Shown here piece after piece: positions 1 to 64,000 of a stretch of 64,000 nt of DNA. The position numbers and the translations under genes are program-made. Source of the stretch: an uncultured Acidobacteriota bacterium (lineage in GTDB: Bacteria > Acidobacteriota > Terriglobia > Acidiferrales > UBA7541); assembly GCA_963771905.1 (NCBI GenBank), contig CAVYVI010000014.1, positions 287,339 to 351,338 of the forward strand. The letters run 5' to 3'. The first letter of the stretch is position 1. Each line of letters begins with the position of its first letter. The notes below the pieces were generated by a model. That model did not search any database. It was given only the letters and a program-made list of their open reading frames with translations, and was not told where the DNA came from.

Positions 1-1272
1 AAAGTCGAGCGCGACGAGCCACTCTTCGAAATTTCCACCGACAAGGTGGACGCGGAGATTCCGTCGCCCTCCGCCGGCATCCTCAAAGAGATCAAGATCG
101 CCGAAGGCCAGACGGTTCCCGTGCAAACCGTCGTTGCTGTGATTGATGGCGCAGGCGCTGCAGCGAGCGCGCCGGCTCCCGCGCCTACAAAGGCAGTAGC
201 GCCAAAGCCCGCGCCCTCTCCGGCCGCCGCGGCGCCATCGTCCGCAGCGGCGCCCGCTCAAGCAAAAGCCGCGCCCGCGCCGGCGGCTCCGGCCGCGCCG
301 AAGGCAGCCACGACCGCCCCTGCATCGCGGGAAAAGATTCGCAGCTCGCCGCTCGTCCGCCGCCTCGCCAAAGAAAACAGTATCGATCTCGCGCAAGTCC
401 CCGGCACCGCCGCCGGAGGCCGCATCAGCAAGAAGGACATTCTTGGCGCCATCGAAGGCGGCGGCGCCCGCTCCGCGTCTCCGGCCGCGTCATCTGCATC
501 AGCCCCACCGCCGCCCTCCGGCGGCGCCGCGGCCCATGCCACCATCGAAACCGCCGTGCCGCGCGAAAAAATGTACTTCGGCCATTACGAAGTTCAGCCC
601 ATGTCCGTGATGCGCCAGAGAATCGCCGAGCACATGGTGCTTTCCAAGCGTGTTTCTCCGCACGTCTACTCGGTCGATGAGGCCGACGTCACCGCCATCG
701 CCAATCTTCGCGCGAAAATGAAATCGAAGTTCGAGGAGAGCACCGGGACGAAGCTGACCTTCATGCCCTTCTTCGTCCGCGCCGCCGTCGAAGCGCTGCG
801 CGCGTTTCCGACCGTGAATTCCTCGGTCGACGGCACCAACATCGTCCTGCATAAGGAATGCAACATCGGGATCGCCGTAGCGCTCGACTGGGGCCTGATC
901 GTTCCGGTCATCAAGAACGCCGAGGAGAAGAATTTCCTGGGGCTCGCGCGCGCCATGAACGATCTCGCCGAGCGCGCCCGCTCGAAGAAGCTCAAGCCCG
1001 AGGAAGTGGCCGAGAGCACTTTCTCGATCACCAACCCCGGCGTCTTCGGCGGCTTGTTCGGATTGCCGGTCATCAATCAGCCGAACGTCGCAATTCTCGG
1101 CCTCGGCACAATCGAGAAGCGCCCTGTGGTGATCGACGACGCCATCGCCATTCGCTCAATGGTCTACCTGACGCTGAGTTACGACCACCGCATCGTCGAC
1201 GGCGCCATCGCCCATCAGTTCATGGCCAAAATCAAGCACACGCTCGAAGAGTGGACGGAAAGCATTCTGTAG
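1..1272 (+). CDS. 2-oxo acid dehydrogenase E2 component (dihydrolipoyllysine-residue acyltransferase); 5' end lies outside the window
   Basis: Frame 1 is open from nt 1. KVERDEPLFEISTDKVDAEIPSPSAGIL is the end of a lipoyl domain with the TDK lipoyl-lysine motif. It is followed by a long Ala/Pro linker and a peripheral subunit-binding domain (SSPLVRRLAKENSIDLAQVPGTAAGGRISKKDI). The catalytic domain carries DHRIVDG. Which 2-oxo acid complex it belongs to cannot be told from here. Confidence 0.9.
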   Translation, partial: KVERDEPLFEISTDKVDAEIPSPSAGILKEIKIAEGQTVPVQTVVAVIDGAGAAASAPAPAPTKAVAPKPAPSPAAAAPSSAAAPAQAKAAPAPAAPAAPKAATTAPASREKIRSSPLVRRLAKENSIDLAQVPGTAAGGRISKKDILGAIEGGGARSASPAASSASAPPPPSGGAAAHATIETAVPREKMYFGHYEVQPMSVMRQRIAEHMVLSKRVSPHVYSVDEADVTAIANLRAKMKSKFEESTGTKLTFMPFFVRAAVEALRAFPTVNSSVDGTNIVLHKECNIGIAVALDWGLIVPVIKNAEEKNFLGLARAMNDLAERARSKKLKPEEVAESTFSITNPGVFGGLFGLPVINQPNVAILGLGTIEKRPVVIDDAIAIRSMVYLTLSYDHRIVDGAIAHQFMAKIKHTLEEWTESIL

Positions 1273-1295
1273 CCTAGCTCCGCGTCTTTTGACGA

Positions 1296-1330
1296 AGGCC
1301 TCGCATCCAAAATGCGGGGCCTTTTATTTT
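1296..1330 (+). terminator. Rho-independent terminator after the E2 gene
   Basis: 11-bp stem aggcctcgcat / atgcggggcct (one G-U pair) with loop ccaaa, followed by tttatttt. It begins 24 nt after the stop codon. Confidence 0.8.
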
Positions 1331-1392
1331 CGGGAACCTATTTTGCGTTGTGAATCGATGAGACTCGAATTTAACGAAACCTACAGGCAGCC

Positions 1393-2529
1393 ATGAGCTC
1401 TCGAGAAATCTATCCCGGATGGGGTCAGCCGCCCTGGAAGATTGATTTCACGCCGCGCCGGCGACGTCTGCCGAAGGAAGTCGACTTCGCCATAATCGGA
1501 GGCGGCTTCACGGGGCTCGCCGCTGCCGCTTGGCTGCGCCATCTCGCGCCGGACAAATCCGTCGCCGTCTTCGAAGCGGGGCGCATCGGCGCGGGCGCGA
1601 GCGGGCGAACCGGAGGAATGGTGCTTGCCGGCACGGCGTCTGGCGGTCAGCGCGGCCTCGGCGACGTTCTCGCTGGGTTTCAGTCCATCTTGAAGCGCCT
1701 GCGCGTGCGGTGCGATCTCTCGCTTTCCGGCGCGTGGGAGATCGGCCGGAGCGGTTCCAAATGCAAAGACTCGCCGATCTCCTGGGAGGATTCGGGAACT
1801 CTGCGTGTGACCAAAGAAGTGCCCGGCGGCACGCTCGATCCCGGCAAACTTGTGAGCGGCCTCGGGCGCGCAGCCGAGCGCGCGGGTGCGCTCATCGCCG
1901 AACGCCAGCCGGTACAGCGCGTGTCATGGAGCGCATTTCCGGAACTCGAATTCGCAGCGGGGAAGTTGCACGCGAAGAAAATCCTGTTCGCGATGAACGC
2001 GATGTCGCTCGATCTTAGCGGTCTCGGCGAGGACATGCACCCGCGATTGACGCTTGCCGCTTTGACCGCGCCCGTATCCGAAAGATTGCTCGCCGCCGTC
2101 GGTCTCGCCGCCCGAAAACCGTTCTACACCGTCGATTTTCCGTACCTCTGGGGCCGCGTGCTCAAAAATAATTCGGTGATGTTCGGAGCCGGTCTGGTCG
2201 CCTCGCCCGACGAGAACGATCTTGCGGGCGTTGACATCGCATCGGCCGAGCCCGCGCGCATGTTTGACACGCTCGAGGGCCGCGTCCGCCGCATGCATCC
2301 AGCGCTCACGAATATTCGCTTCACGCGCCGTTGGGGCGGCCCCATTCTCTTCCGCGACAATTGGACGCCGGTCTTCGATTGGCATCCCGCCAGCCGCAAC
2401 GCCATCATCCTCGGCGCCTATGCCGGCCACGGCGTCGCGTTGTCGAGCTACCTCGCCGCCTGGGCCGCGGAAGCTCTCCTCGGCCGCCGCAAACTGCCTG
2501 CCTGGGGCGCCGTCCGCGTCGCGCGCTGA
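1393..2529 (+). CDS. FAD-dependent oxidoreductase (DAO family)
   Basis: N-terminal Rossmann dinucleotide motif DFAIIGGGFTGLAAAAWL. Length (378 aa) and a C-terminal GHG-type segment (YAGHGVALS) fit DAO-type flavoenzymes. Substrate unknown. Confidence 0.75.
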   Translation: MSSREIYPGWGQPPWKIDFTPRRRRLPKEVDFAIIGGGFTGLAAAAWLRHLAPDKSVAVFEAGRIGAGASGRTGGMVLAGTASGGQRGLGDVLAGFQSILKRLRVRCDLSLSGAWEIGRSGSKCKDSPISWEDSGTLRVTKEVPGGTLDPGKLVSGLGRAAERAGALIAERQPVQRVSWSAFPELEFAAGKLHAKKILFAMNAMSLDLSGLGEDMHPRLTLAALTAPVSERLLAAVGLAARKPFYTVDFPYLWGRVLKNNSVMFGAGLVASPDENDLAGVDIASAEPARMFDTLEGRVRRMHPALTNIRFTRRWGGPILFRDNWTPVFDWHPASRNAIILGAYAGHGVALSSYLAAWAAEALLGRRKLPAWGAVRVAR

Positions 2530-2543
2530 GCTCGTTCAACCTC

Positions 2544-3356
2544 TTAGTTCACCCTCATCCGCAATTCCTCCGCAAACTTCTCGATCCGATTCACCGGAAC
2601 AACCGCTATCTTTTGCTCTTCGAAGAGCCGCGCCACGAATTGGTGCCGCGGATTTTCGCGCGCGGGTTCGGCCTCCGTGAACGCGGTGAACTCCGTCTTC
2701 GGCACGCGCGCCCGGATGCATTCCGCCGTGTACGCCAGCACCTTTGCCTGCGACGCATCTCGCGCCAGAGAAAACGCTTGGATGTAGCCGCGCGTCCCGT
2801 TCGAGCCGTAGCCGTAATCGAGCCGCATGGGATCGCCCGGCTGGGTGAACTCCTCGACGCGTACGCTCCTTTCCATACGCGCCAGTATCCGGTGGCGGCG
2901 AAAAACGTCGCTCAATTTCGACCGCAGCCACGCCCGCATATTTTCGAGCACGCCGGCGCGTCCCGCGAAGTGCGGCGGCGCCACGTGCTCGCGGTAGAGT
3001 CGCTCCAACTCCGCGTCGAAATCTTCGGCCAGCAGCGCTCTCTGCGGGCTGAATTGCAGGGCGTTCGACAGCGAGTCATCGAGCTTCGCGAGATACGCCG
3101 CCGCATCCGCAGCGCCCGCCACGCGCGCGTCCATTTCGGCCGGCAGCGCGCGCAGCAACGATTCATCGAACGCCGGATGGAGGCGTTTCACGCGCGCGAA
3201 CTCGGCCGTTTCTTCGATCGTCCGCGCCGCGCGCCGCTGGCCCGCCGCGTCTTCCAGGATCACGCCGATGTTGATCCACTCGTCGCGGACCACATTCGGC
3301 ATGTAGCGGAGAATCCGATACTTCAGAGTGTGCAAATTATCTTCTGGCATAGTCAC
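2544..3356 (-). CDS. DUF3037 domain protein (uncharacterised), partner of the upstream HipA-like kinase
   Basis: The N-terminus LKYRILRYMPNVVRDEWINIGVILED matches, from memory, the hallmark start of the DUF3037 family. GTG start at 3356 or ATG at 3350. The long + strand ORF 2331..4313 opposite is an antisense artefact. Confidence 0.75.
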   Translation of the reverse strand: MTMPEDNLHTLKYRILRYMPNVVRDEWINIGVILEDAAGQRRAARTIEETAEFARVKRLHPAFDESLLRALPAEMDARVAGAADAAAYLAKLDDSLSNALQFSPQRALLAEDFDAELERLYREHVAPPHFAGRAGVLENMRAWLRSKLSDVFRRHRILARMERSVRVEEFTQPGDPMRLDYGYGSNGTRGYIQAFSLARDASQAKVLAYTAECIRARVPKTEFTAFTEAEPARENPRHQFVARLFEEQKIAVVPVNRIEKFAEELRMRVN

Positions 3357-3503
3357 ATCCCGTTTAGAAAGGATGAGCGCGACGCTTTCCCCGCGCCGGG
3401 AATCAATTCAGCCCGCAAACTTCCCGCCGTCAAATCTCGCCCAGATTCACACTTCAGCACAAGACTTCCTCCTCCGGCGTGTGCAGATTGTCCTGTGCCA
3501 CGT

Positions 3504-4325
3504 TCACGTCCAGTTCGGAAAGGGTATGCGAGAGGATTTCCACGCGGCGCGAATCAGTTCGGGCACCAAAGTCCGCCGCCGGTACAGTTGTTCGAGCATG
3601 CGATACAGCGCGTCCGGCTCGAAATTGTACCACTCGGGTGGAACCGCGCTGGCCGCTTCGTCGAGCGCTCCCGGATCGAGCGCCTTCAGCCGCTCGAGCC
3701 ACGGCTCGAACGCCTCCATCCCGCGAACGCGCTCGTATACCAGTTGCCGCGTATAAATCCCGCGCAGCGGCGCGTCGGGAAAATTCCATTCTCCGGCGTT
3801 GAAGCAAAAGCCGTGGTCGATCATCACGGCGCGGTATTTGCTCTCGTGCGGCGGCCGGAAGAAAATCGCCTGCCGTCCGTTGGTGTTGCACGTCCACTTG
3901 TCGAACACCAGCACGCCGGCAAAGCTGTCGAGATTCTGCACATCGCGGAGCTGCTCGTCGGGAAGGAAATCGTATACGACGGTCGTAGCCGGAGCGTCGG
4001 GATAGCGCGAGCCAAATTGCATTCCGGTCGAGCACGGCTCGTGACCGCGCCCCAGTTGAATCACCAGATCCTCGGTATTCGCAATCAATTCGGCGCGGAC
4101 TTCCACCACCGCCGCGCTCGCCACAGGCAATCCCAATCGTCCCGCCAATCTCGTACCCAGCAATTCGTTCGCCAGGATCCTCACTCCCTGCGGGTTGTTT
4201 CGAAACTTGACAACGTAATAGCTATCGTCCGCGCAGCGCATCAGATGCGCCTGCGCTCCTCCGCGCATCCTCCGGACCTGTTCGACCGCCAACGGCATCC
4301 GCGCGTATGCTAACGAGCGGCCCAA
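3504..4325 (-). CDS. HipA-like (HipA_C / PI3-4-kinase-fold) family kinase, stand-alone 273 aa
   Basis: N-terminal string RMRGGAQAHLMRCADDSYYVVKFRNNPQGVRILANELLGTRLAGRLGLPV. Catalytic-loop-like FDKWTCNTNGRQ and Mg-loop-like MIDHGFCF. All are typical of short HipA-family kinases. Alternative start at M10 (4298). Confidence 0.7.
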   Translation of the reverse strand: MGRSLAYARMPLAVEQVRRMRGGAQAHLMRCADDSYYVVKFRNNPQGVRILANELLGTRLAGRLGLPVASAAVVEVRAELIANTEDLVIQLGRGHEPCSTGMQFGSRYPDAPATTVVYDFLPDEQLRDVQNLDSFAGVLVFDKWTCNTNGRQAIFFRPPHESKYRAVMIDHGFCFNAGEWNFPDAPLRGIYTRQLVYERVRGMEAFEPWLERLKALDPGALDEAASAVPPEWYNFEPDALYRMLEQLYRRRTLVPELIRAAWKSSRIPFPNWT

Positions 4326-4421
4326 GCCACCGCAAGAAAAAGATTCTCAGATTGGGAACGTAACAGAGTGAAACACTTCGGAGGGTTTCTCTGCAGGCAA
4401 ACCAAACCGGAATTCCAGCAG

Positions 4422-4449
4422 CCGGAGCGCACAATCCCGGGCGCTCCGG
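4422..4449 (-). terminator. GC-rich hairpin downstream of the small acidic/basic protein gene (possible terminator)
   Basis: Perfect 9-bp inverted repeat ccggagcgc / gcgctccgg with a 10-nt loop, 19 nt after the stop at 4468. There is no clear U-tract, so intrinsic termination is uncertain. Confidence 0.4.
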
Positions 4450-4467
4450 TGCCGCAAAAATTCGCGA

Positions 4468-4785
4468 CTATCTCTTTCTCTTCTTGGCTTTTTTCTTCGG
4501 GCGCGCTTTCGCTTTGGCCCGCTTCTTCTTTTTCGCTGGCGCCTTCTTCGCTTTCCTGCGGGCTTTCTTCGCAGCCGGCTTCCGGGCGGGCTTGGCCTTC
4601 GGACGCGTAGGCGCCGGCGGCGCCGGACGGCCAGCGGGAATCTCTTCGGGCTCGTCTTCATCGACTACGATGATCTCGTCGGTCTCTTCCTCGACGATCT
4701 CCGCGGGCCCGCCCAGTTCGTCTTCCTCTTCCTCGTAGCGGGGCAAATCCTCGCCGTCGTCGTCGTGCATCTTCGCGTAAAACAT
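4468..4785 (-). CDS. Small bipartite protein: acidic N-terminal half, Lys/Ala/Pro-rich histone-H1-like basic C-terminal half
   Basis: ATG is preceded by GGAGG (ggaggtagcATG). 105 aa: MFYAKMHDDDGEDLPRYEEEEDELGG...DEDEPEE, then PKAKPARKPAAKKARRKAKKAPAKKKKRAKAKARPKKKAKKRKR. A consensus-like promoter lies upstream. The overlapping ORFs 4347..4661(-) and 4484..4738(+) are low-complexity shadows. Confidence 0.7.
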   Translation of the reverse strand: MFYAKMHDDDGEDLPRYEEEEDELGGPAEIVEEETDEIIVVDEDEPEEIPAGRPAPPAPTRPKAKPARKPAAKKARRKAKKAPAKKKKRAKAKARPKKKAKKRKR

Positions 4786-4837
4786 GCTACCTCCGTCGGG
4801 GTCACCCTATGCTGGCCGGGCTCCCTTACCCTTCGCG

Positions 4838-4867
4838 CTTATAGACGGAGAGTCCGAGCTTTGTCAA
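4838..4867 (-). promoter_or_regulatory. Sigma-70-like promoter for the small acidic/basic protein gene
   Basis: The minus strand reads TTGACA-N18-TATAAG (TTGACA = 4867..4862, TATAAG = 4843..4838). It lies about 50 nt upstream of the ATG at 4785. Confidence 0.45.
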
Positions 4868-5010
4868 GACGCAAGCGATTGTGGCCAAAAGATTTCCGCG
4901 GAAACACTTGAGACGGGGGATCGCACGTGCAGATTTCTTATAACGTTCCTATAATCAGTTAGTTACCATGCGTATATGAAGCTTGGCCGTAGGGATTCGC
5001 CGCGCTACGT

Positions 5011-6918
5011 CTACTTCTTGGGCGCAACGACCAGCAAGTCGCCCACTTCGAGGGCGCGATTGTTGAGCGCGGGATTCGCGCTGCGCAGGGCATCCACGCT
5101 CGTCCCAAACTGGCGCGCGATCGAATATAGCGTCTCGCCCGCCTTCACCCGGTACTGCACAGGGTCGGCGGGAGCGGCCTTGGCATCACGGACCGCGACG
5201 CTTTGCATCTGGCCGCTCGCGTCGGATTGCGCCGACTTGCCTTTCGTATGCGCGGTCGTCGAAGGGTCGCCGCCCGCGTAGATCCGCAGCCGGGCGCCGC
5301 GTGGCGCCTGACTTCCGCGAATTCCGTTCCAGCGTTTGAGGTCCGCCACCGTCACCGAAAATTGCTCGGCGATCCCCGCAAGCGTGTCACCGCGGCGCAC
5401 CCGATAATGCACCAATTGCAACTGCGCGGGCATCGCGGCTGGAATCGTCAGCTTTTCTCCCGGCGCTATATCCGTTGCCGAGGCGAGATGATTGGTCTGC
5501 TCGATCGCCGCCGCGGTCACCTTATAATGCTTGGCGATCGCCGCAAGCGTCTCGCCTTCACTCACCTCATGAATCCGCCAGCTTTTCCATTTGTCCGGCG
5601 GAATCCCCGCGATGGCGGCGTTGAAGGGTGCGGAGGTTCCCGGCGGAAGCCGCAGCGTGAAATTCGAATCATCCGGCGTGACCAGTCGCAGCAGTTCCGG
5701 ATTCAGCATCCGCAGATCGTCGAGTTCCGTGCCGGTTGCATCGGCCACCAGCCGCAGATCGATCGGATGTCCCGGCTTCACCGAATCCACGTCCGGCGGT
5801 TTGTCCGGATCCACTTGCACGCCGTAGAGGGCCGGATCCTTCGCCACCAGCGCCAGCGCCAGAATAATCGGAACGTAGTTCTTCGTCTGCGTTGGCAGGG
5901 CGTTGCGCTTCTGAAGCTCCCAGAAATCCGCATATCCGGTCCGCTCGATCGCCTTCGCCACATTTCCCGGGCCGGAATTGTATGCCGCCATCACCAGATA
6001 CCAGTCGCCGAACATAGCGTAGAGATCGCGCAGATGATGCGCCGCCGCGTGCGTGGCTTTCTCGGGATCGCTGCGCTCGTCGATGTACCAGCTTCGCCCG
6101 AGGTCGTATTCCTCGCCGCGATACGGCATGAATTGCCAGATTCCGCGCGCGCCCGCCCGCGATACCGCCTGAGGTTGGAACGCTGACTCCGCCTGCGCCA
6201 AATAAATCAAATCCTGCGGCACGCCTTCTTCCTTCAGGACTCTCCGAATCATGTCGTGATAACGCCCCGCGCGCCGCAAGCCGGTCTCGACGATGGCGCG
6301 CCCGCGCTCGGTCTGGAAGAAGCTCAGGTACTGCAGCACCGAATCGTTCACCGTCAACGGCAGGTCGTGCGGCACCCGCATCAATTCCTGCTCGGCTTTT
6401 TCCGCGAGGCGGGGGTCCCCCGGCGGCAGTGTCGACAAGTCCGCAATTTCATCAATTGGCGCCGGCTCGGCCATTTCATCCGCGCCTTCGGTCTTCGCAA
6501 TCTGCGCGTCTTCGAGCGCGTCCGCGTGCATGGTGTCGAGGATTTGGTCGAACAGCGCGGCGAGTTGCACGTCGCTATCCACCGGGATGCCGCTCGACAT
6601 CACCAGGCTGATGGCCGCATTAAATTTCACGCGCGCCTCGTCCATTTTTCCGGCTTCGAAAGCTGCCTGCCCGGCGTTCAGATCTTCCTGCATCTTGGCC
6701 ATCAGGGTGTCGACAGCTGGACGCCGATCGAGAAGGTCGTACCCTGCGAAGGGCTGGTAAGGAGGGAACGGCAGAATCTCGGCCTGTTGCGGCGCATGCG
6801 TTGGCACCGGGACATTCGGGCGCACCTGGACGGCGTGCTTCGCCGTATCCTCGCATCCGCCGAGCAGCAAGACCGCCGCTCCGAGCGTCAACGCCGCTCT
6901 GAATTTGCCGCGAACCAT
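5011..6918 (-). CDS. Membrane-bound lytic murein transglycosylase (MltD-like) with C-terminal LysM repeats; lipoprotein
   Basis: SLT catalytic region (LAQAESAFQPQAVSRAGARGIWQFMP, AAYNSGPGNV). Three LysM-like repeats (HEVSEGETLAAIAKHY.., YRVRRGDTLAGIAEQF.., YRVKAGETLYSIARQF..). The likely start is M23 of the track ORF (MVRGKFRAALTLGAAVLLLGGC = lipobox); the track ORF extends to 6984. Confidence 0.85.
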   Translation of the reverse strand: MVRGKFRAALTLGAAVLLLGGCEDTAKHAVQVRPNVPVPTHAPQQAEILPFPPYQPFAGYDLLDRRPAVDTLMAKMQEDLNAGQAAFEAGKMDEARVKFNAAISLVMSSGIPVDSDVQLAALFDQILDTMHADALEDAQIAKTEGADEMAEPAPIDEIADLSTLPPGDPRLAEKAEQELMRVPHDLPLTVNDSVLQYLSFFQTERGRAIVETGLRRAGRYHDMIRRVLKEEGVPQDLIYLAQAESAFQPQAVSRAGARGIWQFMPYRGEEYDLGRSWYIDERSDPEKATHAAAHHLRDLYAMFGDWYLVMAAYNSGPGNVAKAIERTGYADFWELQKRNALPTQTKNYVPIILALALVAKDPALYGVQVDPDKPPDVDSVKPGHPIDLRLVADATGTELDDLRMLNPELLRLVTPDDSNFTLRLPPGTSAPFNAAIAGIPPDKWKSWRIHEVSEGETLAAIAKHYKVTAAAIEQTNHLASATDIAPGEKLTIPAAMPAQLQLVHYRVRRGDTLAGIAEQFSVTVADLKRWNGIRGSQAPRGARLRIYAGGDPSTTAHTKGKSAQSDASGQMQSVAVRDAKAAPADPVQYRVKAGETLYSIARQFGTSVDALRSANPALNNRALEVGDLLVVAPKK

Positions 6919-7170
6919 GGTTTCACCCATCAAAATCAGTTTGCCTGACGCGCCCACCGAAATTTTCCGGACGCGCGTTCCCAATCAAACTTTTGATGCC
7001 AACGCGCGTCGCGGCGGCAGTCCTCTACCATCGATCCGTGTCGACACGTGTCAGTCCCGCCCCTAGGTAAGGGGTATCGAAAATTGTATGTGCTGGAGCG
7101 AAAGCGGGTCAATGGCCCGCGATCAAACCGGGGTGACTGAAAGAGGACACTGAAATAGGGCAGTCGCGTA

Positions 7171-8361
7171 CTACGCCAATGCTTGCCGGAGATCCTCGAT
7201 GAGATCTTCCGGATCCTCGAGGCCGATCGAAACTCGAACCGTCCCCGGTCCAACCGAGGCCTTCCGAAGCTCTTCCATCGACATATTGTAGTGCGAGGTG
7301 TAGATCGGCAGGACCACCAGCGATTCCACCCCTCCGAGACTCGCCGCCAGAAGGAAAATTCGCACCCGGTCGCAGAATCGCCGCGCGGCGGGCAGTCCGT
7401 CCTTGAGGTCAAACGCCATCATCGCGCCGAACCGCCGCATCTGCTTTTTCGCCAGCGCATGATCCGGATGAGAAGGCAACCCCGGGTAATGGACCCGCGC
7501 GACCTTGCGATGCTTCGAAAGCCATTTCGCGACGATCATCGCCGTCGCGCATTGTCGCTCGACGCGCAGTTCCAGCGTCTTCATCCCACGCATCAGCAAA
7601 AACGCGGCCTCGGGGTCCATCGATCCACCGAGGTTAATGATGTTGTGCCGCACTTCGGCGATCCATTTGCGGCTGCCTGCCACGGCGCCAGCGATCACGT
7701 CGGAGTGCCCGGCGAGATACTTCGTCGCGCTATGGCAGACCATGTCGAATCCCAACGCGATGGGCTTCTGGAGCACCGGGCTCGCGAACGTGTTGTCAAT
7801 CATCGTCACCAGACCGTGCTTCTTGGCAAAGGCCATGGCTTTTTCAAGGTTGACCAGCCGCAGCGTCGGATTCGTCGGCGATTCCACATACAGCGCCTTT
7901 GTCTTCGACGTGACCAGCTCTTCGATCCCCGCCAGATCGGCTTCCACCATCTTCACGCCGATTCCGAAGCGCGGGAACGTATCGCGCAGCAGACGATATG
8001 TGCCGCCGTACGTCTGCCGCGAGGCGATCAATTCATCGCCGCTCTCAACCGTCGCGAGCAGCGCGCTTGAAATCGCCGCCATTCCCGACGCCGCCACCAC
8101 CGCATCTTCGGCTCCTTCAAGCGCCGCCAGCTTCTTTTCGACAACCGCCAGCGTCGGATTGCCGTAGCGCGTGTATATATACGCGGAGCTTTTGCCCTCG
8201 GCCCAGCGCTTCATCTCCGCCGTGTTCGCGAACGTGAAGTTAGCCGTGCGCGCGATCATTGGTCCAACGGGAGCGCCGATGCCGAATCTTTCTTCGCCGC
8301 AATGGATCGCGGTCGTGGCATCTTTCCAGGTCTTGGACGAGGTCTTGGCCGATTTTTTCAT
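7171..8361 (-). CDS. Cys/Met-metabolism PLP-dependent enzyme (cystathionine gamma-synthase / gamma-lyase / methionine gamma-lyase family)
   Basis: PLP-lysine motif HSATKYLAGHSDV with family-typical flanks (YTRYGNPT, ESPTNP). I prefer the start at MKKSAK (8361), which has GGGAG upstream; the track ORF begins at 8403. Confidence 0.85.
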   Translation of the reverse strand: MKKSAKTSSKTWKDATTAIHCGEERFGIGAPVGPMIARTANFTFANTAEMKRWAEGKSSAYIYTRYGNPTLAVVEKKLAALEGAEDAVVAASGMAAISSALLATVESGDELIASRQTYGGTYRLLRDTFPRFGIGVKMVEADLAGIEELVTSKTKALYVESPTNPTLRLVNLEKAMAFAKKHGLVTMIDNTFASPVLQKPIALGFDMVCHSATKYLAGHSDVIAGAVAGSRKWIAEVRHNIINLGGSMDPEAAFLLMRGMKTLELRVERQCATAMIVAKWLSKHRKVARVHYPGLPSHPDHALAKKQMRRFGAMMAFDLKDGLPAARRFCDRVRIFLLAASLGGVESLVVLPIYTSHYNMSMEELRKASVGPGTVRVSIGLEDPEDLIEDLRQALA

Positions 8362-8524
8362 AAGCTCCCTTTTGTGGCGCACCGAGGATGTCCCGGCCCG
8401 CACTGCGGCACAAGCGCCAATTTGTACGGTTTGCGGCTGGGTATGCCCGCGCGGTCGCCCCGTTCGGCCATCGCTCGGGCCGCCGGTCAGCCAATCGCTG
8501 GGCGGGTAGGGAAGTCTTCTCAGA

Positions 8525-11509
8525 CTATTTCAGCGCGTCGACTTCTGCTTTGGCCGCATGGAAGACAGGGATATCGGGGTCGGCGTCCTTCCACGGTGTG
8601 AGGAACTCCTGGTATGCGGCTCGGGCCTTCGCGCGCGCAGCATCGGCGCCGCCTGTCGAGGATTTGGCTTCCAGAGCGTCGGCGCGGGCAAGTCCGAGGT
8701 GCGCGAGAACGCCGACCGCGCTGTTGAGCGCCAGGCTGCGGTGATCGAGGATCTTCTGAAACTCGGTCGCCGCTTCGGGACCACGAGATTCCGCCCGATA
8801 CGTTTCTCCTCGCAGATACACCGCATTCAGAGTCAAGAAGGATGGCGTATCAGAGAAAACGGCAAATTCGAGCGGACGCACCGCCTCGAGCTGCTCGAGG
8901 GCTTTCTCCGCCTCTCCGGCGTTGAGAGCCAACTGCGCGTTGATGGCAGGCAGCCAGTAGGATTGGACAAGCGTGTCGGACGGAAATCTCTTGCCGAGGT
9001 CTTGCGCAACAGACCGGGCCCGAGCCGTATCGCCAGCCAGCGCAAGGACGAATCCCGCCAGAGATTCGGAGTCATGACTGCCCGGCCCGAGAGCGAGAGC
9101 CGCCTCGGCTTGCTTCTTCGCTTCAGCCGAATTTCCGAAAAGCGCCTCTCGATTCGCACCGTAGGCTTGCCATAGCGCGGCTGCTTCCTTATTGTCCGTT
9201 TGCACTGCCGCGGCCACCGCGCGCTGCGTGAGTTCCCGGGCGTTCTTCAATCGGCCGTAGTAGGCCTCGGTGTCCGCTTCGCTGGCGAGCATTTCGTGTT
9301 TGAAATCGGAGTGGATGTCGAACCAGGCAACTTGCTCCGCCATCTCCTTGGTATTGTTCTTCAAGAAGGCGATATCGTAGGAATAGATGTGAAGCGGGTC
9401 GTCGTCCAAATTTCGCGCCAACGCACTCTGGATCTCCGTGCGCGCTTCATCGATACGCCCCAGGGCGATGTAACTCTCGGCCACATTATCGATGGCAATG
9501 ACGTCCGCGGGGTCCAGCCGTTTACTTTCGAGAGACGCATCCAGCGCCTTCTGATAGTCACCGAGCGCGAGATACCCGCTGCCGAGGTCGAGGAAGGCGA
9601 CGGGGTCCCGTGGGAAACTCTCCGTCCACTCCCGGAATGTCGCCACCGCTTTCGGCAAGTCGCCAGTCGTAGAATCGTAGTAGAGGGCGGAGATATGCAG
9701 CTTCTCGCGCTCGCTCGCATGCTCGCGGAGTTCGAAGGCCTTGGTCAAATACTCGTTCGCTCGTACGGGCTGGCCCATATTGCTGTACATGACGCCGACG
9801 CTCATGTAGGCGCTCGCAAAATTCGGATCGAGCTCCGACGCGCGTTGAAAGTACGGCAGCCCCGCCACCGATCCTTTTTCGCTGCTGGTCTTGATTGCCA
9901 GGCTGAAAGCCTTCAGGGCCTCAAGTGACGACGTTGTCGCTTGATCGAGCGGCACGTCGAACTTCCGGACTGACGCGAGCGACTCGCCGAGCTCGCCGCG
10001 CAACCTCGACGCCGCATCCCCCAGCGCATCCAGAACCTTTTCCTTTCCCGCAGCCGTCGCCTGTTCCTGCGCCAGCGTCTCCCCGTTGTCGCAGTTCACC
10101 GCCGTCAGCCCGATCACGTACTGGCTCCCGAGGCCGGCGATCGATCCCGCGATGTAGGCCTTGCTTCCCGCGCGCTCACATACTTCGCGCGCCACCTCCG
10201 GCGTCAGCGGCGTATTCGCCGACCGTGTCATCAAAGCCAGCATTGTTCCGACTTTTTCATCGGAAAGCACGTTCAGAAACGGCGATTGCCGCAGCGAGAC
10301 CGAAAGCGCCTGCTTCAGCGCGTCGTCAAATACCGGATCGCCCGTCGAGTTCGCAAAATCACCGATTACCACGGAATCCCGATCCGTCAGCACTGCCGCA
10401 TGATTTCGGCCCCTGAGCCACCAGACGCCGATTGCAATCGCCACAAGAACGGCCGCAGCAATCGCTGTCGTTGCCATTCTTCGGCGCGCGTCTCGTTTTC
10501 CGCCCTCAAAGGGAGCATTCGCAGCCGCCGATTTTCCTTTTGGCTCGCCCGGCGCTGCCATCGACGCGACGCCCGTCCCCACCACGGCGGAACTGGCAGA
10601 TTCCGCTACGACCCGGCTCGAATCCGTGTCGCGCTTCAGTCGCTGCAAGTCTGCCCGCAGATCAGAGGCGTGCTGGTAGCGCAAGGCGGGGTCTTTCTCG
10701 AGTGCCTTATTGATGATCTCTTCGAGTTTAGGCGGGACCTTCGCATTCAATCGCACCGGCGCCACGGGCGCACGATTCAGGATGGCGTCGAATATTTCAG
10801 CCGAAGTATTTCCGGGAAACGCCATCTGTCCAGTCGTCATTTCGTAGAACACAACGCCGAAGCTGAACAAATCCGATCGTGCGTCGAGTGCCCGGCCTCG
10901 CGCCTGCTCGGGCGACATGTACGCGACGGTTCCGAGCGCTGTGCCGGGGCTCGTGAGATCCAGTTCGCTCACCAACTGGCGGTCCTCCGTCGTGATCGGG
11001 TCGAGCGAAGCGTTCGGCGTCTCGAACGTCTTCGCCAAGCCGAAATCGAGCACTTTCGCCTGCTGGCGCGCCGTCACAAATATATTTGCCGGTTTGATGT
11101 CCCGGTGAATGATGCCCTTGGAATGCGCGGCATCGAGCGCGTCGGCGATTTGGATCGCAACGTTCAGCGCCACATCCAGAGGAATCGGCTTTCCCGAAAT
11201 GCGATGCTTGAGCGTCTCACCTTCAAGGAACTCCATCGCGATTACAGGCTGCCCGTCTGTTTCCGCGATTTCGTAAATTGTGCAGATGTTCGGATGATTC
11301 AATGCGGAGGCAGCGCGCGCTTCGCGCCGGAATCGCTCGAGCGCGGTGGAATCCCGCGTGACGTCAGCGGGCAATAACTTCAGCGCGACGAAGCGGCCGA
11401 GGCTGATGTCCTCGGCCTTGTAGACGACACCCATTCCTCCACCGCCGAGTTTCTCGACGATTCGGAAATGGGAAATGATCTGGCCGGAAGCGCGTTCGGA
11501 TTCAGGCAT
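8525..11509 (-). CDS. Ser/Thr protein kinase with a transmembrane segment and a large TPR-repeat sensor domain
   Basis: Hanks kinase motifs are present: [36 protein letters not shown]. One TM helix ([15 protein letters not shown]). A C-terminal half of about 550 aa has TPR-like repeats. Confidence 0.9.
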
Positions 11510-11684
11510 GGACGCGCTATGTTAGGTTGCGTTCGACAGCAAGTCAACGCGGCTTCGTGCTTGCGGTCGGAAACGGTTGGAAACTACTTCGTCCCGCCCC
11601 CGCCGTGGCTTCATGCGATGCAAATGCGGATGCCCGTTCGTCGTGCAGGCCGCAAATCTCGCGCGTCTAACGGTGCAAATCGCT

Positions 11685-13814
11685 TTACGCCGAAACGGCC
11701 TCGCCTTCTTCCTCGTGGTGCGGCTTGTGCGCGGCGATCACTTTCTCCGCCAGCTCAGCCGGCACAAAATCGTAGTGCGAAAACTCCATCGAATAGCTTC
11801 CGCGGCCCTGCGTCATCGAGATCAATTCATTCGCGTAGCTCAGCATCTCGGCGAACGGCACCTGCGCCTTGATGATCACATTTTGCCCGCGCGCCTCACT
11901 TCCGCTGATTTTCCCGCGCCGCCCGCTCAAATGGCCCATCAGGTCGCCTGAATACTGATCCGGCGCGTACACCTCCACCTTCATGATCGGCTCGAGCAGT
12001 GCCGGCCGTGCCTGCTTCATCCCTTCCTTGAACGCCAGCGACCCGGCAATCTTGAACGCCATATCCGATGAGTCCACGTCGTGATATTTCCCGTCGTAGA
12101 GGATCGCCCGGAAATCCACCACCGGAAATCCCGCCAGAAATCCGCGCTCGGCGGAATCGCGGATTCCTTTCTCCACCGACGCTATCCAATTCTTCGGAAT
12201 CGCCCCGCCGAAAACATCGTCCACGAATTCCACGCCCGACCCGCGCGGCAGCGGTTCCAACTTGACGCGCGCGACACCGAACTGACCGTGCCCGCCTGTC
12301 TGCTTCTTGTGCTTGCCTTCGGCGTCGGCCTTCGCGCGAATCGTCTCCCGGTAAGCCACCTTCGGCGGATGCAGCGTCAGTTCGACGTGATACCGCTTCC
12401 GTAATTTCGCCACGACCACTTCGATGTGCTGCTGACCCGATCCGGAAAGCAGAAATTCCTTCGTTTGCGGGTCGCGGCTGAACCGCAGCGCGAGATCTTC
12501 CTCCAGAATCTTGTGAATCGCGACGCCGATGCGGTCTTCGTCGGCGCGAGTCTTCGGCTCGATGGCAAACGTGATTGAAGGCTCCGGAATGCGCGCGTGC
12601 GGATAATAAATCGCCGCGTTCTTGTCGCCCAGCGTGTCGCTCGTGGTCGTCTCTTTCAGCTTCGCCACCGCGCCAAGATCCCCCGCGTGCAGCTCCGGAA
12701 CATCCAGCGCCGTTTTTCCCTGCATCGCGTGAATGTGCTGCAGCCGTTCCTGCGTACTCCGGTTGAAATTCGAAAGCGTCGCATCATTCTTGAGCACGCC
12801 CGACATCACCTTGAAATACGTGATGCGTCCGGCAAAAGGATCGGCCAGCGTCTTGAACACGAAAATCGAGCATGGCTCCGATGTTGCGATTTTCCGATCG
12901 ATGGCCTCGCCCTTGAGGTCCGCCGACTTGTTCCCGCTCGCGGTCTTGCGCGCGTCCGGCGCAGGAAACATTTCGGCGATGAAGTTCAGAATCGCATCGC
13001 TGCCGATGTTGTGCAGCGCTGAGCTCATCAGCACGGGGAATATCCGCTTGGCCTCGACGGCTTCCCGGAGCCCTTTTTTCAGATCTTCCACCGGCAGCGT
13101 GCCCTGATCGAAAAATTCCTGCATCAACTCGTCGTCGATTTCCGCCACGAGCTCCACGAGCTTCTCGTGCGCGGCCTTGGCTTCCTCGGCCAGCTCCGCC
13201 GGAATCTCGCCGATTTTCGCCTTGCCGTCCCCGTCGGGCGTGTACGTCAATGCCTGCATGGCAATCAGATCCACAACGCCCCGGAATCCTTTCTCCTGTC
13301 CGATCGGCATCTGAATCGGCACCGCGCCGCGACCGAACACCTGTTCGAGCGAATGCATCGCGCGCTCGAAGCTGGCCAGTTCGCGGTCCATCCAATTGAT
13401 CACGAACGCGCGCGGGAGATCGTACTCGGTGGCGAAGTCCCAGACTTTTTCGGTGATCACCTGGCAGCCAGCCGCCGCGTCCACGAGGATCAGCGCGGCA
13501 TCCACGCCAATCAGCGAAGCTTTCGTTTCGTTCACAAAAGTGCTGTAACCGGGCGTATCGAGGAAATTAATCTTGAGCTTTTCGGATTGCGATGGCGGGG
13601 CCCATTCGGCGAAGGCGAGGCTGCTCTGAATCGATATCTTTCTGGCGATTTCTTCTTCGTCCCAATCTGTCACCGTCGACCCCTCGGTCACCTTGCCGAG
13701 ACGAGGTGTCATTCCCGCAGTGAACAGCAGCGACGATACGAGCTGCGTCTTCCCCGTATCGCCGTGGCCTACAATGCCAACATTACGAATCGCACCTGTC
13801 GTGTAAGTTTTCAT
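11685..13814 (-). CDS. Elongation factor G paralog (EF-G2-like translational GTPase)
   Basis: G-domain motifs GHGDTGKT, DTPG and NWMD (NKxD variant), with EF-G domains II-V throughout (709 aa). It is not in an rpsL-rpsG-fusA-tuf context. Confidence 0.85.
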   Translation of the reverse strand: MKTYTTGAIRNVGIVGHGDTGKTQLVSSLLFTAGMTPRLGKVTEGSTVTDWDEEEIARKISIQSSLAFAEWAPPSQSEKLKINFLDTPGYSTFVNETKASLIGVDAALILVDAAAGCQVITEKVWDFATEYDLPRAFVINWMDRELASFERAMHSLEQVFGRGAVPIQMPIGQEKGFRGVVDLIAMQALTYTPDGDGKAKIGEIPAELAEEAKAAHEKLVELVAEIDDELMQEFFDQGTLPVEDLKKGLREAVEAKRIFPVLMSSALHNIGSDAILNFIAEMFPAPDARKTASGNKSADLKGEAIDRKIATSEPCSIFVFKTLADPFAGRITYFKVMSGVLKNDATLSNFNRSTQERLQHIHAMQGKTALDVPELHAGDLGAVAKLKETTTSDTLGDKNAAIYYPHARIPEPSITFAIEPKTRADEDRIGVAIHKILEEDLALRFSRDPQTKEFLLSGSGQQHIEVVVAKLRKRYHVELTLHPPKVAYRETIRAKADAEGKHKKQTGGHGQFGVARVKLEPLPRGSGVEFVDDVFGGAIPKNWIASVEKGIRDSAERGFLAGFPVVDFRAILYDGKYHDVDSSDMAFKIAGSLAFKEGMKQARPALLEPIMKVEVYAPDQYSGDLMGHLSGRRGKISGSEARGQNVIIKAQVPFAEMLSYANELISMTQGRGSYSMEFSHYDFVPAELAEKVIAAHKPHHEEEGEAVSA

Positions 13815-14139
13815 GGTTAACCTCGGACCGATTCAATTGATCGGCTAAACTCGGAAGGGGCAGAGATTTCGCAAAAACAAGATTCCTTCTGCGAGAGCAC
13901 AATTCCGTGGAACGAGGATGCTCCGCCGCAATTGCTTGCAGGTCTTTCATGGGCATATTTGCCCCTGGGAAGCGGGATGCTAGCACAGCGTCAACGCGCG
14001 TTCAATCTTCGGATAAATCGCTCCGCATAAACCGCGCGGCTACAATGCCTTACGTATTTCCGTCGCCCGCTGAGTCTCCATTTCAAATTCCCGCGGCATC
14101 GGCGATCATCGGCAAATCCGCAGCGAAGAGGAAACGAGC

Positions 14140-14643
14140 ATGCATGACGCAAAATATTGGATCGATCGCCTGAGCTTAATCGGGCATCCCGAAGGCGGCT
14201 ACTACCACTCGACCTACAAATCCGACGTGATACTCCCGCCCGGCGCGCTCCCGCCGCGATTCAACGGCGCGCGACCCGCTGCGACATCCATTTATTTCTT
14301 GCTCGATGCAGAAGATTTCTCGGCGTTGCATCGCCTTCACTCCGACGAGTTGTGGCACTTCTACGCGGGCAGCGCCCTCGTGGTTCACATAATTGAGTCG
14401 AACGGCCGGTATTCCGAAATCGTGCTTGGGAGCGAACCCGAGTCCGGCGAGGCGTTCCAAGGCGTCGTCAAAGCGGGCTGTTGGTTCGGCGCTAGCTTGA
14501 AAGATCGCAAGTCCTTCGCGCTGGTAGGTTGCGATGTCGCGCCCGGCTTCGATTTCGCGGATTTCGAGCTAGCAAAGCGTGCCGACTTAATCTGCCTGCT
14601 TCCCCAGCATCGCGCCGTGATCGAAGCCCTCACTCGCGGTTGA
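14140..14643 (+). CDS. Cupin superfamily protein (DUF985 family)
   Basis: HPEGGYYHSTYKS...SIYFLL...SALHRLHSDELWHFYAG is the characteristic DUF985 cupin pattern. Confidence 0.8.
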   Translation: MHDAKYWIDRLSLIGHPEGGYYHSTYKSDVILPPGALPPRFNGARPAATSIYFLLDAEDFSALHRLHSDELWHFYAGSALVVHIIESNGRYSEIVLGSEPESGEAFQGVVKAGCWFGASLKDRKSFALVGCDVAPGFDFADFELAKRADLICLLPQHRAVIEALTRG

Positions 14644-14725
14644 ACCCGCCGTCACGGAGCTTTAACCGGACTGTAACGAAGCTGTAACCCGTGAGACGCC
14701 GCCGATTGCGGATAATCGAGCGCCT

Positions 14726-15073
14726 ATGAACGCTCCCCGGCTTACTTTAACGCGCGGCGACGCATCGTCCGCAGGGCCCGAGGTGCTCACCCTGATCGGA
14801 CCGCTCGTCATGGCTACAACCGCGACTTTCCAGGAATGGTTGCGATCGGAAACGGCGGGTTCGGTCATCCTCGACTTCAACGAAGTGCCGTTCATTGACT
14901 CAGCAGGCCTCGGCGCGATGATCTCGATCTTCCTCCACTACAAGCGCAACAGTCGCAAACTCGCACTCGTTGGAGTGAATGAGAAATGCCACGCGCTCTT
15001 CCGGATGACCAACGTCGAAAGTTTATTTCCCAATTTCGCGACTGTCGACGACGCCCGCAAATCTTTTGGGTGA
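14726..15073 (+). CDS. STAS-domain anti-sigma-factor antagonist (SpoIIAA/RsbV-like)
   Basis: 115 aa with FIDSAGLGAMI (conserved phosphorylatable Ser context) and a C-terminal LALVGVNEKCHALFRMTNV. No partner kinase or phosphatase is adjacent. Confidence 0.75.
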   Translation: MNAPRLTLTRGDASSAGPEVLTLIGPLVMATTATFQEWLRSETAGSVILDFNEVPFIDSAGLGAMISIFLHYKRNSRKLALVGVNEKCHALFRMTNVESLFPNFATVDDARKSFG

Positions 15074-15092
15074 AGTTTGCGCGCTGCGTCTC

Positions 15093-15689
15093 TTATGTCT
15101 TCGCAGGAACAAATCGCATCGCAGCCGCGTTCATGCAAAAGCGCAGTCCCGTCGGCTGTGGACCATCATCGAAGACATGACCAAGATGCGCGTCGCACAG
15201 CGTGCAGATCACTTCCGTACGCTCGATTCCGAGGCTATCGTCGCTGCGTTGCGTGACATTTTCCTTCGCGATTGGCGCCCAGAAGCTCGGCCACCCCGTC
15301 TCGGAATCATATTTCGTGTCGGAGCTGTAGAGCGCGTTGGCGCAACACACGCACCGGTAAATTCCCTTGTCGTGCCGGTTGTAACCTTCGCCGGTGAACG
15401 CCATTTCCGTGTCCGCGCGCCGCGCGATGTCGTATTGATTCGGCGTGAGAATCTTGCGCCATTCGGCATCGCTCTTCCCGACTTTCGCAGCGGTTACGGC
15501 ACCGAGCCGTTTGCCCGTATCGTCAAACTGAACGATCGTCACGGTTCCTGGCTTCGCATTCTTGTCCGTCGAAGGTGAAGAGATCGGCCCCGCTCCCGTC
15601 GCGAGCCCGAGCCGCCCACCGTATCGCCACGCGATCGCTGAAATTCCCGCAAACGCCGCCGCTCCAAAAATAAACTCCCGTCGAATCAT
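15093..15689 (-). CDS. msrB: Peptide-methionine (R)-S-oxide reductase MsrB with a Tat-type signal peptide
   Basis: SelR domain: YRCVCCANALY and CTLCDAHLGHVFDDGP (two CxxC zinc pairs), GWPSFW and RFCMNAAAMRF. The start is set at MIRREFIFGAAAFAGISAIAW (RRxF twin-arginine motif). The upstream 210 codons of track ORF 15093..16322 overlap the asparaginase-family gene in another frame and were discarded. Confidence 0.85.
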   Translation of the reverse strand: MIRREFIFGAAAFAGISAIAWRYGGRLGLATGAGPISSPSTDKNAKPGTVTIVQFDDTGKRLGAVTAAKVGKSDAEWRKILTPNQYDIARRADTEMAFTGEGYNRHDKGIYRCVCCANALYSSDTKYDSETGWPSFWAPIAKENVTQRSDDSLGIERTEVICTLCDAHLGHVFDDGPQPTGLRFCMNAAAMRFVPAKT

Positions 15690-15823
15690 CGTTTGAATTT
15701 CCTTCTCGCGAGCTGCCCTCTCGCTCCCATCGTCTGCGGCCGCCACCACAGTCTTGGGTGCGCTCGGGTCCGTTGGACGCGCCAATCCGCCAAATGTTAC
15801 GCCGCGACGATCGCTCGCGCCGA

Positions 15824-16717
15824 CTAGGGCGCTACAACAAATGTCCCGTCCGCAGCCACATACCCAAACGCCATGTGCGAAGTACTGAACGCGAATCCCG
15901 GCGTCCCGTTCCTGTCGAGGAGTATCAGCCCGCCAGTGCCCCGCCCGCGCAGGTGCAGCAGCCGCGTGCACGCCTCCGCCGCAGCCATCGGCGCCTGTCC
16001 CGCGCGCAGCATCTCCACCGCCGTCTTCCCGAGCACGACACGCATAATCGCTTCGCCGAGTCCGGTGCACGAAACGCCGCCGGCTTCGCTGTCCACATAG
16101 CAGCCGCAACCGATCAGCGGCGAATCTCCCACGCGCCCCGCATGTTTGCAGCACGTCCCGCCCGTCGAAGTTCCTGCGATCAAATTCCCCTGCGCGTCCA
16201 TCGCCACCGCGCCCACCGTGCCCATCGCATGATCGACATGAAATTCCGCGGCGTGCTGATCCTCGCGGCAGCGCCGCCACGCCATCCTCTCGCGGTCCAG
16301 CACCAGCTCCTCGGGATCGCACAGCGGCAATCCCTGTTCGCGCGCAAATTGCTCCGCACCCGCCGCGATCAACATCATGTGCTCGCTCGCTTGTTGAACC
16401 CGTCGCGCCAATCGAATCGGATTGCGGATCCGTTCGACTCCCGCCACCGCGCCGGCCTTCAGCGTCGCGCCATCCATTACGATCGCGTCCAGCTCGACGT
16501 GCCCATCGCGATTCAAATGCGCGCCGATGCCCGCGTCAAACACAGGATCGTCTTCCAGGACAACAATCGATTCTTCCACCGCGTCCATCGCCGATCCGCC
16601 GCGCCCAAGAATTTTCCAGCCCGCTTCGAGCGCCCGCCGGCATCCGTTCCGGCAATCTTCCCGCGCGCTTTCAGGAATGTTCCACGCGCCGCCGTGAACG
16701 ATGAGAGATGGCTTCAA
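15824..16717 (-). CDS. Isoaspartyl peptidase / L-asparaginase (Ntn-hydrolase, plant-type asparaginase family)
   Basis: MKPSLIVHGGAWNIP start, autoprocessing/nucleophile motif GTVGAVAMD, and GGVSCTGLGE near the C-terminus. Confidence 0.85.
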   Translation of the reverse strand: MKPSLIVHGGAWNIPESAREDCRNGCRRALEAGWKILGRGGSAMDAVEESIVVLEDDPVFDAGIGAHLNRDGHVELDAIVMDGATLKAGAVAGVERIRNPIRLARRVQQASEHMMLIAAGAEQFAREQGLPLCDPEELVLDRERMAWRRCREDQHAAEFHVDHAMGTVGAVAMDAQGNLIAGTSTGGTCCKHAGRVGDSPLIGCGCYVDSEAGGVSCTGLGEAIMRVVLGKTAVEMLRAGQAPMAAAEACTRLLHLRGRGTGGLILLDRNGTPGFAFSTSHMAFGYVAADGTFVVAP

Positions 16718-16735
16718 AGGGAGTCGAAGAGTCCG

Positions 16736-17017
16736 TCAGAGTTTGGGATACAGCATTAGCGTGAGACTCAAGACGATCAGCAGAGGCCCGACGAACGCCA
16801 GGCCCATCCCGAGAAACATCGGAAGTGTTCCGCGCGGCTTCACCATCGCCTCTTTTTCGGAAAACGGCCGCACCTTCGAATTCGGCTCACGCAGCAGGGA
16901 ACGGAACATCCGCATATAAGACGACATCCAGAACGTCAGCTCGCGCCGGGCTTGCCACAATAAATCCAGCCCCGCGAAGAATAGCAGCGCGCCGACAATG
17001 GCCAGCAGATGAGCCAC
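16736..17017 (-). CDS. Small membrane protein (hypothetical, 2 TM)
   Basis: 93 aa with hydrophobic N- and C-terminal helices. It is tightly packed between the flanking same-strand genes (2-nt and 18-nt gaps). No family recognised. Confidence 0.5.
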   Translation of the reverse strand: MAHLLAIVGALLFFAGLDLLWQARRELTFWMSSYMRMFRSLLREPNSKVRPFSEKEAMVKPRGTLPMFLGMGLAFVGPLLIVLSLTLMLYPKL

Positions 17018-17019
17018 GG

Positions 17020-17724
17020 TTAGCCTCCTCGATGCGCCGTGCGGCTGATCAACGCGGGCGCTTCGTGCACTTCGCGCGCCGCCGCCGCAGCCTTCTGCGC
17101 CTCGGCTTGCGCCATGGTGGTCTCATCGGCGCCCGGCTTCTCCCTGGTCCGCTGCCACGTATAGACGATTTGGTGAATCACGGTGATGTTGGGCCCGATC
17201 GCCAGCAGCCACAATGCCAGGGGCATGCGATTCGCAAGCGCAGCGATTATCATCAGCACAATCCGCTCGGGCCTCTCCCAAAATCCCACCGTCAATTTCC
17301 CGATCAACGATTCCGCGCGCGCCTTCGCGTAACTGATCATCACCGCGCCGGCCATCGCGATCCCGACGAGCGACGCTTCAAGGAACCGGTTGACCTGCGT
17401 GTAGTAGACCATCAAACCCAGGAACAACATCAGATCCGAATAGCGATCGAGGATCGAATCGAGGAATCCGCCAAATCTCGAAACCCGCCCCTGCTTCCGC
17501 GCCACCGGCCCATCGACGATGTCGAAAAATCCCGCAACGATCATCATCCCGCCGGCCGCGGCAAATCGCCCCGCGGCAAACAACACCGCCGCCCAAAAAT
17601 TGAAAAACAGGATCAGCCAGGTGAGAACGTTGGGAGGAATTTCCGTCGCAGCGATACCCGCCACGATGCGGTCAAGCAGCGACTCGAACGGTCGCGCGAT
17701 GCGTCGCGTCAGCATCGGCTGCAC
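17020..17724 (-). CDS. CDP-alcohol phosphatidyltransferase family protein
   Basis: Signature D-x2-D-G-x2-A-R-x8-G-x3-D-x3-D is present as FDIVDGPVARKQGRVSRFGGFLDSILDRYSD. The protein is multi-TM. Confidence 0.85.
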   Translation of the reverse strand: MQPMLTRRIARPFESLLDRIVAGIAATEIPPNVLTWLILFFNFWAAVLFAAGRFAAAGGMMIVAGFFDIVDGPVARKQGRVSRFGGFLDSILDRYSDLMLFLGLMVYYTQVNRFLEASLVGIAMAGAVMISYAKARAESLIGKLTVGFWERPERIVLMIIAALANRMPLALWLLAIGPNITVIHQIVYTWQRTREKPGADETTMAQAEAQKAAAAAREVHEAPALISRTAHRGG

Positions 17725-17727
17725 GTC

Positions 17728-18207
17728 CTATTCTTCTTCGTAGATGGTTTGGAGCCGTACAACTTCGAATTCCTTGGTCCCCGCCGGCGTCACCACCTGA
17801 ACTTCATCGCCCACTTTCTTGCCCAGGAGCGCGCGGCCGATCGGGGACGTTGTGGAGATCAGGCCCTTCGTCGCGTCCGCTTCTTCTGTCGTTACCAACT
17901 TATACTCCACCTTTTCCGACTTGTTCAAGTCGAGCACCAATACGCGCGAACCGTAAGCGGCACGGTCCTTCGGCAGGCTGCTCAGATTCAGCATGGCGAT
18001 ATCGGCCATGCGCTGGTGTAGTTGCCCGAGCCGCGCCGAGACGAACGACTGCCGTTCCTTCGCGTACTTATACTCAGCGTTTTCAGACAGATCGCCGTGC
18101 GCCCGCGCCTTCATCAGCTCTTTGGGGAGCTCGCTGTGAAGCTCGTGATCGAGCGTCGCGATTTCGTCCAGCAATTTCTTTCGGATCTTGTCGGCAATAT
18201 CGGCCAT
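17728..18207 (-). CDS. greA: Transcription elongation factor GreA
   Basis: Coiled-coil N-domain with GDLSENAEYKYAKERQ, and a C-terminal domain ISTTSPIGRALLGKKVGDEV. I prefer the start at MADIADK (18207), because the predicted promoter places the TSS downstream of the alternative ATG at 18273. Confidence 0.9.
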   Translation of the reverse strand: MADIADKIRKKLLDEIATLDHELHSELPKELMKARAHGDLSENAEYKYAKERQSFVSARLGQLHQRMADIAMLNLSSLPKDRAAYGSRVLVLDLNKSEKVEYKLVTTEEADATKGLISTTSPIGRALLGKKVGDEVQVVTPAGTKEFEVVRLQTIYEEE

Positions 18208-18276
18208 TTTTTTGCTGCGCCCGCGCCCTCGTCCTTCTGTTCCGCCCGGTTTCGCCACGCGCGTCAAATCCACTTG

Positions 18277-18306
18277 ATTATAGAGGATTTGCTAACGCAC
18301 CTGCAA
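18277..18306 (-). promoter_or_regulatory. Putative sigma-70-like promoter of greA
   Basis: The minus strand reads TTGCAG-N18-TATAAT (perfect -10 at 18282..18277). Confidence 0.4.
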
Positions 18307-18397
18307 ACGGCGGCGAGCTCGCCTCCGTCGGCCGCAGGTTTTCCACAGGCCAACCTTTCGCGCCGCCCTTTGAACTGAATCTTAGCCGAGACCGCTA

Positions 18398-20959
18398 TTA
18401 ACGCGATATCTGTTGCGTCTTGCAGAGGATCGTCTCTTGCGGGTCGATCAACAGGCGCGACGCCCGAACGCGGCTCTCGAAATGAAAAGGCGTCTCCGGC
18501 CCCACGGTCGCAACCGTCCCAAGCAGCACGGGTTTTCCACCCGGCGAAGTCGCATACAGTGGAACCGCCTCTGCGAAATAATCGGGAACATCATCCTGCT
18601 TCAATTTCCCGGTGATCACAAACCCCTGCCCTCGCGGTCGCGCCTGGAACTCCACGCTGTAATGGGGAATCCCGGCATCGCGCACCCATTCTTCGAAGAA
18701 CCAATCGAGCCGGTGATTCCCATCGAGATCCATCGCCGCAGTCATGCGTTTCTCGGCGGCGTGTTTGAGATCGTCCGTCGAAACGGCCTGGTAGCGATGC
18801 TCCTCAAGGACCGACCGCAGCACCTCGTCGAATCGCGCGTCCGGCGTTTTCGATAACGGATCGCGCAGCATCGTCCGCAGCATGTGAATCACCCACGTTC
18901 CTTTTCCGTATAGAATACGATCGTAGGCGTTCGGAGTTTTCGACGAGCTGAGTCGGTACCCCAGCGTTAGCGGTCCGGCATCCGCCACGGTTTCATCGCT
19001 TCCCGGGACCGCCGCCAGAAGCTGGCTTCGATACGTATTCAGCCAGCTTGCCAGCAAATGCGCCGAAGGTTTCTTGCTGTCGCCGTACATCAATGCAAGA
19101 TAGTTCGCGATGGCCTCGTGGATCCACGAATCACGGTAGCTCGCCGAACCCACCTCGTTGCCCCACCACTGATGCACGATTTCGTGGTACGGCAGCAGAT
19201 CCGCGATTTCGTCCTGCGTCCGTTCTGCAATTCCCGCCGCTTCTTGTGTCTCGCGTGGGATATACGCCAGAGTCGAAAGGTAGACCAGCCCCGGCCAGCC
19301 CTGCCCGAAATTTCCCGGAATCGGCGAGATATCCAGCTCCTCGTATGGGAATGGACCATTGATGTTTTCAAAATAATGAATTGAATCGAGAACTTCCGCG
19401 CCAAGACGCTTCAGCACCAAGGACGGTTTAGGAGGAATTCCCTCATCCGAGAGGCCCTTCAAGGGATCGATCGTGATAACGCCTTCCGCCGATCGGCTCA
19501 TTTCGCCGGGGCCGGGAGAAGCGTGCGCGCGCAATCGCGCCAGAATCCAGTCATCGAGCTCGCGATTCGCGTACAGCTCGATCGTCGGGTGTCCCGTTCC
19601 GGCCGATTCCTTCTGATATTCGCCAAGATTGAACCCGGCCACGGCAATCGGCACCGGGGCACTCCAGTGCCCTACGCGGCGCCCACCCTCCTCGTGCTCG
19701 TCGGTTTCGTGCCCGGTCGCAATCAGCGAGAGTCTCCGAGGCCAGCGAAACGTCAGATCGATCGGCACAAAATGATCGCCGCCGCTCACGTGCGGATACC
19801 AGCTTCCGCGTTCACCCACAAAATACACGCCGTTTCCCGCATCGCTGATCACGCTGCCGCGATAGCGAATCTCCAGGCGTACGTCCGCTTGCGCCTTTGG
19901 CGCCGCGGGCAGTACGACGAACACCGCGTCGTTCCCTCGCCGCGCGATTTCTTGCCGGCTCAAATCGTTGTTCTGAAAATAGACGAGCGGCGTGCCATCT
20001 TCTTCAGAAACGCTCTCGACAGCCAGCGAGCGCGACAGCTCCAGCGCCAGCATTCGCTCGCCGCCGCGCTCCATTCTCAGATGAACGTGAGCATCGCCTT
20101 CGAGCGACAGGTCGTCGTCGATCGTCGTGCCGATGCGATAGTCAACCGGAACAACACTGTCTGGAACCGCAACCAGGTCACTCGTTCCGAACGACGCCCA
20201 TACGTCGTAGCGGTCCGCGCCGCCTTCGATACGCTCCTGGCCGATCAATATCGGCTCTGCGCGACGTCGATCCACGACGACGTCGAACGGTCCCACGCTT
20301 GCTCCCCCGAGCGCCGCGGAAAAATATGCCTCCGGCTCGCTCGAGAGCAAATCAAACATAATGCGCAGCGCGTGCGATGTATTCAAATTCGACACAGTCG
20401 AGTTCCACGTCGTTGCGAATTCCTCGTCGTCTTTAGGAACGATGGCCGCCGCGGCGAGACGTCGCGCGAGTTCGTCCGCCGTGTCGTCCGTGAAACGGAT
20501 ATAGGCGCGCGAGAAAGGCTGATCGAGAAGTGGGACGTTGAGAAATTCCGCGAGCGAGCGACGCTCGCCGGCGTCCCGCGGTGTGGCAATAATATGGCCG
20601 CGGCCGGAGAACACCGCCCCTGTGATTCGGTTTCCGATTGGCGTCAGAAATGCGAGTTTTCCTTCGGTAAGGGAAATATCAAGCGCGCTGCGCCGCAGAA
20701 CGATGTCGTGCACGCTGAAAACCTGCGCGCCGTCCACCCGCAACTCACCCAGCGCCTGATAGAGCGCTTTAGGATCATTTGGGATTCCCGCTTCGGATGC
20801 CGCCTGAACGGCCGGCCGGACCAGCGACGAAACGGGGCGCGGCTCTGCACTGGACTCCTCACGCGAAATTGCACGCAACGCTGCGCGAGACTCTGCACCC
20901 GACACCGCGCACAGAGACACCAGCGCCATCGCGAGACCCAGCCGCACCCTCTTTCCCAT
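18398..20959 (-). CDS. Secreted M1-family zinc aminopeptidase (aminopeptidase N-like)
   Basis: Gluzincin motif HEIVHQWWGNEV-x-WIHEAIANY (HExxH + E). The start is set at MGKRVRLGLAMALVSLCAVSG (signal peptide). The upstream 212 codons of track ORF 18398..21595 overlap the divergent gene at 21038 and were discarded. Confidence 0.85.
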   Translation of the reverse strand: MGKRVRLGLAMALVSLCAVSGAESRAALRAISREESSAEPRPVSSLVRPAVQAASEAGIPNDPKALYQALGELRVDGAQVFSVHDIVLRRSALDISLTEGKLAFLTPIGNRITGAVFSGRGHIIATPRDAGERRSLAEFLNVPLLDQPFSRAYIRFTDDTADELARRLAAAAIVPKDDEEFATTWNSTVSNLNTSHALRIMFDLLSSEPEAYFSAALGGASVGPFDVVVDRRRAEPILIGQERIEGGADRYDVWASFGTSDLVAVPDSVVPVDYRIGTTIDDDLSLEGDAHVHLRMERGGERMLALELSRSLAVESVSEEDGTPLVYFQNNDLSRQEIARRGNDAVFVVLPAAPKAQADVRLEIRYRGSVISDAGNGVYFVGERGSWYPHVSGGDHFVPIDLTFRWPRRLSLIATGHETDEHEEGGRRVGHWSAPVPIAVAGFNLGEYQKESAGTGHPTIELYANRELDDWILARLRAHASPGPGEMSRSAEGVITIDPLKGLSDEGIPPKPSLVLKRLGAEVLDSIHYFENINGPFPYEELDISPIPGNFGQGWPGLVYLSTLAYIPRETQEAAGIAERTQDEIADLLPYHEIVHQWWGNEVGSASYRDSWIHEAIANYLALMYGDSKKPSAHLLASWLNTYRSQLLAAVPGSDETVADAGPLTLGYRLSSSKTPNAYDRILYGKGTWVIHMLRTMLRDPLSKTPDARFDEVLRSVLEEHRYQAVSTDDLKHAAEKRMTAAMDLDGNHRLDWFFEEWVRDAGIPHYSVEFQARPRGQGFVITGKLKQDDVPDYFAEAVPLYATSPGGKPVLLGTVATVGPETPFHFESRVRASRLLIDPQETILCKTQQISR

Positions 20960-21037
20960 ACACTCGAATGTAACAAGTAGGACATGGAGCGGCAAGCCGC
21001 GCCCGACGGGATTTGCATGCTCTGCTAGAATTTTTTC

Positions 21038-22459
21038 GTGCGCCGCTTTGCGCCAGTAGCGTTTCTCGCCCTGCTCGTCGTGTCCGCTGCCCGGGCCGAC
21101 ACGATTGTGCTCAAGAACGGTCGCCGCATTGTCGCCACCAACGTCGTCGAAAAAGGCGATCGCGTCACTTATGAAACTCCCGCCGGCGAGCTGAGCATTC
21201 CGAGCTCGATTGTCGCGCGCATCGAAAAAGACGATCTCTCGCCCATGGCCGCGGGCGATTCCGCGCCGCCCGTCACGCCACCCACGGTCGATGTCGGCGC
21301 CGAACACGCCGAAGTCGCCGCCGCCGTGGTCCACGAAGGTTCGATCGACCAGGCGGCCCTCGCGCGTTACGAGAACGAGGCGCGCAGCGGCGATGCCACC
21401 GCCATTGCCAAAGTAGCTGCCGCGCACTACGATGCCGCGCAATTCCTCATCAACAAGGGCGAGCTCGACTCCGCCGAAGATCATTACAGGCGCGCTCTGA
21501 CGTTTGCTCCGGACAATGTCCCGCTTCTTCTGAATCTCGCGGTCCTCGATCTTCGCCGCAGCCAGTACACCGCGGCGCTCGACCCGCTCGAGCACGCCCG
21601 CCGTGTCGAGCCCGATTCCCCCGATGTCGCGAAATTAATGGGCTGGGCTTATTACGGCGCGAATAAGCTCGACCAGGCTGTCGCGGAATGGAAGCGCGCC
21701 CAGAAAATCCGCCCCGACGACGAAGTTGCTAACGCTCTCGAAAAAGCGCAGCGCGATCAGGAAGAAGAAGCCAGCTACCGCGAAGGCGAAACCGCTCACT
21801 TTTCCCTGAAGTATTTCGGCGGCGCCGCGCCCGATCTCGCCCGCGGCATTCTCCGCACTCTCGAAGAGCACTATCGCGATCTCGAAGCCGAACTCGATTA
21901 TTCGCCCGCTGAACCCATCGGAGTAATTCTCTACACGGAACAAGCTTTCGCCGACATCACTCGCGCCCCAGACTGGGCCGGCGCGCTCAACGACGGCCGC
22001 ATTCGCGTCCCGGTCCAGGGGCTCACCTCCGTCACTCCGGAGCTCAGCCACATCCTGAAGCACGAATTGACGCATAACTTCGTCACCCAGAAAACGCGGA
22101 ATCGTGCGCCAACCTGGCTCCAGGAAGGCGTCGCGCAATACATGGAAGGCCGCCGTTGCCGCGATTCCGCCGCCGCGCTCTTGCAAATTTACAATGACAA
22201 AAATGCGCCGTCTTTCGCTGCGCTGGAGGGCTCGTGGATGAGCCTCTCGAGCGATTCCGCCTCCTATGCCTACGCGTGGTCGCTCGCCGCCGTCGAGTCC
22301 ATCGTGAATTCCGGCGGCATGAGCGACGTCGATCGCCTTCTCGATCGAGTCGCCGCCGCTCCCTCGACCGAAGCCGCCCTCCACGATTCTCTACGTATGG
22401 ACTACTCCGATCTGGCCGAGCAAACCGCGACCTATCTGCGCCGCGAATACGTCCGCTAG
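21038..22459 (+). CDS. Secreted TPR-repeat protein with a C-terminal MA-clan (HExxH) peptidase-like domain
   Basis: GTG start and signal peptide MRRFAPVAFLALLVVSAARA. TPR-like repeats in the middle. HILKHELTHNFV (HExxH) followed by WLQEGVAQYME. Confidence 0.65.
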   Translation: MRRFAPVAFLALLVVSAARADTIVLKNGRRIVATNVVEKGDRVTYETPAGELSIPSSIVARIEKDDLSPMAAGDSAPPVTPPTVDVGAEHAEVAAAVVHEGSIDQAALARYENEARSGDATAIAKVAAAHYDAAQFLINKGELDSAEDHYRRALTFAPDNVPLLLNLAVLDLRRSQYTAALDPLEHARRVEPDSPDVAKLMGWAYYGANKLDQAVAEWKRAQKIRPDDEVANALEKAQRDQEEEASYREGETAHFSLKYFGGAAPDLARGILRTLEEHYRDLEAELDYSPAEPIGVILYTEQAFADITRAPDWAGALNDGRIRVPVQGLTSVTPELSHILKHELTHNFVTQKTRNRAPTWLQEGVAQYMEGRRCRDSAAALLQIYNDKNAPSFAALEGSWMSLSSDSASYAYAWSLAAVESIVNSGGMSDVDRLLDRVAAAPSTEAALHDSLRMDYSDLAEQTATYLRREYVR

Positions 22460-22581
22460 TCCCAAACATCTAGGTGGGTCCTCAGTAGGGAAGAAGTTGA
22501 CCCGCCTTGCGACTATCCGCCGGTTGCAATAATCCCAGATTTAGGGGACGCTATCGCCCCGGCCCTCATCGGGGGTCTCAG

Positions 22582-22983
22582 ATGAACTGGAAGACAATCT
22601 GGAAAATGACCTGGAAGAAAAGTGCGGTGTATCTGGCGCTAGTCCTCGCTTTCGCCCTCGCCTCGGCCGCGTCGGCGTCGTACGCCGCACCGTCCCGACC
22701 GATTTCGGACGTCGCTTCGCCCCAGCAAGAGCAACAGCACGAAACCCCGACGAACTCCGTCACCGGGAAAGTCGTCAAGATTTCGCAGTCGCAACTCACG
22801 CTCGAACCTCAAGGCGACACCGCGTCCGCTCCCATCGATTTCGACGTCGACTCCAACACGAAAATCGACGGCAAAGTTCAGCCCGGCGATACGGTCAGCG
22901 TCGACTATCGCACCGACGGCGACAAAAAGATCGCCACTCACGTCATGCCTGCAAAGGCCGCGAATCCGCCTTCATCCCGATAG
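22582..22983 (+). CDS. Small secreted protein (hypothetical)
   Basis: The start is taken at MNWKTIWKMTWKKSAVYLALVLAFALASAASASYA (signal peptide). The mature part is beta-rich (VTGKVVKISQSQLTLEP..DTVSVDY). No family recognised. Confidence 0.5.
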   Translation: MNWKTIWKMTWKKSAVYLALVLAFALASAASASYAAPSRPISDVASPQQEQQHETPTNSVTGKVVKISQSQLTLEPQGDTASAPIDFDVDSNTKIDGKVQPGDTVSVDYRTDGDKKIATHVMPAKAANPPSSR

Positions 22984-22995
22984 CCGGGCGCTAAG

Positions 22996-24180
22996 TTAAA
23001 GCGTCGCGAGCAGACCCGCGATCAGCGCCGCTCGCGGCGCCAATGCGCGAATCACAACGCACTCGCGAGGGCTGTGCGCCCCGTCACCCACCGCACCCAT
23101 CCCATCCAGCGTCGGAATCCCGAGCGCCCCCGTCAAATTTCCATCCGATCCGCCGCCCGTGAAAGCCTCGCCGAGATCGAATCCCATGTCTTGCGACAAC
23201 CCCTGCGCGTAACGAAATAAATCTTCGACGGCCTTGGTTCGTTCGAGCGGCGGCCGGCTCGGCGCCGCGCGCACCTCCACTCGTGCACCTCGCAAAATCG
23301 GCCGCAGCCCCAGCAATTTCTTTTCGAGCGGCCTCGCATCCTGCAGCCGCGAAAATCGCACATCCACTTCGGCTCGCGCCAAGTCCGGAACCACATTCGC
23401 CACCGTCCCGCCCGAAATCACATTCGCCTGCACCGTGATCCCGTGCCGCGCGTCGTTCATTTTCAATAGCCGCGCAATCTGCAGTGCCAATTCATGCGCG
23501 GCATTGATGCCTTCTTCCGGATTGATTCCGGCGTGCGCCGCGCGTCCGTGCACGACAATTTCCATGCCTCCCGTGCCCTTACGCCGCGTTTTCGCGCGGC
23601 CGTCCGGCCCGAACGACGGCTCGAGCACCAGAACCGCGGCGCTCTTTCGCGCTTCGGCCTCGATCGCTTGCCGAGAAGCTTCGCTCCCGATTTCTTCATC
23701 GCCCGTCCAAAGAAAAACAAGTTTGCGTCGCGGCTGGACGCCCGCCGCGCGCAGCGCATCCACGGCAAAGAGCGCCAGCACCAGCCCGCCCTTCATGTCA
23801 AACGTTGCGGGCCCCCACGCTCGCCCGCCTGAAATTCGAAATGGCGTCCTCTTGATCGTTCCGAGCGGGTAAACCGTGTCCACATGCCCGAGAACCAAAA
23901 TCTGCTTCTCGTTCTTCTCGCGCGCGCCCGAGCGGGGAAGCGCCAATTCCGCCCGCACGACGTTGCCACGTTTCGCCGTTTTCAGAATATCGACGCGTGC
24001 GCCGCGCTCCCGCCATTCCCGCCCAACTCGCTCGCTGCAGCGATCCACCGCCGCCTTATCTATGCTCGGCGATTCGATCTCCACGAATTGCCGCAGCAGC
24101 AGCAGCATCGCTCCTTCCTGCCCGTGTAGGTAACTCAAAAGTTCCCGCACTGGCGGGTTATGTTTTTCGAATTCGCTCAT
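22996..24180 (-). CDS. M20-family metallopeptidase (carboxypeptidase G2 / ArgE-DapE-like)
   Basis: Metal-ligand contexts GHVDTV, WTGDEEIGS and HAGINPEEGINA, plus a C-terminal GGSDGN. Confidence 0.8.
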   Translation of the reverse strand: MSEFEKHNPPVRELLSYLHGQEGAMLLLLRQFVEIESPSIDKAAVDRCSERVGREWRERGARVDILKTAKRGNVVRAELALPRSGAREKNEKQILVLGHVDTVYPLGTIKRTPFRISGGRAWGPATFDMKGGLVLALFAVDALRAAGVQPRRKLVFLWTGDEEIGSEASRQAIEAEARKSAAVLVLEPSFGPDGRAKTRRKGTGGMEIVVHGRAAHAGINPEEGINAAHELALQIARLLKMNDARHGITVQANVISGGTVANVVPDLARAEVDVRFSRLQDARPLEKKLLGLRPILRGARVEVRAAPSRPPLERTKAVEDLFRYAQGLSQDMGFDLGEAFTGGGSDGNLTGALGIPTLDGMGAVGDGAHSPRECVVIRALAPRAALIAGLLATL

Positions 24181-24337
24181 CGTGCTCGTATGCTACCAGC
24201 CGCGTCCCCACTCGGCAAATTTGCCCCGCAAATTCGTCCTCCCGATTCGCGCGCAATTCCCGGGGCATCTTCGTTCATTATCTTTGTCCGCCAATCTCCT
24301 CCACGGGGTTTCTCGCGGTCCTCGCCGCCGCAAATCC

Positions 24338-24826
24338 CTACCGCCGGTAAATAACCTTCCGGCGAAAGATCGGCATATTCGCCGCCATCATCGCGCCGAG
24401 GCCCGCTCCAATCGTGCCAAAGATGAGCGCGCCAGCGATGTGGGCCTTCACTCCCACGCCGACCGCGCTGCCAACCGCCGCGCCAAGCGCGCCGCCGACG
24501 GCCACTCCAATCGCCGGATTCCCGTGATCCATATGCTCGTACCGCACTTCGCGCACGCTCGAGCGATCGATCTTCATCTCCCCCGCACCCGGCGCGCCGA
24601 ACCGCCCTCTTCCGTGCCCACAAATTAGTTCCGCGTCGGTCGCGCTCTGGAAGATACACGCGAATCGATATTGCGTTTTGACGGTGATGTACGCGCCGTA
24701 AGGAAGTTCCTCCACGTCCCGCCAATCTCCCTTCTGTGCCTGCGCGCTCGCCGCGACGGGTTGAACGATGAGTTGAAAAAAGAGTTGAAACGCAACGATG
24801 AGTGAAACAATTCGTAGGTATCGCAT
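24338..24826 (-). CDS. Secreted/membrane glycine-zipper protein (hypothetical)
   Basis: The start is taken at MRYLRIVSLIVAFQLFF (signal). The C-terminal glycine-zipper stretch is AIGVAVGGALGAAVGSAVGVGV...GTIGAGLGAMMA. Confidence 0.55.
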   Translation of the reverse strand: MRYLRIVSLIVAFQLFFQLIVQPVAASAQAQKGDWRDVEELPYGAYITVKTQYRFACIFQSATDAELICGHGRGRFGAPGAGEMKIDRSSVREVRYEHMDHGNPAIGVAVGGALGAAVGSAVGVGVKAHIAGALIFGTIGAGLGAMMAANMPIFRRKVIYRR

Positions 24827-25000
24827 AGCCGCGCATCCTAGCGGCATGCATCCCGCGCCGCCTGCCACCTTGTTACACTTTCCCGAGTGTCACATCCCCT
24901 CGCGGCGGAGAGGCGCGTTTCTCCAAACGTCTGCTGAGGGGTGGACTCGTCCATGGCTATCCGAGCGTCCGTCTAAGTTTGTGGAGATCCGCCTTGGCCT

Positions 25001-25471
25001 TTAGCGGGATCGGAAGCTCTTAGCGGCGGTCCAGACAATATTCGTCGCGAATGCGGCGCAACTGATGAGGAAACACAGCCCGCCACCTGGAAACGCGTAG
25101 AACGGCCATTGAATCGGTGCTTGGCCTCCCCGGACGGACCACGATGTCATAGATCTGAGCGCATGCTCTGACAGTAAGAGCGCCACAAAGCCAACCGTCG
25201 CCATCGCAAAGTGCGCAAGACCCAGAGAATTGTTGAGCGGGTGCTTCACCCATCGGGCGGCTGCGAAATAAATCAGCGCAAAACATCCAGTGACCAGCGC
25301 CATCTCAATTTGCGGCCTACGTTCACCGATCGTGACCACGAAATAAGTGGTATGAACATACATGTCCACCGACTGTGGAGTTGGTTTGCCTTCGAGCAGA
25401 GCGGCGCCGAGCGGGAGGATCGTTAGAATCGCGAACAGTTTTGCCGGCAACATTTCGCAACTCCGCCGCAT
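25001..25471 (-). CDS. Four-TM membrane protein with by-eye resemblance to the C-terminal part of haem-copper oxidase subunit I, but without the His ligands
   Basis: Hydrophobic 156-aa product. The segment DMYVHTTYFVVTIGE resembles [16 protein letters not shown] of the coxA in this window. An alternative start exists at M7 (25453). Confidence 0.5.
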   Translation of the reverse strand: MRRSCEMLPAKLFAILTILPLGAALLEGKPTPQSVDMYVHTTYFVVTIGERRPQIEMALVTGCFALIYFAAARWVKHPLNNSLGLAHFAMATVGFVALLLSEHALRSMTSWSVRGGQAPIQWPFYAFPGGGLCFLISCAAFATNIVWTAAKSFRSR

Positions 25472-25674
25472 TCAAACGGGCGCCAATATACTCTCTTGAA
25501 ACTGCGGCTGGCAACAAGCCATCGGCCCATCTCGCCGGAAATCGACGAACGCCCCGATTGGAAACTAGCCTGCTCCGAGATTTTCTCCCTCATTTCGCTC
25601 CACCCCTCTTTCGTATAGAATTAGAGGGTTGCGCGCAATCAACATCGCGCACCCTGGCCACTCTGAGGCACAAC

Positions 25675-26169
25675 ATGATCCTCGATATCAACGGGATACA
25701 GAACATTCTGCCCCATCGGTATCCATTCCTGATGGTGGATGCCATCGTCGAAATCGAGCGCCTGAAGCGCATCGTCGGCATCAAGAACGTCACCATCAAC
25801 GAAGACTATTTCGCTGGCCATTTCCCAGGCCAGCCCATCATGCCCGGCGTCCTCATCATCGAGTCCATGGCGCAGACCGGCGGCATTCTTCTTCTCCGCG
25901 AGATCGAAGATCGCCAGGAGAAATTGCTCTATTTCGTCGCCATCGACGATGCCCGTTTTCGCCGGCCCGTTGTGCCCGGTGACCAATTGCGCGTCGAAGT
26001 CTTGGTTCTCAATTGGCGGGGAACATTCTGCAAGCTCTCGGGGCGCGCCACCGTCGAAGGCGAACTCGCCGCCGAGGCCACCCTTATGTGCAAGATGGTG
26101 GATCGCGCCGAAGTCTCGGCCAACGCCGCCGCGGATGCCGCGCCGTCGGACGCCGTGGTAAAGGATTGA
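25675..26169 (+). CDS. fabZ: 3-hydroxyacyl-ACP dehydratase FabZ
   Basis: LPHRYPFLMVD, NEDYFAGHFPGQPIMPGVLIIESMAQ (catalytic His and Glu contexts). The start is at ATG 25675; the track ORF begins earlier, at 25375. Confidence 0.92.
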   Translation: MILDINGIQNILPHRYPFLMVDAIVEIERLKRIVGIKNVTINEDYFAGHFPGQPIMPGVLIIESMAQTGGILLLREIEDRQEKLLYFVAIDDARFRRPVVPGDQLRVEVLVLNWRGTFCKLSGRATVEGELAAEATLMCKMVDRAEVSANAAADAAPSDAVVKD

Positions 26170-26210
26170 TCCTCGGCAGAACCGTGTCCCGGACGCAGAA
26201 AACAGAATTC

Positions 26211-26990
26211 ATGATCGAAATTCATCCTCATGCCATCGTTTCCCCACGCGTCCGCATCGGCGACGCAGTTCGCATCGGCGCCTATGCCATCGTCGGCGAT
26301 GACGTCGAACTCGGCGACGGCTGCGTTCTCGATCATCACGCCGTCGTACAAGGCCCAGCGCGCCTCGGCCGCAAAAATCGCGTCTATCCGTTCGCTGTTG
26401 TTGGCGGCGACCCGCAGGATTTAACTTATCGCGGCGAGCGCACCTCGCTTGAAATCGGCGACGAAAATATTTTCCGGGAATTTTCCACGGTAAATCGTGG
26501 CACGGCGAAAGGCGGCGGCGTCACGCGCGTGGGCCATCGCAATCTCATCATGTCCTATGCGCACATCGCGCACGATTGCCACGTCGGCGACCACACCATC
26601 TTCGTGAATGGCGCAACCCTCGCCGGCCACGTCACCGTCGACGACCACGCGCAAGTCGGCGCCTTCTGTCCCGTGCACCAGTTTTGCCGCATCGGCCGCC
26701 ACGCCTACATCGCCGCGCACACGGTCATCACCCAGGACGTTCCACCCTTTTCAAAAATTGTCGCGCCGCGCGAGACGCGTTGCTATGGCCTCAACGCTAT
26801 CGGCCTCGAACGCGCCGGTTTCAGCCCCGAGCGCATCGAATCGCTCGAGCAGGCGTACCGCCTGCTGCTTCGTTCCAAGCTCAACACTTCCCAGGCCATC
26901 GCCAAAATGCGCGAAACCTTGGCGGCCTCTCCCGACGTCTTACAATTAATCGACTTTATCGAGACCGCCGAGCGCGGAGTAACCAAATAG
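26211..26990 (+). CDS. lpxA: Acyl-ACP:UDP-N-acetylglucosamine O-acyltransferase LpxA
   Basis: MIEIHPHAIVSPRVRIGDAVRIGAYAIVG hexapeptide repeats, with the family-typical HIAHDCHVGD, GATLAGHV and C-terminal LERAGFS..IESLEQAYRLL. The start is at ATG 26211. Confidence 0.92.
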   Translation: MIEIHPHAIVSPRVRIGDAVRIGAYAIVGDDVELGDGCVLDHHAVVQGPARLGRKNRVYPFAVVGGDPQDLTYRGERTSLEIGDENIFREFSTVNRGTAKGGGVTRVGHRNLIMSYAHIAHDCHVGDHTIFVNGATLAGHVTVDDHAQVGAFCPVHQFCRIGRHAYIAAHTVITQDVPPFSKIVAPRETRCYGLNAIGLERAGFSPERIESLEQAYRLLLRSKLNTSQAIAKMRETLAASPDVLQLIDFIETAERGVTK

Positions 26991-26997
26991 ATAAATT

Positions 26998-27861
26998 ATG
27001 GCCGCAACTCTAGACACGATGAGTGCCGCGAACTGGGGCCTGATTGCAGGCAACGGCGATTTTCCGTTTCTCGTTCTCGAAGGAGCGCGAAGCCGCGGCA
27101 TTGAGATGGCCGTGATCGCCATTCGCGAGGAAGCTTCGCCTGAACTCGAGCGCCGCTCTTCCCGCCTGCATTGGGTGAGCCTCGGCGAATTGAGCCGCAC
27201 CATCGATTTGCTCCATCAGGAAGGCGTGAAGCACGCCGTTATGGCCGGGCAAGTTAAGCACAACAAAATTTTCAGCTCGATTCGTCCGGACTGGAAGCTC
27301 GCGAAATTACTTCTCTCGCTTCCTTCCAAGAACACTGACTCGCTCATCGGCGCCGTCGCCCGCGTCCTCGAAGACGAAGGCATCGAGCTCGTCGATTCCA
27401 CGCGTTTTCTCGGCCCGCTCCTCGCGGCCGCGGGCGTTCTTACGCGCCGCTCGCCCGACGCCGCCGAATCCGCCGATATGGCCTACGGCCGTCACATCGC
27501 CCAGCAAATTGCTTCGCTCGATCTGGGACAGACCGTCGTCGTTCGAGATCGCGCCTGCGTCGCCATCGAAGCCATGGAAGGCACAGATGAAACCATCGAG
27601 CGCGCCGCGCGCATCGCTGCCGGCCAGCGCATCGTCGTCGTGAAAGTCAGCAAGCCGTCCCAGGATATGCGCTTCGATGTTCCCGTCGTCGGTTTGCGCA
27701 CCATCGAGATCATGCGCAAATCCAACGCTACCGCTCTCGCTCTCGATGCAGGCAAAACTCTGCTTTTTGATCGCGACCAGCTCATCGCCGCCGCCGACGA
27801 TGCGGGCATCTCGATTCAAGCTTTCGCGGCCGATTCCGCCGCGCGAGGTCAGGCCCAGTGA
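26998..27861 (+). CDS. lpxI: UDP-2,3-diacylglucosamine pyrophosphatase LpxI (DUF1009 family)
   Basis: LIAGNGDFP start, and the C-terminal domain GQTVVVRDRACVAIEAMEGTDETIERA...VVKVSKPSQDMRFDVPVVG is characteristic of LpxI. It sits immediately after lpxA. Confidence 0.85.
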   Translation: MAATLDTMSAANWGLIAGNGDFPFLVLEGARSRGIEMAVIAIREEASPELERRSSRLHWVSLGELSRTIDLLHQEGVKHAVMAGQVKHNKIFSSIRPDWKLAKLLLSLPSKNTDSLIGAVARVLEDEGIELVDSTRFLGPLLAAAGVLTRRSPDAAESADMAYGRHIAQQIASLDLGQTVVVRDRACVAIEAMEGTDETIERAARIAAGQRIVVVKVSKPSQDMRFDVPVVGLRTIEIMRKSNATALALDAGKTLLFDRDQLIAAADDAGISIQAFAADSAARGQAQ

Positions 27862-28904
27862 CTCCGTCGCCCGTTCGCGTGGCCGTTGTTGGCGTCGGCG
27901 ATTTTGGCCGCAATCACGTTCGCGTCTGGCGCGAACTCCCGGGCGCAACGCTCGTCGGCATCGTCGATCTGAATCCCGACCGCGCCAAGGCCGTGGCCGA
28001 TGAATTTCAAACGACGGCGCTTTCGGGTGTTTCCGCGCTTCGCGGCAACGTCGATGCCGTCAGCCTGGCCGTCCCGACCATCGAGCATGCGCGCCTCGGC
28101 TGTTTCCTGCTTGAACAGGGAATCGATCTGCTCGTCGAAAAGCCCATCGCCGGTTCTCTCGACGAAGCCGATGCCTTGATCGCCTCGGCGAAACGCGCCG
28201 ACCGCATCCTGCAAGTCGGCCATCTCGAGCGCTTCAATCCCGCCGTCGTTGCGGCGGAAAAAATTGTCACCCGCCCGCTCTTTTTCGAAGTCCATCGCCT
28301 CGGCGTTTTTTCGCCGCGCAGCCTCGATGTCGACGTCGTTTACGACCTCATGATTCACGATCTCGACATTCTCCTCGCGCTTCTTGATTCGCCGGTCACC
28401 GATCTGCGCGCCGTCGGCATTCCCGTCATCACCGACAAAATCGACATCGCTCACGCGCGCCTCGAATTCGCTTCCGGCGCCGTCGCTAATCTCACCGCCA
28501 GCCGCGTCTCAACTGAAAAAGTTCGCAAGATGCGCTTCTTTCAGGAGCACGAATATATTTCGCTCGATTTCACGCGCCAGGATGCCCTCCGTGTTCGCGT
28601 CAACGCCGGCTCCGATTCCGCGAATCGCGATTCCGCCAATCCTTTCGATCCTTCGAATCTCGCCGGCGGTTTGAACGATTCCGATCCGCGCGTGAATTTC
28701 GAAAAGCTTCCGGTCGCGCCGGAAGAGCCGCTGCGCGCCGAGCTCCGTGAATTTCTCGATGCCGTCCGAACGCGCCAAAAGCCGCGCGTCGATGGCGCCG
28801 CCGCCCGCCGCGCTCTGGCTCTCGCCGATCGCGTTATGCAAGGCATCCTCGAGCACGCGCGCCGCGTCCAACTCGGTGCATTCGCACCTCAGGATTCTCG
28901 ATGA
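27858..28904 (+). CDS. Gfo/Idh/MocA-family NAD(P)-dependent oxidoreductase, translationally coupled to lpxI
   Basis: N-terminal Rossmann VAVVGVGDFGRNH plus the EKP motif (LLVEKPIAGS). A 4-nt ATGA-type overlap with the lpxI stop (27858-27861). Confidence 0.8.
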   Translation: MTPSPVRVAVVGVGDFGRNHVRVWRELPGATLVGIVDLNPDRAKAVADEFQTTALSGVSALRGNVDAVSLAVPTIEHARLGCFLLEQGIDLLVEKPIAGSLDEADALIASAKRADRILQVGHLERFNPAVVAAEKIVTRPLFFEVHRLGVFSPRSLDVDVVYDLMIHDLDILLALLDSPVTDLRAVGIPVITDKIDIAHARLEFASGAVANLTASRVSTEKVRKMRFFQEHEYISLDFTRQDALRVRVNAGSDSANRDSANPFDPSNLAGGLNDSDPRVNFEKLPVAPEEPLRAELREFLDAVRTRQKPRVDGAAARRALALADRVMQGILEHARRVQLGAFAPQDSR

Positions 28905-30262
28905 TCCCCCGCACCCTGGTTCCGGTAGACATACGCAAGTTCGACGCGAGCGAGCCCAAGCCGGCCCCGCGCCGCCTTTCCTCCACCCTCGACGAGCGCA
29001 CCATCGTTCCGCGCGATCTGCCCATCACGCTCATCGACGACGCCACCTCCGCCATTCCTTCTCACGTTCCCCGCGACGTTATCGTCGCCCGCTCGCTCAT
29101 CGACCGTTCCTGGCACGTCGAACGCAGCGAAAATCGCACCGGCCATCGCGTCGAGACCTATCTCGACGAGCGTTCCGTCGTTCCCTCCGTCGTCTCTCCT
29201 CAATCCGACGAAGGGCGCCAGAAGCTCGAAGTGCTTCCGCAGCTCACTGCCGGCCTTCTCGATGTGATCGATCCCGACGTCATGACCACCGGCGACGTCA
29301 ATCTCCTCGCCACTCCTCATGAGGACCGCGACGCGCGCTGGAACAACATCTCGCGCATGTTTTCCCTGGCCTTTCACGTGGGAATCATCCTTCTCGCGCT
29401 GTCGTCGCCGGAATTCTTCAAGCACATTCCCACCGACGATGAAGTCGCTCTCGCGCAAAAGCAGCTCGGCAGCTTCTTGTATATCCCGTCCGACGCGATC
29501 CCGCGCAATCCTGGTCCGCGCGGCCCTGTCGTGCGCATCAATCCGAAGGCGCTCAAAAATAAAATCGCTCCGCCGGAAATTCCCGCGCCGCCGTCGGCTC
29601 CGCCCGTTGCAAAGCCCACGCCTTCCGTGAACGATCTTCCGGCCGCGCCCGTTCCGCACCCGAATCCAACGGCAACGCAGCCGTCACCAAACACGTCGAG
29701 CGCCCTCGCGCCGATTCCCATGAAGCCCGCCGAGCCGACACCGGGGAAATTGAATCTCTCGATCCCCAACATGTCGCCTGGCCGCGCCATCCAGAATTCC
29801 GTCCAGGACGCCGCCAATCAATCGAGTGCGGGCGGTCTCCGCCCCGCTCCTTCCTATCCCGGAGGCGGTGGAGGCGGAGGTGGCGGAGGCGGCGGCCACG
29901 GCCCCGGCATGGGCAACGGTTACCAGATCATGACCCCGACCGACGGCGTCGATTTCTCCGGCTACATTCAGCGCCTGCTCGCCAGCTTGCAGCGCAACTG
30001 GGAGGCCGTGATTCCCGAATCCGCGCGCCTCGGCGACAAAGGCGCCGTGGTCACCCAGTTCAAGATTTTGCCGAGCGGCCAGGTTCCCGAACCCGATCCG
30101 ACGCTCATTCGCACATCGGGCAAGGAGCCGCTTGATCGCGCCGCTATGTCCGCGATACACGCGTCGAATCCGTTTGAGCCGCTGCCGTCGGCTTACCATC
30201 GCCCCTACTTCGAAATCCGCATCATCTTTCTCTATAATTTGCCTCTCGATTACTACCAGTGA
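28901..30262 (+). CDS. TonB-family protein (Pro-rich spacer, poly-Gly tract, C-terminal TonB domain)
   Basis: TM helix FSLAFHVGIILLALS, Pro-rich region (PPEIPAPPSAPPVAKPTPS...), an 11-Gly run, and a C-terminal TonB_C-like domain (FSGYIQRLLASLQRNWE ... LDRAAMSAIHASNPFEPLP). It overlaps the previous gene by 4 nt. Confidence 0.7.
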   Translation: MIPRTLVPVDIRKFDASEPKPAPRRLSSTLDERTIVPRDLPITLIDDATSAIPSHVPRDVIVARSLIDRSWHVERSENRTGHRVETYLDERSVVPSVVSPQSDEGRQKLEVLPQLTAGLLDVIDPDVMTTGDVNLLATPHEDRDARWNNISRMFSLAFHVGIILLALSSPEFFKHIPTDDEVALAQKQLGSFLYIPSDAIPRNPGPRGPVVRINPKALKNKIAPPEIPAPPSAPPVAKPTPSVNDLPAAPVPHPNPTATQPSPNTSSALAPIPMKPAEPTPGKLNLSIPNMSPGRAIQNSVQDAANQSSAGGLRPAPSYPGGGGGGGGGGGGHGPGMGNGYQIMTPTDGVDFSGYIQRLLASLQRNWEAVIPESARLGDKGAVVTQFKILPSGQVPEPDPTLIRTSGKEPLDRAAMSAIHASNPFEPLPSAYHRPYFEIRIIFLYNLPLDYYQ

Positions 30263-30350
30263 AGCCGCAACGCATGCAGGTTCTCGGCGCGCTTCTTCTC
30301 GCCGCCGCCGCTCTCGCATTCTTATTGTTGCGTTATTGGAAAATGAAGGG

Positions 30351-31322
30351 ATGAACGCGCCCGCGCGGCTCATCGTGATCCTGGGCCCCACCGCTTCGGG
30401 AAAATCCGCGCTCGGAATTCGTCTCGCGAAAAAACTCGACGGCGAAATCGTCGTCTGTGATTCAACGCAAGTTTATCGCCGCTTCGACATCGGCACCGCG
30501 AAAATTCTGCCCGCCGCGCAGCAGGGAATTCCGCACTGGATGATCGATGTGGTCGAGCCCGCCGAAGTTTTTACTGCCGGCGATTACCGCCGCCGCGCCG
30601 AAATGGTCTTACGCGACATTCGCGCACGCGGCCGCGTCCCCATCGTCACCGCCGGCACAGGCCTCTATCTTCGCGCGCTGCTCGAAGGCCTCGCCGAAGC
30701 GCCCACGCGCTCCGAAGATCTGCGCACGCGCCTGCGCGAAATTTCGGCCCGCCGCGGCGCGGCCCATCTTCATCGCTTGCTTCAGCGCGTCGATCGCGAG
30801 ACGTCCGCGCGCATTGCCGCGGAGGACGCGCAGAAAATCATTCGCGCCATCGAGATTCGCCTACTCGCGAAAAGATCTGTCGGCGAAGTGCATAGCCGCG
30901 GTCGCGCGCCGCTTGAGGGCTTCTCGCCGCTTAAAATTGCCTTGCGCCCACCGCGCGCCGCGCTCTACGCTCGCATTGAGAAGCGCGTTTACGAGATGTT
31001 CGACGCGGGCTGGCTCGACGAAGTTCGCCAACTCCTCCGCTCAGGCGTCCCGCGCGATTCCAAACCCTTCACCTTCATCGGTTATCGCGAAATTCTTGCC
31101 CATCTCGATGGAACTGCGGCGCTCCCGCTAACCGTCGCCGCCGCACAAGCGCCGCGCGTCCGCGAGCTTCCGCGCGAATCCATCATCCCCGAAATTCAAA
31201 AATCCACGCGCCATTTCTCGAAGCGCCAACTCACCTGGTTCGCCCGCGAATCCGGCGCGCATTGGCTCGAATCTTTCGGCGACGATCCCTCCATCGAGTC
31301 CCGCGCCCTCGCTCTTCTCTGA
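30351..31322 (+). CDS. miaA: tRNA dimethylallyltransferase MiaA
   Basis: LIVILGPTASGKSALGIRLAKKLDGEIVVCDSTQVYRRFDIGTAK (P-loop plus the DS.QVY motif). The start is at ATG 30351; the track ORF begins at 30132. Confidence 0.9.
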   Translation: MNAPARLIVILGPTASGKSALGIRLAKKLDGEIVVCDSTQVYRRFDIGTAKILPAAQQGIPHWMIDVVEPAEVFTAGDYRRRAEMVLRDIRARGRVPIVTAGTGLYLRALLEGLAEAPTRSEDLRTRLREISARRGAAHLHRLLQRVDRETSARIAAEDAQKIIRAIEIRLLAKRSVGEVHSRGRAPLEGFSPLKIALRPPRAALYARIEKRVYEMFDAGWLDEVRQLLRSGVPRDSKPFTFIGYREILAHLDGTAALPLTVAAAQAPRVRELPRESIIPEIQKSTRHFSKRQLTWFARESGAHWLESFGDDPSIESRALALL

Positions 31323-31369
31323 CGTCGTTTTTCCCTAAGAGGTCAGCGCCCCAGCGCTTGAACGCACTT

Positions 31370-32398
31370 TCACTGTGTCTCCGGCATTTTCTCGAGCGCT
31401 CCGGCCGGCAATTCTCCCAGTCCGATATGTTTTTTCAGCCAATCATAGCGGTCGCGCCGCGCCTGGGCATTCAAAGAATGCGTCGCGTCGTAATACTGGA
31501 CCTCTTTCGGCCCTGTGCTCATCTCGAAATAGTGCTTTTCCATCGGCACGGTCATGAACTCGTCGTGCGTGGCATATTGAAAGAACGCCGGCGACGGCCC
31601 AAAATACGCCGCATACGTGCCCGGATCCGTCCACGCATATTTCGTGAGATACTCCTGGATTTTTTCACCGCCGACCGCTTTCCGGAACGCCACGATTTGC
31701 GGCAGGTCGGACTTCAGCATGTCTGAAACTTCCACTGGATTTCCCATAAACACGAACGCCGTCGGCCGCTTGTCCACCGCGTCCAGAATCGCGCCCGCAA
31801 TGGCGCCGAAGCTGTGCCCGACGTACGCTACGCGCTTCGCGTCCACGTCCGCTCGCGTGAGCAGCACGTCGAGCCCGCGCCGCAGGTCCACTGTCTCTTG
31901 CCGCGTTACTTCCGCCGCTTGCGAGCTCAGCGGATCGGCGTCGAGCTTGAATCCCTGTCGCACCTGCGGCGCGTCGATCATCAGCGACACGACTCCCGCT
32001 TGCGCCAGGATGATTGCCTCTTCCAAAAATTCGCCGCGATTCGCGCTCGGCGAATTCGGCATCATCCAATGCCCCCACAGAATCGCCGCAAATTTTCCTT
32101 TTTCCGCCGGCACAACCAGATACGCCGGGACGCGTCCGCCCAACGGGCTCGCATAATCGATGTCGTGAATTTTCACGCCGCCGCGATCCCGCACGCCCCT
32201 TTCCTCCACATCGAGCGCCGGCGTCGCGTCATATGCAAAATGCTGCGCCAATTGCGGCAGCGTCTCGTGCGCCTTCGTCGCGCTCGCGGGCGTCAGCTCC
32301 ATCGCGGCGCAAATCACTATCGCCGCCATCATGGCCATTACCGCCGACATCGTCATCGCCCCTCCAGATCGCGGGCCAAAAAACTCAGAGGGCGGCAA
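31370..32398 (-). CDS. Secreted alpha/beta hydrolase (dienelactone-hydrolase-like)
   Basis: Signal-like N-terminus, nucleophile elbow VGHSFGA, and a late His (ATHDEF / DATHSL). Substrate unknown. Confidence 0.65.
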   Translation of the reverse strand: MPPSEFFGPRSGGAMTMSAVMAMMAAIVICAAMELTPASATKAHETLPQLAQHFAYDATPALDVEERGVRDRGGVKIHDIDYASPLGGRVPAYLVVPAEKGKFAAILWGHWMMPNSPSANRGEFLEEAIILAQAGVVSLMIDAPQVRQGFKLDADPLSSQAAEVTRQETVDLRRGLDVLLTRADVDAKRVAYVGHSFGAIAGAILDAVDKRPTAFVFMGNPVEVSDMLKSDLPQIVAFRKAVGGEKIQEYLTKYAWTDPGTYAAYFGPSPAFFQYATHDEFMTVPMEKHYFEMSTGPKEVQYYDATHSLNAQARRDRYDWLKKHIGLGELPAGALEKMPETQ

Positions 32399-32446
32399 CG
32401 CGCCGAACGAAGCTCGGGCCGCCGCCCCCAGAATTTTTTGCGGTCG

Positions 32447-32935
32447 CTACGGTGCGACCACAATCGCGAGCCTTACTCCCGGATATACTGGATCAATCAG
32501 ATAGTAATTCCCGTCGATGAAGTCGACGTACACCAGATCGCTGTAGGCCCAGCGCGCTGGCCACGGATCGACCAAATTAAAATAATATCCGCCGTACTGA
32601 AATCGCGGATGCCCCTCAAACGTTTCGATGTGGCCGACGCGGAACCGGTGCTGCACGCCGAAATGCGCCTTGAACTTGTCGTCCGGAATTCGGCCGCTGC
32701 CGTGCGGTGCCATTTCGTGGGCCTGCGGGTGCGCGGGAGCCGCGTGCTCTTCGGGTTTCGGCTTGGCCTTTTCTTCCGGCTTCGCCTTCTCGTCCGGCTT
32801 GGCCTCTTCGTGGTGTTCGGCAGGCTTCGCCTCGTCCTGTTTGGGCTTGTCGTCCTGCGGCCGCGCGAACGCGGGCGCCGCCGTTCCAACGGCCAAAAAC
32901 AAGATTGCTGAGCCAATCCATGCAGTTGCTTTCAT
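32447..32935 (-). CDS. Secreted protein with a Lys/Pro/Glu-rich repeat region (hypothetical)
   Basis: The start is at MKATAWIGSAILFLAVGTAAPAFA (signal). Low-complexity KPKQDEAKPAEHHEEAKPDEKAKPEEKAKPKPEE is followed by a compact C-terminal domain (GHPRFQYGGYYFNLVDPWP). Confidence 0.55.
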   Translation of the reverse strand: MKATAWIGSAILFLAVGTAAPAFARPQDDKPKQDEAKPAEHHEEAKPDEKAKPEEKAKPKPEEHAAPAHPQAHEMAPHGSGRIPDDKFKAHFGVQHRFRVGHIETFEGHPRFQYGGYYFNLVDPWPARWAYSDLVYVDFIDGNYYLIDPVYPGVRLAIVVAP

Positions 32936-33340
32936 CGGTCGTGCCTCCATTCGATTCTTGGTTTGCGAGCGCCAACTCTGCTTCAATTGGATGGCGCCTG
33001 CTTCAAAACGTGACGTGGCCTAAATGCATCTGGCGAAGGATCGATTTTGTGACTCGTACGGAGAATCCTCGGCGTTGGTTCTGTCGGAGTTGGATCGCAT
33101 TCCAATCGGTGCGTGTGACTCGTAGATCCGGCAGAAAGTTCATTCGGGTTCGGGCCGGGTGTTGCGCCGTGGCTGGGTTGTCGCAGCATGGCTCCGCGGC
33201 CACGATATCCGAAGATTCAAGAAATTTCAATTTCGCCGTCTGCGCAAATTGGCGGCACGCGGCAGTGAAAAGCGAAACGCGATGAAGGAAAAGAGGAAAA
33301 TGGAATTGAGTGGCGGCGGCACGCGGCGGCGCGCGCGGGC

Positions 33341-33877
33341 TCAAGCAGTTGGAGCAGGACGATCGCGAGCGCCGGTCAGCGAGTGAACCGAAAGCGCCAT
33401 TATCAAGAGGCCCAGCACGCCCAGCGGCATCACCCATTCTTTTTCTCGAGCTACCACGCCCGCGACGCGGCTGACGGAGGGATGCGTCCCGAGATACTCA
33501 AGCCGAATCCGCTCGCCGGGATTGAGTGTCTAGCCGGTTTGCGTGCTTTCGAACGACCGACCATCGGGAAGGACGTACTCGTACGTCACGTAGCTCTGCG
33601 CCGTGTGGTTCGCGCCGTACGACAAGCTAGAGTAGAGAACCGTTCCCACAATCTCCCGGCTGTTCAATTTGTACAGATAGTCGAGACCGCTCCTGCCCAC
33701 GGAAATCAAAGCGAGCAACAAACCAAACGCGCCGAACAGAAGCAACCCGGTGCGTTCGTTTGCCGCCGTGCGTTTCGTGCGTCCATTTTCTGCGAACCAC
33801 CCGCGCCCGCCAATGGTACGCCCTGACCCCTTTCGACACGGCAAAGTCCGACATAGCATCGGCGGGCCGGTTTCCAA
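33341..33877 (-). pseudogene. DUF3592-like membrane protein interrupted by an in-frame TAG
   Basis: The ORF ends at TAG (33532..33530). The same frame then continues for 62 more codons (TLNPGERIRLEYLGTHPSVSRVAGVVAREKEWVMPLGVLGLLIMALSVHSL...) to TGA at 33343..33341. The joined product has the DUF3592 layout: TM, beta-rich core (GTVLYSS..YVTYEYVLPDG..), then a second TM. Confidence 0.55.
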
Positions 33878-34328
33878 TACAACGGCTAGACCGAGTTGCT
33901 CGGAACTCTTCGATGGGACGGATTACATGAGCCAGGGCGGCGGAATCCCGGAATATACATGGTTCCCGAAGCCAGGGAGGTTTCATTGGAATTGCAAGTT
34001 TATCTATCCACGATTATGGCTGAGCCTCTCAGAACCTGGGATTTTGACAAGAATTGTGCGCTGTGGAATCTAACAAGCAATCAGTAACAAGAAGTTCTCC
34101 TGCCTGTCACTCTGTCTGCAAGACCATAGAGCAGATACACGAGCGCCCGATGCCGATCGAATGAGCAAAGGTCACATCGTAGACTTATCGCTCGATCAGG
34201 AAATATCTGCGCGCTAATGTCGGGGACGAGGACGCCAACGTGGCTCCGGTCCACCAGGCATCGTCACGCGACTGGCGGACCGCAGCAGATGACGGGAAGA
34301 CCTCCCGGGCACCGGCAAGAGCGGCAGC

Positions 34329-35447
34329 TCACTGAGATTCATCTTTCGCCCGTGTCTGGTCCGTAATCCAGTTCACTTCCCAAGTCTTGCCCCCATCATC
34401 CGAGAAGGACTGCTCGAAATGTGCCGAGTTCGGCGTGATCTCCGACCAGGCGTATCGAACAAAAATTTCTCTGCCGTTGATTGGCTCCTGATCGTAAAAT
34501 TCGCCGCGTCCATTCTTGAAGTCTCCGACGGTGGGTGGCATTGCCAAAATGCCGTTCCTGCCGTTCGCCCAAAACAGGCTCCACTGATGAGATTGCGGAT
34601 TGTACAGGCGCAGAGTCAGACCTTCGATATGGCCAGAAGCGCCGTCCGTCTCGAATTCCTCCAGCTCGGCTCGCCCATCCCAAACCTTTCGCGTCACCGT
34701 TGTGCCGTCAAACTCGACCCACGTGCTTGATCCTGTCAGAGGATTCACCAGCCGCTTGAGGTGGATTTTCCACGCGCCGATCTCGAAATCAAAATCGTGT
34801 TGCCCCGGTTCCATGTCGGCGGAGTGAGGCGGCGCTTGCACTGGATCTTCCTTTGTGCGCGTCAATTTCGCGATCACGTTCGGCTCCCAGGTTTTTCCTC
34901 CGTCATCCGAAAATGCCTGTTCGAAACGGTGCGAATCCGCGGTGATGTCCGACCAAATAATCCGAACCAAAATTGTTCGGCCGTTAAATGCCTCTTGATC
35001 GAAGAATTCGCCCCGCCCATTTTTGAATTCGCCGATCGACGGTTGGCCCAGCGTGCCGATCTTGCTGTTCGCAAAATTGAGGCTCCACTGGTGCGCTTGG
35101 GGGCTGTAGAGAAACAACCCCAAATCTTCGAAATGACCCTTCGCGCCGTCGGCTTCGACCTCCTCCAGTTGCGCGCGCCCGTCCCAAATCTTTCGAACGA
35201 CCACCGTGCCGTCGAGTTCCACCCACTCGGTCGATCCCGTCAGCGGATGCTGCAGGCGCGAGATGTGCGTCTTCCAGGTGCCGAAGTTGAAATCAAAATC
35301 GTGCTGCCCATCGCGCTCCCTGGTCGCGCGCTGCGCTCCTGTTTCGGCCGCGGCTTGGGCCGTTCCTGAAAACGCCCGAGTCGGCTGCGCCAGATAGCCG
35401 AGCGTGCACAACAAAAAATAGATCCCAATGCGCCGAAACATCTTCAT
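34329..35447 (-). CDS. Secreted protein made of two tandem copies of an uncharacterised domain of about 150 aa
   Basis: The start is at MKMFRRIGIYFLLCTLGYLAQPTRAFS (signal). Repeat 1 is GQHDFDFNFGTWKTHISRL...FSDDGGKTWEPN. Repeat 2 is GQHDFDFEIGAWKIHLKRL...FSDDGGKTWEVN. The two repeats are roughly 55-60% identical by eye. Confidence 0.75.
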   Translation of the reverse strand: MKMFRRIGIYFLLCTLGYLAQPTRAFSGTAQAAAETGAQRATRERDGQHDFDFNFGTWKTHISRLQHPLTGSTEWVELDGTVVVRKIWDGRAQLEEVEADGAKGHFEDLGLFLYSPQAHQWSLNFANSKIGTLGQPSIGEFKNGRGEFFDQEAFNGRTILVRIIWSDITADSHRFEQAFSDDGGKTWEPNVIAKLTRTKEDPVQAPPHSADMEPGQHDFDFEIGAWKIHLKRLVNPLTGSSTWVEFDGTTVTRKVWDGRAELEEFETDGASGHIEGLTLRLYNPQSHQWSLFWANGRNGILAMPPTVGDFKNGRGEFYDQEPINGREIFVRYAWSEITPNSAHFEQSFSDDGGKTWEVNWITDQTRAKDESQ

Positions 35448-35590
35448 TGTTTCCTCCCGGTTCACGACTCGCATGCCCGAGCGAGCCGCCGCCATTTCGC
35501 ACAGCCCTAGTTCATCCAGCGACGCTGCGAATCCCTCGCGGCAGCTGCAACAATGACCTTCCCTGTGATATTTTCAAAGATCCACTTTCC

Positions 35591-37027
35591 ATGCAATTCG
35601 TGATACCACTTTCGAGGAAGGGTGAACCGCTCTACCGTCAGGTGTACCGCGGCTTGCGGCAAGCCATCCTCTCGGGCACTTTCCGCGCCGGTGACTGCCT
35701 TCCGTCGACGCGTGATCTGGCTGAGGAACTTGGCATTTCGAGGACGGTTGTGCTCCTCGCTTACGATCAATTGCTTGCGGAAGGCTTCGTAGCTGGCCGC
35801 GGCGGTTCAGGAACGTATGTTTCCGAAGGATTGGGCGGCAGCAGGCCAAGAAGACTGCAAAACTCCGCCGGGCTGCAACTTTCGCGGTACGGTTCGGCAG
35901 CCGCCGCTATTGCCGCAACTGTCGATTTTCCCGGCCGCCGCTCGATTCCTCTCCGCTACGATTTCGCGTATGGAGGACGCGGCGACGTCGAAACTTTTCC
36001 CTTCGAAATGTGGCGGCGCATCTTGCTGCGCCATGCGCGCAAGGCCCCTGTCCGGGAGCTTGACTATGGTGCGGCGGCTGGCAGCCTCGCTCTTCGCGAG
36101 GCCATTTCTGTCCATGTGCGCCGGTCTCGCGCCGTGCTCTGCGATTCGTCGCAAGTGATTGTCGTTAACGGCTCGCAGCAAGCCTTGGATCTTGTTGCAC
36201 GGGTATTGATAGAGCGCGGCGATCCCGTCGCTATTGAGGATCCGCAATATCAGGGCGCGACGGAAATCCTTCGCACCGTGGGCGCTCGTTTGCTGCCGGT
36301 GCCCGTCGATCGCGACGGCTTGAATCCCGGCAAGCTGCCGAAGTATGCCCGCCTAGCCTTCGCAACTCCTTCGCACCAGTTTCCAACTGGCGCGATTCTT
36401 CCGCTCGCTCGCCGCCTGGCTCTCCTCGATTGGGCCAGGCGCAAAGACGCGGTCATAGTTGAAGACGACTACGATGGTGAGTTCCGTTACGAAGGACAGC
36501 CGCTCGAGTCTCTGCAAGGCCTCGATACGGAGGGACGCGTCATCTACATTGGAACGTTCTCGCGCACGGTCTTTTCGGCGCTTCGCATCGGTTACTTGAT
36601 CGCTCCCAAATCACTGGTTCCCGCGTTTACCTCGACCAAATGGCTCTGTGATCGCCATACCGCGACGCTCGAACAAGAAACGCTCGCGGAGTTCATCTCG
36701 ACGGGAATGTACGAACGCCATCTGCGTCGCGTTCGGCGCAGAAACACGGCGCGTCGTGAAGCGTTACTCGTCGCCATTCGCATTCATCTGGGAGATCGTG
36801 TCGAGGTCAGCGGTGACGGTGCTGGCGCTCACATCGTACTCTGGCCCGGCAAGCGCGTGTCGGAAAACGCCGTTATCGAAAGAGCGGCATCTCGCGGAGT
36901 TGGCATCTACGGAATATCCGGCTACTACTTGACGCGGCCTTCGAGAACCGGGCTAATGCTCGGCTACTCGCACATGAGGGAGCAAGAAATCCAAGAGGGT
37001 ATCCGGCGTCTCAGCGAAATCCTCTGA
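35591..37027 (+). CDS. MocR/PdxR-type regulator (GntR wHTH fused to a PLP aminotransferase-like domain)
   Basis: N-terminal GntR wHTH (PLYRQVYRGLRQAILSGTFRAGDCLPSTRDLAEELGISRTVVLLAYDQLLAEGFV), then a fold-type-I aminotransferase-like domain (DDYDGEFRY, GTFSRTV). The start is at ATG 35591. Confidence 0.85.
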   Translation: MQFVIPLSRKGEPLYRQVYRGLRQAILSGTFRAGDCLPSTRDLAEELGISRTVVLLAYDQLLAEGFVAGRGGSGTYVSEGLGGSRPRRLQNSAGLQLSRYGSAAAAIAATVDFPGRRSIPLRYDFAYGGRGDVETFPFEMWRRILLRHARKAPVRELDYGAAAGSLALREAISVHVRRSRAVLCDSSQVIVVNGSQQALDLVARVLIERGDPVAIEDPQYQGATEILRTVGARLLPVPVDRDGLNPGKLPKYARLAFATPSHQFPTGAILPLARRLALLDWARRKDAVIVEDDYDGEFRYEGQPLESLQGLDTEGRVIYIGTFSRTVFSALRIGYLIAPKSLVPAFTSTKWLCDRHTATLEQETLAEFISTGMYERHLRRVRRRNTARREALLVAIRIHLGDRVEVSGDGAGAHIVLWPGKRVSENAVIERAASRGVGIYGISGYYLTRPSRTGLMLGYSHMREQEIQEGIRRLSEIL

Positions 37028-37319
37028 CCTCCGCCGCCTTCCTGCCGTGTTCAGAAACTGGCAACATCTGTTGCAGGCGCACCTTGAGTGGAAGCGACGC
37101 GGTGCCAAAATGAACCGTTCGCCCACGACCTCCGCGTGATTGCCCAAAGTGATCGAGCGTATGCAACGTCATAGCTTTTCGCCGCCGGCAAGCCGCAGAT
37201 CCGGCCATCGAGTCTCTTGTGTGCGATTGCGTCCGATGCCACACCTGGAAGAAATCGCCACGCCCGGCAAACGTGCCAATCAGAGAAACGTGCGCGACAA
37301 ACGGATATAATCGTTCTGC

Positions 37320-37829
37320 ATGATTCCTTCCACTTACAAACCACGAAAGAAATTCATGGAGCTGGCAGTCGCGGAGGCGAAACGCGCGGGTGACCGCGGC
37401 GACTATCCCATTGGCGCGGTCATCACGCGGCTTATCGGCAAAAGGGAAGTGGTGATTGCGAGCGCCGGGAATCGCGTAAAGACTTCGGGATCAAGCATCA
37501 AGCACGTCGAGTTGGAAACGCTGAAATACGTATCGAGCGGCTACGGGCGCTACCTGCCCGACTTCGTTTTGTACTCGACGCACGAGCCGTGCGCGATGTG
37601 CGCCGGCGCATGCGTGTGGTCGAGAATTGGCGCGGTCGTTTACGGCGTTTCTCAGGAAGATATCGCGGCGTATGGGCGCAAGCGCGGAACAGAAGAGTAT
37701 AAGTGGCGAGCGTGTCTCATCCCGTGCCGGCTGGTCTTCGAGAAAGGCAATCATCTCATTCCGGTCACCGGCGGATTTCTCCGCCAAGAATGCCAAAAAT
37801 TGTTCAGCTACAGGGCTGTGCGCCAGTAA
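37320..37829 (+). CDS. CMP/dCMP-type zinc deaminase family protein (nucleoside, guanine or tRNA-adenosine deaminase-like)
   Basis: Zinc/catalytic motifs H-V-E (KHVELETL) and PCAMCAGAC. A possible later start exists at MELAVAEAKRA. Confidence 0.75.
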   Translation: MIPSTYKPRKKFMELAVAEAKRAGDRGDYPIGAVITRLIGKREVVIASAGNRVKTSGSSIKHVELETLKYVSSGYGRYLPDFVLYSTHEPCAMCAGACVWSRIGAVVYGVSQEDIAAYGRKRGTEEYKWRACLIPCRLVFEKGNHLIPVTGGFLRQECQKLFSYRAVRQ

Positions 37830-37938
37830 CTAAGCGGAGCCGAATCTGCCGCGGCGCTGACGTGAGCGATCCCCGAGTCGCGTTCGACGCGAAGTGTGAT
37901 TCTCCGTGTCTATTCGTGGGAGTTACTCAGGAGTTCGC

Positions 37939-38409
37939 TTACCCGCGCTGCGCGGTCAACATGGCGAGAACAATCAATAGTGCGAACGTGGCAGCGTGAA
38001 GGATTACGTGCAACGTATTCGGCCGCATGCCATTGCGCTCCGGGAGAAACGCGTGCGTCGCTCCAAACATCACGTGATACCGCGCAGTGCGCTGTGCGTC
38101 CGGGTGGAGCAAGTATGGAATCCACCAGGCCTGCAACTCGCCTAAGAATAAGAGGCCGTAGCTGATCCAAAGCCACCAGTAGAGCCAGTTTGGATAGGTT
38201 CTGCCGTAGTAGATGACGCTGTCCACGAGTCCGATCGCGAACGGAATGAGGCTGATGAGCGTGCCAACGAGACGTTTGGCGAGCGGGTACGCTGCACGGA
38301 CGCCTTTCAAGTCACTGAGAGATCCCAGAGGAATCCAATCGTGCAAGGCGAGGAACAGGACGATAAAACTCTGAAGCGCAAGCGATGAGGCCATGGAGAT
38401 GGAATGCAT
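37939..38409 (-). CDS. Membrane protein (hypothetical, 4 TM)
   Basis: The start is taken at MHSISMASSLALQSFIVLFLAL. The product is hydrophobic, 156 aa and Trp-rich (NWLYWWLWISYG, AWWIPYLL). The upstream part of track ORF 37939..38703 looks non-coding. Confidence 0.55.
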   Translation of the reverse strand: MHSISMASSLALQSFIVLFLALHDWIPLGSLSDLKGVRAAYPLAKRLVGTLISLIPFAIGLVDSVIYYGRTYPNWLYWWLWISYGLLFLGELQAWWIPYLLHPDAQRTARYHVMFGATHAFLPERNGMRPNTLHVILHAATFALLIVLAMLTAQRG

Positions 38410-38597
38410 GAGGGCCCCGATTATACGGCACGACGTCTTATTCCATTCTCTGTGTGACTTTTCCTGAGCGCGAGGTCCCGATTCATGCGTCGATCGGAGA
38501 ACCGAAGAGCTGGAACGGGACTTGTCCGGCCGGGCGAGCTGCCCGGCGTTATCATTCGTGATTGTCGCGCGCCGAGGGCTTGTGATACACCATGAAT

Positions 38598-38617
38598 TGC
38601 CGTACAGAAGTACGGCA
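38598..38617. promoter_or_regulatory. Perfect 8-bp inverted repeat in a divergent intergenic region (possible operator or hairpin)
   Basis: tgccgtac-agaa-gtacggca lies between the divergent starts at 38409 (-) and 38640 (+). Confidence 0.3.
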
Positions 38618-38639
38618 GATCGAGTCTGGAGGATGGAAA

Positions 38640-38870
38640 ATGACTGAAAATGAAAACCCGGACCATGTCGAACTAATGCGCTTGCTGCAAGAGGCGAAGC
38701 CACTCATCGAGCCGCTATTTCGTGACCAGCAAAAGCAATGGGCCGACGACAGTCCGCTCGCTCAGGAGATCTCTGCGATTCTCGTGAAGCACCCGGAGTA
38801 TTACGATGAGGTCCACGCTCACGTCGGCGAAATTTTTTCCAAGTTCAAAAAGTCAGCGGCAGGCGCATGA
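38640..38870 (+). CDS. Small hypothetical protein (76 aa)
   Basis: ATG is preceded by GGAGGA (ggaggatggaaaATG). The product looks helical and soluble (MTENENPDHVELMRLLQEAKPLIEPLF...). No family recognised. Confidence 0.45.
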   Translation: MTENENPDHVELMRLLQEAKPLIEPLFRDQQKQWADDSPLAQEISAILVKHPEYYDEVHAHVGEIFSKFKKSAAGA

Positions 38871-39051
38871 ACATAGAGCCGGGGGGAGTTTTCGGACTGC
38901 TCGGAGGCGCCCGCATCTCAAATGCACGGCCAATTGTCGAACTCGGCCTAAGTCGCGGTTAACGCACGGATCGGAGAAACAGGCTACGGGTAGCGGATGT
39001 GTCCGGTCGCGCTTCGCGGCCACGCTGTTCCCTTACGGGAGGAATCGTTCC

Positions 39052-39594
39052 ATGCGCAGGTGCATTCGCGGATTTGTGTTCGCCACGTTCTTCGTTGCCA
39101 CGCTGCTCGCGGCCACGATTGCGGGCCTTTCGTTCCCGGTGGCCGCGCAAGAAATACCGAAGCAGCTTGAGCCGCCCGCGACCGAGCACCTTCTTCTTCA
39201 GGTCCATGCGAGGGGCGATCAGATTTACACCTGCAAGAGTGACGCCGGGCAATTTACCTGGGCGCTGAAGGCTCCCGACGCCCGGCTCTTCGACCAGAAG
39301 GGCAAACCATTCGGCAAACATTTCGCGGGACCCTCGTGGGAAGCGAACGACGGCAGCCGCGTTACCGGCAAAGCCGTCGCCAATTCGCCATCGCCGGACG
39401 CCGATTCCGTTCCGTGGCTGCTCGTCACGGTCGTCAGCCACGATGGCAGCGGCGTGCTCTCTCGCGTGACAAGCATTCAGCGCGTCAATACCAAGGGTGG
39501 CAAAGCCCCGGCGTCGGGCTGCGACGCTTCGCATGTCGGCCAGGAAATCCGTGTGGCATATTCCGCCGACTACCGCTTCTACGTTCCGAAGTGA
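39052..39594 (+). CDS. Secreted DUF3455-family protein
   Basis: Signal peptide MRRCIRGFVFATFFVATLLAATIAGLSFPVAA. Family-like pattern GDQIYTC..G.FTW..KAPDA.L......GKHFAGPSWEANDGSRV.G......P...SVPWLL. The start is at ATG 39052. Confidence 0.7.
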   Translation: MRRCIRGFVFATFFVATLLAATIAGLSFPVAAQEIPKQLEPPATEHLLLQVHARGDQIYTCKSDAGQFTWALKAPDARLFDQKGKPFGKHFAGPSWEANDGSRVTGKAVANSPSPDADSVPWLLVTVVSHDGSGVLSRVTSIQRVNTKGGKAPASGCDASHVGQEIRVAYSADYRFYVPK

Positions 39595-39848
39595 TCCAGT
39601 TGTTTCTTTTCGTTGATGCGCGGCATGGTGCCTCTTCGTTCGTGCCCGCGCATCGGCAGACACCGCCTTACTCAATTTCCATCGCTCTCCGCACATTGGG
39701 TGCGTCCTGACTGATCATCTTACCGAGTGTCACAGCCGTTCTGAAACAGCACGAAGTGGGCTACGTCGTTAGGAGGACAAAAATATTTGTGCCGGATGGG
39801 AACAGCGGATTAGACAGAGAAGCGCAATCCAAATAAAATGGAAGCAGA

Positions 39849-40883
39849 ATGGGTGCGATCGATTTCAAGCAATTGAATCCGAATTTGGCGGCCGGGGCGC
39901 GCAACGCCGTGGAGACGTGTCTCGCAATTCAGCCAGGCGAGAGCGTCGCGTTGATTTTCGACGAGCCGAGCCGCGAAGTGGCGACGAGCCTGGCTTACGC
40001 ACTCGCGAAGCGCGAAGCGAAATGGACCGGCTACTGCGTCGAGGATTACGCGAAGCGGCCTCTTGCGGGCGCACCGAAGGAAATCCTGGCTGCGCTCGAA
40101 CTCGTGAACGCCGGAATCCTGTGCTTCCAGCCGCAATTGGGCGAACTCACCGCGCGGCGCGAAATCGTCGGCGTGGTGGAGCGGCGACGAATCCGATACG
40201 CGCACATGGTCAGCGTCACGCCGCAAATCATGCAGGAGGGAATGCGGGCGGATTACGCGAAGGTGGACCGGCTGAGCGAGAGGCTGCGCGACCGGATGCG
40301 CGCGGCGAATGTTTTGAAAGTTTCGACGAAGGGCGGCACATCGATTCAAGCGACCTTCGATGCTTCGCTCGACTGGGTGAAGACGAGTGGGCTGATCAGC
40401 CCGCGCTACTGGTCTAATTTGCCGGCGGGCGAAGTGTTTACGACGCCGGCGCGCGTCGACGGAACATTTGTGTGCGACGGCACGGCGGGAGATCACTTCA
40501 ATGCGAAATATGGAGACCTGAAGGAAACGCCGCTGGTCCTGGAGCTCGAAGCGGGACGATTGAAAGCGGCGCACTGCGAGCGCCAGGATCTCGAAGAAGA
40601 ATTCTGGGGCTACTGCCACACCGACGAGAACAGCGATCGCATCGGTGAATTGGCGTTCGGGACGAATCTCGGATTGTCGGAGATGATCGGCGTTTTGTTG
40701 CAGGATGAAAAGCTGCCCGGCGTGCATCTGGCGTTCGGCGATCCGTACGGCAGCCAGACGCACGCCAATTGGCAATCGAAGACGCACGTGGACGTGCTCA
40801 CGCGGAATTGCGATGTTTGGATTGATGAAGATCAAGTGATCAAGAAGGGCCGATACGTTCTGGATTTGTTTGGAATGGAGTAA
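39849..40883 (+). CDS. Aminopeptidase, M29 (aminopeptidase T)-like family
   Basis: N-terminal LAAGARNAVETCLAIQPGESVALIFDE, and a C-terminal metal-site-like GELAFGTN...GVHLAFGDPYG...HVDV. The 341-aa antisense ORF 39810..40835 was rejected. Confidence 0.7.
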   Translation: MGAIDFKQLNPNLAAGARNAVETCLAIQPGESVALIFDEPSREVATSLAYALAKREAKWTGYCVEDYAKRPLAGAPKEILAALELVNAGILCFQPQLGELTARREIVGVVERRRIRYAHMVSVTPQIMQEGMRADYAKVDRLSERLRDRMRAANVLKVSTKGGTSIQATFDASLDWVKTSGLISPRYWSNLPAGEVFTTPARVDGTFVCDGTAGDHFNAKYGDLKETPLVLELEAGRLKAAHCERQDLEEEFWGYCHTDENSDRIGELAFGTNLGLSEMIGVLLQDEKLPGVHLAFGDPYGSQTHANWQSKTHVDVLTRNCDVWIDEDQVIKKGRYVLDLFGME

Positions 40884-40936
40884 GGCTGCAAGAAAAGATT
40901 TCCCGCGAAGATTCCCGCAGGTCCCGCCGCAATTTC

Positions 40937-41668
40937 CTAGAATAGCCGCGAAACGTACTCCTGCATCTCATGCTTCCAGTACGGCCAATCGTGGCCGCCT
41001 TGCGGCCCCCAATCGTCGAGATGATGAGGAATGCCTTTGCCCGCGAGAAGCGATGCGAGGTAATAGGACGACCCGCTGTTCTCCCACGGACCCGTGCCGG
41101 TGGCGATGTGGATATCGCAGGTGCGGAGTTGGTCGAGTGTCCAGGAATCGGAAAGATTGGGCAGGTAATCGACGGGATTATTGAAATAGAAATTGTCGTC
41201 GTACATGCCGTCCATGAAACTTTTCATGTCGTATTGGCCGGAAAGAGCGAAGCAGCGCTTGATGATGTCGGGATGCTTGAAAAGGGAATTCGCGGCCTGG
41301 TAGGCGCCGAGAGACGCGCCAAAAGTGGAGATGGCGATACCCGCGGACTGGCAGTTATCCCAGATAAAGGGGACGACCTCGTTTCGAATGTAGGAATCGA
41401 ATTGCGCCTGGACGTAGCTGCGATGAAAAGGATGGGCGCGCTTGTTGTAGAAGCTTTCGTTGCTCACCGTGCCGACGGAAAAAAACTTGAGGCGGCCAGC
41501 GTCGATGAATTCGCTGAGGGCGCCAACCATGCCCTGATTTTCAAGCTCCCACTCGTCGCCACCACTCGTGGGAAAGGCGAGAAGGGGCGTGCCCCAGTGG
41601 CCATAGACGACCACTGCCATGTCGTGGCCGAGCCGGGAAGAATGCCAGCGGTGATATTCCCTTTTCAT
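40937..41668 (-). CDS. Esterase family protein (putative esterase / esterase D-like alpha/beta hydrolase)
   Basis: VVVYGHWGTPLLAFPTSGG, nucleophile elbow FGASLGAYQA, and a late HDWPYW. Confidence 0.7.
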   Translation of the reverse strand: MKREYHRWHSSRLGHDMAVVVYGHWGTPLLAFPTSGGDEWELENQGMVGALSEFIDAGRLKFFSVGTVSNESFYNKRAHPFHRSYVQAQFDSYIRNEVVPFIWDNCQSAGIAISTFGASLGAYQAANSLFKHPDIIKRCFALSGQYDMKSFMDGMYDDNFYFNNPVDYLPNLSDSWTLDQLRTCDIHIATGTGPWENSGSSYYLASLLAGKGIPHHLDDWGPQGGHDWPYWKHEMQEYVSRLF

Positions 41669-42099
41669 CGGCGAAAGCCGCGGACATATTAATGAATTTT
41701 CATGTTGGCTGGTGAATTTTCTCGGGATGAAAATCGGGAAATGGAACGATAGAACTTGCGTAGGCGGCTTTGACGTCTTATCCTACTGCGTTCGCGGGGC
41801 TCAGCGGCGAGAACGTGCAGGCGGCGAATCGCTCGAAAGAGCAAGCGCTTCGCCATTTCCCGCTGAGACGCCGCGAATGCGTGCCGGCAATTGAGCCACG
41901 ATGGGGCCGGCCGCTCGCCAAGAGCAGACCTAGTTTGCCCTTGCTCATCGACTGAAATACGGGGGTCAACGAGCAGGGAGTCACTTTATAGGCTTTGGGG
42001 AAATGCGCCCTCTTCACCGGCACCGGCATCGAATTAGCCGGCGGTCGGCGGTCGGCGGTTTAGCACGATAGAACTTTCGTCATAAAGTGGGACGCCATC

Positions 42100-43482
42100 T
42101 TGGAACCTGACGGCCTTCAAAAAGCATCAGAGCTGGGCGGCGGAGTGCCGGTCATCGAACCGGGCTACACCGTTGGATCGGTCAGCGACAAAATCAGCTC
42201 AATCGTACTCGGCCAGCGCCGGCGACGAGGCTGGTTCTTCGGATTCGCCTTCGCATTTCTCCTCTTGATGATGCTCCTGTACGCCGTAACGTGGTTGTTT
42301 ACCATCGGCGTGGGAATCTGGGGCGTCAACATTCCGATCGGGTGGGGATTCGCGATCGTCAATTTCGTGTGGTGGATCGGAATTGGCCACGCAGGAACCC
42401 TCATCTCCGCCATCCTTCTTTTGCTGCGCCAGAAATGGCGGACGTCGATCAACCGGTTCGCCGAAGCGATGACGCTGTTTGCGGTCTCCTGCGCGGGCCT
42501 GTTCCCGATACTGCATCTTGGCCGGCCGTGGCTGGCGTATTGGCTCTTCCCGTATCCGAATACGATGGGAACGTGGCCGCAATTCCGAAGCCCTCTGGTG
42601 TGGGATGTGTTCGCGGTGTCGACGTACGCGACGGTCTCGCTGCTGTTCTGGTTTGTGGGATTGATTCCCGACTTGGCGACGCTGCGCGATCGCGCGAAGA
42701 GCCGAGTTAAGCAAGTAATATACGGAATTTTTGCGATGGGATGGCGCGGGTCGGCCGTGCACTGGCACCGATACGAGACGGCGTCGATACTTCTGGCGGG
42801 ACTGGCGACGCCGCTCGTCGTATCCGTGCACACGGTGGTGAGCTTCGATTTCGCGGTGGCCATCGTACCGGGGTGGCACACCACCATCTTCCCGCCTTAT
42901 TTCGTAGCGGGCGCGATTTATTCCGGCTTCGCGATGGTGATGACGCTGGCGATCCCGATTCGCAAGTTCTACCACCTCGAAGATTTCATCACCATGCGCC
43001 ACCTCGAGAATATGGCGAAGGTGATGCTGGCGACGGGATTAATCGTGGCGTACGGGTACATGATGGAAACGTTTATGGCGTTTTACAGCGCGGACAAGTT
43101 CGACAAGTTCACATTCCTGAACCGTATGGCGGGCCCATACAGGGTGACGTACTGGATGCTGATTTTGTGCAACATCTTGATACCGCAATTGATGTGGCTG
43201 AAGCGGATACGGTCGAGCGCGCCGGCACTGTTCGTGATTTCGCTGGTCGTGAATGTGGGGATGTGGCTCGAACGATTTGTGATCGTGGTGGTGAGCCTGC
43301 ATCGAGATTACCTGCCGTCGTCGTGGGGGATGTATTACCCGACGAAGTGGGACTGGATGACGCTGTTCGGATCGTTCGGATTGTTCCTTTCGTTGCTGTA
43401 CCTGTTCATCCGTTACCTGCCGGTGATTTCGATTTCCGAGATGAGGTCACTGGTGACGGAAGAGGGAGAAAAGAAGGCTTGA
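42100..43482 (+). CDS. actC: Alternative complex III subunit ActC (NrfD/PsrC-like quinol-interacting membrane subunit)
   Basis: 460-aa polytopic protein with typical ActC strings ([61 protein letters not shown]). TTG start per the track; a later GTG is possible. Confidence 0.9.
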
Positions 43483-43541
43483 GGATTTGAAGCGCCGGCC
43501 GGCTGCAGAGCAGGAATGGCCGGGCGGCACAAAGAGAACCG

Positions 43542-44192
43542 ATGTCGCAGATATTTCATCGCAGCACGAACCTGATCTCGCGGCTGAGCATTTACGGCGC
43601 CGCGTTTTTCGTCATCCTCGCAGGTTACGTGTTGTACGCGCTGAGCGGGTCACCATATGTGACGGACGTGAATGAGGCGAGGGAGCAGCCGGTGCCGTTC
43701 AGCCATAAACATCACGCGGGCGAGCTGGGGATTGACTGCCGGTACTGCCATACGTCGGTGGAGCAGTCGGCGTTCGCGGGATTGCCGCCGACGCAGACGT
43801 GCATGACGTGCCATTCGCAGATCTGGACGAATGCGGCGATGCTCGAGCCGGTGCGGGCGAGCTATCAGAGTGATAAGTCGATCGAATGGACGCGCGTGAA
43901 TGCGCTACCGGATTTCGTGTATTTCAATCACAGCATACACGTGGCGAAGGGAATCGGCTGCACGACGTGCCACGGCCCGATCGCGGAGATGCCGCTGACG
44001 TGGGCGGCCCACACGCTGCAAATGTCGTGGTGCCTCGAGTGTCATCGGCAGCCGGAGAAATTTGTGCGGCCGAAAGAATATGTGTTCAGCACGACGTATC
44101 AAGCGCCGGCGAATCAGCTGGAGCTTGGAGCGAAGCTCGTGAAGGAAAACAAAATCAAGAGCCTGACGGACTGCGTGACGTGCCACCGATGA
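43542..44192 (+). CDS. actA: Alternative complex III subunit ActA (pentahaem cytochrome c)
   Basis: An N-terminal TM anchor and five CxxCH motifs: CRYCH, CMTCH, CTTCH, CLECH, CVTCH. Confidence 0.9.
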   Translation: MSQIFHRSTNLISRLSIYGAAFFVILAGYVLYALSGSPYVTDVNEAREQPVPFSHKHHAGELGIDCRYCHTSVEQSAFAGLPPTQTCMTCHSQIWTNAAMLEPVRASYQSDKSIEWTRVNALPDFVYFNHSIHVAKGIGCTTCHGPIAEMPLTWAAHTLQMSWCLECHRQPEKFVRPKEYVFSTTYQAPANQLELGAKLVKENKIKSLTDCVTCHR

Positions 44193-47100
44193 GCGACGCA
44201 TTCAAGATTTTCGGCAATCCTCCCGACCGCGAGCACGAGGACGGAGAGCACGGCGAGACGATGGGGCGGCCCGCGGTGCGGACGCCTCTCGATTTGGCGG
44301 CGGCGCGCGCGAAGCTCGCGCAGGCCGGCGGACGGTATTTCTGGAAGAGCCTCGAAGAGCTGGCGGGCACGCCGGAAGCGGAAGCGTTCGAGCATCACGA
44401 GTTTCCGTACGATCCGGAAAAAGACGCGCGGAAGGAAGGAATCGGTCGGCGGGACATTTTGAAGTTGATGGCGGCGTCGGCGGCGCTTTCGGGGCTGAGC
44501 GCATGCACGAAATTGCCGGTGGAGAAAATCGTTCCGTATGTAAGGCCACCCGAGGAAATTATTCCGGGCAAGCCGCTGTTTTACGCGACGTCGATGCCCA
44601 CGGGGAATGGCGCGATCGGACTACTGGTGGAAAGCAACATGGGGCGGCCGACGAAGATCGAAGGGAATTCGGTGCATCCAGCGAGCCTGGGTGCGACGAA
44701 TATTACGGCGCAGGCGTCAGTGCTGACGCTGTACGATCCCGACCGCTCGCCGGTGGTGGTTCGTGAAGGCCGGATCAGCGATTGGGCGGCATTTTTGACG
44801 GCGCTTGGCAACGTGCGCGGCGATTGGGAGGAAAAGAAGGGCGGCGGGCTGCGGATTCTGACGGACGGAAGCACATCGCCGACGCTCGCGGCGCAGATGC
44901 GCGCGCTGCTCGAAAAATATCCGAACGCGAAATGGTACGCGCACGAGCCGTATGGGCCGTACAACCAGCGCGAAGGCGCGAAGCTGGCGTTCGGCCGCAA
45001 CGTGAATTCCGTTTATCACTTCGATCAAGCCGACGTGATCGCGTCGCTCGACGCCGACTTTTTATATGACGGCGCGACGAGCGTGCGCTACGCGCGGGAG
45101 TTTGCGGATCGCCGGCGAATCGAAAACGCGCAATCGAACATGAACCGGCTATACGTCGTCGAGAGCACGCCGACGAATACGGGTGCGATGGCCGATCATC
45201 GATTGGCGCTGCGCGCTTCCGAAGTGGGAGGATTTGCGCGAGCGTTGGCGGCGGCCCTTGGGCTGGAGGGTTACGCCGGCGCGGAGACAAAAGTGCCAGC
45301 GACGTGGCTTGCGGCGCTGGCGCGAGATATGCAGAAACATCGCGGCGCAAGCCTCGTGCTGGCGGGCGACGCGCAGCCGCCGGCCGTGCATGCGCTTGCG
45401 CATGCGATGAATCAGGCGCTCGGAAATGCCGGGAAGACGGTGGAGTTTACCGAACCGATCGAGGTGAGCCCGGAAATGGACGGTCTCGCCGAGCTCGCGA
45501 AGGAAATGGAAGCCGGGGAAGTCACCACGCTCGTGATTCTTGGGAGCAATCCGGCGTACACGGCAGCAAGTGATTTGGAGTTCCCGGCAAAGCTTCTGAA
45601 GGTCGGGCTGCGGATTCATTCGGGGCTCTACAACGACGAGACCGCCGAGCTGTGTCATTGGCATATTCCGGAAGCGCATTATCTCGAATCCTGGAGCGAT
45701 GCACGGGCCTACGACGGAACCGTAGGAATCGTGCAGCCACTGATCGCGCCGCTTTACGATGGAAAATCGGCGCACGAAATGATCGCGGCGATTGCGGGCG
45801 TGAACGGAAAAACGGGCCACGATCTGGTCCGCGATTATTGGAAGACCCAGCGTCCCGCGAAAGAAACCGACAAGGCGTTCGAGGATTTCTGGGAAACGAC
45901 GCTGCATGACGGCGTGATGGCGAATACCGCGCTTCCCGCGCGCGCCATCAGCGCGAACGTCGATGCCGCCAAGCTGCCCGCGACAAAGCGATCAGCGAAT
46001 GCTAACGCGCTGGAAGTTGTGTTCCGTGCGGACCCGACGATCGGGGATGGCCGCGACGCGAACAACGGCTGGCTGCAGGAATTGCCCAAGCCGCTGACCA
46101 AGTTGACATGGGACAACACCGTCATCGTGAGCCCGGCGACGGCGGAACGACTAGGGGTCACAAACTCCGACGTGGTTACGCTGTTTTTGGGTGAGCGAGC
46201 GCTCAACGGCCCGATCTGGATCATGCCCGGTCACGCAAATGATTCGGTGACGATTCATTTGGGCTACGGACGCCGCCGCGCCGGGCACCTCGGCACGGGA
46301 ATCGGATTCAACGCCTATTCGATTCGCACGTCGGAAGCGCCGTGGATCGCGAGCGGCGTGCGCGTGGAAAAGACGGGGCGGACGCTGGAGCTGGCCACGA
46401 CGCAGCACCATCAAACGATCGAGCGTGGCGGCCGCGAGATCGAGGAAGAAAGCTCTGCGGCGGAGGCACGCGACATTTTGCGCGTGGGCACGCTCGACGA
46501 ATTTCGCAAGAAGCCGGATTTTGCCGCGGATTCCGAAGAGATCACCAAGGTGGTATCGCTGTATCCGCCGTATAAATATGACGGCTACGCGTGGGGAATG
46601 TCGGTCGATTTGAATAGCTGCACGGGCTGCGGCGCGTGCGTGCTCGCCTGCCAGTCGGAAAATAATATTGCGGTGGTGGGAAAAGAAGAGGTGATCGCGG
46701 GGCGGCAGATGCAATGGATCCGCGTCGACAACTATTTCCGCGGGGATCTCGACAATCCGGAATCGTATTACCAGCCGGTCCTCTGCCAGCACTGCGAAAA
46801 TGCGCCGTGCGAACTGGTTTGCCCCGTGGGAGCAACGATGCACAGCGACGAGGGCTTGAACGAGATGATTTACAACCGGTGCGTGGGGACGCGCTACTGC
46901 TCGAATAACTGCCCATACAAAGTGCGGCGATTCAATTTCAAGTTGTTCTCGGATTGGACGACACCGAGTCTTTTCGGCCTGCGCAATCCGAATGTGACGG
47001 TGCGGAGCCGCGGGGTGATGGAGAAGTGCACGTACTGCGTGCAGAGAATCAACGCGGCCAAGATCCAATCGGAGGAAGAGAATCGTCAGGTGCGCGATGG

Positions 47101-47299
47101 CGAAATTGTAACGGCGTGCGAAGCGGTGTGTCCGTCGCGGGCGCTGATCTTCGGCAACATCAACGATCCGAACAGCCAGGTGGCAAAGCTGAAAGCGCAA
47201 ACACGAAATTACAGCCTGCTGGGCGAATTGAATACGCGACCGCGAACAACGTACCTGGCGAAGCTGCGGAATCCGAATCCGGAGATTGCAGAAGCGTAG
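44189..47299 (+). CDS. actB: Alternative complex III subunit ActB (molybdopterin-oxidoreductase-like domain fused to a 4-cluster Fe-S domain)
   Basis: ATG 44189 overlaps the actA stop (ATGA). Internal Tat-like motif GIGRRDILKLMAASAALSGLSAC. C-terminal ferredoxin-type Cys clusters (CTGCGACVLAC, CQHCENAPCELVCP, CVGTRYCSNNCP, CTYCVQR). Confidence 0.9.
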   Translation: MSDAFKIFGNPPDREHEDGEHGETMGRPAVRTPLDLAAARAKLAQAGGRYFWKSLEELAGTPEAEAFEHHEFPYDPEKDARKEGIGRRDILKLMAASAALSGLSACTKLPVEKIVPYVRPPEEIIPGKPLFYATSMPTGNGAIGLLVESNMGRPTKIEGNSVHPASLGATNITAQASVLTLYDPDRSPVVVREGRISDWAAFLTALGNVRGDWEEKKGGGLRILTDGSTSPTLAAQMRALLEKYPNAKWYAHEPYGPYNQREGAKLAFGRNVNSVYHFDQADVIASLDADFLYDGATSVRYAREFADRRRIENAQSNMNRLYVVESTPTNTGAMADHRLALRASEVGGFARALAAALGLEGYAGAETKVPATWLAALARDMQKHRGASLVLAGDAQPPAVHALAHAMNQALGNAGKTVEFTEPIEVSPEMDGLAELAKEMEAGEVTTLVILGSNPAYTAASDLEFPAKLLKVGLRIHSGLYNDETAELCHWHIPEAHYLESWSDARAYDGTVGIVQPLIAPLYDGKSAHEMIAAIAGVNGKTGHDLVRDYWKTQRPAKETDKAFEDFWETTLHDGVMANTALPARAISANVDAAKLPATKRSANANALEVVFRADPTIGDGRDANNGWLQELPKPLTKLTWDNTVIVSPATAERLGVTNSDVVTLFLGERALNGPIWIMPGHANDSVTIHLGYGRRRAGHLGTGIGFNAYSIRTSEAPWIASGVRVEKTGRTLELATTQHHQTIERGGREIEEESSAAEARDILRVGTLDEFRKKPDFAADSEEITKVVSLYPPYKYDGYAWGMSVDLNSCTGCGACVLACQSENNIAVVGKEEVIAGRQMQWIRVDNYFRGDLDNPESYYQPVLCQHCENAPCELVCPVGATMHSDEGLNEMIYNRCVGTRYCSNNCPYKVRRFNFKLFSDWTTPSLFGLRNPNVTVRSRGVMEKCTYCVQRINAAKIQSEEENRQVRDGEIVTACEAVCPSRALIFGNINDPNSQVAKLKAQTRNYSLLGELNTRPRTTYLAKLRNPNPEIAEA

Positions 47300-47347
47300 A
47301 AGCGAGGGAATTTCCGGCGGCGCGGAGAGTGCGCCGCATACGAGGAA

Positions 47348-47884
47348 ATGAAAAAGATACCGATTTACGGATTGCTGGCGGAGTTCGAGACGCCGGAAGA
47401 GCTGCTGGCGGCGGCGGAGCGCGCGCAGCTCGAAGGCTACCGGCGTATGGATGCGTTCACACCCATGCCGGTGGAAGGCCTTGCCGACGCGGTAGGATTC
47501 CATCATACGATTTTGCCGGTGATTGTGTTTTTTGGCGGGCTATTCGGGTGCATCGGCGGTTTTTTTCTCCAGTATTATCCGAACGTCATCGGATTTCCGC
47601 TGAACATCGACGGGAAACCTCACAACAGCTGGCCCGCGTTCATTCCAATTACGTTCGAGATGACCATATTATTCGCGGCGTTGGCCGCTGTATTCGGAAT
47701 GCTGGCGATGAACGGTCTGCCGACACCGCATCACCCGATTTTCAACGTTCCGCGATTCGAGCTGGCGTCGCGCGACCGATTCTTTTTGTGCATCAAGGCG
47801 CGGGACAAGAAATTCGATCGCGAGAAGACGAAGCTATTTTTGGAGAGCCTAAAGCCGCACGGCGTATATGACATTGAAGCGTAA
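47348..47884 (+). CDS. actD: Alternative complex III subunit ActD (DUF3341)
   Basis: The IYGLLAEFETPEELLAAAERAQLEGYRRMDAFTPMPVEGL start is typical of ActD, and it has two TM helices. Confidence 0.85.
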   Translation: MKKIPIYGLLAEFETPEELLAAAERAQLEGYRRMDAFTPMPVEGLADAVGFHHTILPVIVFFGGLFGCIGGFFLQYYPNVIGFPLNIDGKPHNSWPAFIPITFEMTILFAALAAVFGMLAMNGLPTPHHPIFNVPRFELASRDRFFLCIKARDKKFDREKTKLFLESLKPHGVYDIEA

Positions 47885-48506
47885 GAGCGGATGGCGGGCA
47901 TGGCCGGCCGAGGCGCGCGCGCGGTGGCGCGGACGCACGGCGCTGGCCGCGGGCCTGGCGCTTGGCGCGATGGCGCTGGCGGGGTGCCGTTTGGACATGC
48001 AAGTCCAGCCGAAATACAAGACATACGATCCCAGCACATTTTTCGATGATGGGCGTTCGGCGCGGCAACCGGTTCCGGGGACAGTGGCGCGCGGAGAATT
48101 GGAAATCGACGATTATTTTTACAAGGGAAAAGTGGACGGGAAGGACGCTGATACGTTTCCGTTCCCGATCACGGCGAACGACATGCTGCGCGGTCAGCAG
48201 CGCTACAACATTTATTGCAGTCCGTGCCACGACTACACGGGCAGCGGGCGGGGAATGATTGTGCAGCGCGGATTTCCGCAGCCACCGTCTTACCACATCG
48301 ACCGTCTGCGCCAGGCGCCGGTGGGCCACTTCTTCGACGTGATGACCAACGGATTCGGAGCGATGTACAGCTACGCGGCGCGCGTTTCGCCGGCGGACCG
48401 CTGGCGCATCGCGGCGTACATTCGCGCGCTTCAACTGGCCGAACATGCGACGCCGGAAGACGTTCCCGCCGACCAGCGGGCGAAATTGACGGTGCAACAA
48501 CCATGA
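47868..48506 (+). CDS. actE: Alternative complex III subunit ActE (monohaem cytochrome c lipoprotein)
   Basis: Lipobox LAGC, a single CSPCH haem motif, and a downstream Met region (FGAMYSYA). It overlaps actD by 17 nt. Confidence 0.85.
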   Translation: MTLKRKSGWRAWPAEARARWRGRTALAAGLALGAMALAGCRLDMQVQPKYKTYDPSTFFDDGRSARQPVPGTVARGELEIDDYFYKGKVDGKDADTFPFPITANDMLRGQQRYNIYCSPCHDYTGSGRGMIVQRGFPQPPSYHIDRLRQAPVGHFFDVMTNGFGAMYSYAARVSPADRWRIAAYIRALQLAEHATPEDVPADQRAKLTVQQP

Positions 48507-49678
48507 CGAGCGCGGAAGCACTCGGCCCCGTCTTCGATCGCGCGCAGAGAAGCGCGCTGACGGTGGGCGTGCTGGGGTTCGTGACCACCGGCATTCTCTA
48601 TCTGCGGAATCCGGAGCAGTTTTTCCGGTCGTATCTTCTGGCGTTCGTGTTCTGGATTGGATTTCCGCTGGGCTGCACGGCGATCGTGATGCTGCACCAT
48701 CTCACGGGCGGCGATTGGGGATTGCCGATTCGCAGGCCGCTTGAGGCAGGCACACGGACGTTTCCGCTGATGCTGATTCTGTTCATTCCGCTCTTGTTTG
48801 GATTGAAGACGCTGTTTCCATGGACGAATCTCGCACTTGTCAACAGCGATCCCAAACTGAAAATCAAAGAGTTCTATCTGAATCTGCATTTCTTTCTGAT
48901 CCGCGCCGTGATTTATTTTCTAATCTGGCTGGCGCTGAGCTACTTCCTCAACAAGTGGTCGGAAGAGCAGGACCGTACGGGCGATCCTGCGCTTGCGAGG
49001 CGACTGGAAGGAATCAGCGGGCCGGGGTTGATCCTCTACGGAATCACGGTGACATTCGCGTGCGTGGATTGGGTGATGTCGCTCGAGCCGCACTGGTTCT
49101 CGACGATATTCGGGATGATCTTCATGATGGTGGAGGTATTGGGCGCGATGGCGCTGGTGATCGTGGTGGCGCGGATATTGGCGAAGTACGAGCCGTTCTC
49201 GAAAGCGGTTTCAGCGGACCAATTCAACGATCTGGGCAACCTGCTTCTCACTTTCGTGATGCTCTGGGCTTATCTGTCATTTTCGCAATTCCTGATCATC
49301 TGGTCGGGGAATTTGAGGGAGGAGATTTCCTGGTACGTGGTGCGAGCGGCAGGGGGCTGGGCGGCGCTGGCGATGTTTCTGATCAGTTTTCACTTTGCGA
49401 TTCCGTTCCTGCTGCTGTTGCAACGCGGCATCAAACGGCGCATGAGGCATCTTGCGATGGTTGCCGGAGTGCTGATTTTCATCAGCTTCGTGGATGTGTT
49501 CTGGCTGGTGGTCCCGGCATTCGAGAGGGAAGGGCCGCGACTTCATGCGCTCGATCTGACCGCGCCGATCGCGATTGGCGGACTGTGGGTGGCGGCGTTT
49601 ATATGGCAATTGAAGCGCCGGTCGCTGCTGCCGCTGCACGACCCGCGATTCGAGGGAGTGGTGCAACATGGCGATTGA
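48503..49678 (+). CDS. actF: Alternative complex III subunit ActF (second NrfD-like membrane subunit)
   Basis: ATG 48503 overlaps the actE stop (ATGA). The product is polytopic, 391 aa (HHLTGGDWG, FSQFLIIWSGNL). Confidence 0.85.
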   Translation: MTSAEALGPVFDRAQRSALTVGVLGFVTTGILYLRNPEQFFRSYLLAFVFWIGFPLGCTAIVMLHHLTGGDWGLPIRRPLEAGTRTFPLMLILFIPLLFGLKTLFPWTNLALVNSDPKLKIKEFYLNLHFFLIRAVIYFLIWLALSYFLNKWSEEQDRTGDPALARRLEGISGPGLILYGITVTFACVDWVMSLEPHWFSTIFGMIFMMVEVLGAMALVIVVARILAKYEPFSKAVSADQFNDLGNLLLTFVMLWAYLSFSQFLIIWSGNLREEISWYVVRAAGGWAALAMFLISFHFAIPFLLLLQRGIKRRMRHLAMVAGVLIFISFVDVFWLVVPAFEREGPRLHALDLTAPIAIGGLWVAAFIWQLKRRSLLPLHDPRFEGVVQHGD

Positions 49679-50135
49679 TCCCCATACATCGCCGGGCGGG
49701 ACCGGGAATCCCGGCTACGAAACGCGGGACGCGAACGTCACGAGCCTGCTGAAGTTTGGCCTGTGGATGGCGCTGATACTAATTTCCATCGGTTTCGGGA
49801 TGAAATGGATGTTCGGCTATTTCGCGCACACGCAGAACCTGGGGCCGGCGGTGTCGCCATTCGAGAACACGCGAACGCTGCCGCCGCTGCCGCGGCTGCA
49901 GACGACGCCACAGAAGGACATTCACGATTACTGGGAAGCGGAGCAGGACGAATTGAACAGTTACGGCTGGGTCGACCGGCAGAACGGCATCGTGCGGATC
50001 CCGATCGATCGCGCGATGCGGCTGGTTCTCGAGCGCGGGCTGCCCGCGCGCGCAGGCGGCAAGGCGCCGGAGGAGACGCCGAATTCGGCCGCGCCGATCG
50101 ATAAAGGAAGATCGGCGGGAGGGACCCAACAATGA
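49668..50135 (+). CDS. Single-TM protein encoded between actF and SCO1 (uncharacterised; possible ACIII/oxidase accessory subunit)
   Basis: The start overlaps the actF end by 11 nt, and its stop overlaps the SCO1 start (ATGA). One TM helix (LLKFGLWMALILISIGFGMKWMF), then a soluble part of about 90 aa. Confidence 0.6.
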   Translation: MAIDPHTSPGGTGNPGYETRDANVTSLLKFGLWMALILISIGFGMKWMFGYFAHTQNLGPAVSPFENTRTLPPLPRLQTTPQKDIHDYWEAEQDELNSYGWVDRQNGIVRIPIDRAMRLVLERGLPARAGGKAPEETPNSAAPIDKGRSAGGTQQ

Positions 50136-51043
50136 GTGGCGCGCGGAAGCTGCGAAGATTTCTGATGGCGGGCGTTTTTGCGGCGACGTTCTGGAGCAAC
50201 GCCTTGAACGCGCAGATCAATTACGCGCAGCCACCGGCGGATGATTCCGCACCGGTGCAGGCCGCGGGCGTGCGGCCGGAATTGCTGCGCGATGTGTCGC
50301 TCGAACAGAAACTCGATGCGCCGATTCCGCCGGATTTGAAGTTCCGTGACGAAAAAGGGAAAAGCGTCGAGCTGCGGCAATTTTTCGGAAGCAAGCCCGT
50401 GATTTTGGCGCTTGTGTATTACCAGTGCCCGATGCTGTGCACGGAAGTGCTGAACGCGATGACCCGCAGCCTCAAGGAAATTTCGCTCGACATGGGGAAG
50501 GACTACGAGGTGGTTACGGTGAGCTTCGATCCGACCGACCGGCCGATTGAAGCAGAAGCCAAGCGCGCGCTCTACACGGGAATGTACAACCGAGCGGGAG
50601 CGCAAGACGGCTGGCATTTTCTCACCGGCGAGCAGCCGCAAATCAAGGCGCTGGCGGATGCGGTTGGATTTCACTATGCGTTCGATCCGATTTCGAAGCA
50701 GTACGCGCATCCGAGCGGAATCATGGTGCTGACGCCGGAAGGAAAACTCGCGCGCTATTTTTACGGAGTGACGTACCCGCAGCGGGATTTGCGGCTGGCG
50801 TTGGTGGAAGCCTCGGCAGGGAAGATTGGTTCGCCGGTGGATGCGATTCTTTTGTACTGCTATCACTACGACCCGCTGACGGGGAAATACGGGCTCGTCA
50901 TTTCGCGAGTGATTCAGATCGCGGGACTGTTGACCGTCCTCGGAATGGCGATTCTGATTTTTGTTTTGTTCCGGCAGGAGAATTACGGCTCGGTGGGACG
51001 CGGCGGCCAGAAGCGAGGGCGGGAACTCCACGGGCATGTTTAA
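50132..51043 (+). CDS. SCO1/SenC copper chaperone
   Basis: Thioredoxin-fold CxxxC motif YYQCPMLCTEVLN and a downstream His (YAHPSGIMVL). It has an extra C-terminal TM segment. Confidence 0.85.
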   Translation: MSGARKLRRFLMAGVFAATFWSNALNAQINYAQPPADDSAPVQAAGVRPELLRDVSLEQKLDAPIPPDLKFRDEKGKSVELRQFFGSKPVILALVYYQCPMLCTEVLNAMTRSLKEISLDMGKDYEVVTVSFDPTDRPIEAEAKRALYTGMYNRAGAQDGWHFLTGEQPQIKALADAVGFHYAFDPISKQYAHPSGIMVLTPEGKLARYFYGVTYPQRDLRLALVEASAGKIGSPVDAILLYCYHYDPLTGKYGLVISRVIQIAGLLTVLGMAILIFVLFRQENYGSVGRGGQKRGRELHGHV

Positions 51044-52016
51044 TTTTTTAGTGGCGGGCGTTGCGATAGCGGGGCCGGGCTTTCCGCTCAAGCCCGTGGA
51101 CGCGTCGACGACGGCATCGAGCGTCGACCATCTTCAGTACGCGCTGACGGCCATCACGCTGTTTTTTACAATCGTCATTTTTGCGGTGATTTTTTATTTC
51201 ATGGTGAAGTACCGGCGGCGCTCGGAAGATGATCGTCCGCCGGAGATTGAGATGTCGTTGCCGCTTGAAATCACATGGACGGTGATTCCCACGCTGATTT
51301 GCGCCGTCATCTTCGTGTGGAGCTCAAGCGTCTATTTCCGGGATTCGCGGCCGCCAAACGCTTCGATGGAGATTTTTGTAGTCGGAAAGCAATGGATGTG
51401 GCACCTGCAGCATCCCGAGGGTCCGCGGGAGATCGACGAGCTGCACGTTCCGGTCGGCGTTCCGGTGAAGCTGACGATGACGTCGGAAGATGTGATCCAC
51501 GATTTTTTTATTCCCGCGTTCCGGATCAAGAAGGATGTGTTGCCGGGGCGGTATTCGTCGATCTGGTTCCAAGCGACGAAGGTCGGCACGTATCATTTTT
51601 TCTGCGCACAGTATTGCGGAGCGGAGCATTCCGGGATGATCGGCTGGGTGTACGTGATGACGCCGACGGACTATGCGAACTGGCTGAGCGGCGGCGGGGC
51701 ACACGAATCGATGGCGCAGGCGGGCGAGCGGCTGTTCACGCAACTCGGCTGCGTCACGTGCCACGTCGCCAATGGCACGGGTCGCGGGCCGGTTTTGCAG
51801 GGACTCTACGGGCATCCCGTGAAATTGCGGAGCGGCGAAACGAGGATGGTGGATGAGACTTACATTCGTCAAGCCATCGTGAATCCAAACTCGATGCCGC
51901 TGCCGAATTACGCGCCTGTGATGCCGACGTTTCAGGGCCAGGTGAATGAAGAGCAGGTGCTGCAGTTGATCGCGTACGTGAAGTCGCTGGGTGTGGAAGA
52001 AAGGAAGTCGAAATGA
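51036..52016 (+). CDS. coxB: Cytochrome c oxidase subunit II with a fused C-terminal cytochrome c domain (caa3-type)
   Basis: Two N-terminal TM helices. CuA site HDFFIP...[13 protein letters not shown]-terminal CVTCH haem c motif. The start at ATG 51036 overlaps the SCO1 end by 8 nt. Confidence 0.9.
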
Positions 52017-53641
52017 GCACGGCCGTGCTGGAAGCGCCCGCCGAATCGCGCGTGAATTATTTGAACGCGAGCTACGGCATCAAGTCGTGGCTCTTCACGA
52101 CAGACCACAAGCGCATCGCGCTGCTGTATCTGGCGTCGATCACGTTTATGTTTTTTGTAGGCGGGGCCGCAGCGGTTTTGATGCGGATGAACCTGATCGA
52201 GCCGCAGGGCGCGCTGGTACAACCGGAAACGTACAACAAGCTGTTTACGATTCACGGCGTGGTGATGGTGTTTTTTTTCCTGATTCCGTCGATACCCGCG
52301 GTGCTGGGGAATTTTCTGGTGCCGATGATGATCGGGGCGCGGGACCTCGCATTTCCGCGGCTCAACCTGCTGAGCTGGTACCTCTACATCGTGGGCGCAT
52401 CGTTCACGCTGTACGCAATCCTGGCTGGCGGCGTGGACACCGGATGGACGTTCTATACGCCGTACAGCAGCACGTACTCGCATACGCATGTGATTGCCAT
52501 GGCCGTCGGGATATTCATCACCGGATTTTCTTCGATTTTGACGGGCCTGAATTTCATCGTCACGATTCACATGATGCGCGCGCCGGGGCTGACGTGGTTC
52601 CGGCTGCCGCTATTTATCTGGTCGATGTACGCGTCGAGCATCATTTTCATTCTCGGGACGCCGGTGATCGCGATCACGCTGTTTCTTCTGGCGCTCGAGC
52701 GGCTGCTGCACGTGGGAATTTTCGATCCCGCGATCGGCGGCGACCCTCTTTTGTTCCAGCATCTGTTCTGGTTTTATTCGCATCCCGCGGTGTACATCAT
52801 GATTCTGCCGGGGATGGGCGTGGTGAGCGAGCTGATTACGGCATTCTCGAAGAAGAAAATTTTCGGATACAAATTCGTGGCGTTTTCAAGCATGGCGATT
52901 GCGGTCCTGAGCTTTCTGGTTTGGGGCCACCACATGTTCGTCTCGGGCCAGTCGATCTATGCGGGACTGATTTTTTCGGTGCTGAGCTTCCTCGTGGCGA
53001 TTCCTTCGGCGATCAAGGTATTCAATTGGACGGCGACTCTTTACAAAGGATCGATTTCGTACGATGCGCCGATGCTGTACGCGCTGGGCTTCATCGGGCT
53101 GTTTACGATGGGCGGGTTGACGGGGCTGTTCCTGGCGTCGCTGGCAACGGATGTTCATTTGAGCGGAACGTACTTCATCGTGGCGCACTTCCACTACATC
53201 ATGGTCGGCGGCGCGGTGATGGCGTATCTCGGCGGGATTCATTTCTGGTGGCCGAAAATCACGGGCCGGATGTATCCGGATGGATGGGCGCGGTTCGCCG
53301 CGTTGATCATTTTCGTCGGCTTTAATTTGACGTTTTTCCCGCAATTCGTGCTCGGGTATTTGGGAATGCCGCGGCGGTACGCCGTATATCCCGCGGAATT
53401 TCAAGTGCTAAACGTGATGTCCTCGGCGGGCGCATCGATTCTGGCAGTAGGCTATCTGATCCCGCTGATTTATTTGCTCTGGTCGATTCGTTACGGGCCG
53501 GTGGCCGGCGGAAATCCGTGGGGAGCGAAGGGTCTGGAATGGCAGACGGCTTCGCCGCCGCCAACAGAGAACTTCGAGGAAATACCGATTGTGACGGAAG
53601 AGGCATACGCGTACGCCGAGCCGGAGACATCGCATGTCTGA
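52013..53641 (+). CDS. coxA: Cytochrome c oxidase subunit I (A-type haem-copper oxidase)
   Basis: [15 protein letters not shown] (CuB His plus cross-linked Tyr context), VWGHHMF (CuB His pair) and AHFHY (haem ligands). The ATGA overlaps the coxB stop. Confidence 0.95.
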
Positions 53642-54344
53642 ACTCGCGTCGACAGGAATGCCTTCGAGCGGCGGGCACGCCGCGGGTGTCAGCGTGCCCG
53701 GGCTGCGGCATCACTTTGAGGACGCCGAGCAGCAGCGTGAAGCGGGCACGCTGGGGATGTGGGTATTCCTGGCAACGGAGATTCTTTTCTTTGGAGGACT
53801 GTTCGCGGGCTATGCGATTTACCGGTCGCTCTATTTGCCGGGATTTGAAGCGGGCAGCCGGCTTTTGAACGGAGCGTTGGGCGCGACGAACACGGCGGTG
53901 CTGATCGGGAGCAGCCTGACGATGGCCATGGCCGTGCATTCGGCGCAGACGGGCAAACGCAAAGCGCTCGTGGCGTACCTGATCGTCACGATGATTTTGG
54001 GCGCGGCGTTTTTGGGGATCAAGTATCACGAGTGGGCGCATCACTGGGACGTTTCGCTGGTGCCCGGCTTGCGGTTCGCGCCGACGGAAGCGATTCCGGG
54101 GAATGCGCCACTTGGGTCCGTGGAAATGTTCTTCTGCTTTTATTTTTTCATGACCGGACTGCACGCACTGCACATGATCATCGGGCTCGGGATAATGACG
54201 GTGATGACGGTTATGGCGTGGCGGGGAAAGTTTTCGCCGGAGTACTATACGCCGATCGAGGTGAGCGGGCTGTACTGGCACTTCGTCGACATCGTGTGGA
54301 TATTTCTGTTTCCGCTACTCTATCTCATCGGAGGGCGCTACTGA
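53634..54344 (+). CDS. coxC: Cytochrome c oxidase subunit III
   Basis: Typical [21 protein letters not shown], and C-terminal [16 protein letters not shown]. Confidence 0.9.
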
Positions 54345-54676
54345 TGTCGGAGCACGTCGTTCCGGTTCGCGTGTACGTGAGCGTGTTTGTGGCGCTGCTG
54401 TGCCTCACGGCCTTGACGACCGGCGTCGCGTATATCGATCTCGGCGCGCTCAATACGGTGGCGGCGCTCGGGATCGCCGGCGTGAAAATGCTTCTGGTGG
54501 TGCTGTTCTTCATGCACGTCCGCTACAGCTCGGGTATGACGAAGATCGTGATTCTCGCGGCAATCTTCTGGCTCGCGCTGCTGATTTCGATGACGCTTGC
54601 CGACGTCTATACGCGGCATTGGACGCCGGGTTCGAGCGGCTGGGGTCCATCGATTTCGTCGAGTCAGAATCCGTAG
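54344..54676 (+). CDS. coxD: Cytochrome c oxidase subunit IV (prokaryotic CoxD/CtaF-like)
   Basis: 110 aa with three TM helices and the MLLVVLFFMH motif. ATG 54344 overlaps the coxC TGA by 1 nt. The track ORF starts earlier, at 54032. Confidence 0.8.
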   Translation: MSEHVVPVRVYVSVFVALLCLTALTTGVAYIDLGALNTVAALGIAGVKMLLVVLFFMHVRYSSGMTKIVILAAIFWLALLISMTLADVYTRHWTPGSSGWGPSISSSQNP

Positions 54677-54702
54677 TTTGTGCGGGAATCGCGGGATAGT
54701 TT

Positions 54703-54720
54703 CGCTTCTCAGCGTTTTTT
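54703..54720 (+). terminator. Weak hairpin + T6 after the oxidase operon (possible terminator)
   Basis: cgct-tctc-agcg followed by tttttt, 27 nt after the coxD stop. The stem is only 4 bp, so confidence is low. Confidence 0.3.
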
Positions 54721-54751
54721 CGCGGCATTCAACGAACGCCCTCCGAACTTC

Positions 54752-55066
54752 CTAAGCTTTTTCTCCTGAGCCACGATTTTTGTATTCCTCGAGGAGCGCG
54801 GCTTTCACGGCCAACTCCGGCGATGTAATCGGCGGAATGTGCAGCACGGTCACCTGCCGGCCCGGACTTCGCGGGTCATCGGTGTTGTGCATCCACGCAT
54901 AGGCTTTCGGCGCTTTCGGATGCCCGATGAGATCGAACACTTCTACGAGGCCTTCCCAGATGGTCTTGCCTTCAAATGTTTCTTTTACGGGGACACTCGC
55001 GATGTGCTTCGACTCAACGTGGTGAAGATCGCGGATCGCTTTCTGCAAGGCTTCGATGTAAGTCAA
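54752..55066 (-). CDS. Hypothetical small soluble protein (104 aa)
   Basis: Clean ATG ORF convergent with the oxidase operon. The composition is ordinary (not Arg/Pro-skewed like the shadow ORFs). No family recognised. Confidence 0.5.
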   Translation of the reverse strand: MTYIEALQKAIRDLHHVESKHIASVPVKETFEGKTIWEGLVEVFDLIGHPKAPKAYAWMHNTDDPRSPGRQVTVLHIPPITSPELAVKAALLEEYKNRGSGEKA

Positions 55067-55340
55067 GGCGCCGCCTTTCTCGAATTGCGGAGCGCCCGGA
55101 AGTTAAAATGGATTCCCGAATCCCATCGTGGAAGTGCATCGCAGGATCGCATGGCGCTTCGCCAGATTATACATTGAAGAGAGGAAGCATATCCGGAGCG
55201 AGGAGCATGGGCGCGAACGCGAGCCGGCTGGCGGATTGAGTTCGCGGCGGTTCTTCGGTAACCTCGGCGGGGCGATTCCTGAACATCTGAAGCGGAGTGC
55301 GCGGAGCGAAACGAGAGGGAGTGCGCGCGTGGTTCAACAC

Positions 55341-56600
55341 ATGATGCAGGTGATGCCGCCGGAAGCGGTGAAGATCGTAATGGCGTTGCTTCTGTCGTTC
55401 CTGATCGGGCTCGAGCGCGAGGAGCACAAGATTGGGCCGAGCCAGTATGCATTCGGCGGCGTGCGCACGTTCCCGCTGATCGGGCTTGTGGGTTTTGCGT
55501 TGGCGGAGCTTGCGGGCAGCCAGCTTGTTCCCGTGACCGTCGGATTCGCGGTGGTCGGCGCGTTTCTGTGGCTTTCCTATCAGCACAAACTGCAGAAATT
55601 GGAAGTGGCAGGCGCGACGACGGAAATCTCCGGCCTCGCGACGTATCTGGTGGGCGCGCTTGTGGCGCGGGAACAGTTTTGGCTGGCGGCCGCGCTCACG
55701 GTCATCAGCCTTCTGCTGCTGGAACTGAAGACGTTTCTTGAGAGCCTGTCGAAGCGGCTTCCCGAGCAGGAAATTTTCACCTTTACGAAATTTCTGCTCT
55801 TGAGCGTGGTGATCCTGCCCATCGTGCCGAATCAAGTGTACGGCCCGTTTGGATTCAATCCCTTCAAGACATGGCTTGTGGTGGTCGCGGTGAGTGCGGT
55901 GTCGTATGCGAGCTATCTGTTGCAACTGCGGACGACGGGGAAGAGCGGGATTCTTCTGGCGGCGATTCTGGGAGGAATGTATTCCTCGACGGTTCTGACC
56001 GTGGTGTTCGCGAAACGTGCGCGGGACGAGCATCGGCCGCATCTGTTTTCGGGATCGATTCTCATCGCGTCGAGCGTGATGTATTTCCGAGTTCTGATAT
56101 TGGTAGCGCTGTTCAATATGGAGCTCACGAGGAAGCTGCTCGTGCCGTTTCTCGTTCTTGCGGTGATCGGCATGGTGGCCGGGTGGATATGGACGACGCG
56201 TCCGGACGACGAGAACGAAGCTGTGAAGAGCGAATCGGTCAGCGCGAACCCGCTCGAATTGAGTTCCGCATTTCTCTTCGCGGTGATTTTTGTCGTCTTC
56301 CTGGCTTTGACGCACTATGCCGTCGTGTACCTCGGCAGCGCCGGCGTGTACGGGTTGGCCGCGCTAACCGGATTTACCGACGTCACGCCGCTCATTCTGG
56401 GCCTGGCCAGCACGGCCGGCGCATCGACTCCGTTGCTGATGGCGGCGGCTGCGATCGTCATCGCTTCGGCGAGCAACAACGTCATCAAGGCCGGATATGC
56501 GTATTCGTTCGCGGACCGGAAAACCGGGATGCAGAGTCTCGCGCTGCTGCTCGTGTATTCGATCCTCGGCGTCTTGCCGCTGATTTGGCTGCGCGGGTGA
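55341..56600 (+). CDS. MgtC/SapB-family membrane protein with a C-terminal DUF4010-like domain
   Basis: The start is at MMQVMPPEAVKIVMALLLSFLIGLEREEHK (MgtC signature GLERE). Polytopic, 419 aa. Confidence 0.75.
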   Translation: MMQVMPPEAVKIVMALLLSFLIGLEREEHKIGPSQYAFGGVRTFPLIGLVGFALAELAGSQLVPVTVGFAVVGAFLWLSYQHKLQKLEVAGATTEISGLATYLVGALVAREQFWLAAALTVISLLLLELKTFLESLSKRLPEQEIFTFTKFLLLSVVILPIVPNQVYGPFGFNPFKTWLVVVAVSAVSYASYLLQLRTTGKSGILLAAILGGMYSSTVLTVVFAKRARDEHRPHLFSGSILIASSVMYFRVLILVALFNMELTRKLLVPFLVLAVIGMVAGWIWTTRPDDENEAVKSESVSANPLELSSAFLFAVIFVVFLALTHYAVVYLGSAGVYGLAALTGFTDVTPLILGLASTAGASTPLLMAAAAIVIASASNNVIKAGYAYSFADRKTGMQSLALLLVYSILGVLPLIWLRG

Positions 56601-56646
56601 GGAGCGAATTATTTGGTCGAAGGTCGGTGCGAGCGAGATGCAGGTG

Positions 56647-56844
56647 TCACGCGGGCAGCTTGCCGCGGAGCAACAGGATCAGCCACATCAGCGTAACTCC
56701 GAAACACACGCCGCAACCGACGAGTTGAACGACATCCACGGCGTGATACGCCTGGAATCGGGGTCTTTCGATCACCTGGAATAGCCCGATCAGGCCGATG
56801 AACAAAGCAGCACCAGGAAATACGATTCTGCCTCTTGAAGGCAT
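56647..56844 (-). CDS. Possible small 2-TM membrane protein (65 aa)
   Basis: The C-terminal 65 codons of track ORF 56647..57279 lie outside neighbouring genes and encode two hydrophobic helices (FPGAALFIGLIGLF, VGCGVCFGVTLMWLILLL). The rest of that ORF is antisense to the gene at 56984. Confidence 0.35.
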   Translation of the reverse strand: MPSRGRIVFPGAALFIGLIGLFQVIERPRFQAYHAVDVVQLVGCGVCFGVTLMWLILLLRGKLPA

Positions 56845-56983
56845 GCTGTCCTCCCAAGCACTCTCAGGAATTACGCATTTGGCTCCGAGAACGGCAGGAA
56901 TTGTACACCCGCTTCGCCCGCTCAACGGCGTTGACGTATCATGGGACGTCAATTCGCGTAGGTCGGAAAGTGCAGGAGAGCGG

Positions 56984-57970
56984 ATGAAGCCATCCCCAGG
57001 GGTGATACTCGCGGCAGTGATCGTGCTGCTCGGCAGCGCAGGCGCGATTTTGATCGGCGTGCTGATCTTGGTGACGCGGGTTGTGGCGCCCGCGGGCTTG
57101 CCGGCGAACGTGGAGACCCCGGCGACGCTCTTTCTGGCTGGCGCGATGTACGTAGGATTCGGTGCATGGGGCACGGCGAGCGGCGCGGGGCTATTACGAT
57201 TGCGGCCTTGGGCACGGATTTCGATGCTGGTGTTCAGCGTGTTTGTTGTGGCCATTTGCATTTTCGGGCTGGCCGGCATCTCGATGGTTCAGTTTCCCAT
57301 GCCGGCAAATGCGCCGGGGCTCGACCCTGCGTTGGTGAAGAAGATCGTGGCGGGCGTCTTCGCGATCCCGATCGCGGTGGGAATTTGGTGGATGCTTTTG
57401 TTTACGCGCAGCAGCGTGAAGGAGCAATTCGGTGCGGCGCCGGCCTCGATGGAGAAGCGGTACGCGGCGCCGGCTGCCTCGCCGATCTGGCGCGTCGTGG
57501 AAGATGGACGCAAGAGGCGGCCCATCAGTATTACGGTGATTGCGTGCCTGTATTTGTTTGGCGCTGCGACCGTACCTTTCGGAATGTCGTCCACGTTTCC
57601 TACTTTCCTATTCGGATTCATTCTGTGGGGGCACAAGGCGGCCATCTTCAAGATCGCCACTTTTATCGCGAGCGCGTATCTCGGCGTCGAGCTTCTGAGG
57701 CTCGAGCCGCGCGCGCGGATCCTGGCCATTTGCTATTCGCTGTTCGGGATCGCGAACAGTTTTTCGCTCGTGTTCTCGCCGTCGCTGGCCGCTTATGTTT
57801 CGGCGTTTATGCAATCGTCGCAATCGTCACAATCCGGCGAAGTGCTGCCGGTTTCTTCGATGATTTCGTTCATGAGGATCGGAATGCTGGGGAGTATCGC
57901 GTTTACTGTCGTGATTCTCTGGCTGCTGATTCGAGAGAAACCCTCGTTCGAGACTCCGCCCAAGACGTAA
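56984..57970 (+). CDS. Polytopic membrane protein with an internal duplication (hypothetical)
   Basis: The start is at MKPSPGVILAAVIVLL. Two halves share GAGLLRLRPWARISMLVFSVF / GVELLRLEPRARILAICYSLF. No family recognised. Confidence 0.6.
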   Translation: MKPSPGVILAAVIVLLGSAGAILIGVLILVTRVVAPAGLPANVETPATLFLAGAMYVGFGAWGTASGAGLLRLRPWARISMLVFSVFVVAICIFGLAGISMVQFPMPANAPGLDPALVKKIVAGVFAIPIAVGIWWMLLFTRSSVKEQFGAAPASMEKRYAAPAASPIWRVVEDGRKRRPISITVIACLYLFGAATVPFGMSSTFPTFLFGFILWGHKAAIFKIATFIASAYLGVELLRLEPRARILAICYSLFGIANSFSLVFSPSLAAYVSAFMQSSQSSQSGEVLPVSSMISFMRIGMLGSIAFTVVILWLLIREKPSFETPPKT

Positions 57971-57992
57971 GAAGCCGGAACTTCGATGGCGC

Positions 57993-59210
57993 TCAGTAAA
58001 AAGCGCGGAAGGCCAGGACAGCGTTGAGGCCGCCGAAGGCGAACGAATTGGAGAGCGCGTATTCCACACGCAGTGCGCGCGGCTGATTCGGAATGTAGTC
58101 GAGATCGCATTCGGGATCAGCTTCGGTGAAATTCGCGGTCGGCGGAAGAATTGCGTCGCGGAGCGCGAGGACCGTGGCGATGGCTTCTATCGCGCCGGCG
58201 CCGCCGAGTGCATGGCCATGCATGGATTTCGTCGAGCTGACGGCCAGGCGAGCAGCGTGCTCGCCAAAAACTTCGTGAATCGCACGCGTTTCGGTTGGAT
58301 CGTTACCGGGCGTCCCGGTGCCGTGGGCATTGACGTAGCCGATTTGTTCGGGAGCCAGGTTTGCATCGCGCAGCGCCAAGCGAATGGCACGCGAGGGGCC
58401 CTCGACCGTCGGCTGCGTGAGGTGGTGCGCGTCCGACGACATTCCGAAGCCGACGACTTCGGCGTAGATTTTGGCGCCGCGCGCTTGCGCCGCGTCGAGC
58501 GGCTCGAGGACGAGAATCGCTCCCCCCTCACCAAGCACGAGTCCCCGGCGATCCTTGCAGAACGGGCGGCATGTATCGGGCGCCATGACCCGCATCGCTT
58601 CCCAGGCTTTCAGGAAGCCCATGCTGAACGGAGCTTCGCTGCCGCCGGCGAGGGCGAGATCCGCATCGCCCCGGCGGACCATTTGAAACGCCATGCCAAT
58701 GGCATGATTCGAGGACGAGCATGCCGTGGAAATGGTGAATGCCGGGCCGGTGGTCCCGAATTCCATCGAGATATGACTGGTGGCGGCGTTGGACATCGTC
58801 CGGGGGATGGAGAGTGGATGGAGACGCCCACGGCCGCGCAGATAGAGGTCTTCGAAGCCGGAGTCCGTGGTGATTTGGCCGCCCGAACCGGTGCCGCAAA
58901 CGACGGCGGTGCGCTCGCGCAAGGCGGCGGAGAAGGTTATGCCGGAATCCGCGACGGCTTCGCGGGCGGCGACGACGCCAAATTGGGCGAAGCGGTCGAG
59001 ATGATCCTGGCGGCTGCCTTCGAAGTGCGCGCCGGGATCGTAGCCGCGGACTTCCGCGGCAACCTGAAAACGGAGCTTTGAGGAATCGACGGCAGTGATC
59101 GGCCCAATCGAGGAAATGCCGCGCTGGAGGGAATTCCAAGCTGTGACGGCGTTCAAACCAGCCGCGCAGATGACGCCCAGGCCGGTGACGGCGACTCTGC
59201 GGTCGGCCAT
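57993..59210 (-). CDS. Beta-ketoacyl-ACP synthase (KAS II / NodE-like elongating ketosynthase)
   Basis: Cys-His-His triad contexts TACSSSNHAIG, SDAHHLTQP and VNAHGTGTPGND, plus C-terminal SNSFAFGGLNAVL. Its start is 2 nt after the ACP stop. Confidence 0.9.
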   Translation of the reverse strand: MADRRVAVTGLGVICAAGLNAVTAWNSLQRGISSIGPITAVDSSKLRFQVAAEVRGYDPGAHFEGSRQDHLDRFAQFGVVAAREAVADSGITFSAALRERTAVVCGTGSGGQITTDSGFEDLYLRGRGRLHPLSIPRTMSNAATSHISMEFGTTGPAFTISTACSSSNHAIGMAFQMVRRGDADLALAGGSEAPFSMGFLKAWEAMRVMAPDTCRPFCKDRRGLVLGEGGAILVLEPLDAAQARGAKIYAEVVGFGMSSDAHHLTQPTVEGPSRAIRLALRDANLAPEQIGYVNAHGTGTPGNDPTETRAIHEVFGEHAARLAVSSTKSMHGHALGGAGAIEAIATVLALRDAILPPTANFTEADPECDLDYIPNQPRALRVEYALSNSFAFGGLNAVLAFRAFY

Positions 59211-59212
59211 TT

Positions 59213-59494
59213 TCAGTTTGCGGGCGCCGTGGAGCGAATCGAGGAGCCGCCGTTAGCGGAATCCAGGACCTTGCGCACGCCTTCGACGATATCGTTGACG
59301 GTGCGGATGCTGCGGGCTTCGTCGTCGGAAATGGAGATGTTGAATTTGCTTTCGAGCTCGAAGAGCAGGGTGAAGGTGTCGAGAGAATCGATGGCGAGGT
59401 CCTGCAGTGTGGAATCGAGCTTGATGGTGTCGGTGGGAATGCGCTTCACGGACGCGAGGGTGGAGATAACCTTGTCCGCGATGTCGTCGGGCAT
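59213..59494 (-). CDS. Acyl carrier protein (dedicated, NodF-like context)
   Basis: LQDLAIDSLDTFTLLFELESKF carries the DSL phosphopantetheine-attachment motif. The start is taken at MPDDIADK (59494). Confidence 0.85.
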   Translation of the reverse strand: MPDDIADKVISTLASVKRIPTDTIKLDSTLQDLAIDSLDTFTLLFELESKFNISISDDEARSIRTVNDIVEGVRKVLDSANGGSSIRSTAPAN

Positions 59495-59821
59495 GCTATA
59501 TCCTCTTGGCTCTGAAATGTGCACCGCTGCCGGGAACCAGCTTCGCGGCGGTCCGCTGGCAGAAATATCCCTGCCGCCCTCAGCAGCATTCGGAAAGGAA
59601 GCTAGCCGAAAGCGGCACTAAAAGCAATGGATACGCGCTTCAGGGAGCCGCAAGCATAGGATACCGCAACTCGACGCGGGCTGCCCACCGTTTCACCCGG
59701 AGCGCCGCGCTCCAAAAGTAAAGGCTGAAGTTCCAGCCGAATTTGATATCCTTGCGGCCTGGTACCGGCAGAAGAGAGCGCATTCCTAGCCAGTCCCGAC
59801 CTTGTTCCTCGGAGAAGCCGA

Positions 59822-60907
59822 ATGACATCTGGAGAGCGCACGAATGGCAATGGCGCGACAGCAACGGTTGTCGCGACGTCCACTGCCGTGCCGTCACATC
59901 TTCTATCCAGGGAACAGGTCAAGTCGCACATGCAGCGGGTCTTTCAGCTCGACGGGAGCCGGCTGGACGGGATGATGGCCATTGTAGACAACTCCTGCGT
60001 CGAAAAGCGATACACAATTTTTCCGCTCGAATACACGATCGAGCCCCGGCCGCTGACGCAGACGAGTATCGAGTACCAGCAGCATGCGATACGACTTGGC
60101 GAGCAGGTGGCGAAGGAGTGCCTCGAGCGGGCGGGGATGGAGCCCGAGGACATCGACTGGATTGTCACCGTTTCATGCACGGGATTCATGATTCCGTCGC
60201 TCGATGCACATTTGGTGGAGACCATGGGTTTCCGCCGCGATTGCCGCCGGCTGCCGATCACCGAGCTGGGTTGCGCGGCGGGAGCTTCGGCGTTTGCGCG
60301 GGCGCACGAATTCCTGAAAGCGGGGCCGGGCAAGAATGTACTTTTGGTTTCGGTTGAGCTGCCGAGCATGACGTTTCAGCGGCGGAGTCTGACGCCGGCA
60401 AATATCATCTCGAGCATTCTTTTCGGGGATGGAGCGGCGGCCGCGATCATCACGTCGGAGCCGCGACGCGGCCCGCAAATCGTGACCACGGAAACGTATC
60501 TCTTCCCGGATTCGCACGATGCCATGGGCTTCGACCTGATGGACGACGGATTTCATATCGTGTTGTCCAAAGACGTCCCCGAAATGATTCGGGGAAAGAT
60601 CAAAGCGCTGGTGGACCAGTTTTTGGGCAAGCACGGAATGCGGCGCGAGGATATTACCGCGTACGTTCTTCATCCGGGCGGCCGGAAGCTGATGGACTAC
60701 ATGGAAGAAGAACTCGATCTGTGCCGGTGCAAGACACAGCCTTCCTGGGACATTCTCTCGGAATACGGAAACCTCTCGAGCGCCTCCGTGCTGTTCGTGC
60801 TGAACGACTGGCTGACGAAGCAGAAAGTGGAAACGGGCCAGCACGGGTTGATGGCGGCGTTCGGTCCGGGGTTCAGCGCGGAACTGCTGCTCCTTCGTTG
60901 GACTTGA
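59822..60907 (+). CDS. Type III polyketide synthase (chalcone/stilbene synthase superfamily)
   Basis: Catalytic Cys (VSCTGFMIPSLD), His (LHPGGRKLMD) and Asn (YGNLSSASV), plus C-terminal GPGFSAE. Confidence 0.9.
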   Translation: MTSGERTNGNGATATVVATSTAVPSHLLSREQVKSHMQRVFQLDGSRLDGMMAIVDNSCVEKRYTIFPLEYTIEPRPLTQTSIEYQQHAIRLGEQVAKECLERAGMEPEDIDWIVTVSCTGFMIPSLDAHLVETMGFRRDCRRLPITELGCAAGASAFARAHEFLKAGPGKNVLLVSVELPSMTFQRRSLTPANIISSILFGDGAAAAIITSEPRRGPQIVTTETYLFPDSHDAMGFDLMDDGFHIVLSKDVPEMIRGKIKALVDQFLGKHGMRREDITAYVLHPGGRKLMDYMEEELDLCRCKTQPSWDILSEYGNLSSASVLFVLNDWLTKQKVETGQHGLMAAFGPGFSAELLLLRWT

Positions 60908-60914
60908 AGCGAAG

Positions 60915-61487
60915 ATGCCTGCCAGTGTTGCCGCGTATCTGGTCCTTCTTGTTCTGGTCGGAGTGCTGCGCCTCGTCGAATTAAAAATCTCGCAGAGGAA
61001 TCGGCGCAGTATGTCGGATCGCGGCGCCGAGAAAGTAAGCGAGCCGGTTTTCCGGTGGATGGTGCTGGTGCATACCGGCGTTCTGATTTCTGCGGGGGCG
61101 GAAGTACTCGTGTTGCACCGCCCGCTGATTCCGGGACTCGCGGTGGCGGCTTTGGGCGTGTTCCTGTTTGCGAATGCGCTTCGCTGGTGGGTGATACGCA
61201 CGCTCGCGAGTCACTGGAACGTGCAGATCATGGCGTCGGCGAAACTCGGCGTCGTGAGCAGCGGGCCGTATCGATGGGTGCGCCATCCGAATTATCTCGC
61301 CGTGGTTCTCGAACTGCTTTCGCTGCCGCTGATTCATACGGCGTGGATTACGGCGATCTGGGCAACGCTCGGGAATCTGTGGGTTCTAAAGCGGCGCATC
61401 GCCGTCGAAGAAGAAGTGCTGATGGCGAGTCCGGTCTACCGGACGACGATGGGATCGAAGCCGCGATTTCTGCCGGGGCTTTTCTAG
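60915..61487 (+). CDS. Isoprenylcysteine carboxyl methyltransferase (ICMT)-family membrane methyltransferase
   Basis: Polytopic, 190 aa, with GPYRWVRHPNYLAVVLELLSLPL (ICMT/PEMT-type SAM-binding region). It starts 7 nt after the PKS stop. Confidence 0.8.
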   Translation: MPASVAAYLVLLVLVGVLRLVELKISQRNRRSMSDRGAEKVSEPVFRWMVLVHTGVLISAGAEVLVLHRPLIPGLAVAALGVFLFANALRWWVIRTLASHWNVQIMASAKLGVVSSGPYRWVRHPNYLAVVLELLSLPLIHTAWITAIWATLGNLWVLKRRIAVEEEVLMASPVYRTTMGSKPRFLPGLF

Positions 61488-61665
61488 CGTTTAACTACGG
61501 CAGAATCTTCGCGGCGAAGCTTACCCCGCCCCACGTTTCAGGTTCGCCAGCCCCCAATATGTTGGCAGATCGCAGACTGGCCCGTGGCCGATGAATCTCT
61601 TCTCTTTATTTTTCAGCAACGCAAAAGTAGCATGAGAAGTTTGCATTTTCCGGAGGAGCGGGCCA

Positions 61666-64000
61666 GATGACGAGGGGGAAATGGGGATCGGTTGCGTGCT
61701 GGATGGCGATGATGGTTGCCGCGATGTTGGCAGCGGGCGCGGCGCGCGCGCAGCAAGTGGATCAGGCAAAGCTGCGGGGATTGAAGTATCGGTTGATCGG
61801 GCCGTTCACCGGAGGGCGTACGCTCACGGCCACCGGCATACCGGACAATCCCAACGTTTATTATTTCGGCGCGGTCGCTGGCGGAGTTTGGAAAACGACG
61901 AATGGCGGCCTCACGTGGCACCCCATCTTCGATCACGAGCCTGTTTCTTCAATTGGCAGCGTTGCCGTCGCGGAATCGGATCCGAACATCCTCTATGCGG
62001 GCGCGGGCGAAGCATGCATCCGCGGCGATATTTCCTATGGCGACGGCGTCTACAAATCGCTCGACGCCGGGCAGACGTGGACGAACGTAGGATTGAAGGA
62101 CACGCGGCACATCGGCGCTGTGATTGTTGATCCGCACGATCCGAACATCGTATTCGTCGCTGCGCTCGGCCACGCCTACGGCGCGAACCCGGAGCGTGGA
62201 ATCTTTCGGTCGTTGGACGGCGGGAAAACGTGGGAGAAGGTGCTCTATAAGGATGAAAAAACGGGCGGAATCGACGTTGTCTTCGATCCTCGAAATTCGC
62301 ACATTCTCTTCGCCGCGCTGTGGCAAGCGAATCGCACGCCGTGGAGTCTGACGAGCGGCGGGCCCGGAAGCGGCCTCTATCGTTCCGCGGACGGAGGAAC
62401 TACATGGAAGCGGCTCGAAGGCCACGGCTTGCCCGAGGGAATCCTCGGAAGGATCGGGGTCTCGGTTTCCGGCGCGGACTCGAATCGCGTCTACGCGCAA
62501 ATCGAAGCAGAGAAGGGCGGACTCTATCGCTCCGATGACGGCGGGGATAGCTGGCGACTCGTGAACGACGACCACAAGTTTCGTCAGCGCGCGTGGTATT
62601 TCACGCACATCTTCGCCGATCCAAACCACGTCGACACCGTGTACGAGCTGAACACCAGCTTGTACCGCTCGAACGATGGCGGGCACAAATTCGATCGAGT
62701 GGCGAACCCCGGCGGCGATCATCACGACCTGTGGATCGACCCCGCGAATTCGGATCGCATGATCAACGCAAGCGATGCCGGCGCGACAATTACGCAGGAT
62801 GGCGGGAAGTCTTGGTCGTCGCTGGCGAATCAGCCGACCGGACAGTTCTACCACGCGGCGGCGGACACACGCTTTCCGTACTACGTGTATGGTTCGCAGC
62901 AGGACGAGGATGCCATCGCCATCGCCAGCGATACCGAACACGGGAGCATCAGCCGCGAAGATACTTTTGTGGTCGGCGAAGGAGAAAGCGGGTACGTCGT
63001 TCCCGATCCCACGGATCCGGACATTGTGTACGCCGGGGCGTATTTCGGCGGAATCACGCGATTTGACAAGCGCACCGAGCAGCAGCAGAAGATCTCGCCC
63101 TGGCCCGACGATCCCGATGGCGTCGGCGCTGCGGACTGGAAGTACCGGTTCACATGGACGCAACCTATCGTGTTTTCACCGGACGATCCGAAGACGATTT
63201 ATTTTACGGGGAACGTTGTCTTCAAATCGACGAATGCGGGAATGAGCTGGGACGTCATCAGCCCGGACTTGAGCCGTGCCGACAAGAGCAAGCAGCAATC
63301 GTCGGGAGGCCCCATCACCAAGGACAACTCGGGCGTGGAGATTTACGATTTGATTTTCTCGCTGGCCGCATCGCCCGCGCAGGAAAATTTGATCTGGGCC
63401 GGGACGGACGATGGATTGATTCACATCACGCGCGATGCCGGAACGCATTGGACGAGCGTGACGCCGGCCGGCATGCCGCCGTGGAGCATGGTGAGCATGA
63501 TCGATGCGTCATGGCACGACGGCGGGACGGCGTACGCCGCTGTGGATGCGCACAAGCTGGACGATTTCCGCCCTTACATTTTCCGGACGCACAAATTCGG
63601 GAGAGAGTGGAAGAAAATCGCGAATGGAATACCCGAGGGCTCCTACGTTCATGCCGTGCGCGAAGATCCGCAGCACGGGGGATTACTGTTTGCCGGGACG
63701 GAGACGGGCGTGTACGTGTCGCTTGACGATGGAGAGCACTGGCAATCGCTGCAACTGAAGTTGCCGACAGCGCCGGTGCGCGACCTGGTGATCAAGAACA
63801 GCGATTTGATCGTCGCGACGCACGGCCGGGCGTTCTGGATTCTCGACGACATTTCGCCGCTTCGGCAGATGGACTCGATTCATGCGAGCACGAGCGCGTT
63901 TCTCTTCAAGCCGCGGCCCGCGATTCGCTTTCGTGCGGATGGACTTGTAGGCGAATCGCACCTCGACGTTGTCGGCGAAGCAGCGCCGCGCGGGGCCACG
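61666..64000 (+). CDS. Secreted BNR/Asp-box repeat, sortilin/VPS10-like beta-propeller protein; 3' end lies outside the window
   Basis: Frame 1 is open from ATG 61666 to the window end, so it is absent from the ORF track. Signal peptide MTRGKWGSVACWMAMMVAAMLAAGAARA. Repeated Asp-box-like motifs: SLDAGQTW, SLDGGKTW, SADGGTTW, SDDGGDSW, SNDGGHKF, QDGGKSW, STNAGMSW, TRDAGTHW, LDDGEHW. The 404-aa ORF 61949..63163(-) is its antisense shadow. Confidence 0.85.

What the first reader, a model, noticed from the sequence alone, without database searches (positions are those of the whole stretch)
2544..4325. HipA-like kinase + DUF3037 two-gene module: candidate toxin-antitoxin or defence-type system with no assigned function
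Two same-strand genes form an isolated unit. It is bounded upstream by a GC hairpin (4422-4449) and downstream by a convergent gene whose stop lies 14 nt away. The first product (273 aa) has the strings of a short HipA/PI3-4-kinase-fold kinase: RMRGG...YVVKF...NELL..RLA..LGLPV, FDKW..N.NGRQ and IDHGF. The second product (270 aa) opens with the DUF3037 hallmark YRILRYMPNVVRDEWINIGVIL. HipA-family kinases are classically growth-arresting toxins neutralised by an adjacent partner. This architecture differs from hipBA or hipBST: the kinase comes first, the partner is a large non-HTH DUF protein, and a 147-nt spacer separates them. To my knowledge neither DUF3037 nor this pairing has an experimentally defined role. 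The catalytic loop reads N-T-N-G-R where I would expect N-x-D-R/H. So the kinase may be a variant or a pseudokinase, though my by-eye alignment could be off.
Basis: partly seen in the sequence, partly recalled or inferred. Interest (0 to 1): 0.7.

Follow-up and report, generated by a model that had tools for sequence, protein, structure and literature searches.

The report
Chromosomally fixed HipA-like kinase/DUF3037 pair
This is a soil-acidobacterial copy of a two-gene kinase/partner module recently shown in E. coli to defend against phages, but here it stays at one chromosomal site across many species and carries Asn where the tested relative needs a catalytic Asp.

Summary
Both genes are real: a HipA_2 kinase (3504-4298, minus strand) followed by a DUF3037 protein (2544-3350, minus strand). 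The pairing is no longer uncharacterised. It is PADLOC candidate PDC-M66, and homologous pairs (DS-6/'HipAD' in E. coli, and the pair next to Retron-Sda1) defend against phages. In those systems the kinase acts as the toxin/effector and the DUF3037 protein as its neutraliser.

This copy is an unusual variant in four ways.
1. In 80 of 80 acidobacterial species genomes the pair is intact. It nearly always lies between an SLT-LysM transglycosylase gene and the E2 gene of a 2-oxoacid dehydrogenase complex. It diverges at the pace of those housekeeping genes, so it looks vertically inherited, not defence-island cargo.
2. The whole clade has FDKWTCNTN(140)GRQ, with Asn at the position of DS-6A Asp139, whose D139A mutation abolishes defence. 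The ATP-binding Lys and the metal-binding Asp are kept.
3. The partner's C-terminal half is a separate, highly conserved domain with a restriction-endonuclease-like (PD-(D/E)xK) fold. It shows no sequence similarity to DS-6B.
4. The 147-153 nt spacer is a decayed tandem duplication of the gene junction. The ancestral spacing is 3-4 nt.

Verdict: a new variant of a known kind, of moderate interest.

The parts
3504..4298 (-). HipA_2-family atypical Ser/Thr-kinase-like gene. It encodes 264 aa from the ATG at 4298; the ORF is open back to a TTG at 4325. Predicted active-site residues are K31 (YVVKF), N44-E45, D133, N138, R142-Q143 and D161 (MIDHG).
   Evidence: ORF list. Pfam HipA_2 E=7e-15. PADLOC PDC-M66A E=2e-13. 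AF2 pLDDT 96.5. Foldseek hits to Fam20C, PI4KII-alpha, CtkA and HipA. 29% identity to DS-6A, E=2e-16. Invariant residues from alignments.
3879..3881 (-). Codon AAC for Asn140, at the position of the catalytic Asp of relatives (DS-6A D139, E. coli HipA D309). It is one transition away from GAC (Asp).
   Evidence: BLASTP and hhalign alignments. The DS-6 D139A mutant loses defence. All 84 acidobacterial loci have FDKWTCNTNGRQ. Of 120 close homologues, 119 have N; of the 50%-identity cluster representatives, 112 have D and 22 have N.
3351..3503 (-). Intergenic spacer that is a decayed tandem duplication of the kinase/partner junction. Positions 3429-3353 copy the kinase 3' end (3581-3504). The first ~75 nt resemble the partner's 5' end, including a remnant reading 'GTG..AQDNLHT'.
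   Evidence: 57 of 78 nt identical to the kinase 3' end, z=12.7 against 1000 dinucleotide shuffles. The 5' half matches the partner start at 45 of 78 positions; 6 of 1000 shuffles reach this. Relatives have a median spacing of 3.5 nt, and 47 of 82 have 15 nt or less. No Rfam family and no spacer homology with other long spacers.
2970..3350 (-). N-terminal DUF3037 domain of the partner (residues 1-127).
   Evidence: Pfam DUF3037 E=3e-17. PADLOC PDC-M66B E=1.9e-10, covering profile positions 2-164 of 281 only. hhalign to DS-6B residues 5-129, probability 93%. PHROG phrog_5137.
2544..2942 (-). C-terminal domain of the partner (residues 137-268, plus the stop codon). It is highly conserved (FTQPGDP..DY.Y..NGTRG...RD..QAKVLAYTA), has no Pfam model, and has a predicted restriction-endonuclease-like (PD-(D/E)xK) fold.
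   Evidence: Conservation from alignments. AF2 pLDDT about 90 for this domain. Foldseek hits to Cdn1, Can2, Card1, AF1548, VC1899, BbvCI, EcoO109I and XPF and to viral PD-(D/E)xK/restriction-endonuclease proteins. No Pfam hit in 40 members. No similarity to the DS-6B C-terminus.
4422..4449 (-). GC-rich hairpin after the upstream 105-aa ORF. It is probably that gene's terminator, and it marks the 5' boundary of the kinase transcription unit.
   Evidence: Sequence. Fold at -32.2 kcal/mol, z=-1.75.

Best explanation
The locus is a two-gene operon of the HipA_2 kinase / DUF3037 family (PADLOC PDC-M66; E. coli DS-6, renamed 'HipAD').

Inferred mechanism, by homology with the tested members: the kinase is the growth-arresting effector. 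The downstream DUF3037 protein is made by coupled translation, binds the kinase and holds it in check. It may also bind DNA through its nuclease-like C-terminal domain. Phage infection is thought to disturb the complex so that the kinase acts and the infection aborts.

What is shown here:
- Both proteins are homologous to the tested systems.
- Gene order and adjacency are strictly conserved.
- The kinase fold and its ATP-binding residues are present.
- The partner has a two-domain build.

What is specific to this Acidiferrales/Terriglobia lineage:
- The pair is a long-resident, vertically inherited chromosomal fixture.
- The kinase carries Asn in place of the catalytic Asp. Its phosphotransfer is therefore probably strongly attenuated or altered, which may be what allows stable carriage.
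- The 147-153 nt gap between the genes is a recent junction duplication with no evident function.
For: Family assignment:
- Pfam HipA_2 and DUF3037, both above their curated cut-offs.
- PADLOC PDC-M66A at 2e-13 and PDC-M66B at 1.9e-10.
- 29% identity to DS-6A, E=2e-16. The DUF3037 domain aligns with DS-6B at 93% probability.

Published experiments on homologues:
- For the pair next to Retron-Sda1, deleting the kinase abolishes defence against phage Bas51 and deleting the DUF3037 gene is toxic (PMC12548924).
- DS-6 defends, D139A abolishes defence, and AlphaFold3 predicts an A-B complex with ipTM 0.76-0.79 (PMC13092281).

Linkage in this lineage:
- DUF3037 lies directly downstream of the kinase in 80 of 80 species loci.
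- Median spacing is 3.5 nt, with 8-nt overlaps in four loci.
- Kinase and partner identities co-vary (Spearman rho 0.84).

Kinase fold and residues:
- AF2 pLDDT 96.5, and Foldseek E-values down to 7e-7 against atypical kinases.
- K31, E45 and D161 are invariant.

Mobile relatives exist:
- An N-type pair lies between terminase and portal genes on a phage-like contig.
- Both proteins match PHROG families.
Against: - The residue whose mutation kills DS-6 defence is Asn here and throughout the clade, so a toxin-kinase mechanism may not apply unchanged.
- The context is not defence-like. The pair has a fixed position between SLT-LysM and the 2-oxoacid dehydrogenase genes (at least one of these neighbours in 55 of 57 loci). 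Its GC content matches the flanks. Its divergence rate is that of housekeeping genes.
- The partner's C-terminal domain does not match PDC-M66B or DS-6B at sequence level.
- Close D-type kinases occur without any DUF3037 gene, so these kinases are not obligatorily toxic.
- No experiment exists for this clade, and the kinase substrate is unknown for the whole family.
Confidence: 0.55

Rival explanations
1. Domesticated regulatory module. In this acidobacterial lineage the former defence/TA pair has been co-opted for a host function. The Asn140 protein acts as a pseudokinase or ATP-binding switch (HER3-like, with very low or no phosphotransfer). It works together with the nuclease-like DUF3037 partner, for example in nucleic-acid or stress signalling, and not by killing infected cells.
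For: - The pair is conserved across the order at one locus, and its divergence tracks that of E2 (rho 0.72, p=8e-10). Mean identity to the window is 65.8% for the kinase, against 69.8% for E2 and 72.5% for the Cys/Met-metabolism enzyme.
- The same locus in a more distant genome still holds a D-type kinase, so residence predates the D-to-N change.
- N140 is invariant in 84 of 84 loci, while the ATP-site residues remain invariant. This indicates selection on nucleotide binding, not decay.
- Position 140 is the only position that separates N-type from D-type proteins.
- The neighbourhood is housekeeping, with no mobile or defence genes.
Against: - N-type pairs also occur as cargo between the terminase and portal genes of a phage-like contig, and in an unrelated chromosomal context. 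Asn140 is therefore compatible with a mobile, defence-like lifestyle.
- Long vertical retention is known for some TA systems. For example, the abstract of PMC10653801 describes HipBST as conserved across Legionella.
- Asp-to-Asn kinases can retain residual activity (general knowledge).
- No candidate host pathway is indicated by anything beyond gene neighbourhood.
Confidence: 0.3
2. The partner is the effector. The PD-(D/E)xK-like C-terminal domain of the DUF3037 protein is an active nuclease that does the damage, and the kinase-like protein is its sensor or regulator.
For: - Foldseek matches of the partner model to Can2, Card1 and Cdn1 nuclease effectors and to restriction endonucleases.
- The C-domain is the most conserved part of the partner, with invariant D173, D178 and K203.
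- Loss of the catalytic Asp in the kinase would matter less under this model.
Against: - In the tested homologue, deleting the DUF3037 gene is toxic and deleting the kinase abolishes defence. That is the opposite polarity.
- Structural matches are weak (TM 0.25-0.34).
- No canonical (D/E)xK triad could be placed on strand 3 of the model (secondary structure combined conservation; this is my inference).
- The C-domain is not shared with DS-6B at sequence level.
Confidence: 0.1
3. Classical hipBA-type persistence module, or two functionally unrelated neighbouring genes.
For: Weak similarity to HipA at the VAIK-like motif (PDB profile search E=0.23; Pfam HipA_C E=0.021).
Against: - The HipA_C hit is below its cut-off.
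- There is no HipB-like HTH gene, and the gene order is reversed.
- Adjacency in 80 of 80 loci and co-variation of the two proteins exclude chance neighbours.
Confidence: 0.03

Closest known systems
DS-6 / 'HipAD' of E. coli (DS-6A WP_000389051.1 kinase plus DS-6B WP_000210934.1 DUF3037 protein; DeWeirdt, Mahoney and Laub, Science 2026, PMC13092281; also cited there as Brenes and Laub, Cell Host Microbe 2025, which I could not read)
   Same: - HipA_2-type kinase gene first, DUF3037 gene immediately downstream on the same strand. DS-6 has a 4-nt overlap; relatives of the window have 3-4 nt.
- Kinase 29% identical (E=2e-16), with the shared motif VFDKW..N.(D/N).
- The DUF3037 domain is homologous (hhalign probability 93%).
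- Both partners are about 270 aa, with an extra C-terminal domain.
   Different: - The window kinase has Asn140 where DS-6A has Asp139, and D139A abolishes defence.
- The catalytic loop is shorter (NGRQ directly followed by the strand).
- The partner's C-terminal domain shows no sequence similarity to DS-6B (there annotated DUF1829 at HHpred probability 0.78).
- The context is a fixed housekeeping locus in Acidobacteriota, not a variable E. coli accessory region.
- There is a 153-nt spacer.
PADLOC phage-defence candidate PDC-M66, and the HipA-like/DUF3037 pair next to Retron-Sda1 (PLoS Biol 2025, PMC12548924)
   Same: - Both window proteins hit the PDC-M66A and PDC-M66B models.
- The two-gene architecture is the same.
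- In that paper the kinase behaves as toxin and the DUF3037 protein as neutraliser, and the pair works without the retron.
   Different: - The PDC-M66B model matches only the N-terminal 160 residues of the window partner.
- No retron RT or ncRNA is nearby, and no Rfam hit was found.
- In the Sda1 pair the C-terminus resembles the retron type III-A1 DNA-binding protein. That was not tested here.
HipBA / HipBST type II toxin-antitoxin systems (E. coli HipA)
   Same: - Atypical kinase fold of the same broad group (Foldseek HipA E about 1e-4 to 1e-3).
- Shared Lys and N-E motif.
- Toxin-kinase logic.
   Different: - Different Pfam family: HipA_2, not HipA_C/HipA_N.
- Much smaller (264 against 440 aa), with no N-terminal HipA domains.
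- No HTH antitoxin.
- The toxin gene comes first.
- TM-score to HipA is only 0.42-0.48, lower than to PI4KII-alpha or CtkA (0.54-0.61).
Pseudokinases with Asn at the catalytic Asp (for example HER3/ErbB3 'HRN'; from general knowledge)
   Same: Asp-to-Asn at the catalytic-base position, with the nucleotide-binding residues retained and under purifying selection.
   Different: Unrelated family. ATP binding and residual activity of the window protein are untested.

Membership tests
Pfam HipA_2 (PF20613) atypical kinases | Significant match to the family HMM above the gathering cut-off | tested here: met
   E=7e-15, 55.4 bits against a cut-off of 27, residues 17-239.
Pfam HipA_2 (PF20613) atypical kinases | Protein-kinase-like fold of the HipA/PI4K/Fam20/CtkA group | tested here: met
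   AF2 pLDDT 96.5, pTM 0.92. Foldseek hits: Fam20C E=7e-7, PI4KII-alpha TM 0.60, CtkA TM 0.59, HipA E about 1e-4.
Pfam HipA_2 (PF20613) atypical kinases | ATP-binding Lys, helix-C Glu and metal-binding (DFG-like) Asp | tested here: met
   K31 (YVVKF), N44-E45 and D161 (MIDHG) are invariant in alignments and in all acidobacterial loci where the motif could be read.
Pfam HipA_2 (PF20613) atypical kinases | Catalytic Asp in the N-x-D-x-R loop (DS-6A D139 = E. coli HipA D309) | tested here: not met
   The window has N140 (FDKWTCNTNGRQ), shown by BLASTP to DS-6A and hhalign to HipA. 84 of 84 clade loci have N. 112 of about 150 family representatives have D.
Pfam DUF3037 (PF11236) | Match to the family HMM above the cut-off | tested here: met
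   E=3e-17, 63.3 bits against a cut-off of 22.6, full model 1-118. All 40 aligned partners match.
HipAD / DS-6 / PDC-M66 two-gene defence system | HipA_2 kinase gene directly followed on the same strand by a DUF3037 gene | tested here: met
   Present in the window. Present in 80 of 80 species loci. DS-6 coordinates show the same order.
HipAD / DS-6 / PDC-M66 two-gene defence system | Both proteins match the PADLOC PDC-M66 models | tested here: met
   PDC-M66A E=2e-13 (profile 27-260 of 270). PDC-M66B E=1.9e-10, but only profile positions 2-164 of 281.
HipAD / DS-6 / PDC-M66 two-gene defence system | Partner C-terminal domain homologous to that of DS-6B / PDC-M66B | tested here: not met
   No alignment beyond residue about 128. 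hhalign of the C-domains gives probability 0.2%. No Pfam hit. A shared nuclease-like fold remains possible but is unproven.
HipAD / DS-6 / PDC-M66 two-gene defence system | Kinase toxic alone, neutralised by the partner; protection against phage | not testable with these tools
   Known only for the homologues (PMC12548924, PMC13092281).
HipAD / DS-6 / PDC-M66 two-gene defence system | Accessory, patchy or mobile genomic context typical of defence systems | tested here: not met
   Fixed housekeeping neighbourhood: SLT-LysM upstream in 58 of 68 loci, E2 downstream in 53 of 64, at least one in 55 of 57. GC content as in the flanks. No viral-contig hit and no phage-record hit. A 54%-identical relative does sit in a phage-like contig.
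Canonical HipBA type II TA | HipA_C/HipA_N domains and an upstream HipB HTH antitoxin | tested here: not met
   HipA_C E=0.021, 14.9 bits against a cut-off of 30.5. No HTH gene, and the partner lies downstream.
PD-(D/E)xK nuclease superfamily (partner C-domain) | Restriction-endonuclease-like alpha/beta core | tested here: inconclusive
   Foldseek hits to Cdn1 (E=4e-4), Can2, Card1, AF1548, BbvCI, EcoO109I and XPF, with TM only 0.25-0.34. Viral PD-(D/E)xK/restriction-endonuclease hits. Model pLDDT about 90 in this domain.
PD-(D/E)xK nuclease superfamily (partner C-domain) | Catalytic D...(D/E)xK residues in place | tested here: inconclusive
   Invariant D173 (PGDP), D178 and K203 exist. However, no acidic-x-Lys lies on predicted strand 3 (residues 186-192).

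The most novel reading that the evidence does not exclude
In Acidiferrales and related Terriglobia, a HipAD-type phage-defence/TA module has been captured as a permanent, vertically inherited chromosomal gene pair. Within that resident lineage the kinase's catalytic Asp was replaced by Asn while the ATP site stayed under strong selection. The pair would then act as a pseudokinase (or very slow kinase) plus a nuclease-fold partner. It would carry out either a host regulatory function or a non-mobile, 'hard-wired' form of immunity. That would be an example of defence-system domestication through attenuation of the toxin.
Probability: 0.3. Interest if true: 0.65.

Novelty: new variant of a known kind. 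Interest (0 to 1): 0.45.

Why it matters
The HipA_2/DUF3037 pair has only just been validated as an anti-phage system, and its mechanism, substrate and trigger are unknown. This acidobacterial clade offers a natural experiment. It has hundreds of diverged, vertically inherited copies in which the one residue shown to be essential in E. coli DS-6 is replaced, while every other active-site residue is kept.

If the Asn form is active, the assumed catalytic mechanism of the family needs revising. If it is inactive, this is a clear case of a toxin kinase turned into a pseudokinase and retained for another purpose. That bears on how defence and TA modules become domesticated in slow-growing soil bacteria.

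The well-conserved nuclease-fold C-domain of the partner also suggests what DUF3037 proteins might do beyond neutralising the kinase.

Tried and rejected
- NCBIfam gave no family for either protein.
- The profile search of PDB sequences gave only a weak HipA match (E=0.23) limited to the Lys/N-E motif, so fold comparison was needed.
I rejected it after hhalign to HipA and BLASTP to DS-6A both placed the catalytic Asp at position 140. D133 lies inside the preceding helix.
- A search for a compensating clade-specific residue found none. Only position 140 separates N-type from D-type proteins.
- The idea that N-type correlates strictly with the presence of a DUF3037 partner and D-type with orphan kinases was rejected. 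A D-type kinase with a partner occupies the same syntenic locus, and DS-6A is D-type with a partner.
- The spacer was tested as a possible ncRNA or regulatory element. There is no Rfam match, no stable fold (z=+0.74), no conservation with other long spacers and no excess of promoter- or terminator-like sites. It is explained instead by the junction duplication.
- The first genome scan, with the diverse kinase alignment, failed for lack of a conserved stretch. It was repeated with closer sequences.
- The viral-contig scan with the partner alignment found nothing. tblastn of the partner against 50,697 phage records found nothing. The kinase hit only one plasmid, an orphan kinase in a Peribacillus rfb cluster.
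- The Brenes and Laub 2025 paper on HipAD is not held in the library.
Full report
**1. The observation**

The two minus-strand ORFs exist as described.
- The kinase ORF runs 3504-4325 from a TTG. Homologues begin at the ATG at 4298 (MPLAVEQ...), which gives 264 aa.
- The partner ORF runs 2544-3356 from a GTG. The ATG at 3350 gives a 268-aa protein that is 100% identical to a database entry named 'DUF3037 domain-containing protein [Candidatus Acidiferrales bacterium]'. The kinase is 100% identical to 'HipA family kinase' of the same taxon.
- The organism is therefore an uncultured member of the order Candidatus Acidiferrales (Acidobacteriota, Terriglobia).
- Pfam places the first protein in HipA_2 (PF20613, E=7e-15) and the second in DUF3037 (PF11236, E=3e-17, residues 13-125), both above their curated cut-offs.
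- The 14-nt gap to the convergent FAD-oxidoreductase (DAO) gene is confirmed.
- The GC hairpin at 4422-4449 is confirmed, though it is only modestly better than shuffles. It follows the stop of the upstream 105-aa ORF, so it is most simply that gene's terminator.
- The N-T-N-G-R loop is confirmed.

**2. The pairing is already known**

PADLOC-DB has models for exactly this pair, PDC-M66A and PDC-M66B. Both window proteins match them (2e-13 and 1.9e-10).

Two papers give experimental content.
- In the operon carrying Retron-Sda1, a HipA-like kinase plus DUF3037 pair is a stand-alone defence system against phage Bas51. Deleting the kinase abolishes defence, and deleting the DUF3037 gene is toxic. 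[quoted passage not shown]
- DefensePredictor validated the E. coli system DS-6, renamed HipAD and said to have been found independently by Brenes and Laub in 2025. It consists of kinase DS-6A and DS-6B (DUF3037 plus DUF1829). A mutation of 'a key predicted catalytic residue' abolished defence, and AlphaFold3 predicted an A-B complex (PMC13092281). The supplementary tables give the sequences and identify the mutant as D139A.

Its general reading as a TA or defence-type kinase module is sound.

**3. The kinase**

- With a 26-sequence alignment, AlphaFold2 gives a very confident model (pLDDT 96.5, pTM 0.92).
- Foldseek against the PDB finds atypical kinases: Fam20C (E=7e-7), PI4KII-alpha (TM 0.60), H. 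pylori CtkA (TM 0.59), CotH, and HipA from Shewanella and E. coli (E 1e-4 to 1e-3, TM 0.42-0.48). The fold is confirmed. HipA itself is not the nearest structure.
- Across relatives down to 39% identity, the invariant residues are K31 (YVVKF), N44-E45, D133, W135, R142-Q143 and D161-x-G163.
- I first suspected that D133-x4-N138 was the catalytic loop. However, D133 lies inside helix 125-136 of the model. Two independent alignments also put the catalytic Asp at position 140. Profile-profile alignment to E. coli HipA pairs FDKWTxNxDxRQ with FQWLIGATDGHA, so HipA D309 corresponds to position 140 (probability only 42%). BLASTP to DS-6A (29% identity, E=2e-16) pairs VFDKWTCNTN with VFDKWILNAD, so DS-6A D139 corresponds to window N140.
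- The window kinase therefore has Asn exactly where the validated homologue needs Asp.

**4. The Asn is a clade character, not an error**

- Of the 120 closest database clusters (64% identity or more), 119 have N at this position.
- Of the 150 best representatives of 50%-identity clusters, 112 have D and 22 have N.
- All 84 acidobacterial loci in which the motif could be read carry the identical FDKWTCNTNGRQ, and they keep the YV(I)VKF Lys and the (M/I)IDxG Asp.
- Position 140 is the only alignment column that cleanly separates N-type from D-type proteins.
- A rough neighbour-joining tree puts D at the root and N in three or four clades.
- The rest of the ATP site stays invariant. This looks like selection for a nucleotide-binding protein with attenuated or altered catalysis, not like decay.

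**5. The partner**

- AlphaFold2 with 40 sequences (38-74% identity) gives pLDDT 84.8. The model has two domains joined by a low-confidence linker (residues 128-135): the DUF3037 domain (1-127) and a C-terminal domain (137-268, pLDDT about 90).
- The C-domain is the better conserved half (FTQPGDP.R.DY.Y..NGTRG...R...AK..AYTA).
- It has no Pfam model in any of 40 members.
- It is not covered by PDC-M66B and shows no similarity to the DS-6B C-terminus.
- Foldseek matches it weakly to PD-(D/E)xK nucleases: Cdn1, Can2, Card1, AF1548, VC1899, BbvCI, EcoO109I, XPF and R2 restriction-like endonuclease domains (TM 0.25-0.34, rmsd 3.3-4.5 A).
- In the viral library it matches two unnamed full-length phage proteins (E=4e-11 and 1e-9), followed by many 'PD-(D/E)XK nuclease' and 'restriction endonuclease' proteins.
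- Whether the domain is catalytically competent is unresolved.

**6. Genomic behaviour**

The 80 best are all Acidobacteriota, named Acidiferrales, Acidoferrum, Sulfotelmatobacter or Terriglobia.
- In 80 of 80 the DUF3037 gene lies directly downstream of the kinase.
- Where the flanks are long enough, the neighbours are as follows.

| Neighbour | Loci |
|---|---|
| SLT-LysM lytic transglycosylase gene upstream | 58 of 68 |
| E2 gene of a 2-oxoacid dehydrogenase operon, convergent downstream | 53 of 64 |
| At least one of the two | 55 of 57 |
| Both | 40 of 57 |

- Gene calls in related contigs show only housekeeping neighbours: EF-G-like, Cys/Met PLP enzyme, SLT-LysM, E1/E2/E3 and LplA.
- GC content of the pair equals that of its flanks.
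- Mean identity to the window proteins is as follows.

| Protein | Mean identity to window |
|---|---|
| Kinase | 65.8% |
| DUF3037 partner | 54.8% |
| E2 | 69.8% |
| Cys/Met enzyme | 72.5% |
| SLT-LysM | 55.6% |

- Kinase identity co-varies with E2 identity (Spearman rho 0.72, p=8e-10) and with partner identity (rho 0.84).
- A 54%-identical D-type kinase with its partner occupies the same SLT...E2 locus in a more distant MAG. The residence of the pair at this locus is therefore older than the Asp-to-Asn change.
- This is the signature of vertical inheritance under purifying selection, which is unusual for a defence or TA module.
- The family is not exclusively resident. A 54%-identical N-type pair lies between terminase-large-subunit and portal genes of a phage-like contig. 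Another N-type pair lies in an unrelated chromosomal context. Both window proteins match PHROG families.
- Close D-type kinases also occur without any DUF3037 gene: next to a TetR gene, in a resolvase/small-ORF region, and on a Peribacillus plasmid next to a glycosyltransferase.

**7. The spacer**

- Relatives have the partner's ATG 3-4 nt after the kinase stop. The median is 3.5 nt, 47 of 82 have 15 nt or less, and four overlap by 8 nt. DS-6 likewise has a 4-nt overlap.
- The 3' half of the window's 153-nt spacer (3429-3353) is 73% identical (57 of 78) to the last 78 nt of the kinase gene including its stop (3581-3504). This gives z=12.7 against dinucleotide shuffles.
- Its 5' half resembles the first 75 nt of the partner gene (45 of 78; reached by 6 of 1000 shuffles). 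It starts with a remnant reading GTG-AQDNLHT, against MPEDNLHT in the partner.
- The spacer is therefore a decayed tandem duplication of about 150 bp of the gene junction.
- It has no Rfam match, no stable fold and no similarity to the long spacers of other lineages.

**8. Interpretation**

*Shown here:*
- Homology of both proteins to the validated HipAD/PDC-M66 pair.
- Obligatory linkage of the two genes.
- An intact kinase fold and ATP site.
- Asn at the essential Asp position.
- A distinct nuclease-fold C-domain in the partner.
- A fixed, vertically inherited locus.
- The duplication origin of the spacer.

*Inferred:*
- The kinase-like protein and the partner form a complex in which the partner restrains the kinase.
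- The module responds to phage infection.
- The Asn form is a slow or altered enzyme whose reduced toxicity may have permitted permanent carriage.

The main rival is that the pair has been domesticated for a host function. That reading rests on the same synteny, evolutionary-rate and Asn evidence, and it cannot be excluded without experiments.

**9. Verdict**

As written, the finding describes a system that is already catalogued and experimentally validated in relatives. The specific copy is a new variant in four respects: catalytic Asp replaced by Asn throughout a large clade, a different partner C-domain, order-wide chromosomal fixation, and a junction duplication. Interest is moderate (0.45). 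It would rise if the Asn form proves to be a functional pseudokinase or uses different chemistry.

Noticed in passing
window 4468-4785 (minus strand): A 105-aa ORF between the SLT-LysM gene and the kinase. It has a strongly acidic N-terminal half and a Lys/Ala/Arg-rich, histone-H1-like tail (…KPKAKPARKPAAKKARRKAKKAPAKKKKRAKAKARPKKKAKKRKR). It has no Pfam or PHROG match. A gene of similar size (104-153 aa, no Pfam) sits at the same place in related loci (L001, L094). It is followed by the 4422-4449 hairpin.
   Followed up: partly
L091 / L092, positions 3269-10414: Phage-like metagenomic contig in which an N-type HipA_2 kinase (54% identical to the window kinase) and a full-length DUF3037 partner (32% identical) are inserted between the terminase large subunit and the portal gene. 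This is a typical position for phage accessory or defence cargo.
   Followed up: partly
L088, L095, L086 (plasmid NZ_CP133765.1, 53603-54379): 'Orphan' HipA_2 kinases that retain the catalytic Asp but have no DUF3037 neighbour. One lies next to a TetR regulator, one in a resolvase/small-ORF (mobile-looking) region, and one is translationally coupled to a glycosyltransferase beside an rfb (dTDP-rhamnose) cluster on a Peribacillus plasmid. The family is therefore not always a two-gene toxin/neutraliser unit.
   Followed up: partly
L097, positions 4777-5573: In one syntenic locus the DUF3037 gene is split over three reading frames and the kinase is truncated (240 aa). The contig comes from a long-read assembly, so this may be sequencing error and not a pseudogene.
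   Followed up: no
Spacers of L024, L032, L029, L025, L034, L036, L026, L042: Several other acidobacterial lineages have their own long kinase-partner spacers (146-582 nt). These are conserved within sub-lineages (74-85% identity) but unrelated to the window's spacer. The origin of these insertions was not examined.
   Followed up: no
window 2331-4313 (plus strand): A 660-aa open frame runs antisense across both genes. It has no homologue-based support and is best read as a shadow ORF of the GC-rich coding strand.
   Followed up: no
window 8525-11509 (minus strand): A 994-aa Ser/Thr protein kinase with a transmembrane segment and a long TPR-like C-terminal region lies two genes upstream of the SLT-LysM gene. 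It is not conserved at this position in most related loci.
   Followed up: no

What the first reader, a model, noticed from the sequence alone, without database searches (positions are those of the whole stretch)
57993..61487. Divergent biosynthetic cluster: dedicated ACP + KAS (NodF/NodE-like) facing a type III PKS + ICMT-type methyltransferase
On the minus strand an ACP (DSL motif) is followed 2 nt later by a Cys-His-His elongating ketosynthase. On the plus strand, across a 327-bp divergent region, a type III PKS with a complete Cys-His-Asn triad is followed 7 nt later by an ICMT-family membrane methyltransferase. The PKS + ICMT-methyltransferase pair is the known phenolic-lipid module (B. 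subtilis BpsA/BpsB alkylpyrone methyl ethers, S. griseus SrsA/SrsB alkylresorcinols). Coupling it to a private ACP/KS pair suggests a specialised acyl-ACP starter handed directly to the type III PKS. Azotobacter ArsA/ArsD feeding ArsB/ArsC is a precedent, but that uses a type I FAS rather than discrete NodF/NodE-like proteins. If so, the product would be a methylated alkylresorcinol or alkylpyrone membrane lipid with an unusual chain. I do not know of this combination being characterised in this lineage.
Basis: partly seen in the sequence, partly recalled or inferred. Interest (0 to 1): 0.65.

Follow-up and report, generated by a model that had tools for sequence, protein, structure and literature searches.

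The report
Phenolic-lipid PKS beside NodFE-like ACP/KS
A soil acidobacterium carries a common two-gene module for methylated phenolic membrane lipids back-to-back with a second, non-housekeeping acyl carrier protein and ketosynthase pair; the two recur together in related genomes but each also occurs alone, so a hand-over of a special fatty chain between them is plausible but unproven.

Summary
The plus-strand pair (type III PKS, then an ICMT-family methyltransferase) is a member of the very abundant Bps/Srs-type alkylpyrone/alkylresorcinol module.

The minus-strand ACP-KS pair is not housekeeping acpP-fabF. It scores below the NCBIfam equivalog cut-offs and sits outside any fab cluster. Its KS falls in a clade of stand-alone ACP-KS pairs that includes real NodE (100% bootstrap).

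Evidence on coupling is mixed.
- For: the back-to-back arrangement persists wherever the PKS is at least 68% identical. It recurs in L187 in an unrelated genomic context (PKS 55% identical, with YceI and an FAD monooxygenase added). Two more same-contig co-occurrences were inferred.
- Against: orthologous ACP-KS pairs (KS 66-71% identical) sit next to the same cox operon with no PKS. Related PKS-ICMT modules (58-63%) occur with no ACP/KS nearby.

The partnership is therefore recurrent but dispensable. I put acyl-ACP hand-over at about 0.45 and mere neighbours at about 0.40. No transcript data exist for this locus. Interest is moderate: at most this is a new variant of ACP-fed type III PKS systems.

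The parts
57993..59210 (-). NodE/FabF-like elongating beta-ketoacyl-ACP synthase (Cys-His-His), 405 aa
   Evidence: ORF. Pfam ketoacyl-synt N and C. NCBIfam fabF equivalog 478 bits against a cut-off of 493.75. 40% identical to Vibrio FabF and 50% to S. fredii NodE. Falls in the stand-alone-pair clade at 100% bootstrap.
59213..59494 (-). Dedicated acyl carrier protein (DSL phosphopantetheine site), 93 aa; stop codon lies 2 nt before the KS start
   Evidence: PP-binding E 2e-10. TIGR00517 acpP 55 bits against a cut-off of 70.45. Only 38% identical to Vibrio AcpP over 60 aa, whereas canonical AcpPs score 59-79%.
59599..59628 (-). Promoter-like element upstream of the ACP (ATTGCT-N17-TAGCTT in the window; TTTGCA-N17-TAggtT in relatives)
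   Evidence: Conserved about 115-140 nt upstream of the ACP in L084, L088, L090, L092 and L097, and in the PKS-less L106. It fails the strict sigma-70 scan. Function is inferred only.
59735..59751 (+). Conserved PKS-proximal motif (AGCCGAATTTGATATCC), possibly the -10 region of the PKS operon
   Evidence: Conserved in L001, L084, L088 and L090 in the alignment. Not tested further.
59822..60907 (+). Type III polyketide synthase of the alkylpyrone/alkylresorcinol (BpsA/SrsA-like) kind, 361 aa, with Cys151-His284-Asn317
   Evidence: Closest solved structures are S. coelicolor THNS 1U0M and M. tuberculosis PKS11. JGI names homologues at 59-80% identity 'alkylresorcinol/alkylpyrone synthase'.
60915..61487 (+). 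ICMT-family membrane O-methyltransferase (BpsB/SrsB-like), 190 aa, starting 7 nt after the PKS
   Evidence: Pfam ICMT E 5e-24 and PEMT E 3e-8. Found immediately downstream of the PKS in every related locus examined.

Best explanation
The locus holds two operons, each of a known kind, placed back to back. (1) PKS then ICMT-methyltransferase is a Bps/Srs-type phenolic-lipid module. The PKS loads a long fatty acyl thioester on Cys151, extends it with two or three malonyl-CoA units and cyclises it to an alkylpyrone or alkylresorcinol. The membrane methyltransferase then O-methylates the ring, giving a membrane phenolic lipid. (2) ACP then KS is a NodF/NodE-type pair, separate from the housekeeping FAS. 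It elongates an acyl chain on its own carrier protein and borrows the reductive enzymes of FAS II; a fabZ gene is present in the window. My working model is that the two form a recurrent but dispensable partnership. Where they are adjacent, as here, the PKS probably takes at least part of its starter directly from the private acyl-ACP, so the phenolic lipid carries that pair's particular chain. Shown: the gene identities, the motifs, the non-housekeeping status of the pair, and the neighbourhood pattern. Inferred: the hand-over itself, the chain type and the ring type.
For: Non-housekeeping status: canonical FabFs (42-49% identical to this KS) always sit in plsX-fabH-fabD-fabG-acpP-fabF clusters, whereas this KS clade is always a stand-alone ACP-KS pair. 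The stand-alone-pair clade, which includes real NodE, has 100% bootstrap support. For coupling: (a) the four-gene block is intact in every relative with a PKS at least 68% identical, although the flanks gain and lose MgtC, DUF2127, a toxin-antitoxin-like pair and a TonB receptor. (b) In L187 the same KS orthogroup (73% identical) sits divergently from YceI-PKS-ICMT-FAD monooxygenase in a wholly different neighbourhood with no cox operon; identities to the window are PKS 55%, ICMT 64% and ACP 53%. (c) PKS P0242 and KS P0221 are both reported on a 434,625-bp contig, and PKS P0276 and KS P0232 on a 9,651-bp contig. (d) ACP-fed type III PKSs are established: ArsA feeds ArsB and ArsC, and Gcs and SCO7671 accept acyl-ACP (PMC6274091). 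(e) Lys289, five residues after the catalytic His, matches the proposed 'ACP-loading' signature (PMC9827899).
Against: Orthologous ACP-KS pairs (KS 66-71% identical) lie next to the same cox operon with no PKS or ICMT in 3.8-6.7 kb upstream (L099, L100, L102, L104, L106; L101 reads S58-cytC-ACP-KS). The pair therefore has a role that does not need an adjacent PKS. PKS-ICMT modules 58-63% identical have no ACP/KS within 6-8 kb (L004-L006, L095, L185). L095's PKS is sister to the ACP-linked L097 PKS at 85% bootstrap. Compared with L099, the window's lineage carries PKS-ICMT together with unrelated genes (sortilin/BNR, GNAT, pentapeptide) between the ACP and cytC, which looks like a multi-gene indel. 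The ACP-side promoter-like motif is also kept in the PKS-less L106, and no shared operator was found. The basic +5 residue is present in 110 of 120 homologues, so it does not discriminate, and a Lys-bearing homologue works with acyl-CoA alone (PMC9827899). The more distant ACP-KS pairs sit in other clusters and never next to a PKS.
Confidence: 0.45

Rival explanations
1. Neighbours only. The PKS-ICMT module draws on the general fatty acyl-CoA or acyl-ACP pool, as BpsAB and DquAB do. The NodFE-like ACP-KS pair makes a chain for some other lipid. The adjacency is inherited gene order: the pair is an old neighbour of the cox operon, and the PKS-bearing segment was inserted or retained beside it.
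For: Each half occurs alone in close relatives. ACP-KS-cox synteny spans the whole orthogroup whether or not a PKS is present, which shows that neutral gene order can persist at this level of divergence. The segment that differs between L001 and L099 also carries unrelated genes. The ACP-side promoter-like motif is independent of PKS presence. DquA makes alkylpyrones in E. coli and in vitro from acyl-CoA without a dedicated ACP (PMC9827899).
Against: The same pairing reappears in L187 with both flanks replaced and with a PKS module of different composition. Two further same-contig co-occurrences were inferred. Both units handle acyl thioesters, and they are arranged divergently across 150-700 bp, a layout often linked to co-regulation.
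Confidence: 0.4
2. The ACP-KS pair is functionally tied to the respiratory cluster (alternative complex III plus caa3-type oxidase) that it follows throughout this acidobacterial order, for example by supplying a lipid needed by the complexes. On this view the PKS module is incidental.
For: KS-cox adjacency is conserved in every 4-gene and PKS-less locus of the orthogroup except L187 and L106. In the window the ACIII and cox genes run uninterrupted up to about 3 kb from the KS.
Against: The KS and the cox operon are convergent and are separated by variable inserted genes (MgtC, DUF2127, a toxin-antitoxin-like pair), so they are not one transcription unit. L187 has the pair without cox. I know of no precedent for this, and the evidence is synteny alone.
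Confidence: 0.07
3. The ACP-KS pair is simply the organism's housekeeping acpP-fabF.
For: The KS is clearly FabF-like: 463 bits on NCBIfam subfamily PRK07314, above its cut-off of 387. I could not inspect the whole genome for a second pair.
Against: The KS scores below the fabF equivalog cut-off and the ACP below the acpP cut-off. No fabH, fabD or fabG is adjacent, whereas almost all of the roughly 55 FabF loci that matched the canonical FabF probe had AcpP just upstream and, where flank was available, usually FabG/FabD/FabH/PlsX as well. The ACP is 38% identical to Vibrio AcpP against 59-79% for canonical AcpPs. The KS clade is separated from fab-cluster FabFs at 100% bootstrap and includes NodE.
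Confidence: 0.03

Closest known systems
B. subtilis BpsA/BpsB and Sporomusaceae DquA/DquB (type III PKS plus ICMT-family methyltransferase; alkylpyrone and alkylresorcinol methyl ethers)
   Same: The two-gene architecture is the same: PKS immediately followed by an ICMT-family membrane methyltransferase. The Cys-His-Asn triad is present and the residue five positions after the catalytic His is basic. JGI assigns the alkylresorcinol/alkylpyrone synthase orthology to homologues (PMC9827899).
   Different: Those systems have no dedicated ACP or KS and use general fatty acyl-CoA pools. This locus is from an uncultured acidobacterium and its product is unknown.
   Same: PKS plus methyltransferase core. 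The related loci L187 and L095 add an FAD monooxygenase in the SrsC position.
   Different: The window has no flavin hydroxylase, so a quinone product is not expected here. The YceI found in L187 and L095 is not, to my knowledge, part of Srs.
Rhizobial NodF/NodE (dedicated ACP plus KS making polyunsaturated acyl chains for Nod factors)
   Same: A stand-alone ACP-KS pair with tightly spaced genes. The KS is in the same clade (100% bootstrap) and is 50% identical to S. fredii NodE.
   Different: There are no nod genes, no NodA acyltransferase and no chitooligosaccharide context. The acceptor of the acyl chain is unknown, with the type III PKS as one candidate.
Azotobacter ArsABCD; S. coelicolor Gcs (type III PKSs that take starters from acyl-ACP)
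   Same: The proposed logic is the same: an acyl chain built on a carrier protein is passed directly to the catalytic Cys of a type III PKS (PMC6274091).
   Different: Ars uses type I FAS proteins (ArsA, ArsD) and Gcs uses the housekeeping FAS ACP. Here the supplier would be a discrete NodFE-type KS and ACP. My searches of the held paper library did not turn up that combination.

Membership tests
Bps/Srs-type phenolic-lipid module | Type III PKS (chalcone synthase fold) with a Cys-His-Asn triad | tested here: met
   Pfam Chal_sti_synt N and C. C151, H284 and N317 are invariant.
Bps/Srs-type phenolic-lipid module | ICMT-family membrane methyltransferase encoded directly downstream on the same strand | tested here: met
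   7-nt gap. PF04140 E 5e-24. The pair is conserved in all related loci.
Bps/Srs-type phenolic-lipid module | Long-chain acyl starter, pyrone or resorcinol ring, and O-methylated product | not testable with these tools
   Needs expression and LC-MS. Ring type cannot be predicted reliably from sequence: DquA carries the 'resorcinol' Trp yet makes pyrones (PMC9827899).
Srs subtype (alkylquinone-forming) | Flavin-dependent hydroxylase (SrsC) in the operon | tested here: not met
   No FAD monooxygenase lies near the four genes in the window. One is present in L187 and L095.
NodF/NodE | Stand-alone ACP plus KAS-II-like KS pair, with the KS phylogenetically grouped with NodE and not with FabF | tested here: met
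   (100% bootstrap; 50% identity to NodE).
NodF/NodE | Part of a nod regulon, with the acyl chain delivered to a lipo-chitooligosaccharide by NodA | tested here: not met
   No nod genes appear in the window or in related loci.
Housekeeping AcpP-FabF | Reaches the NCBIfam equivalog cut-offs (TIGR03150, TIGR00517) | tested here: not met
   478.4 bits against 493.75, and 55.2 bits against 70.45.
Housekeeping AcpP-FabF | Embedded in a fabH-fabD-fabG-acpP-fabF cluster | tested here: not met
   None of these genes is adjacent. Canonical FabF loci in the same scan do have them.
Housekeeping AcpP-FabF | It is the only ACP/KS pair in the genome | not tested
The window does encode fabZ, so a normal FAS II is expected.
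ACP-fed type III PKS systems (Ars, Gcs, Cyl) | Direct transfer of the starter from a carrier protein to the PKS | not testable with these tools
   Only the non-discriminating K289 signature could be checked.
ACP-fed type III PKS systems (Ars type) | Type I FAS partners (ArsA, ArsD) | tested here: not met
   No multidomain FAS or PKS is present in the window.

The most novel reading that the evidence does not exclude
A starter-supply route for type III PKSs that my literature searches did not turn up: a discrete NodF/NodE-type ACP-KS pair builds an unusual (for example partly unsaturated or extended) acyl chain and passes it directly to a Bps/Srs-type PKS. This would give uncultured soil Acidobacteria a distinct class of methylated phenolic lipids. 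In the L187-type variant with an FAD monooxygenase the products would be alkylquinones. Their position next to an alternative complex III and cytochrome oxidase cluster might then reflect a role in the respiratory membrane.
Probability: 0.35. Interest if true: 0.65.

Novelty: new variant of a known kind. Interest (0 to 1): 0.45.

Why it matters
Bps/Srs-type PKS-methyltransferase pairs are among the most widespread bacterial type III PKS modules (more than 7,000 homologues). What sets the chain of their phenolic lipids is mostly assumed to be the general fatty-acid pool. If the NodFE-like pair really feeds the PKS, this would be a third way of supplying ACP-bound starters, after the type I FAS of Azotobacter and the FAAL-ACP systems of cyanobacteria and myxobacteria. 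It would also give a testable handle on membrane lipid chemistry in abundant, uncultured soil Acidobacteria. If the pair does not feed the PKS, the locus is an ordinary phenolic-lipid operon next to an uncharacterised but widely conserved ACP-KS pair. The function of that pair would then be the more interesting open question.

Tried and rejected
1. The species-representative genome scan seeded with a PKS alignment used motifs shared with FabH. Of its 80 loci, 76 were FabH and only L004-L007 were useful.
It did give a good gradient of PKS-less pairs and canonical fab clusters.
3. I tried to use the residue five positions after the catalytic His as a marker for ACP loading versus CoA loading. 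It is Lys or Arg in 110 of 120 homologues, including PKS-only loci, so I rejected it as evidence.
4. I looked for a shared operator or a sigma-70 promoter in the 327-bp divergent region. There is no consensus promoter and only one weak inverted repeat.
5. RNA and metatranscriptome evidence: only soil DNA runs hold the locus.
6. I tried to show genome-level co-occurrence through sequential GenBank accessions. Accessions were missing for almost all PKS clusters, so this was uninformative.
7. I tested whether the PKS-only clade hides a small carrier protein. Its conserved 95-aa ORF has no PP-binding signal and no DSL motif.
8. My first conclusion, that the adjacency was merely inherited synteny, was revised after L187.
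Full report
OBSERVATION. The KS is at 57993-59210 (-), 405 aa. The ACP is at 59213-59494 (-), 93 aa from its ATG. The type III PKS is at 59822-60907 (+), 361 aa. The ICMT-type methyltransferase is at 60915-61487 (+), 190 aa. The gaps are 2 nt, 327 bp and 7 nt, as described. Pfam assigns ketoacyl-synt N and C, PP-binding, Chal_sti_synt N and C, and ICMT/PEMT with E-values from 1e-10 to 1e-45. The KS Cys-His-His residues, the ACP DSL serine and the PKS Cys151-His284-Asn317 are all present. Public assemblies call the same genes; the window matches a soil Acidobacteriota MAG, GCA_049280375.1.

THE PKS-METHYLTRANSFERASE HALF. The PKS has more than 7,000 homologues at E below 1e-20, and JGI names many of them alkylresorcinol/alkylpyrone synthase. 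Its closest solved relatives are S. coelicolor THNS and the long-chain alkylpyrone synthase PKS11 of M. tuberculosis. In every related locus I examined, across PKS identities from 35% to 100%, an ICMT-family gene directly follows the PKS. This is the BpsA/BpsB and DquA/DquB architecture, in which the PKS makes long-chain alkylpyrones or alkylresorcinols and the ICMT-like enzyme O-methylates them (PMC9827899). The window has no SrsC-like flavin hydroxylase, so it is the Bps-like two-gene form. Ring type cannot be predicted from sequence.

THE ACP-KS HALF IS NOT HOUSEKEEPING. The KS scores 478 bits on the fabF equivalog, whose cut-off is 493.75. The ACP scores 55 bits on acpP, whose cut-off is 70.45. 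A metagenome scan seeded with the KS returned a useful gradient. Relatives 42-49% identical sit in canonical plsX-fabH-fabD-fabG-acpP-fabF clusters whose AcpP is 59-79% identical to Vibrio AcpP. Nearly all relatives that scored best against the window KS (most at 52% identity or above, plus L115 and L121 at 46-48%) form a stand-alone ACP-KS pair with a divergent ACP; for three short or truncated loci (L135, L141, L174) no ACP was detected in the flank available. The window's ACP is only 38% identical to Vibrio AcpP over 60 residues, and its KS is 40% identical to Vibrio FabF. The best plasmid hits are on rhizobial symbiosis plasmids. The S. fredii hit (50% identity) is a real NodF-NodE pair set among nodABC, nodD2 and nodA genes. 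In a neighbour-joining tree, all stand-alone-pair KSs, including NodE, form a clade with 100% bootstrap support, separate from fab-cluster FabFs. The window also encodes fabZ within a lipid A cluster, so a normal FAS II is expected elsewhere. 'NodF/NodE-like' is therefore a fair family-level description. The nod-specific features are absent.

ARE THE TWO HALVES COUPLED? EVIDENCE AGAINST. The ACP-KS pair is an old neighbour of the cytochrome oxidase operon. In L099 and L100 (KS 70% identical) and in L101, L102 and L104 (66-68%), the pair lies next to cox with no PKS or ICMT. L099 and L101 read peptidase S58, cytochrome c, ACP, KS, then cox in the opposite direction. In the window's lineage those same S58 and cytochrome c genes lie beyond a block made up of PKS, ICMT, sortilin/BNR, GNAT, pentapeptide and a hypothetical gene. 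The difference is therefore a multi-gene indel that includes unrelated genes. These PKS-less pairs form a 100%-supported clade inside the same orthogroup, which itself has 97% support. From the other side, PKS-ICMT modules 58-63% identical to the window's have no ACP or KS within 6-8 kb. L004-L006 and L185 show PKS-ICMT-x-x-SDR, and L095 shows PKS-ICMT-FAD monooxygenase-YceI. The small conserved ORF in the SDR-type loci is not a carrier protein. The more distant ACP-KS pairs sit in other clusters. One recurrent cluster holds a radical SAM enzyme, an MGDG-synthase-like glycosyltransferase, an AMP-ligase, a HAD phosphatase and an aminotransferase. A related cluster occurs on a Xanthomonas sacchari plasmid. 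None of these has a PKS. A promoter-like element upstream of the ACP is conserved in the 4-gene loci and also in the PKS-less L106, and no shared operator is visible.

EVIDENCE FOR. Within the cox-linked lineage, the four genes stay together from 100% down to 68% PKS identity, while genes on both sides come and go. More telling is L187 (KS 73% identical), where the ACP-KS pair again lies divergently from a PKS module, 150 bp away, in a completely different neighbourhood. There is no cox operon, and the flanks are a ferredoxin, a GH57 enzyme and rpsP/rimM. The module there is YceI-PKS-ICMT-FAD monooxygenase, with a PKS only 55% identical to the window's. Cross-matching contig lengths between the KS hit list and the list of L187-like PKSs gives two further same-contig co-occurrences, on a 434,625-bp contig and a 9,651-bp contig. 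In the PKS tree, the ACP-linked PKSs plus L095 group together, but with only 60% support. They are separate from the SDR-type PKS-only clade, which has 100% support. L097's PKS, which is ACP-linked and in the cox context, is sister to the unlinked L095 at 85%. ACP-fed type III PKSs have precedent in Ars and Gcs (PMC6274091). Lys289 fits the proposed ACP-loading signature, but that residue is basic in 110 of 120 homologues, so I give it no weight.

WEIGHING. The ACP-KS-cox synteny shows that gene order can persist neutrally at this level of divergence. This tempers the argument from conservation inside the cox-linked lineage. The L187 case, where both flanks are replaced and the module composition has changed, is harder to explain without selection for proximity. 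The persistence of intact ACP-KS pairs without a neighbouring PKS shows that the pair has a PKS-independent role, or else serves a PKS located elsewhere, which I could not check. I conclude that the partnership is recurrent but dispensable. I estimate about 0.45 that the PKS here draws its starter from the private acyl-ACP, and about 0.40 that the two are only neighbours. The remainder covers a respiration-linked role for the pair (0.07) and the housekeeping reading (0.03). No transcript data exist for this locus.

NOVELTY AND INTEREST. Each operon is a new member of a known kind. The combination of a Bps/Srs-type module with a discrete NodFE-type ACP/KS did not turn up in my searches of the held paper library. 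If functional, it would be a new variant of ACP-fed type III PKS systems. Interest is moderate (0.45). The locus is testable and sits in abundant uncultured soil bacteria, but the module is common and the key mechanistic step is unproven.

Noticed in passing
window 42100-54676: An alternative complex III gene set (NrfD/ActC-like at 42100-43482, a large Fe-S subunit at 43886-47299, ActD at 47348-47884) runs directly into SCO1-COX2-COX1-COX3-COX4 (50132-54676). The NodFE-like ACP-KS pair follows this respiratory cluster in almost every member of its orthogroup, whether or not a PKS is present.
   Followed up: partly
L098 5190-6129 and L183 5192-6299: The type III PKS is split into two ORFs by a frameshift in these two long-read assemblies. 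L184 encodes the identical KS protein but has an intact 368-aa PKS. This is either an assembly indel error or real recent pseudogenisation.
   Followed up: no
L109 and L111 (about 3000-11000); L182 (Xanthomonas sacchari plasmid NZ_CP010410.1, 438534-445750); L107: More distant NodFE-like ACP-KS pairs (KS 53-59% identical) sit in a recurrent uncharacterised cluster. L109 and L111 have a radical SAM enzyme, an MGDG-synthase-like glycosyltransferase, an AMP-ligase, a HAD phosphatase and a class III aminotransferase. Xanthomonas (L182) and L107 have an arginase-family gene and a DegT aminotransferase, and Xanthomonas also has a GNAT. This looks like an unknown amino- or glyco-lipid pathway.
   Followed up: partly
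L185 8001-12156, L186, L004-L006: The PKS-only clade keeps a conserved five-gene arrangement: PKS, ICMT, a 295-aa protein with a weak TPR signal, a 95-aa coiled-coil-like protein and an SDR/KR-type reductase. This suggests a different, reductase-containing variant of the phenolic-lipid module.
   Followed up: partly
window about 36000-38000: GC skew switches from negative to positive here, and the predominant coding strand switches from minus to plus at the same place, as expected at a replication origin. There is no dnaA gene nearby, and DnaA-box matches are at chance level (5 found, 4.6 expected) with none near the switch.
   Followed up: partly
window 25375-28904: A housekeeping lipid A cluster: fabZ (FabA-like domain), lpxA, lpxI and a GFO/IDH/MocA oxidoreductase. 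It shows that the organism has a standard type II FAS dehydratase.
   Followed up: no
window 56798-57970 (+): A 390-aa multi-pass membrane protein with no Pfam or NCBIfam match lies convergent with the KS, 22 nt away. It is absent from the same position in related 4-gene loci, which have DUF2127, a UPF0175/DUF3368 pair or nothing there. It is probably not part of the system.
   Followed up: partly
window 8525-11509 (-): A large (994-aa) Ser/Thr protein kinase fused to TPR repeats. It is unrelated to the finding.
   Followed up: no
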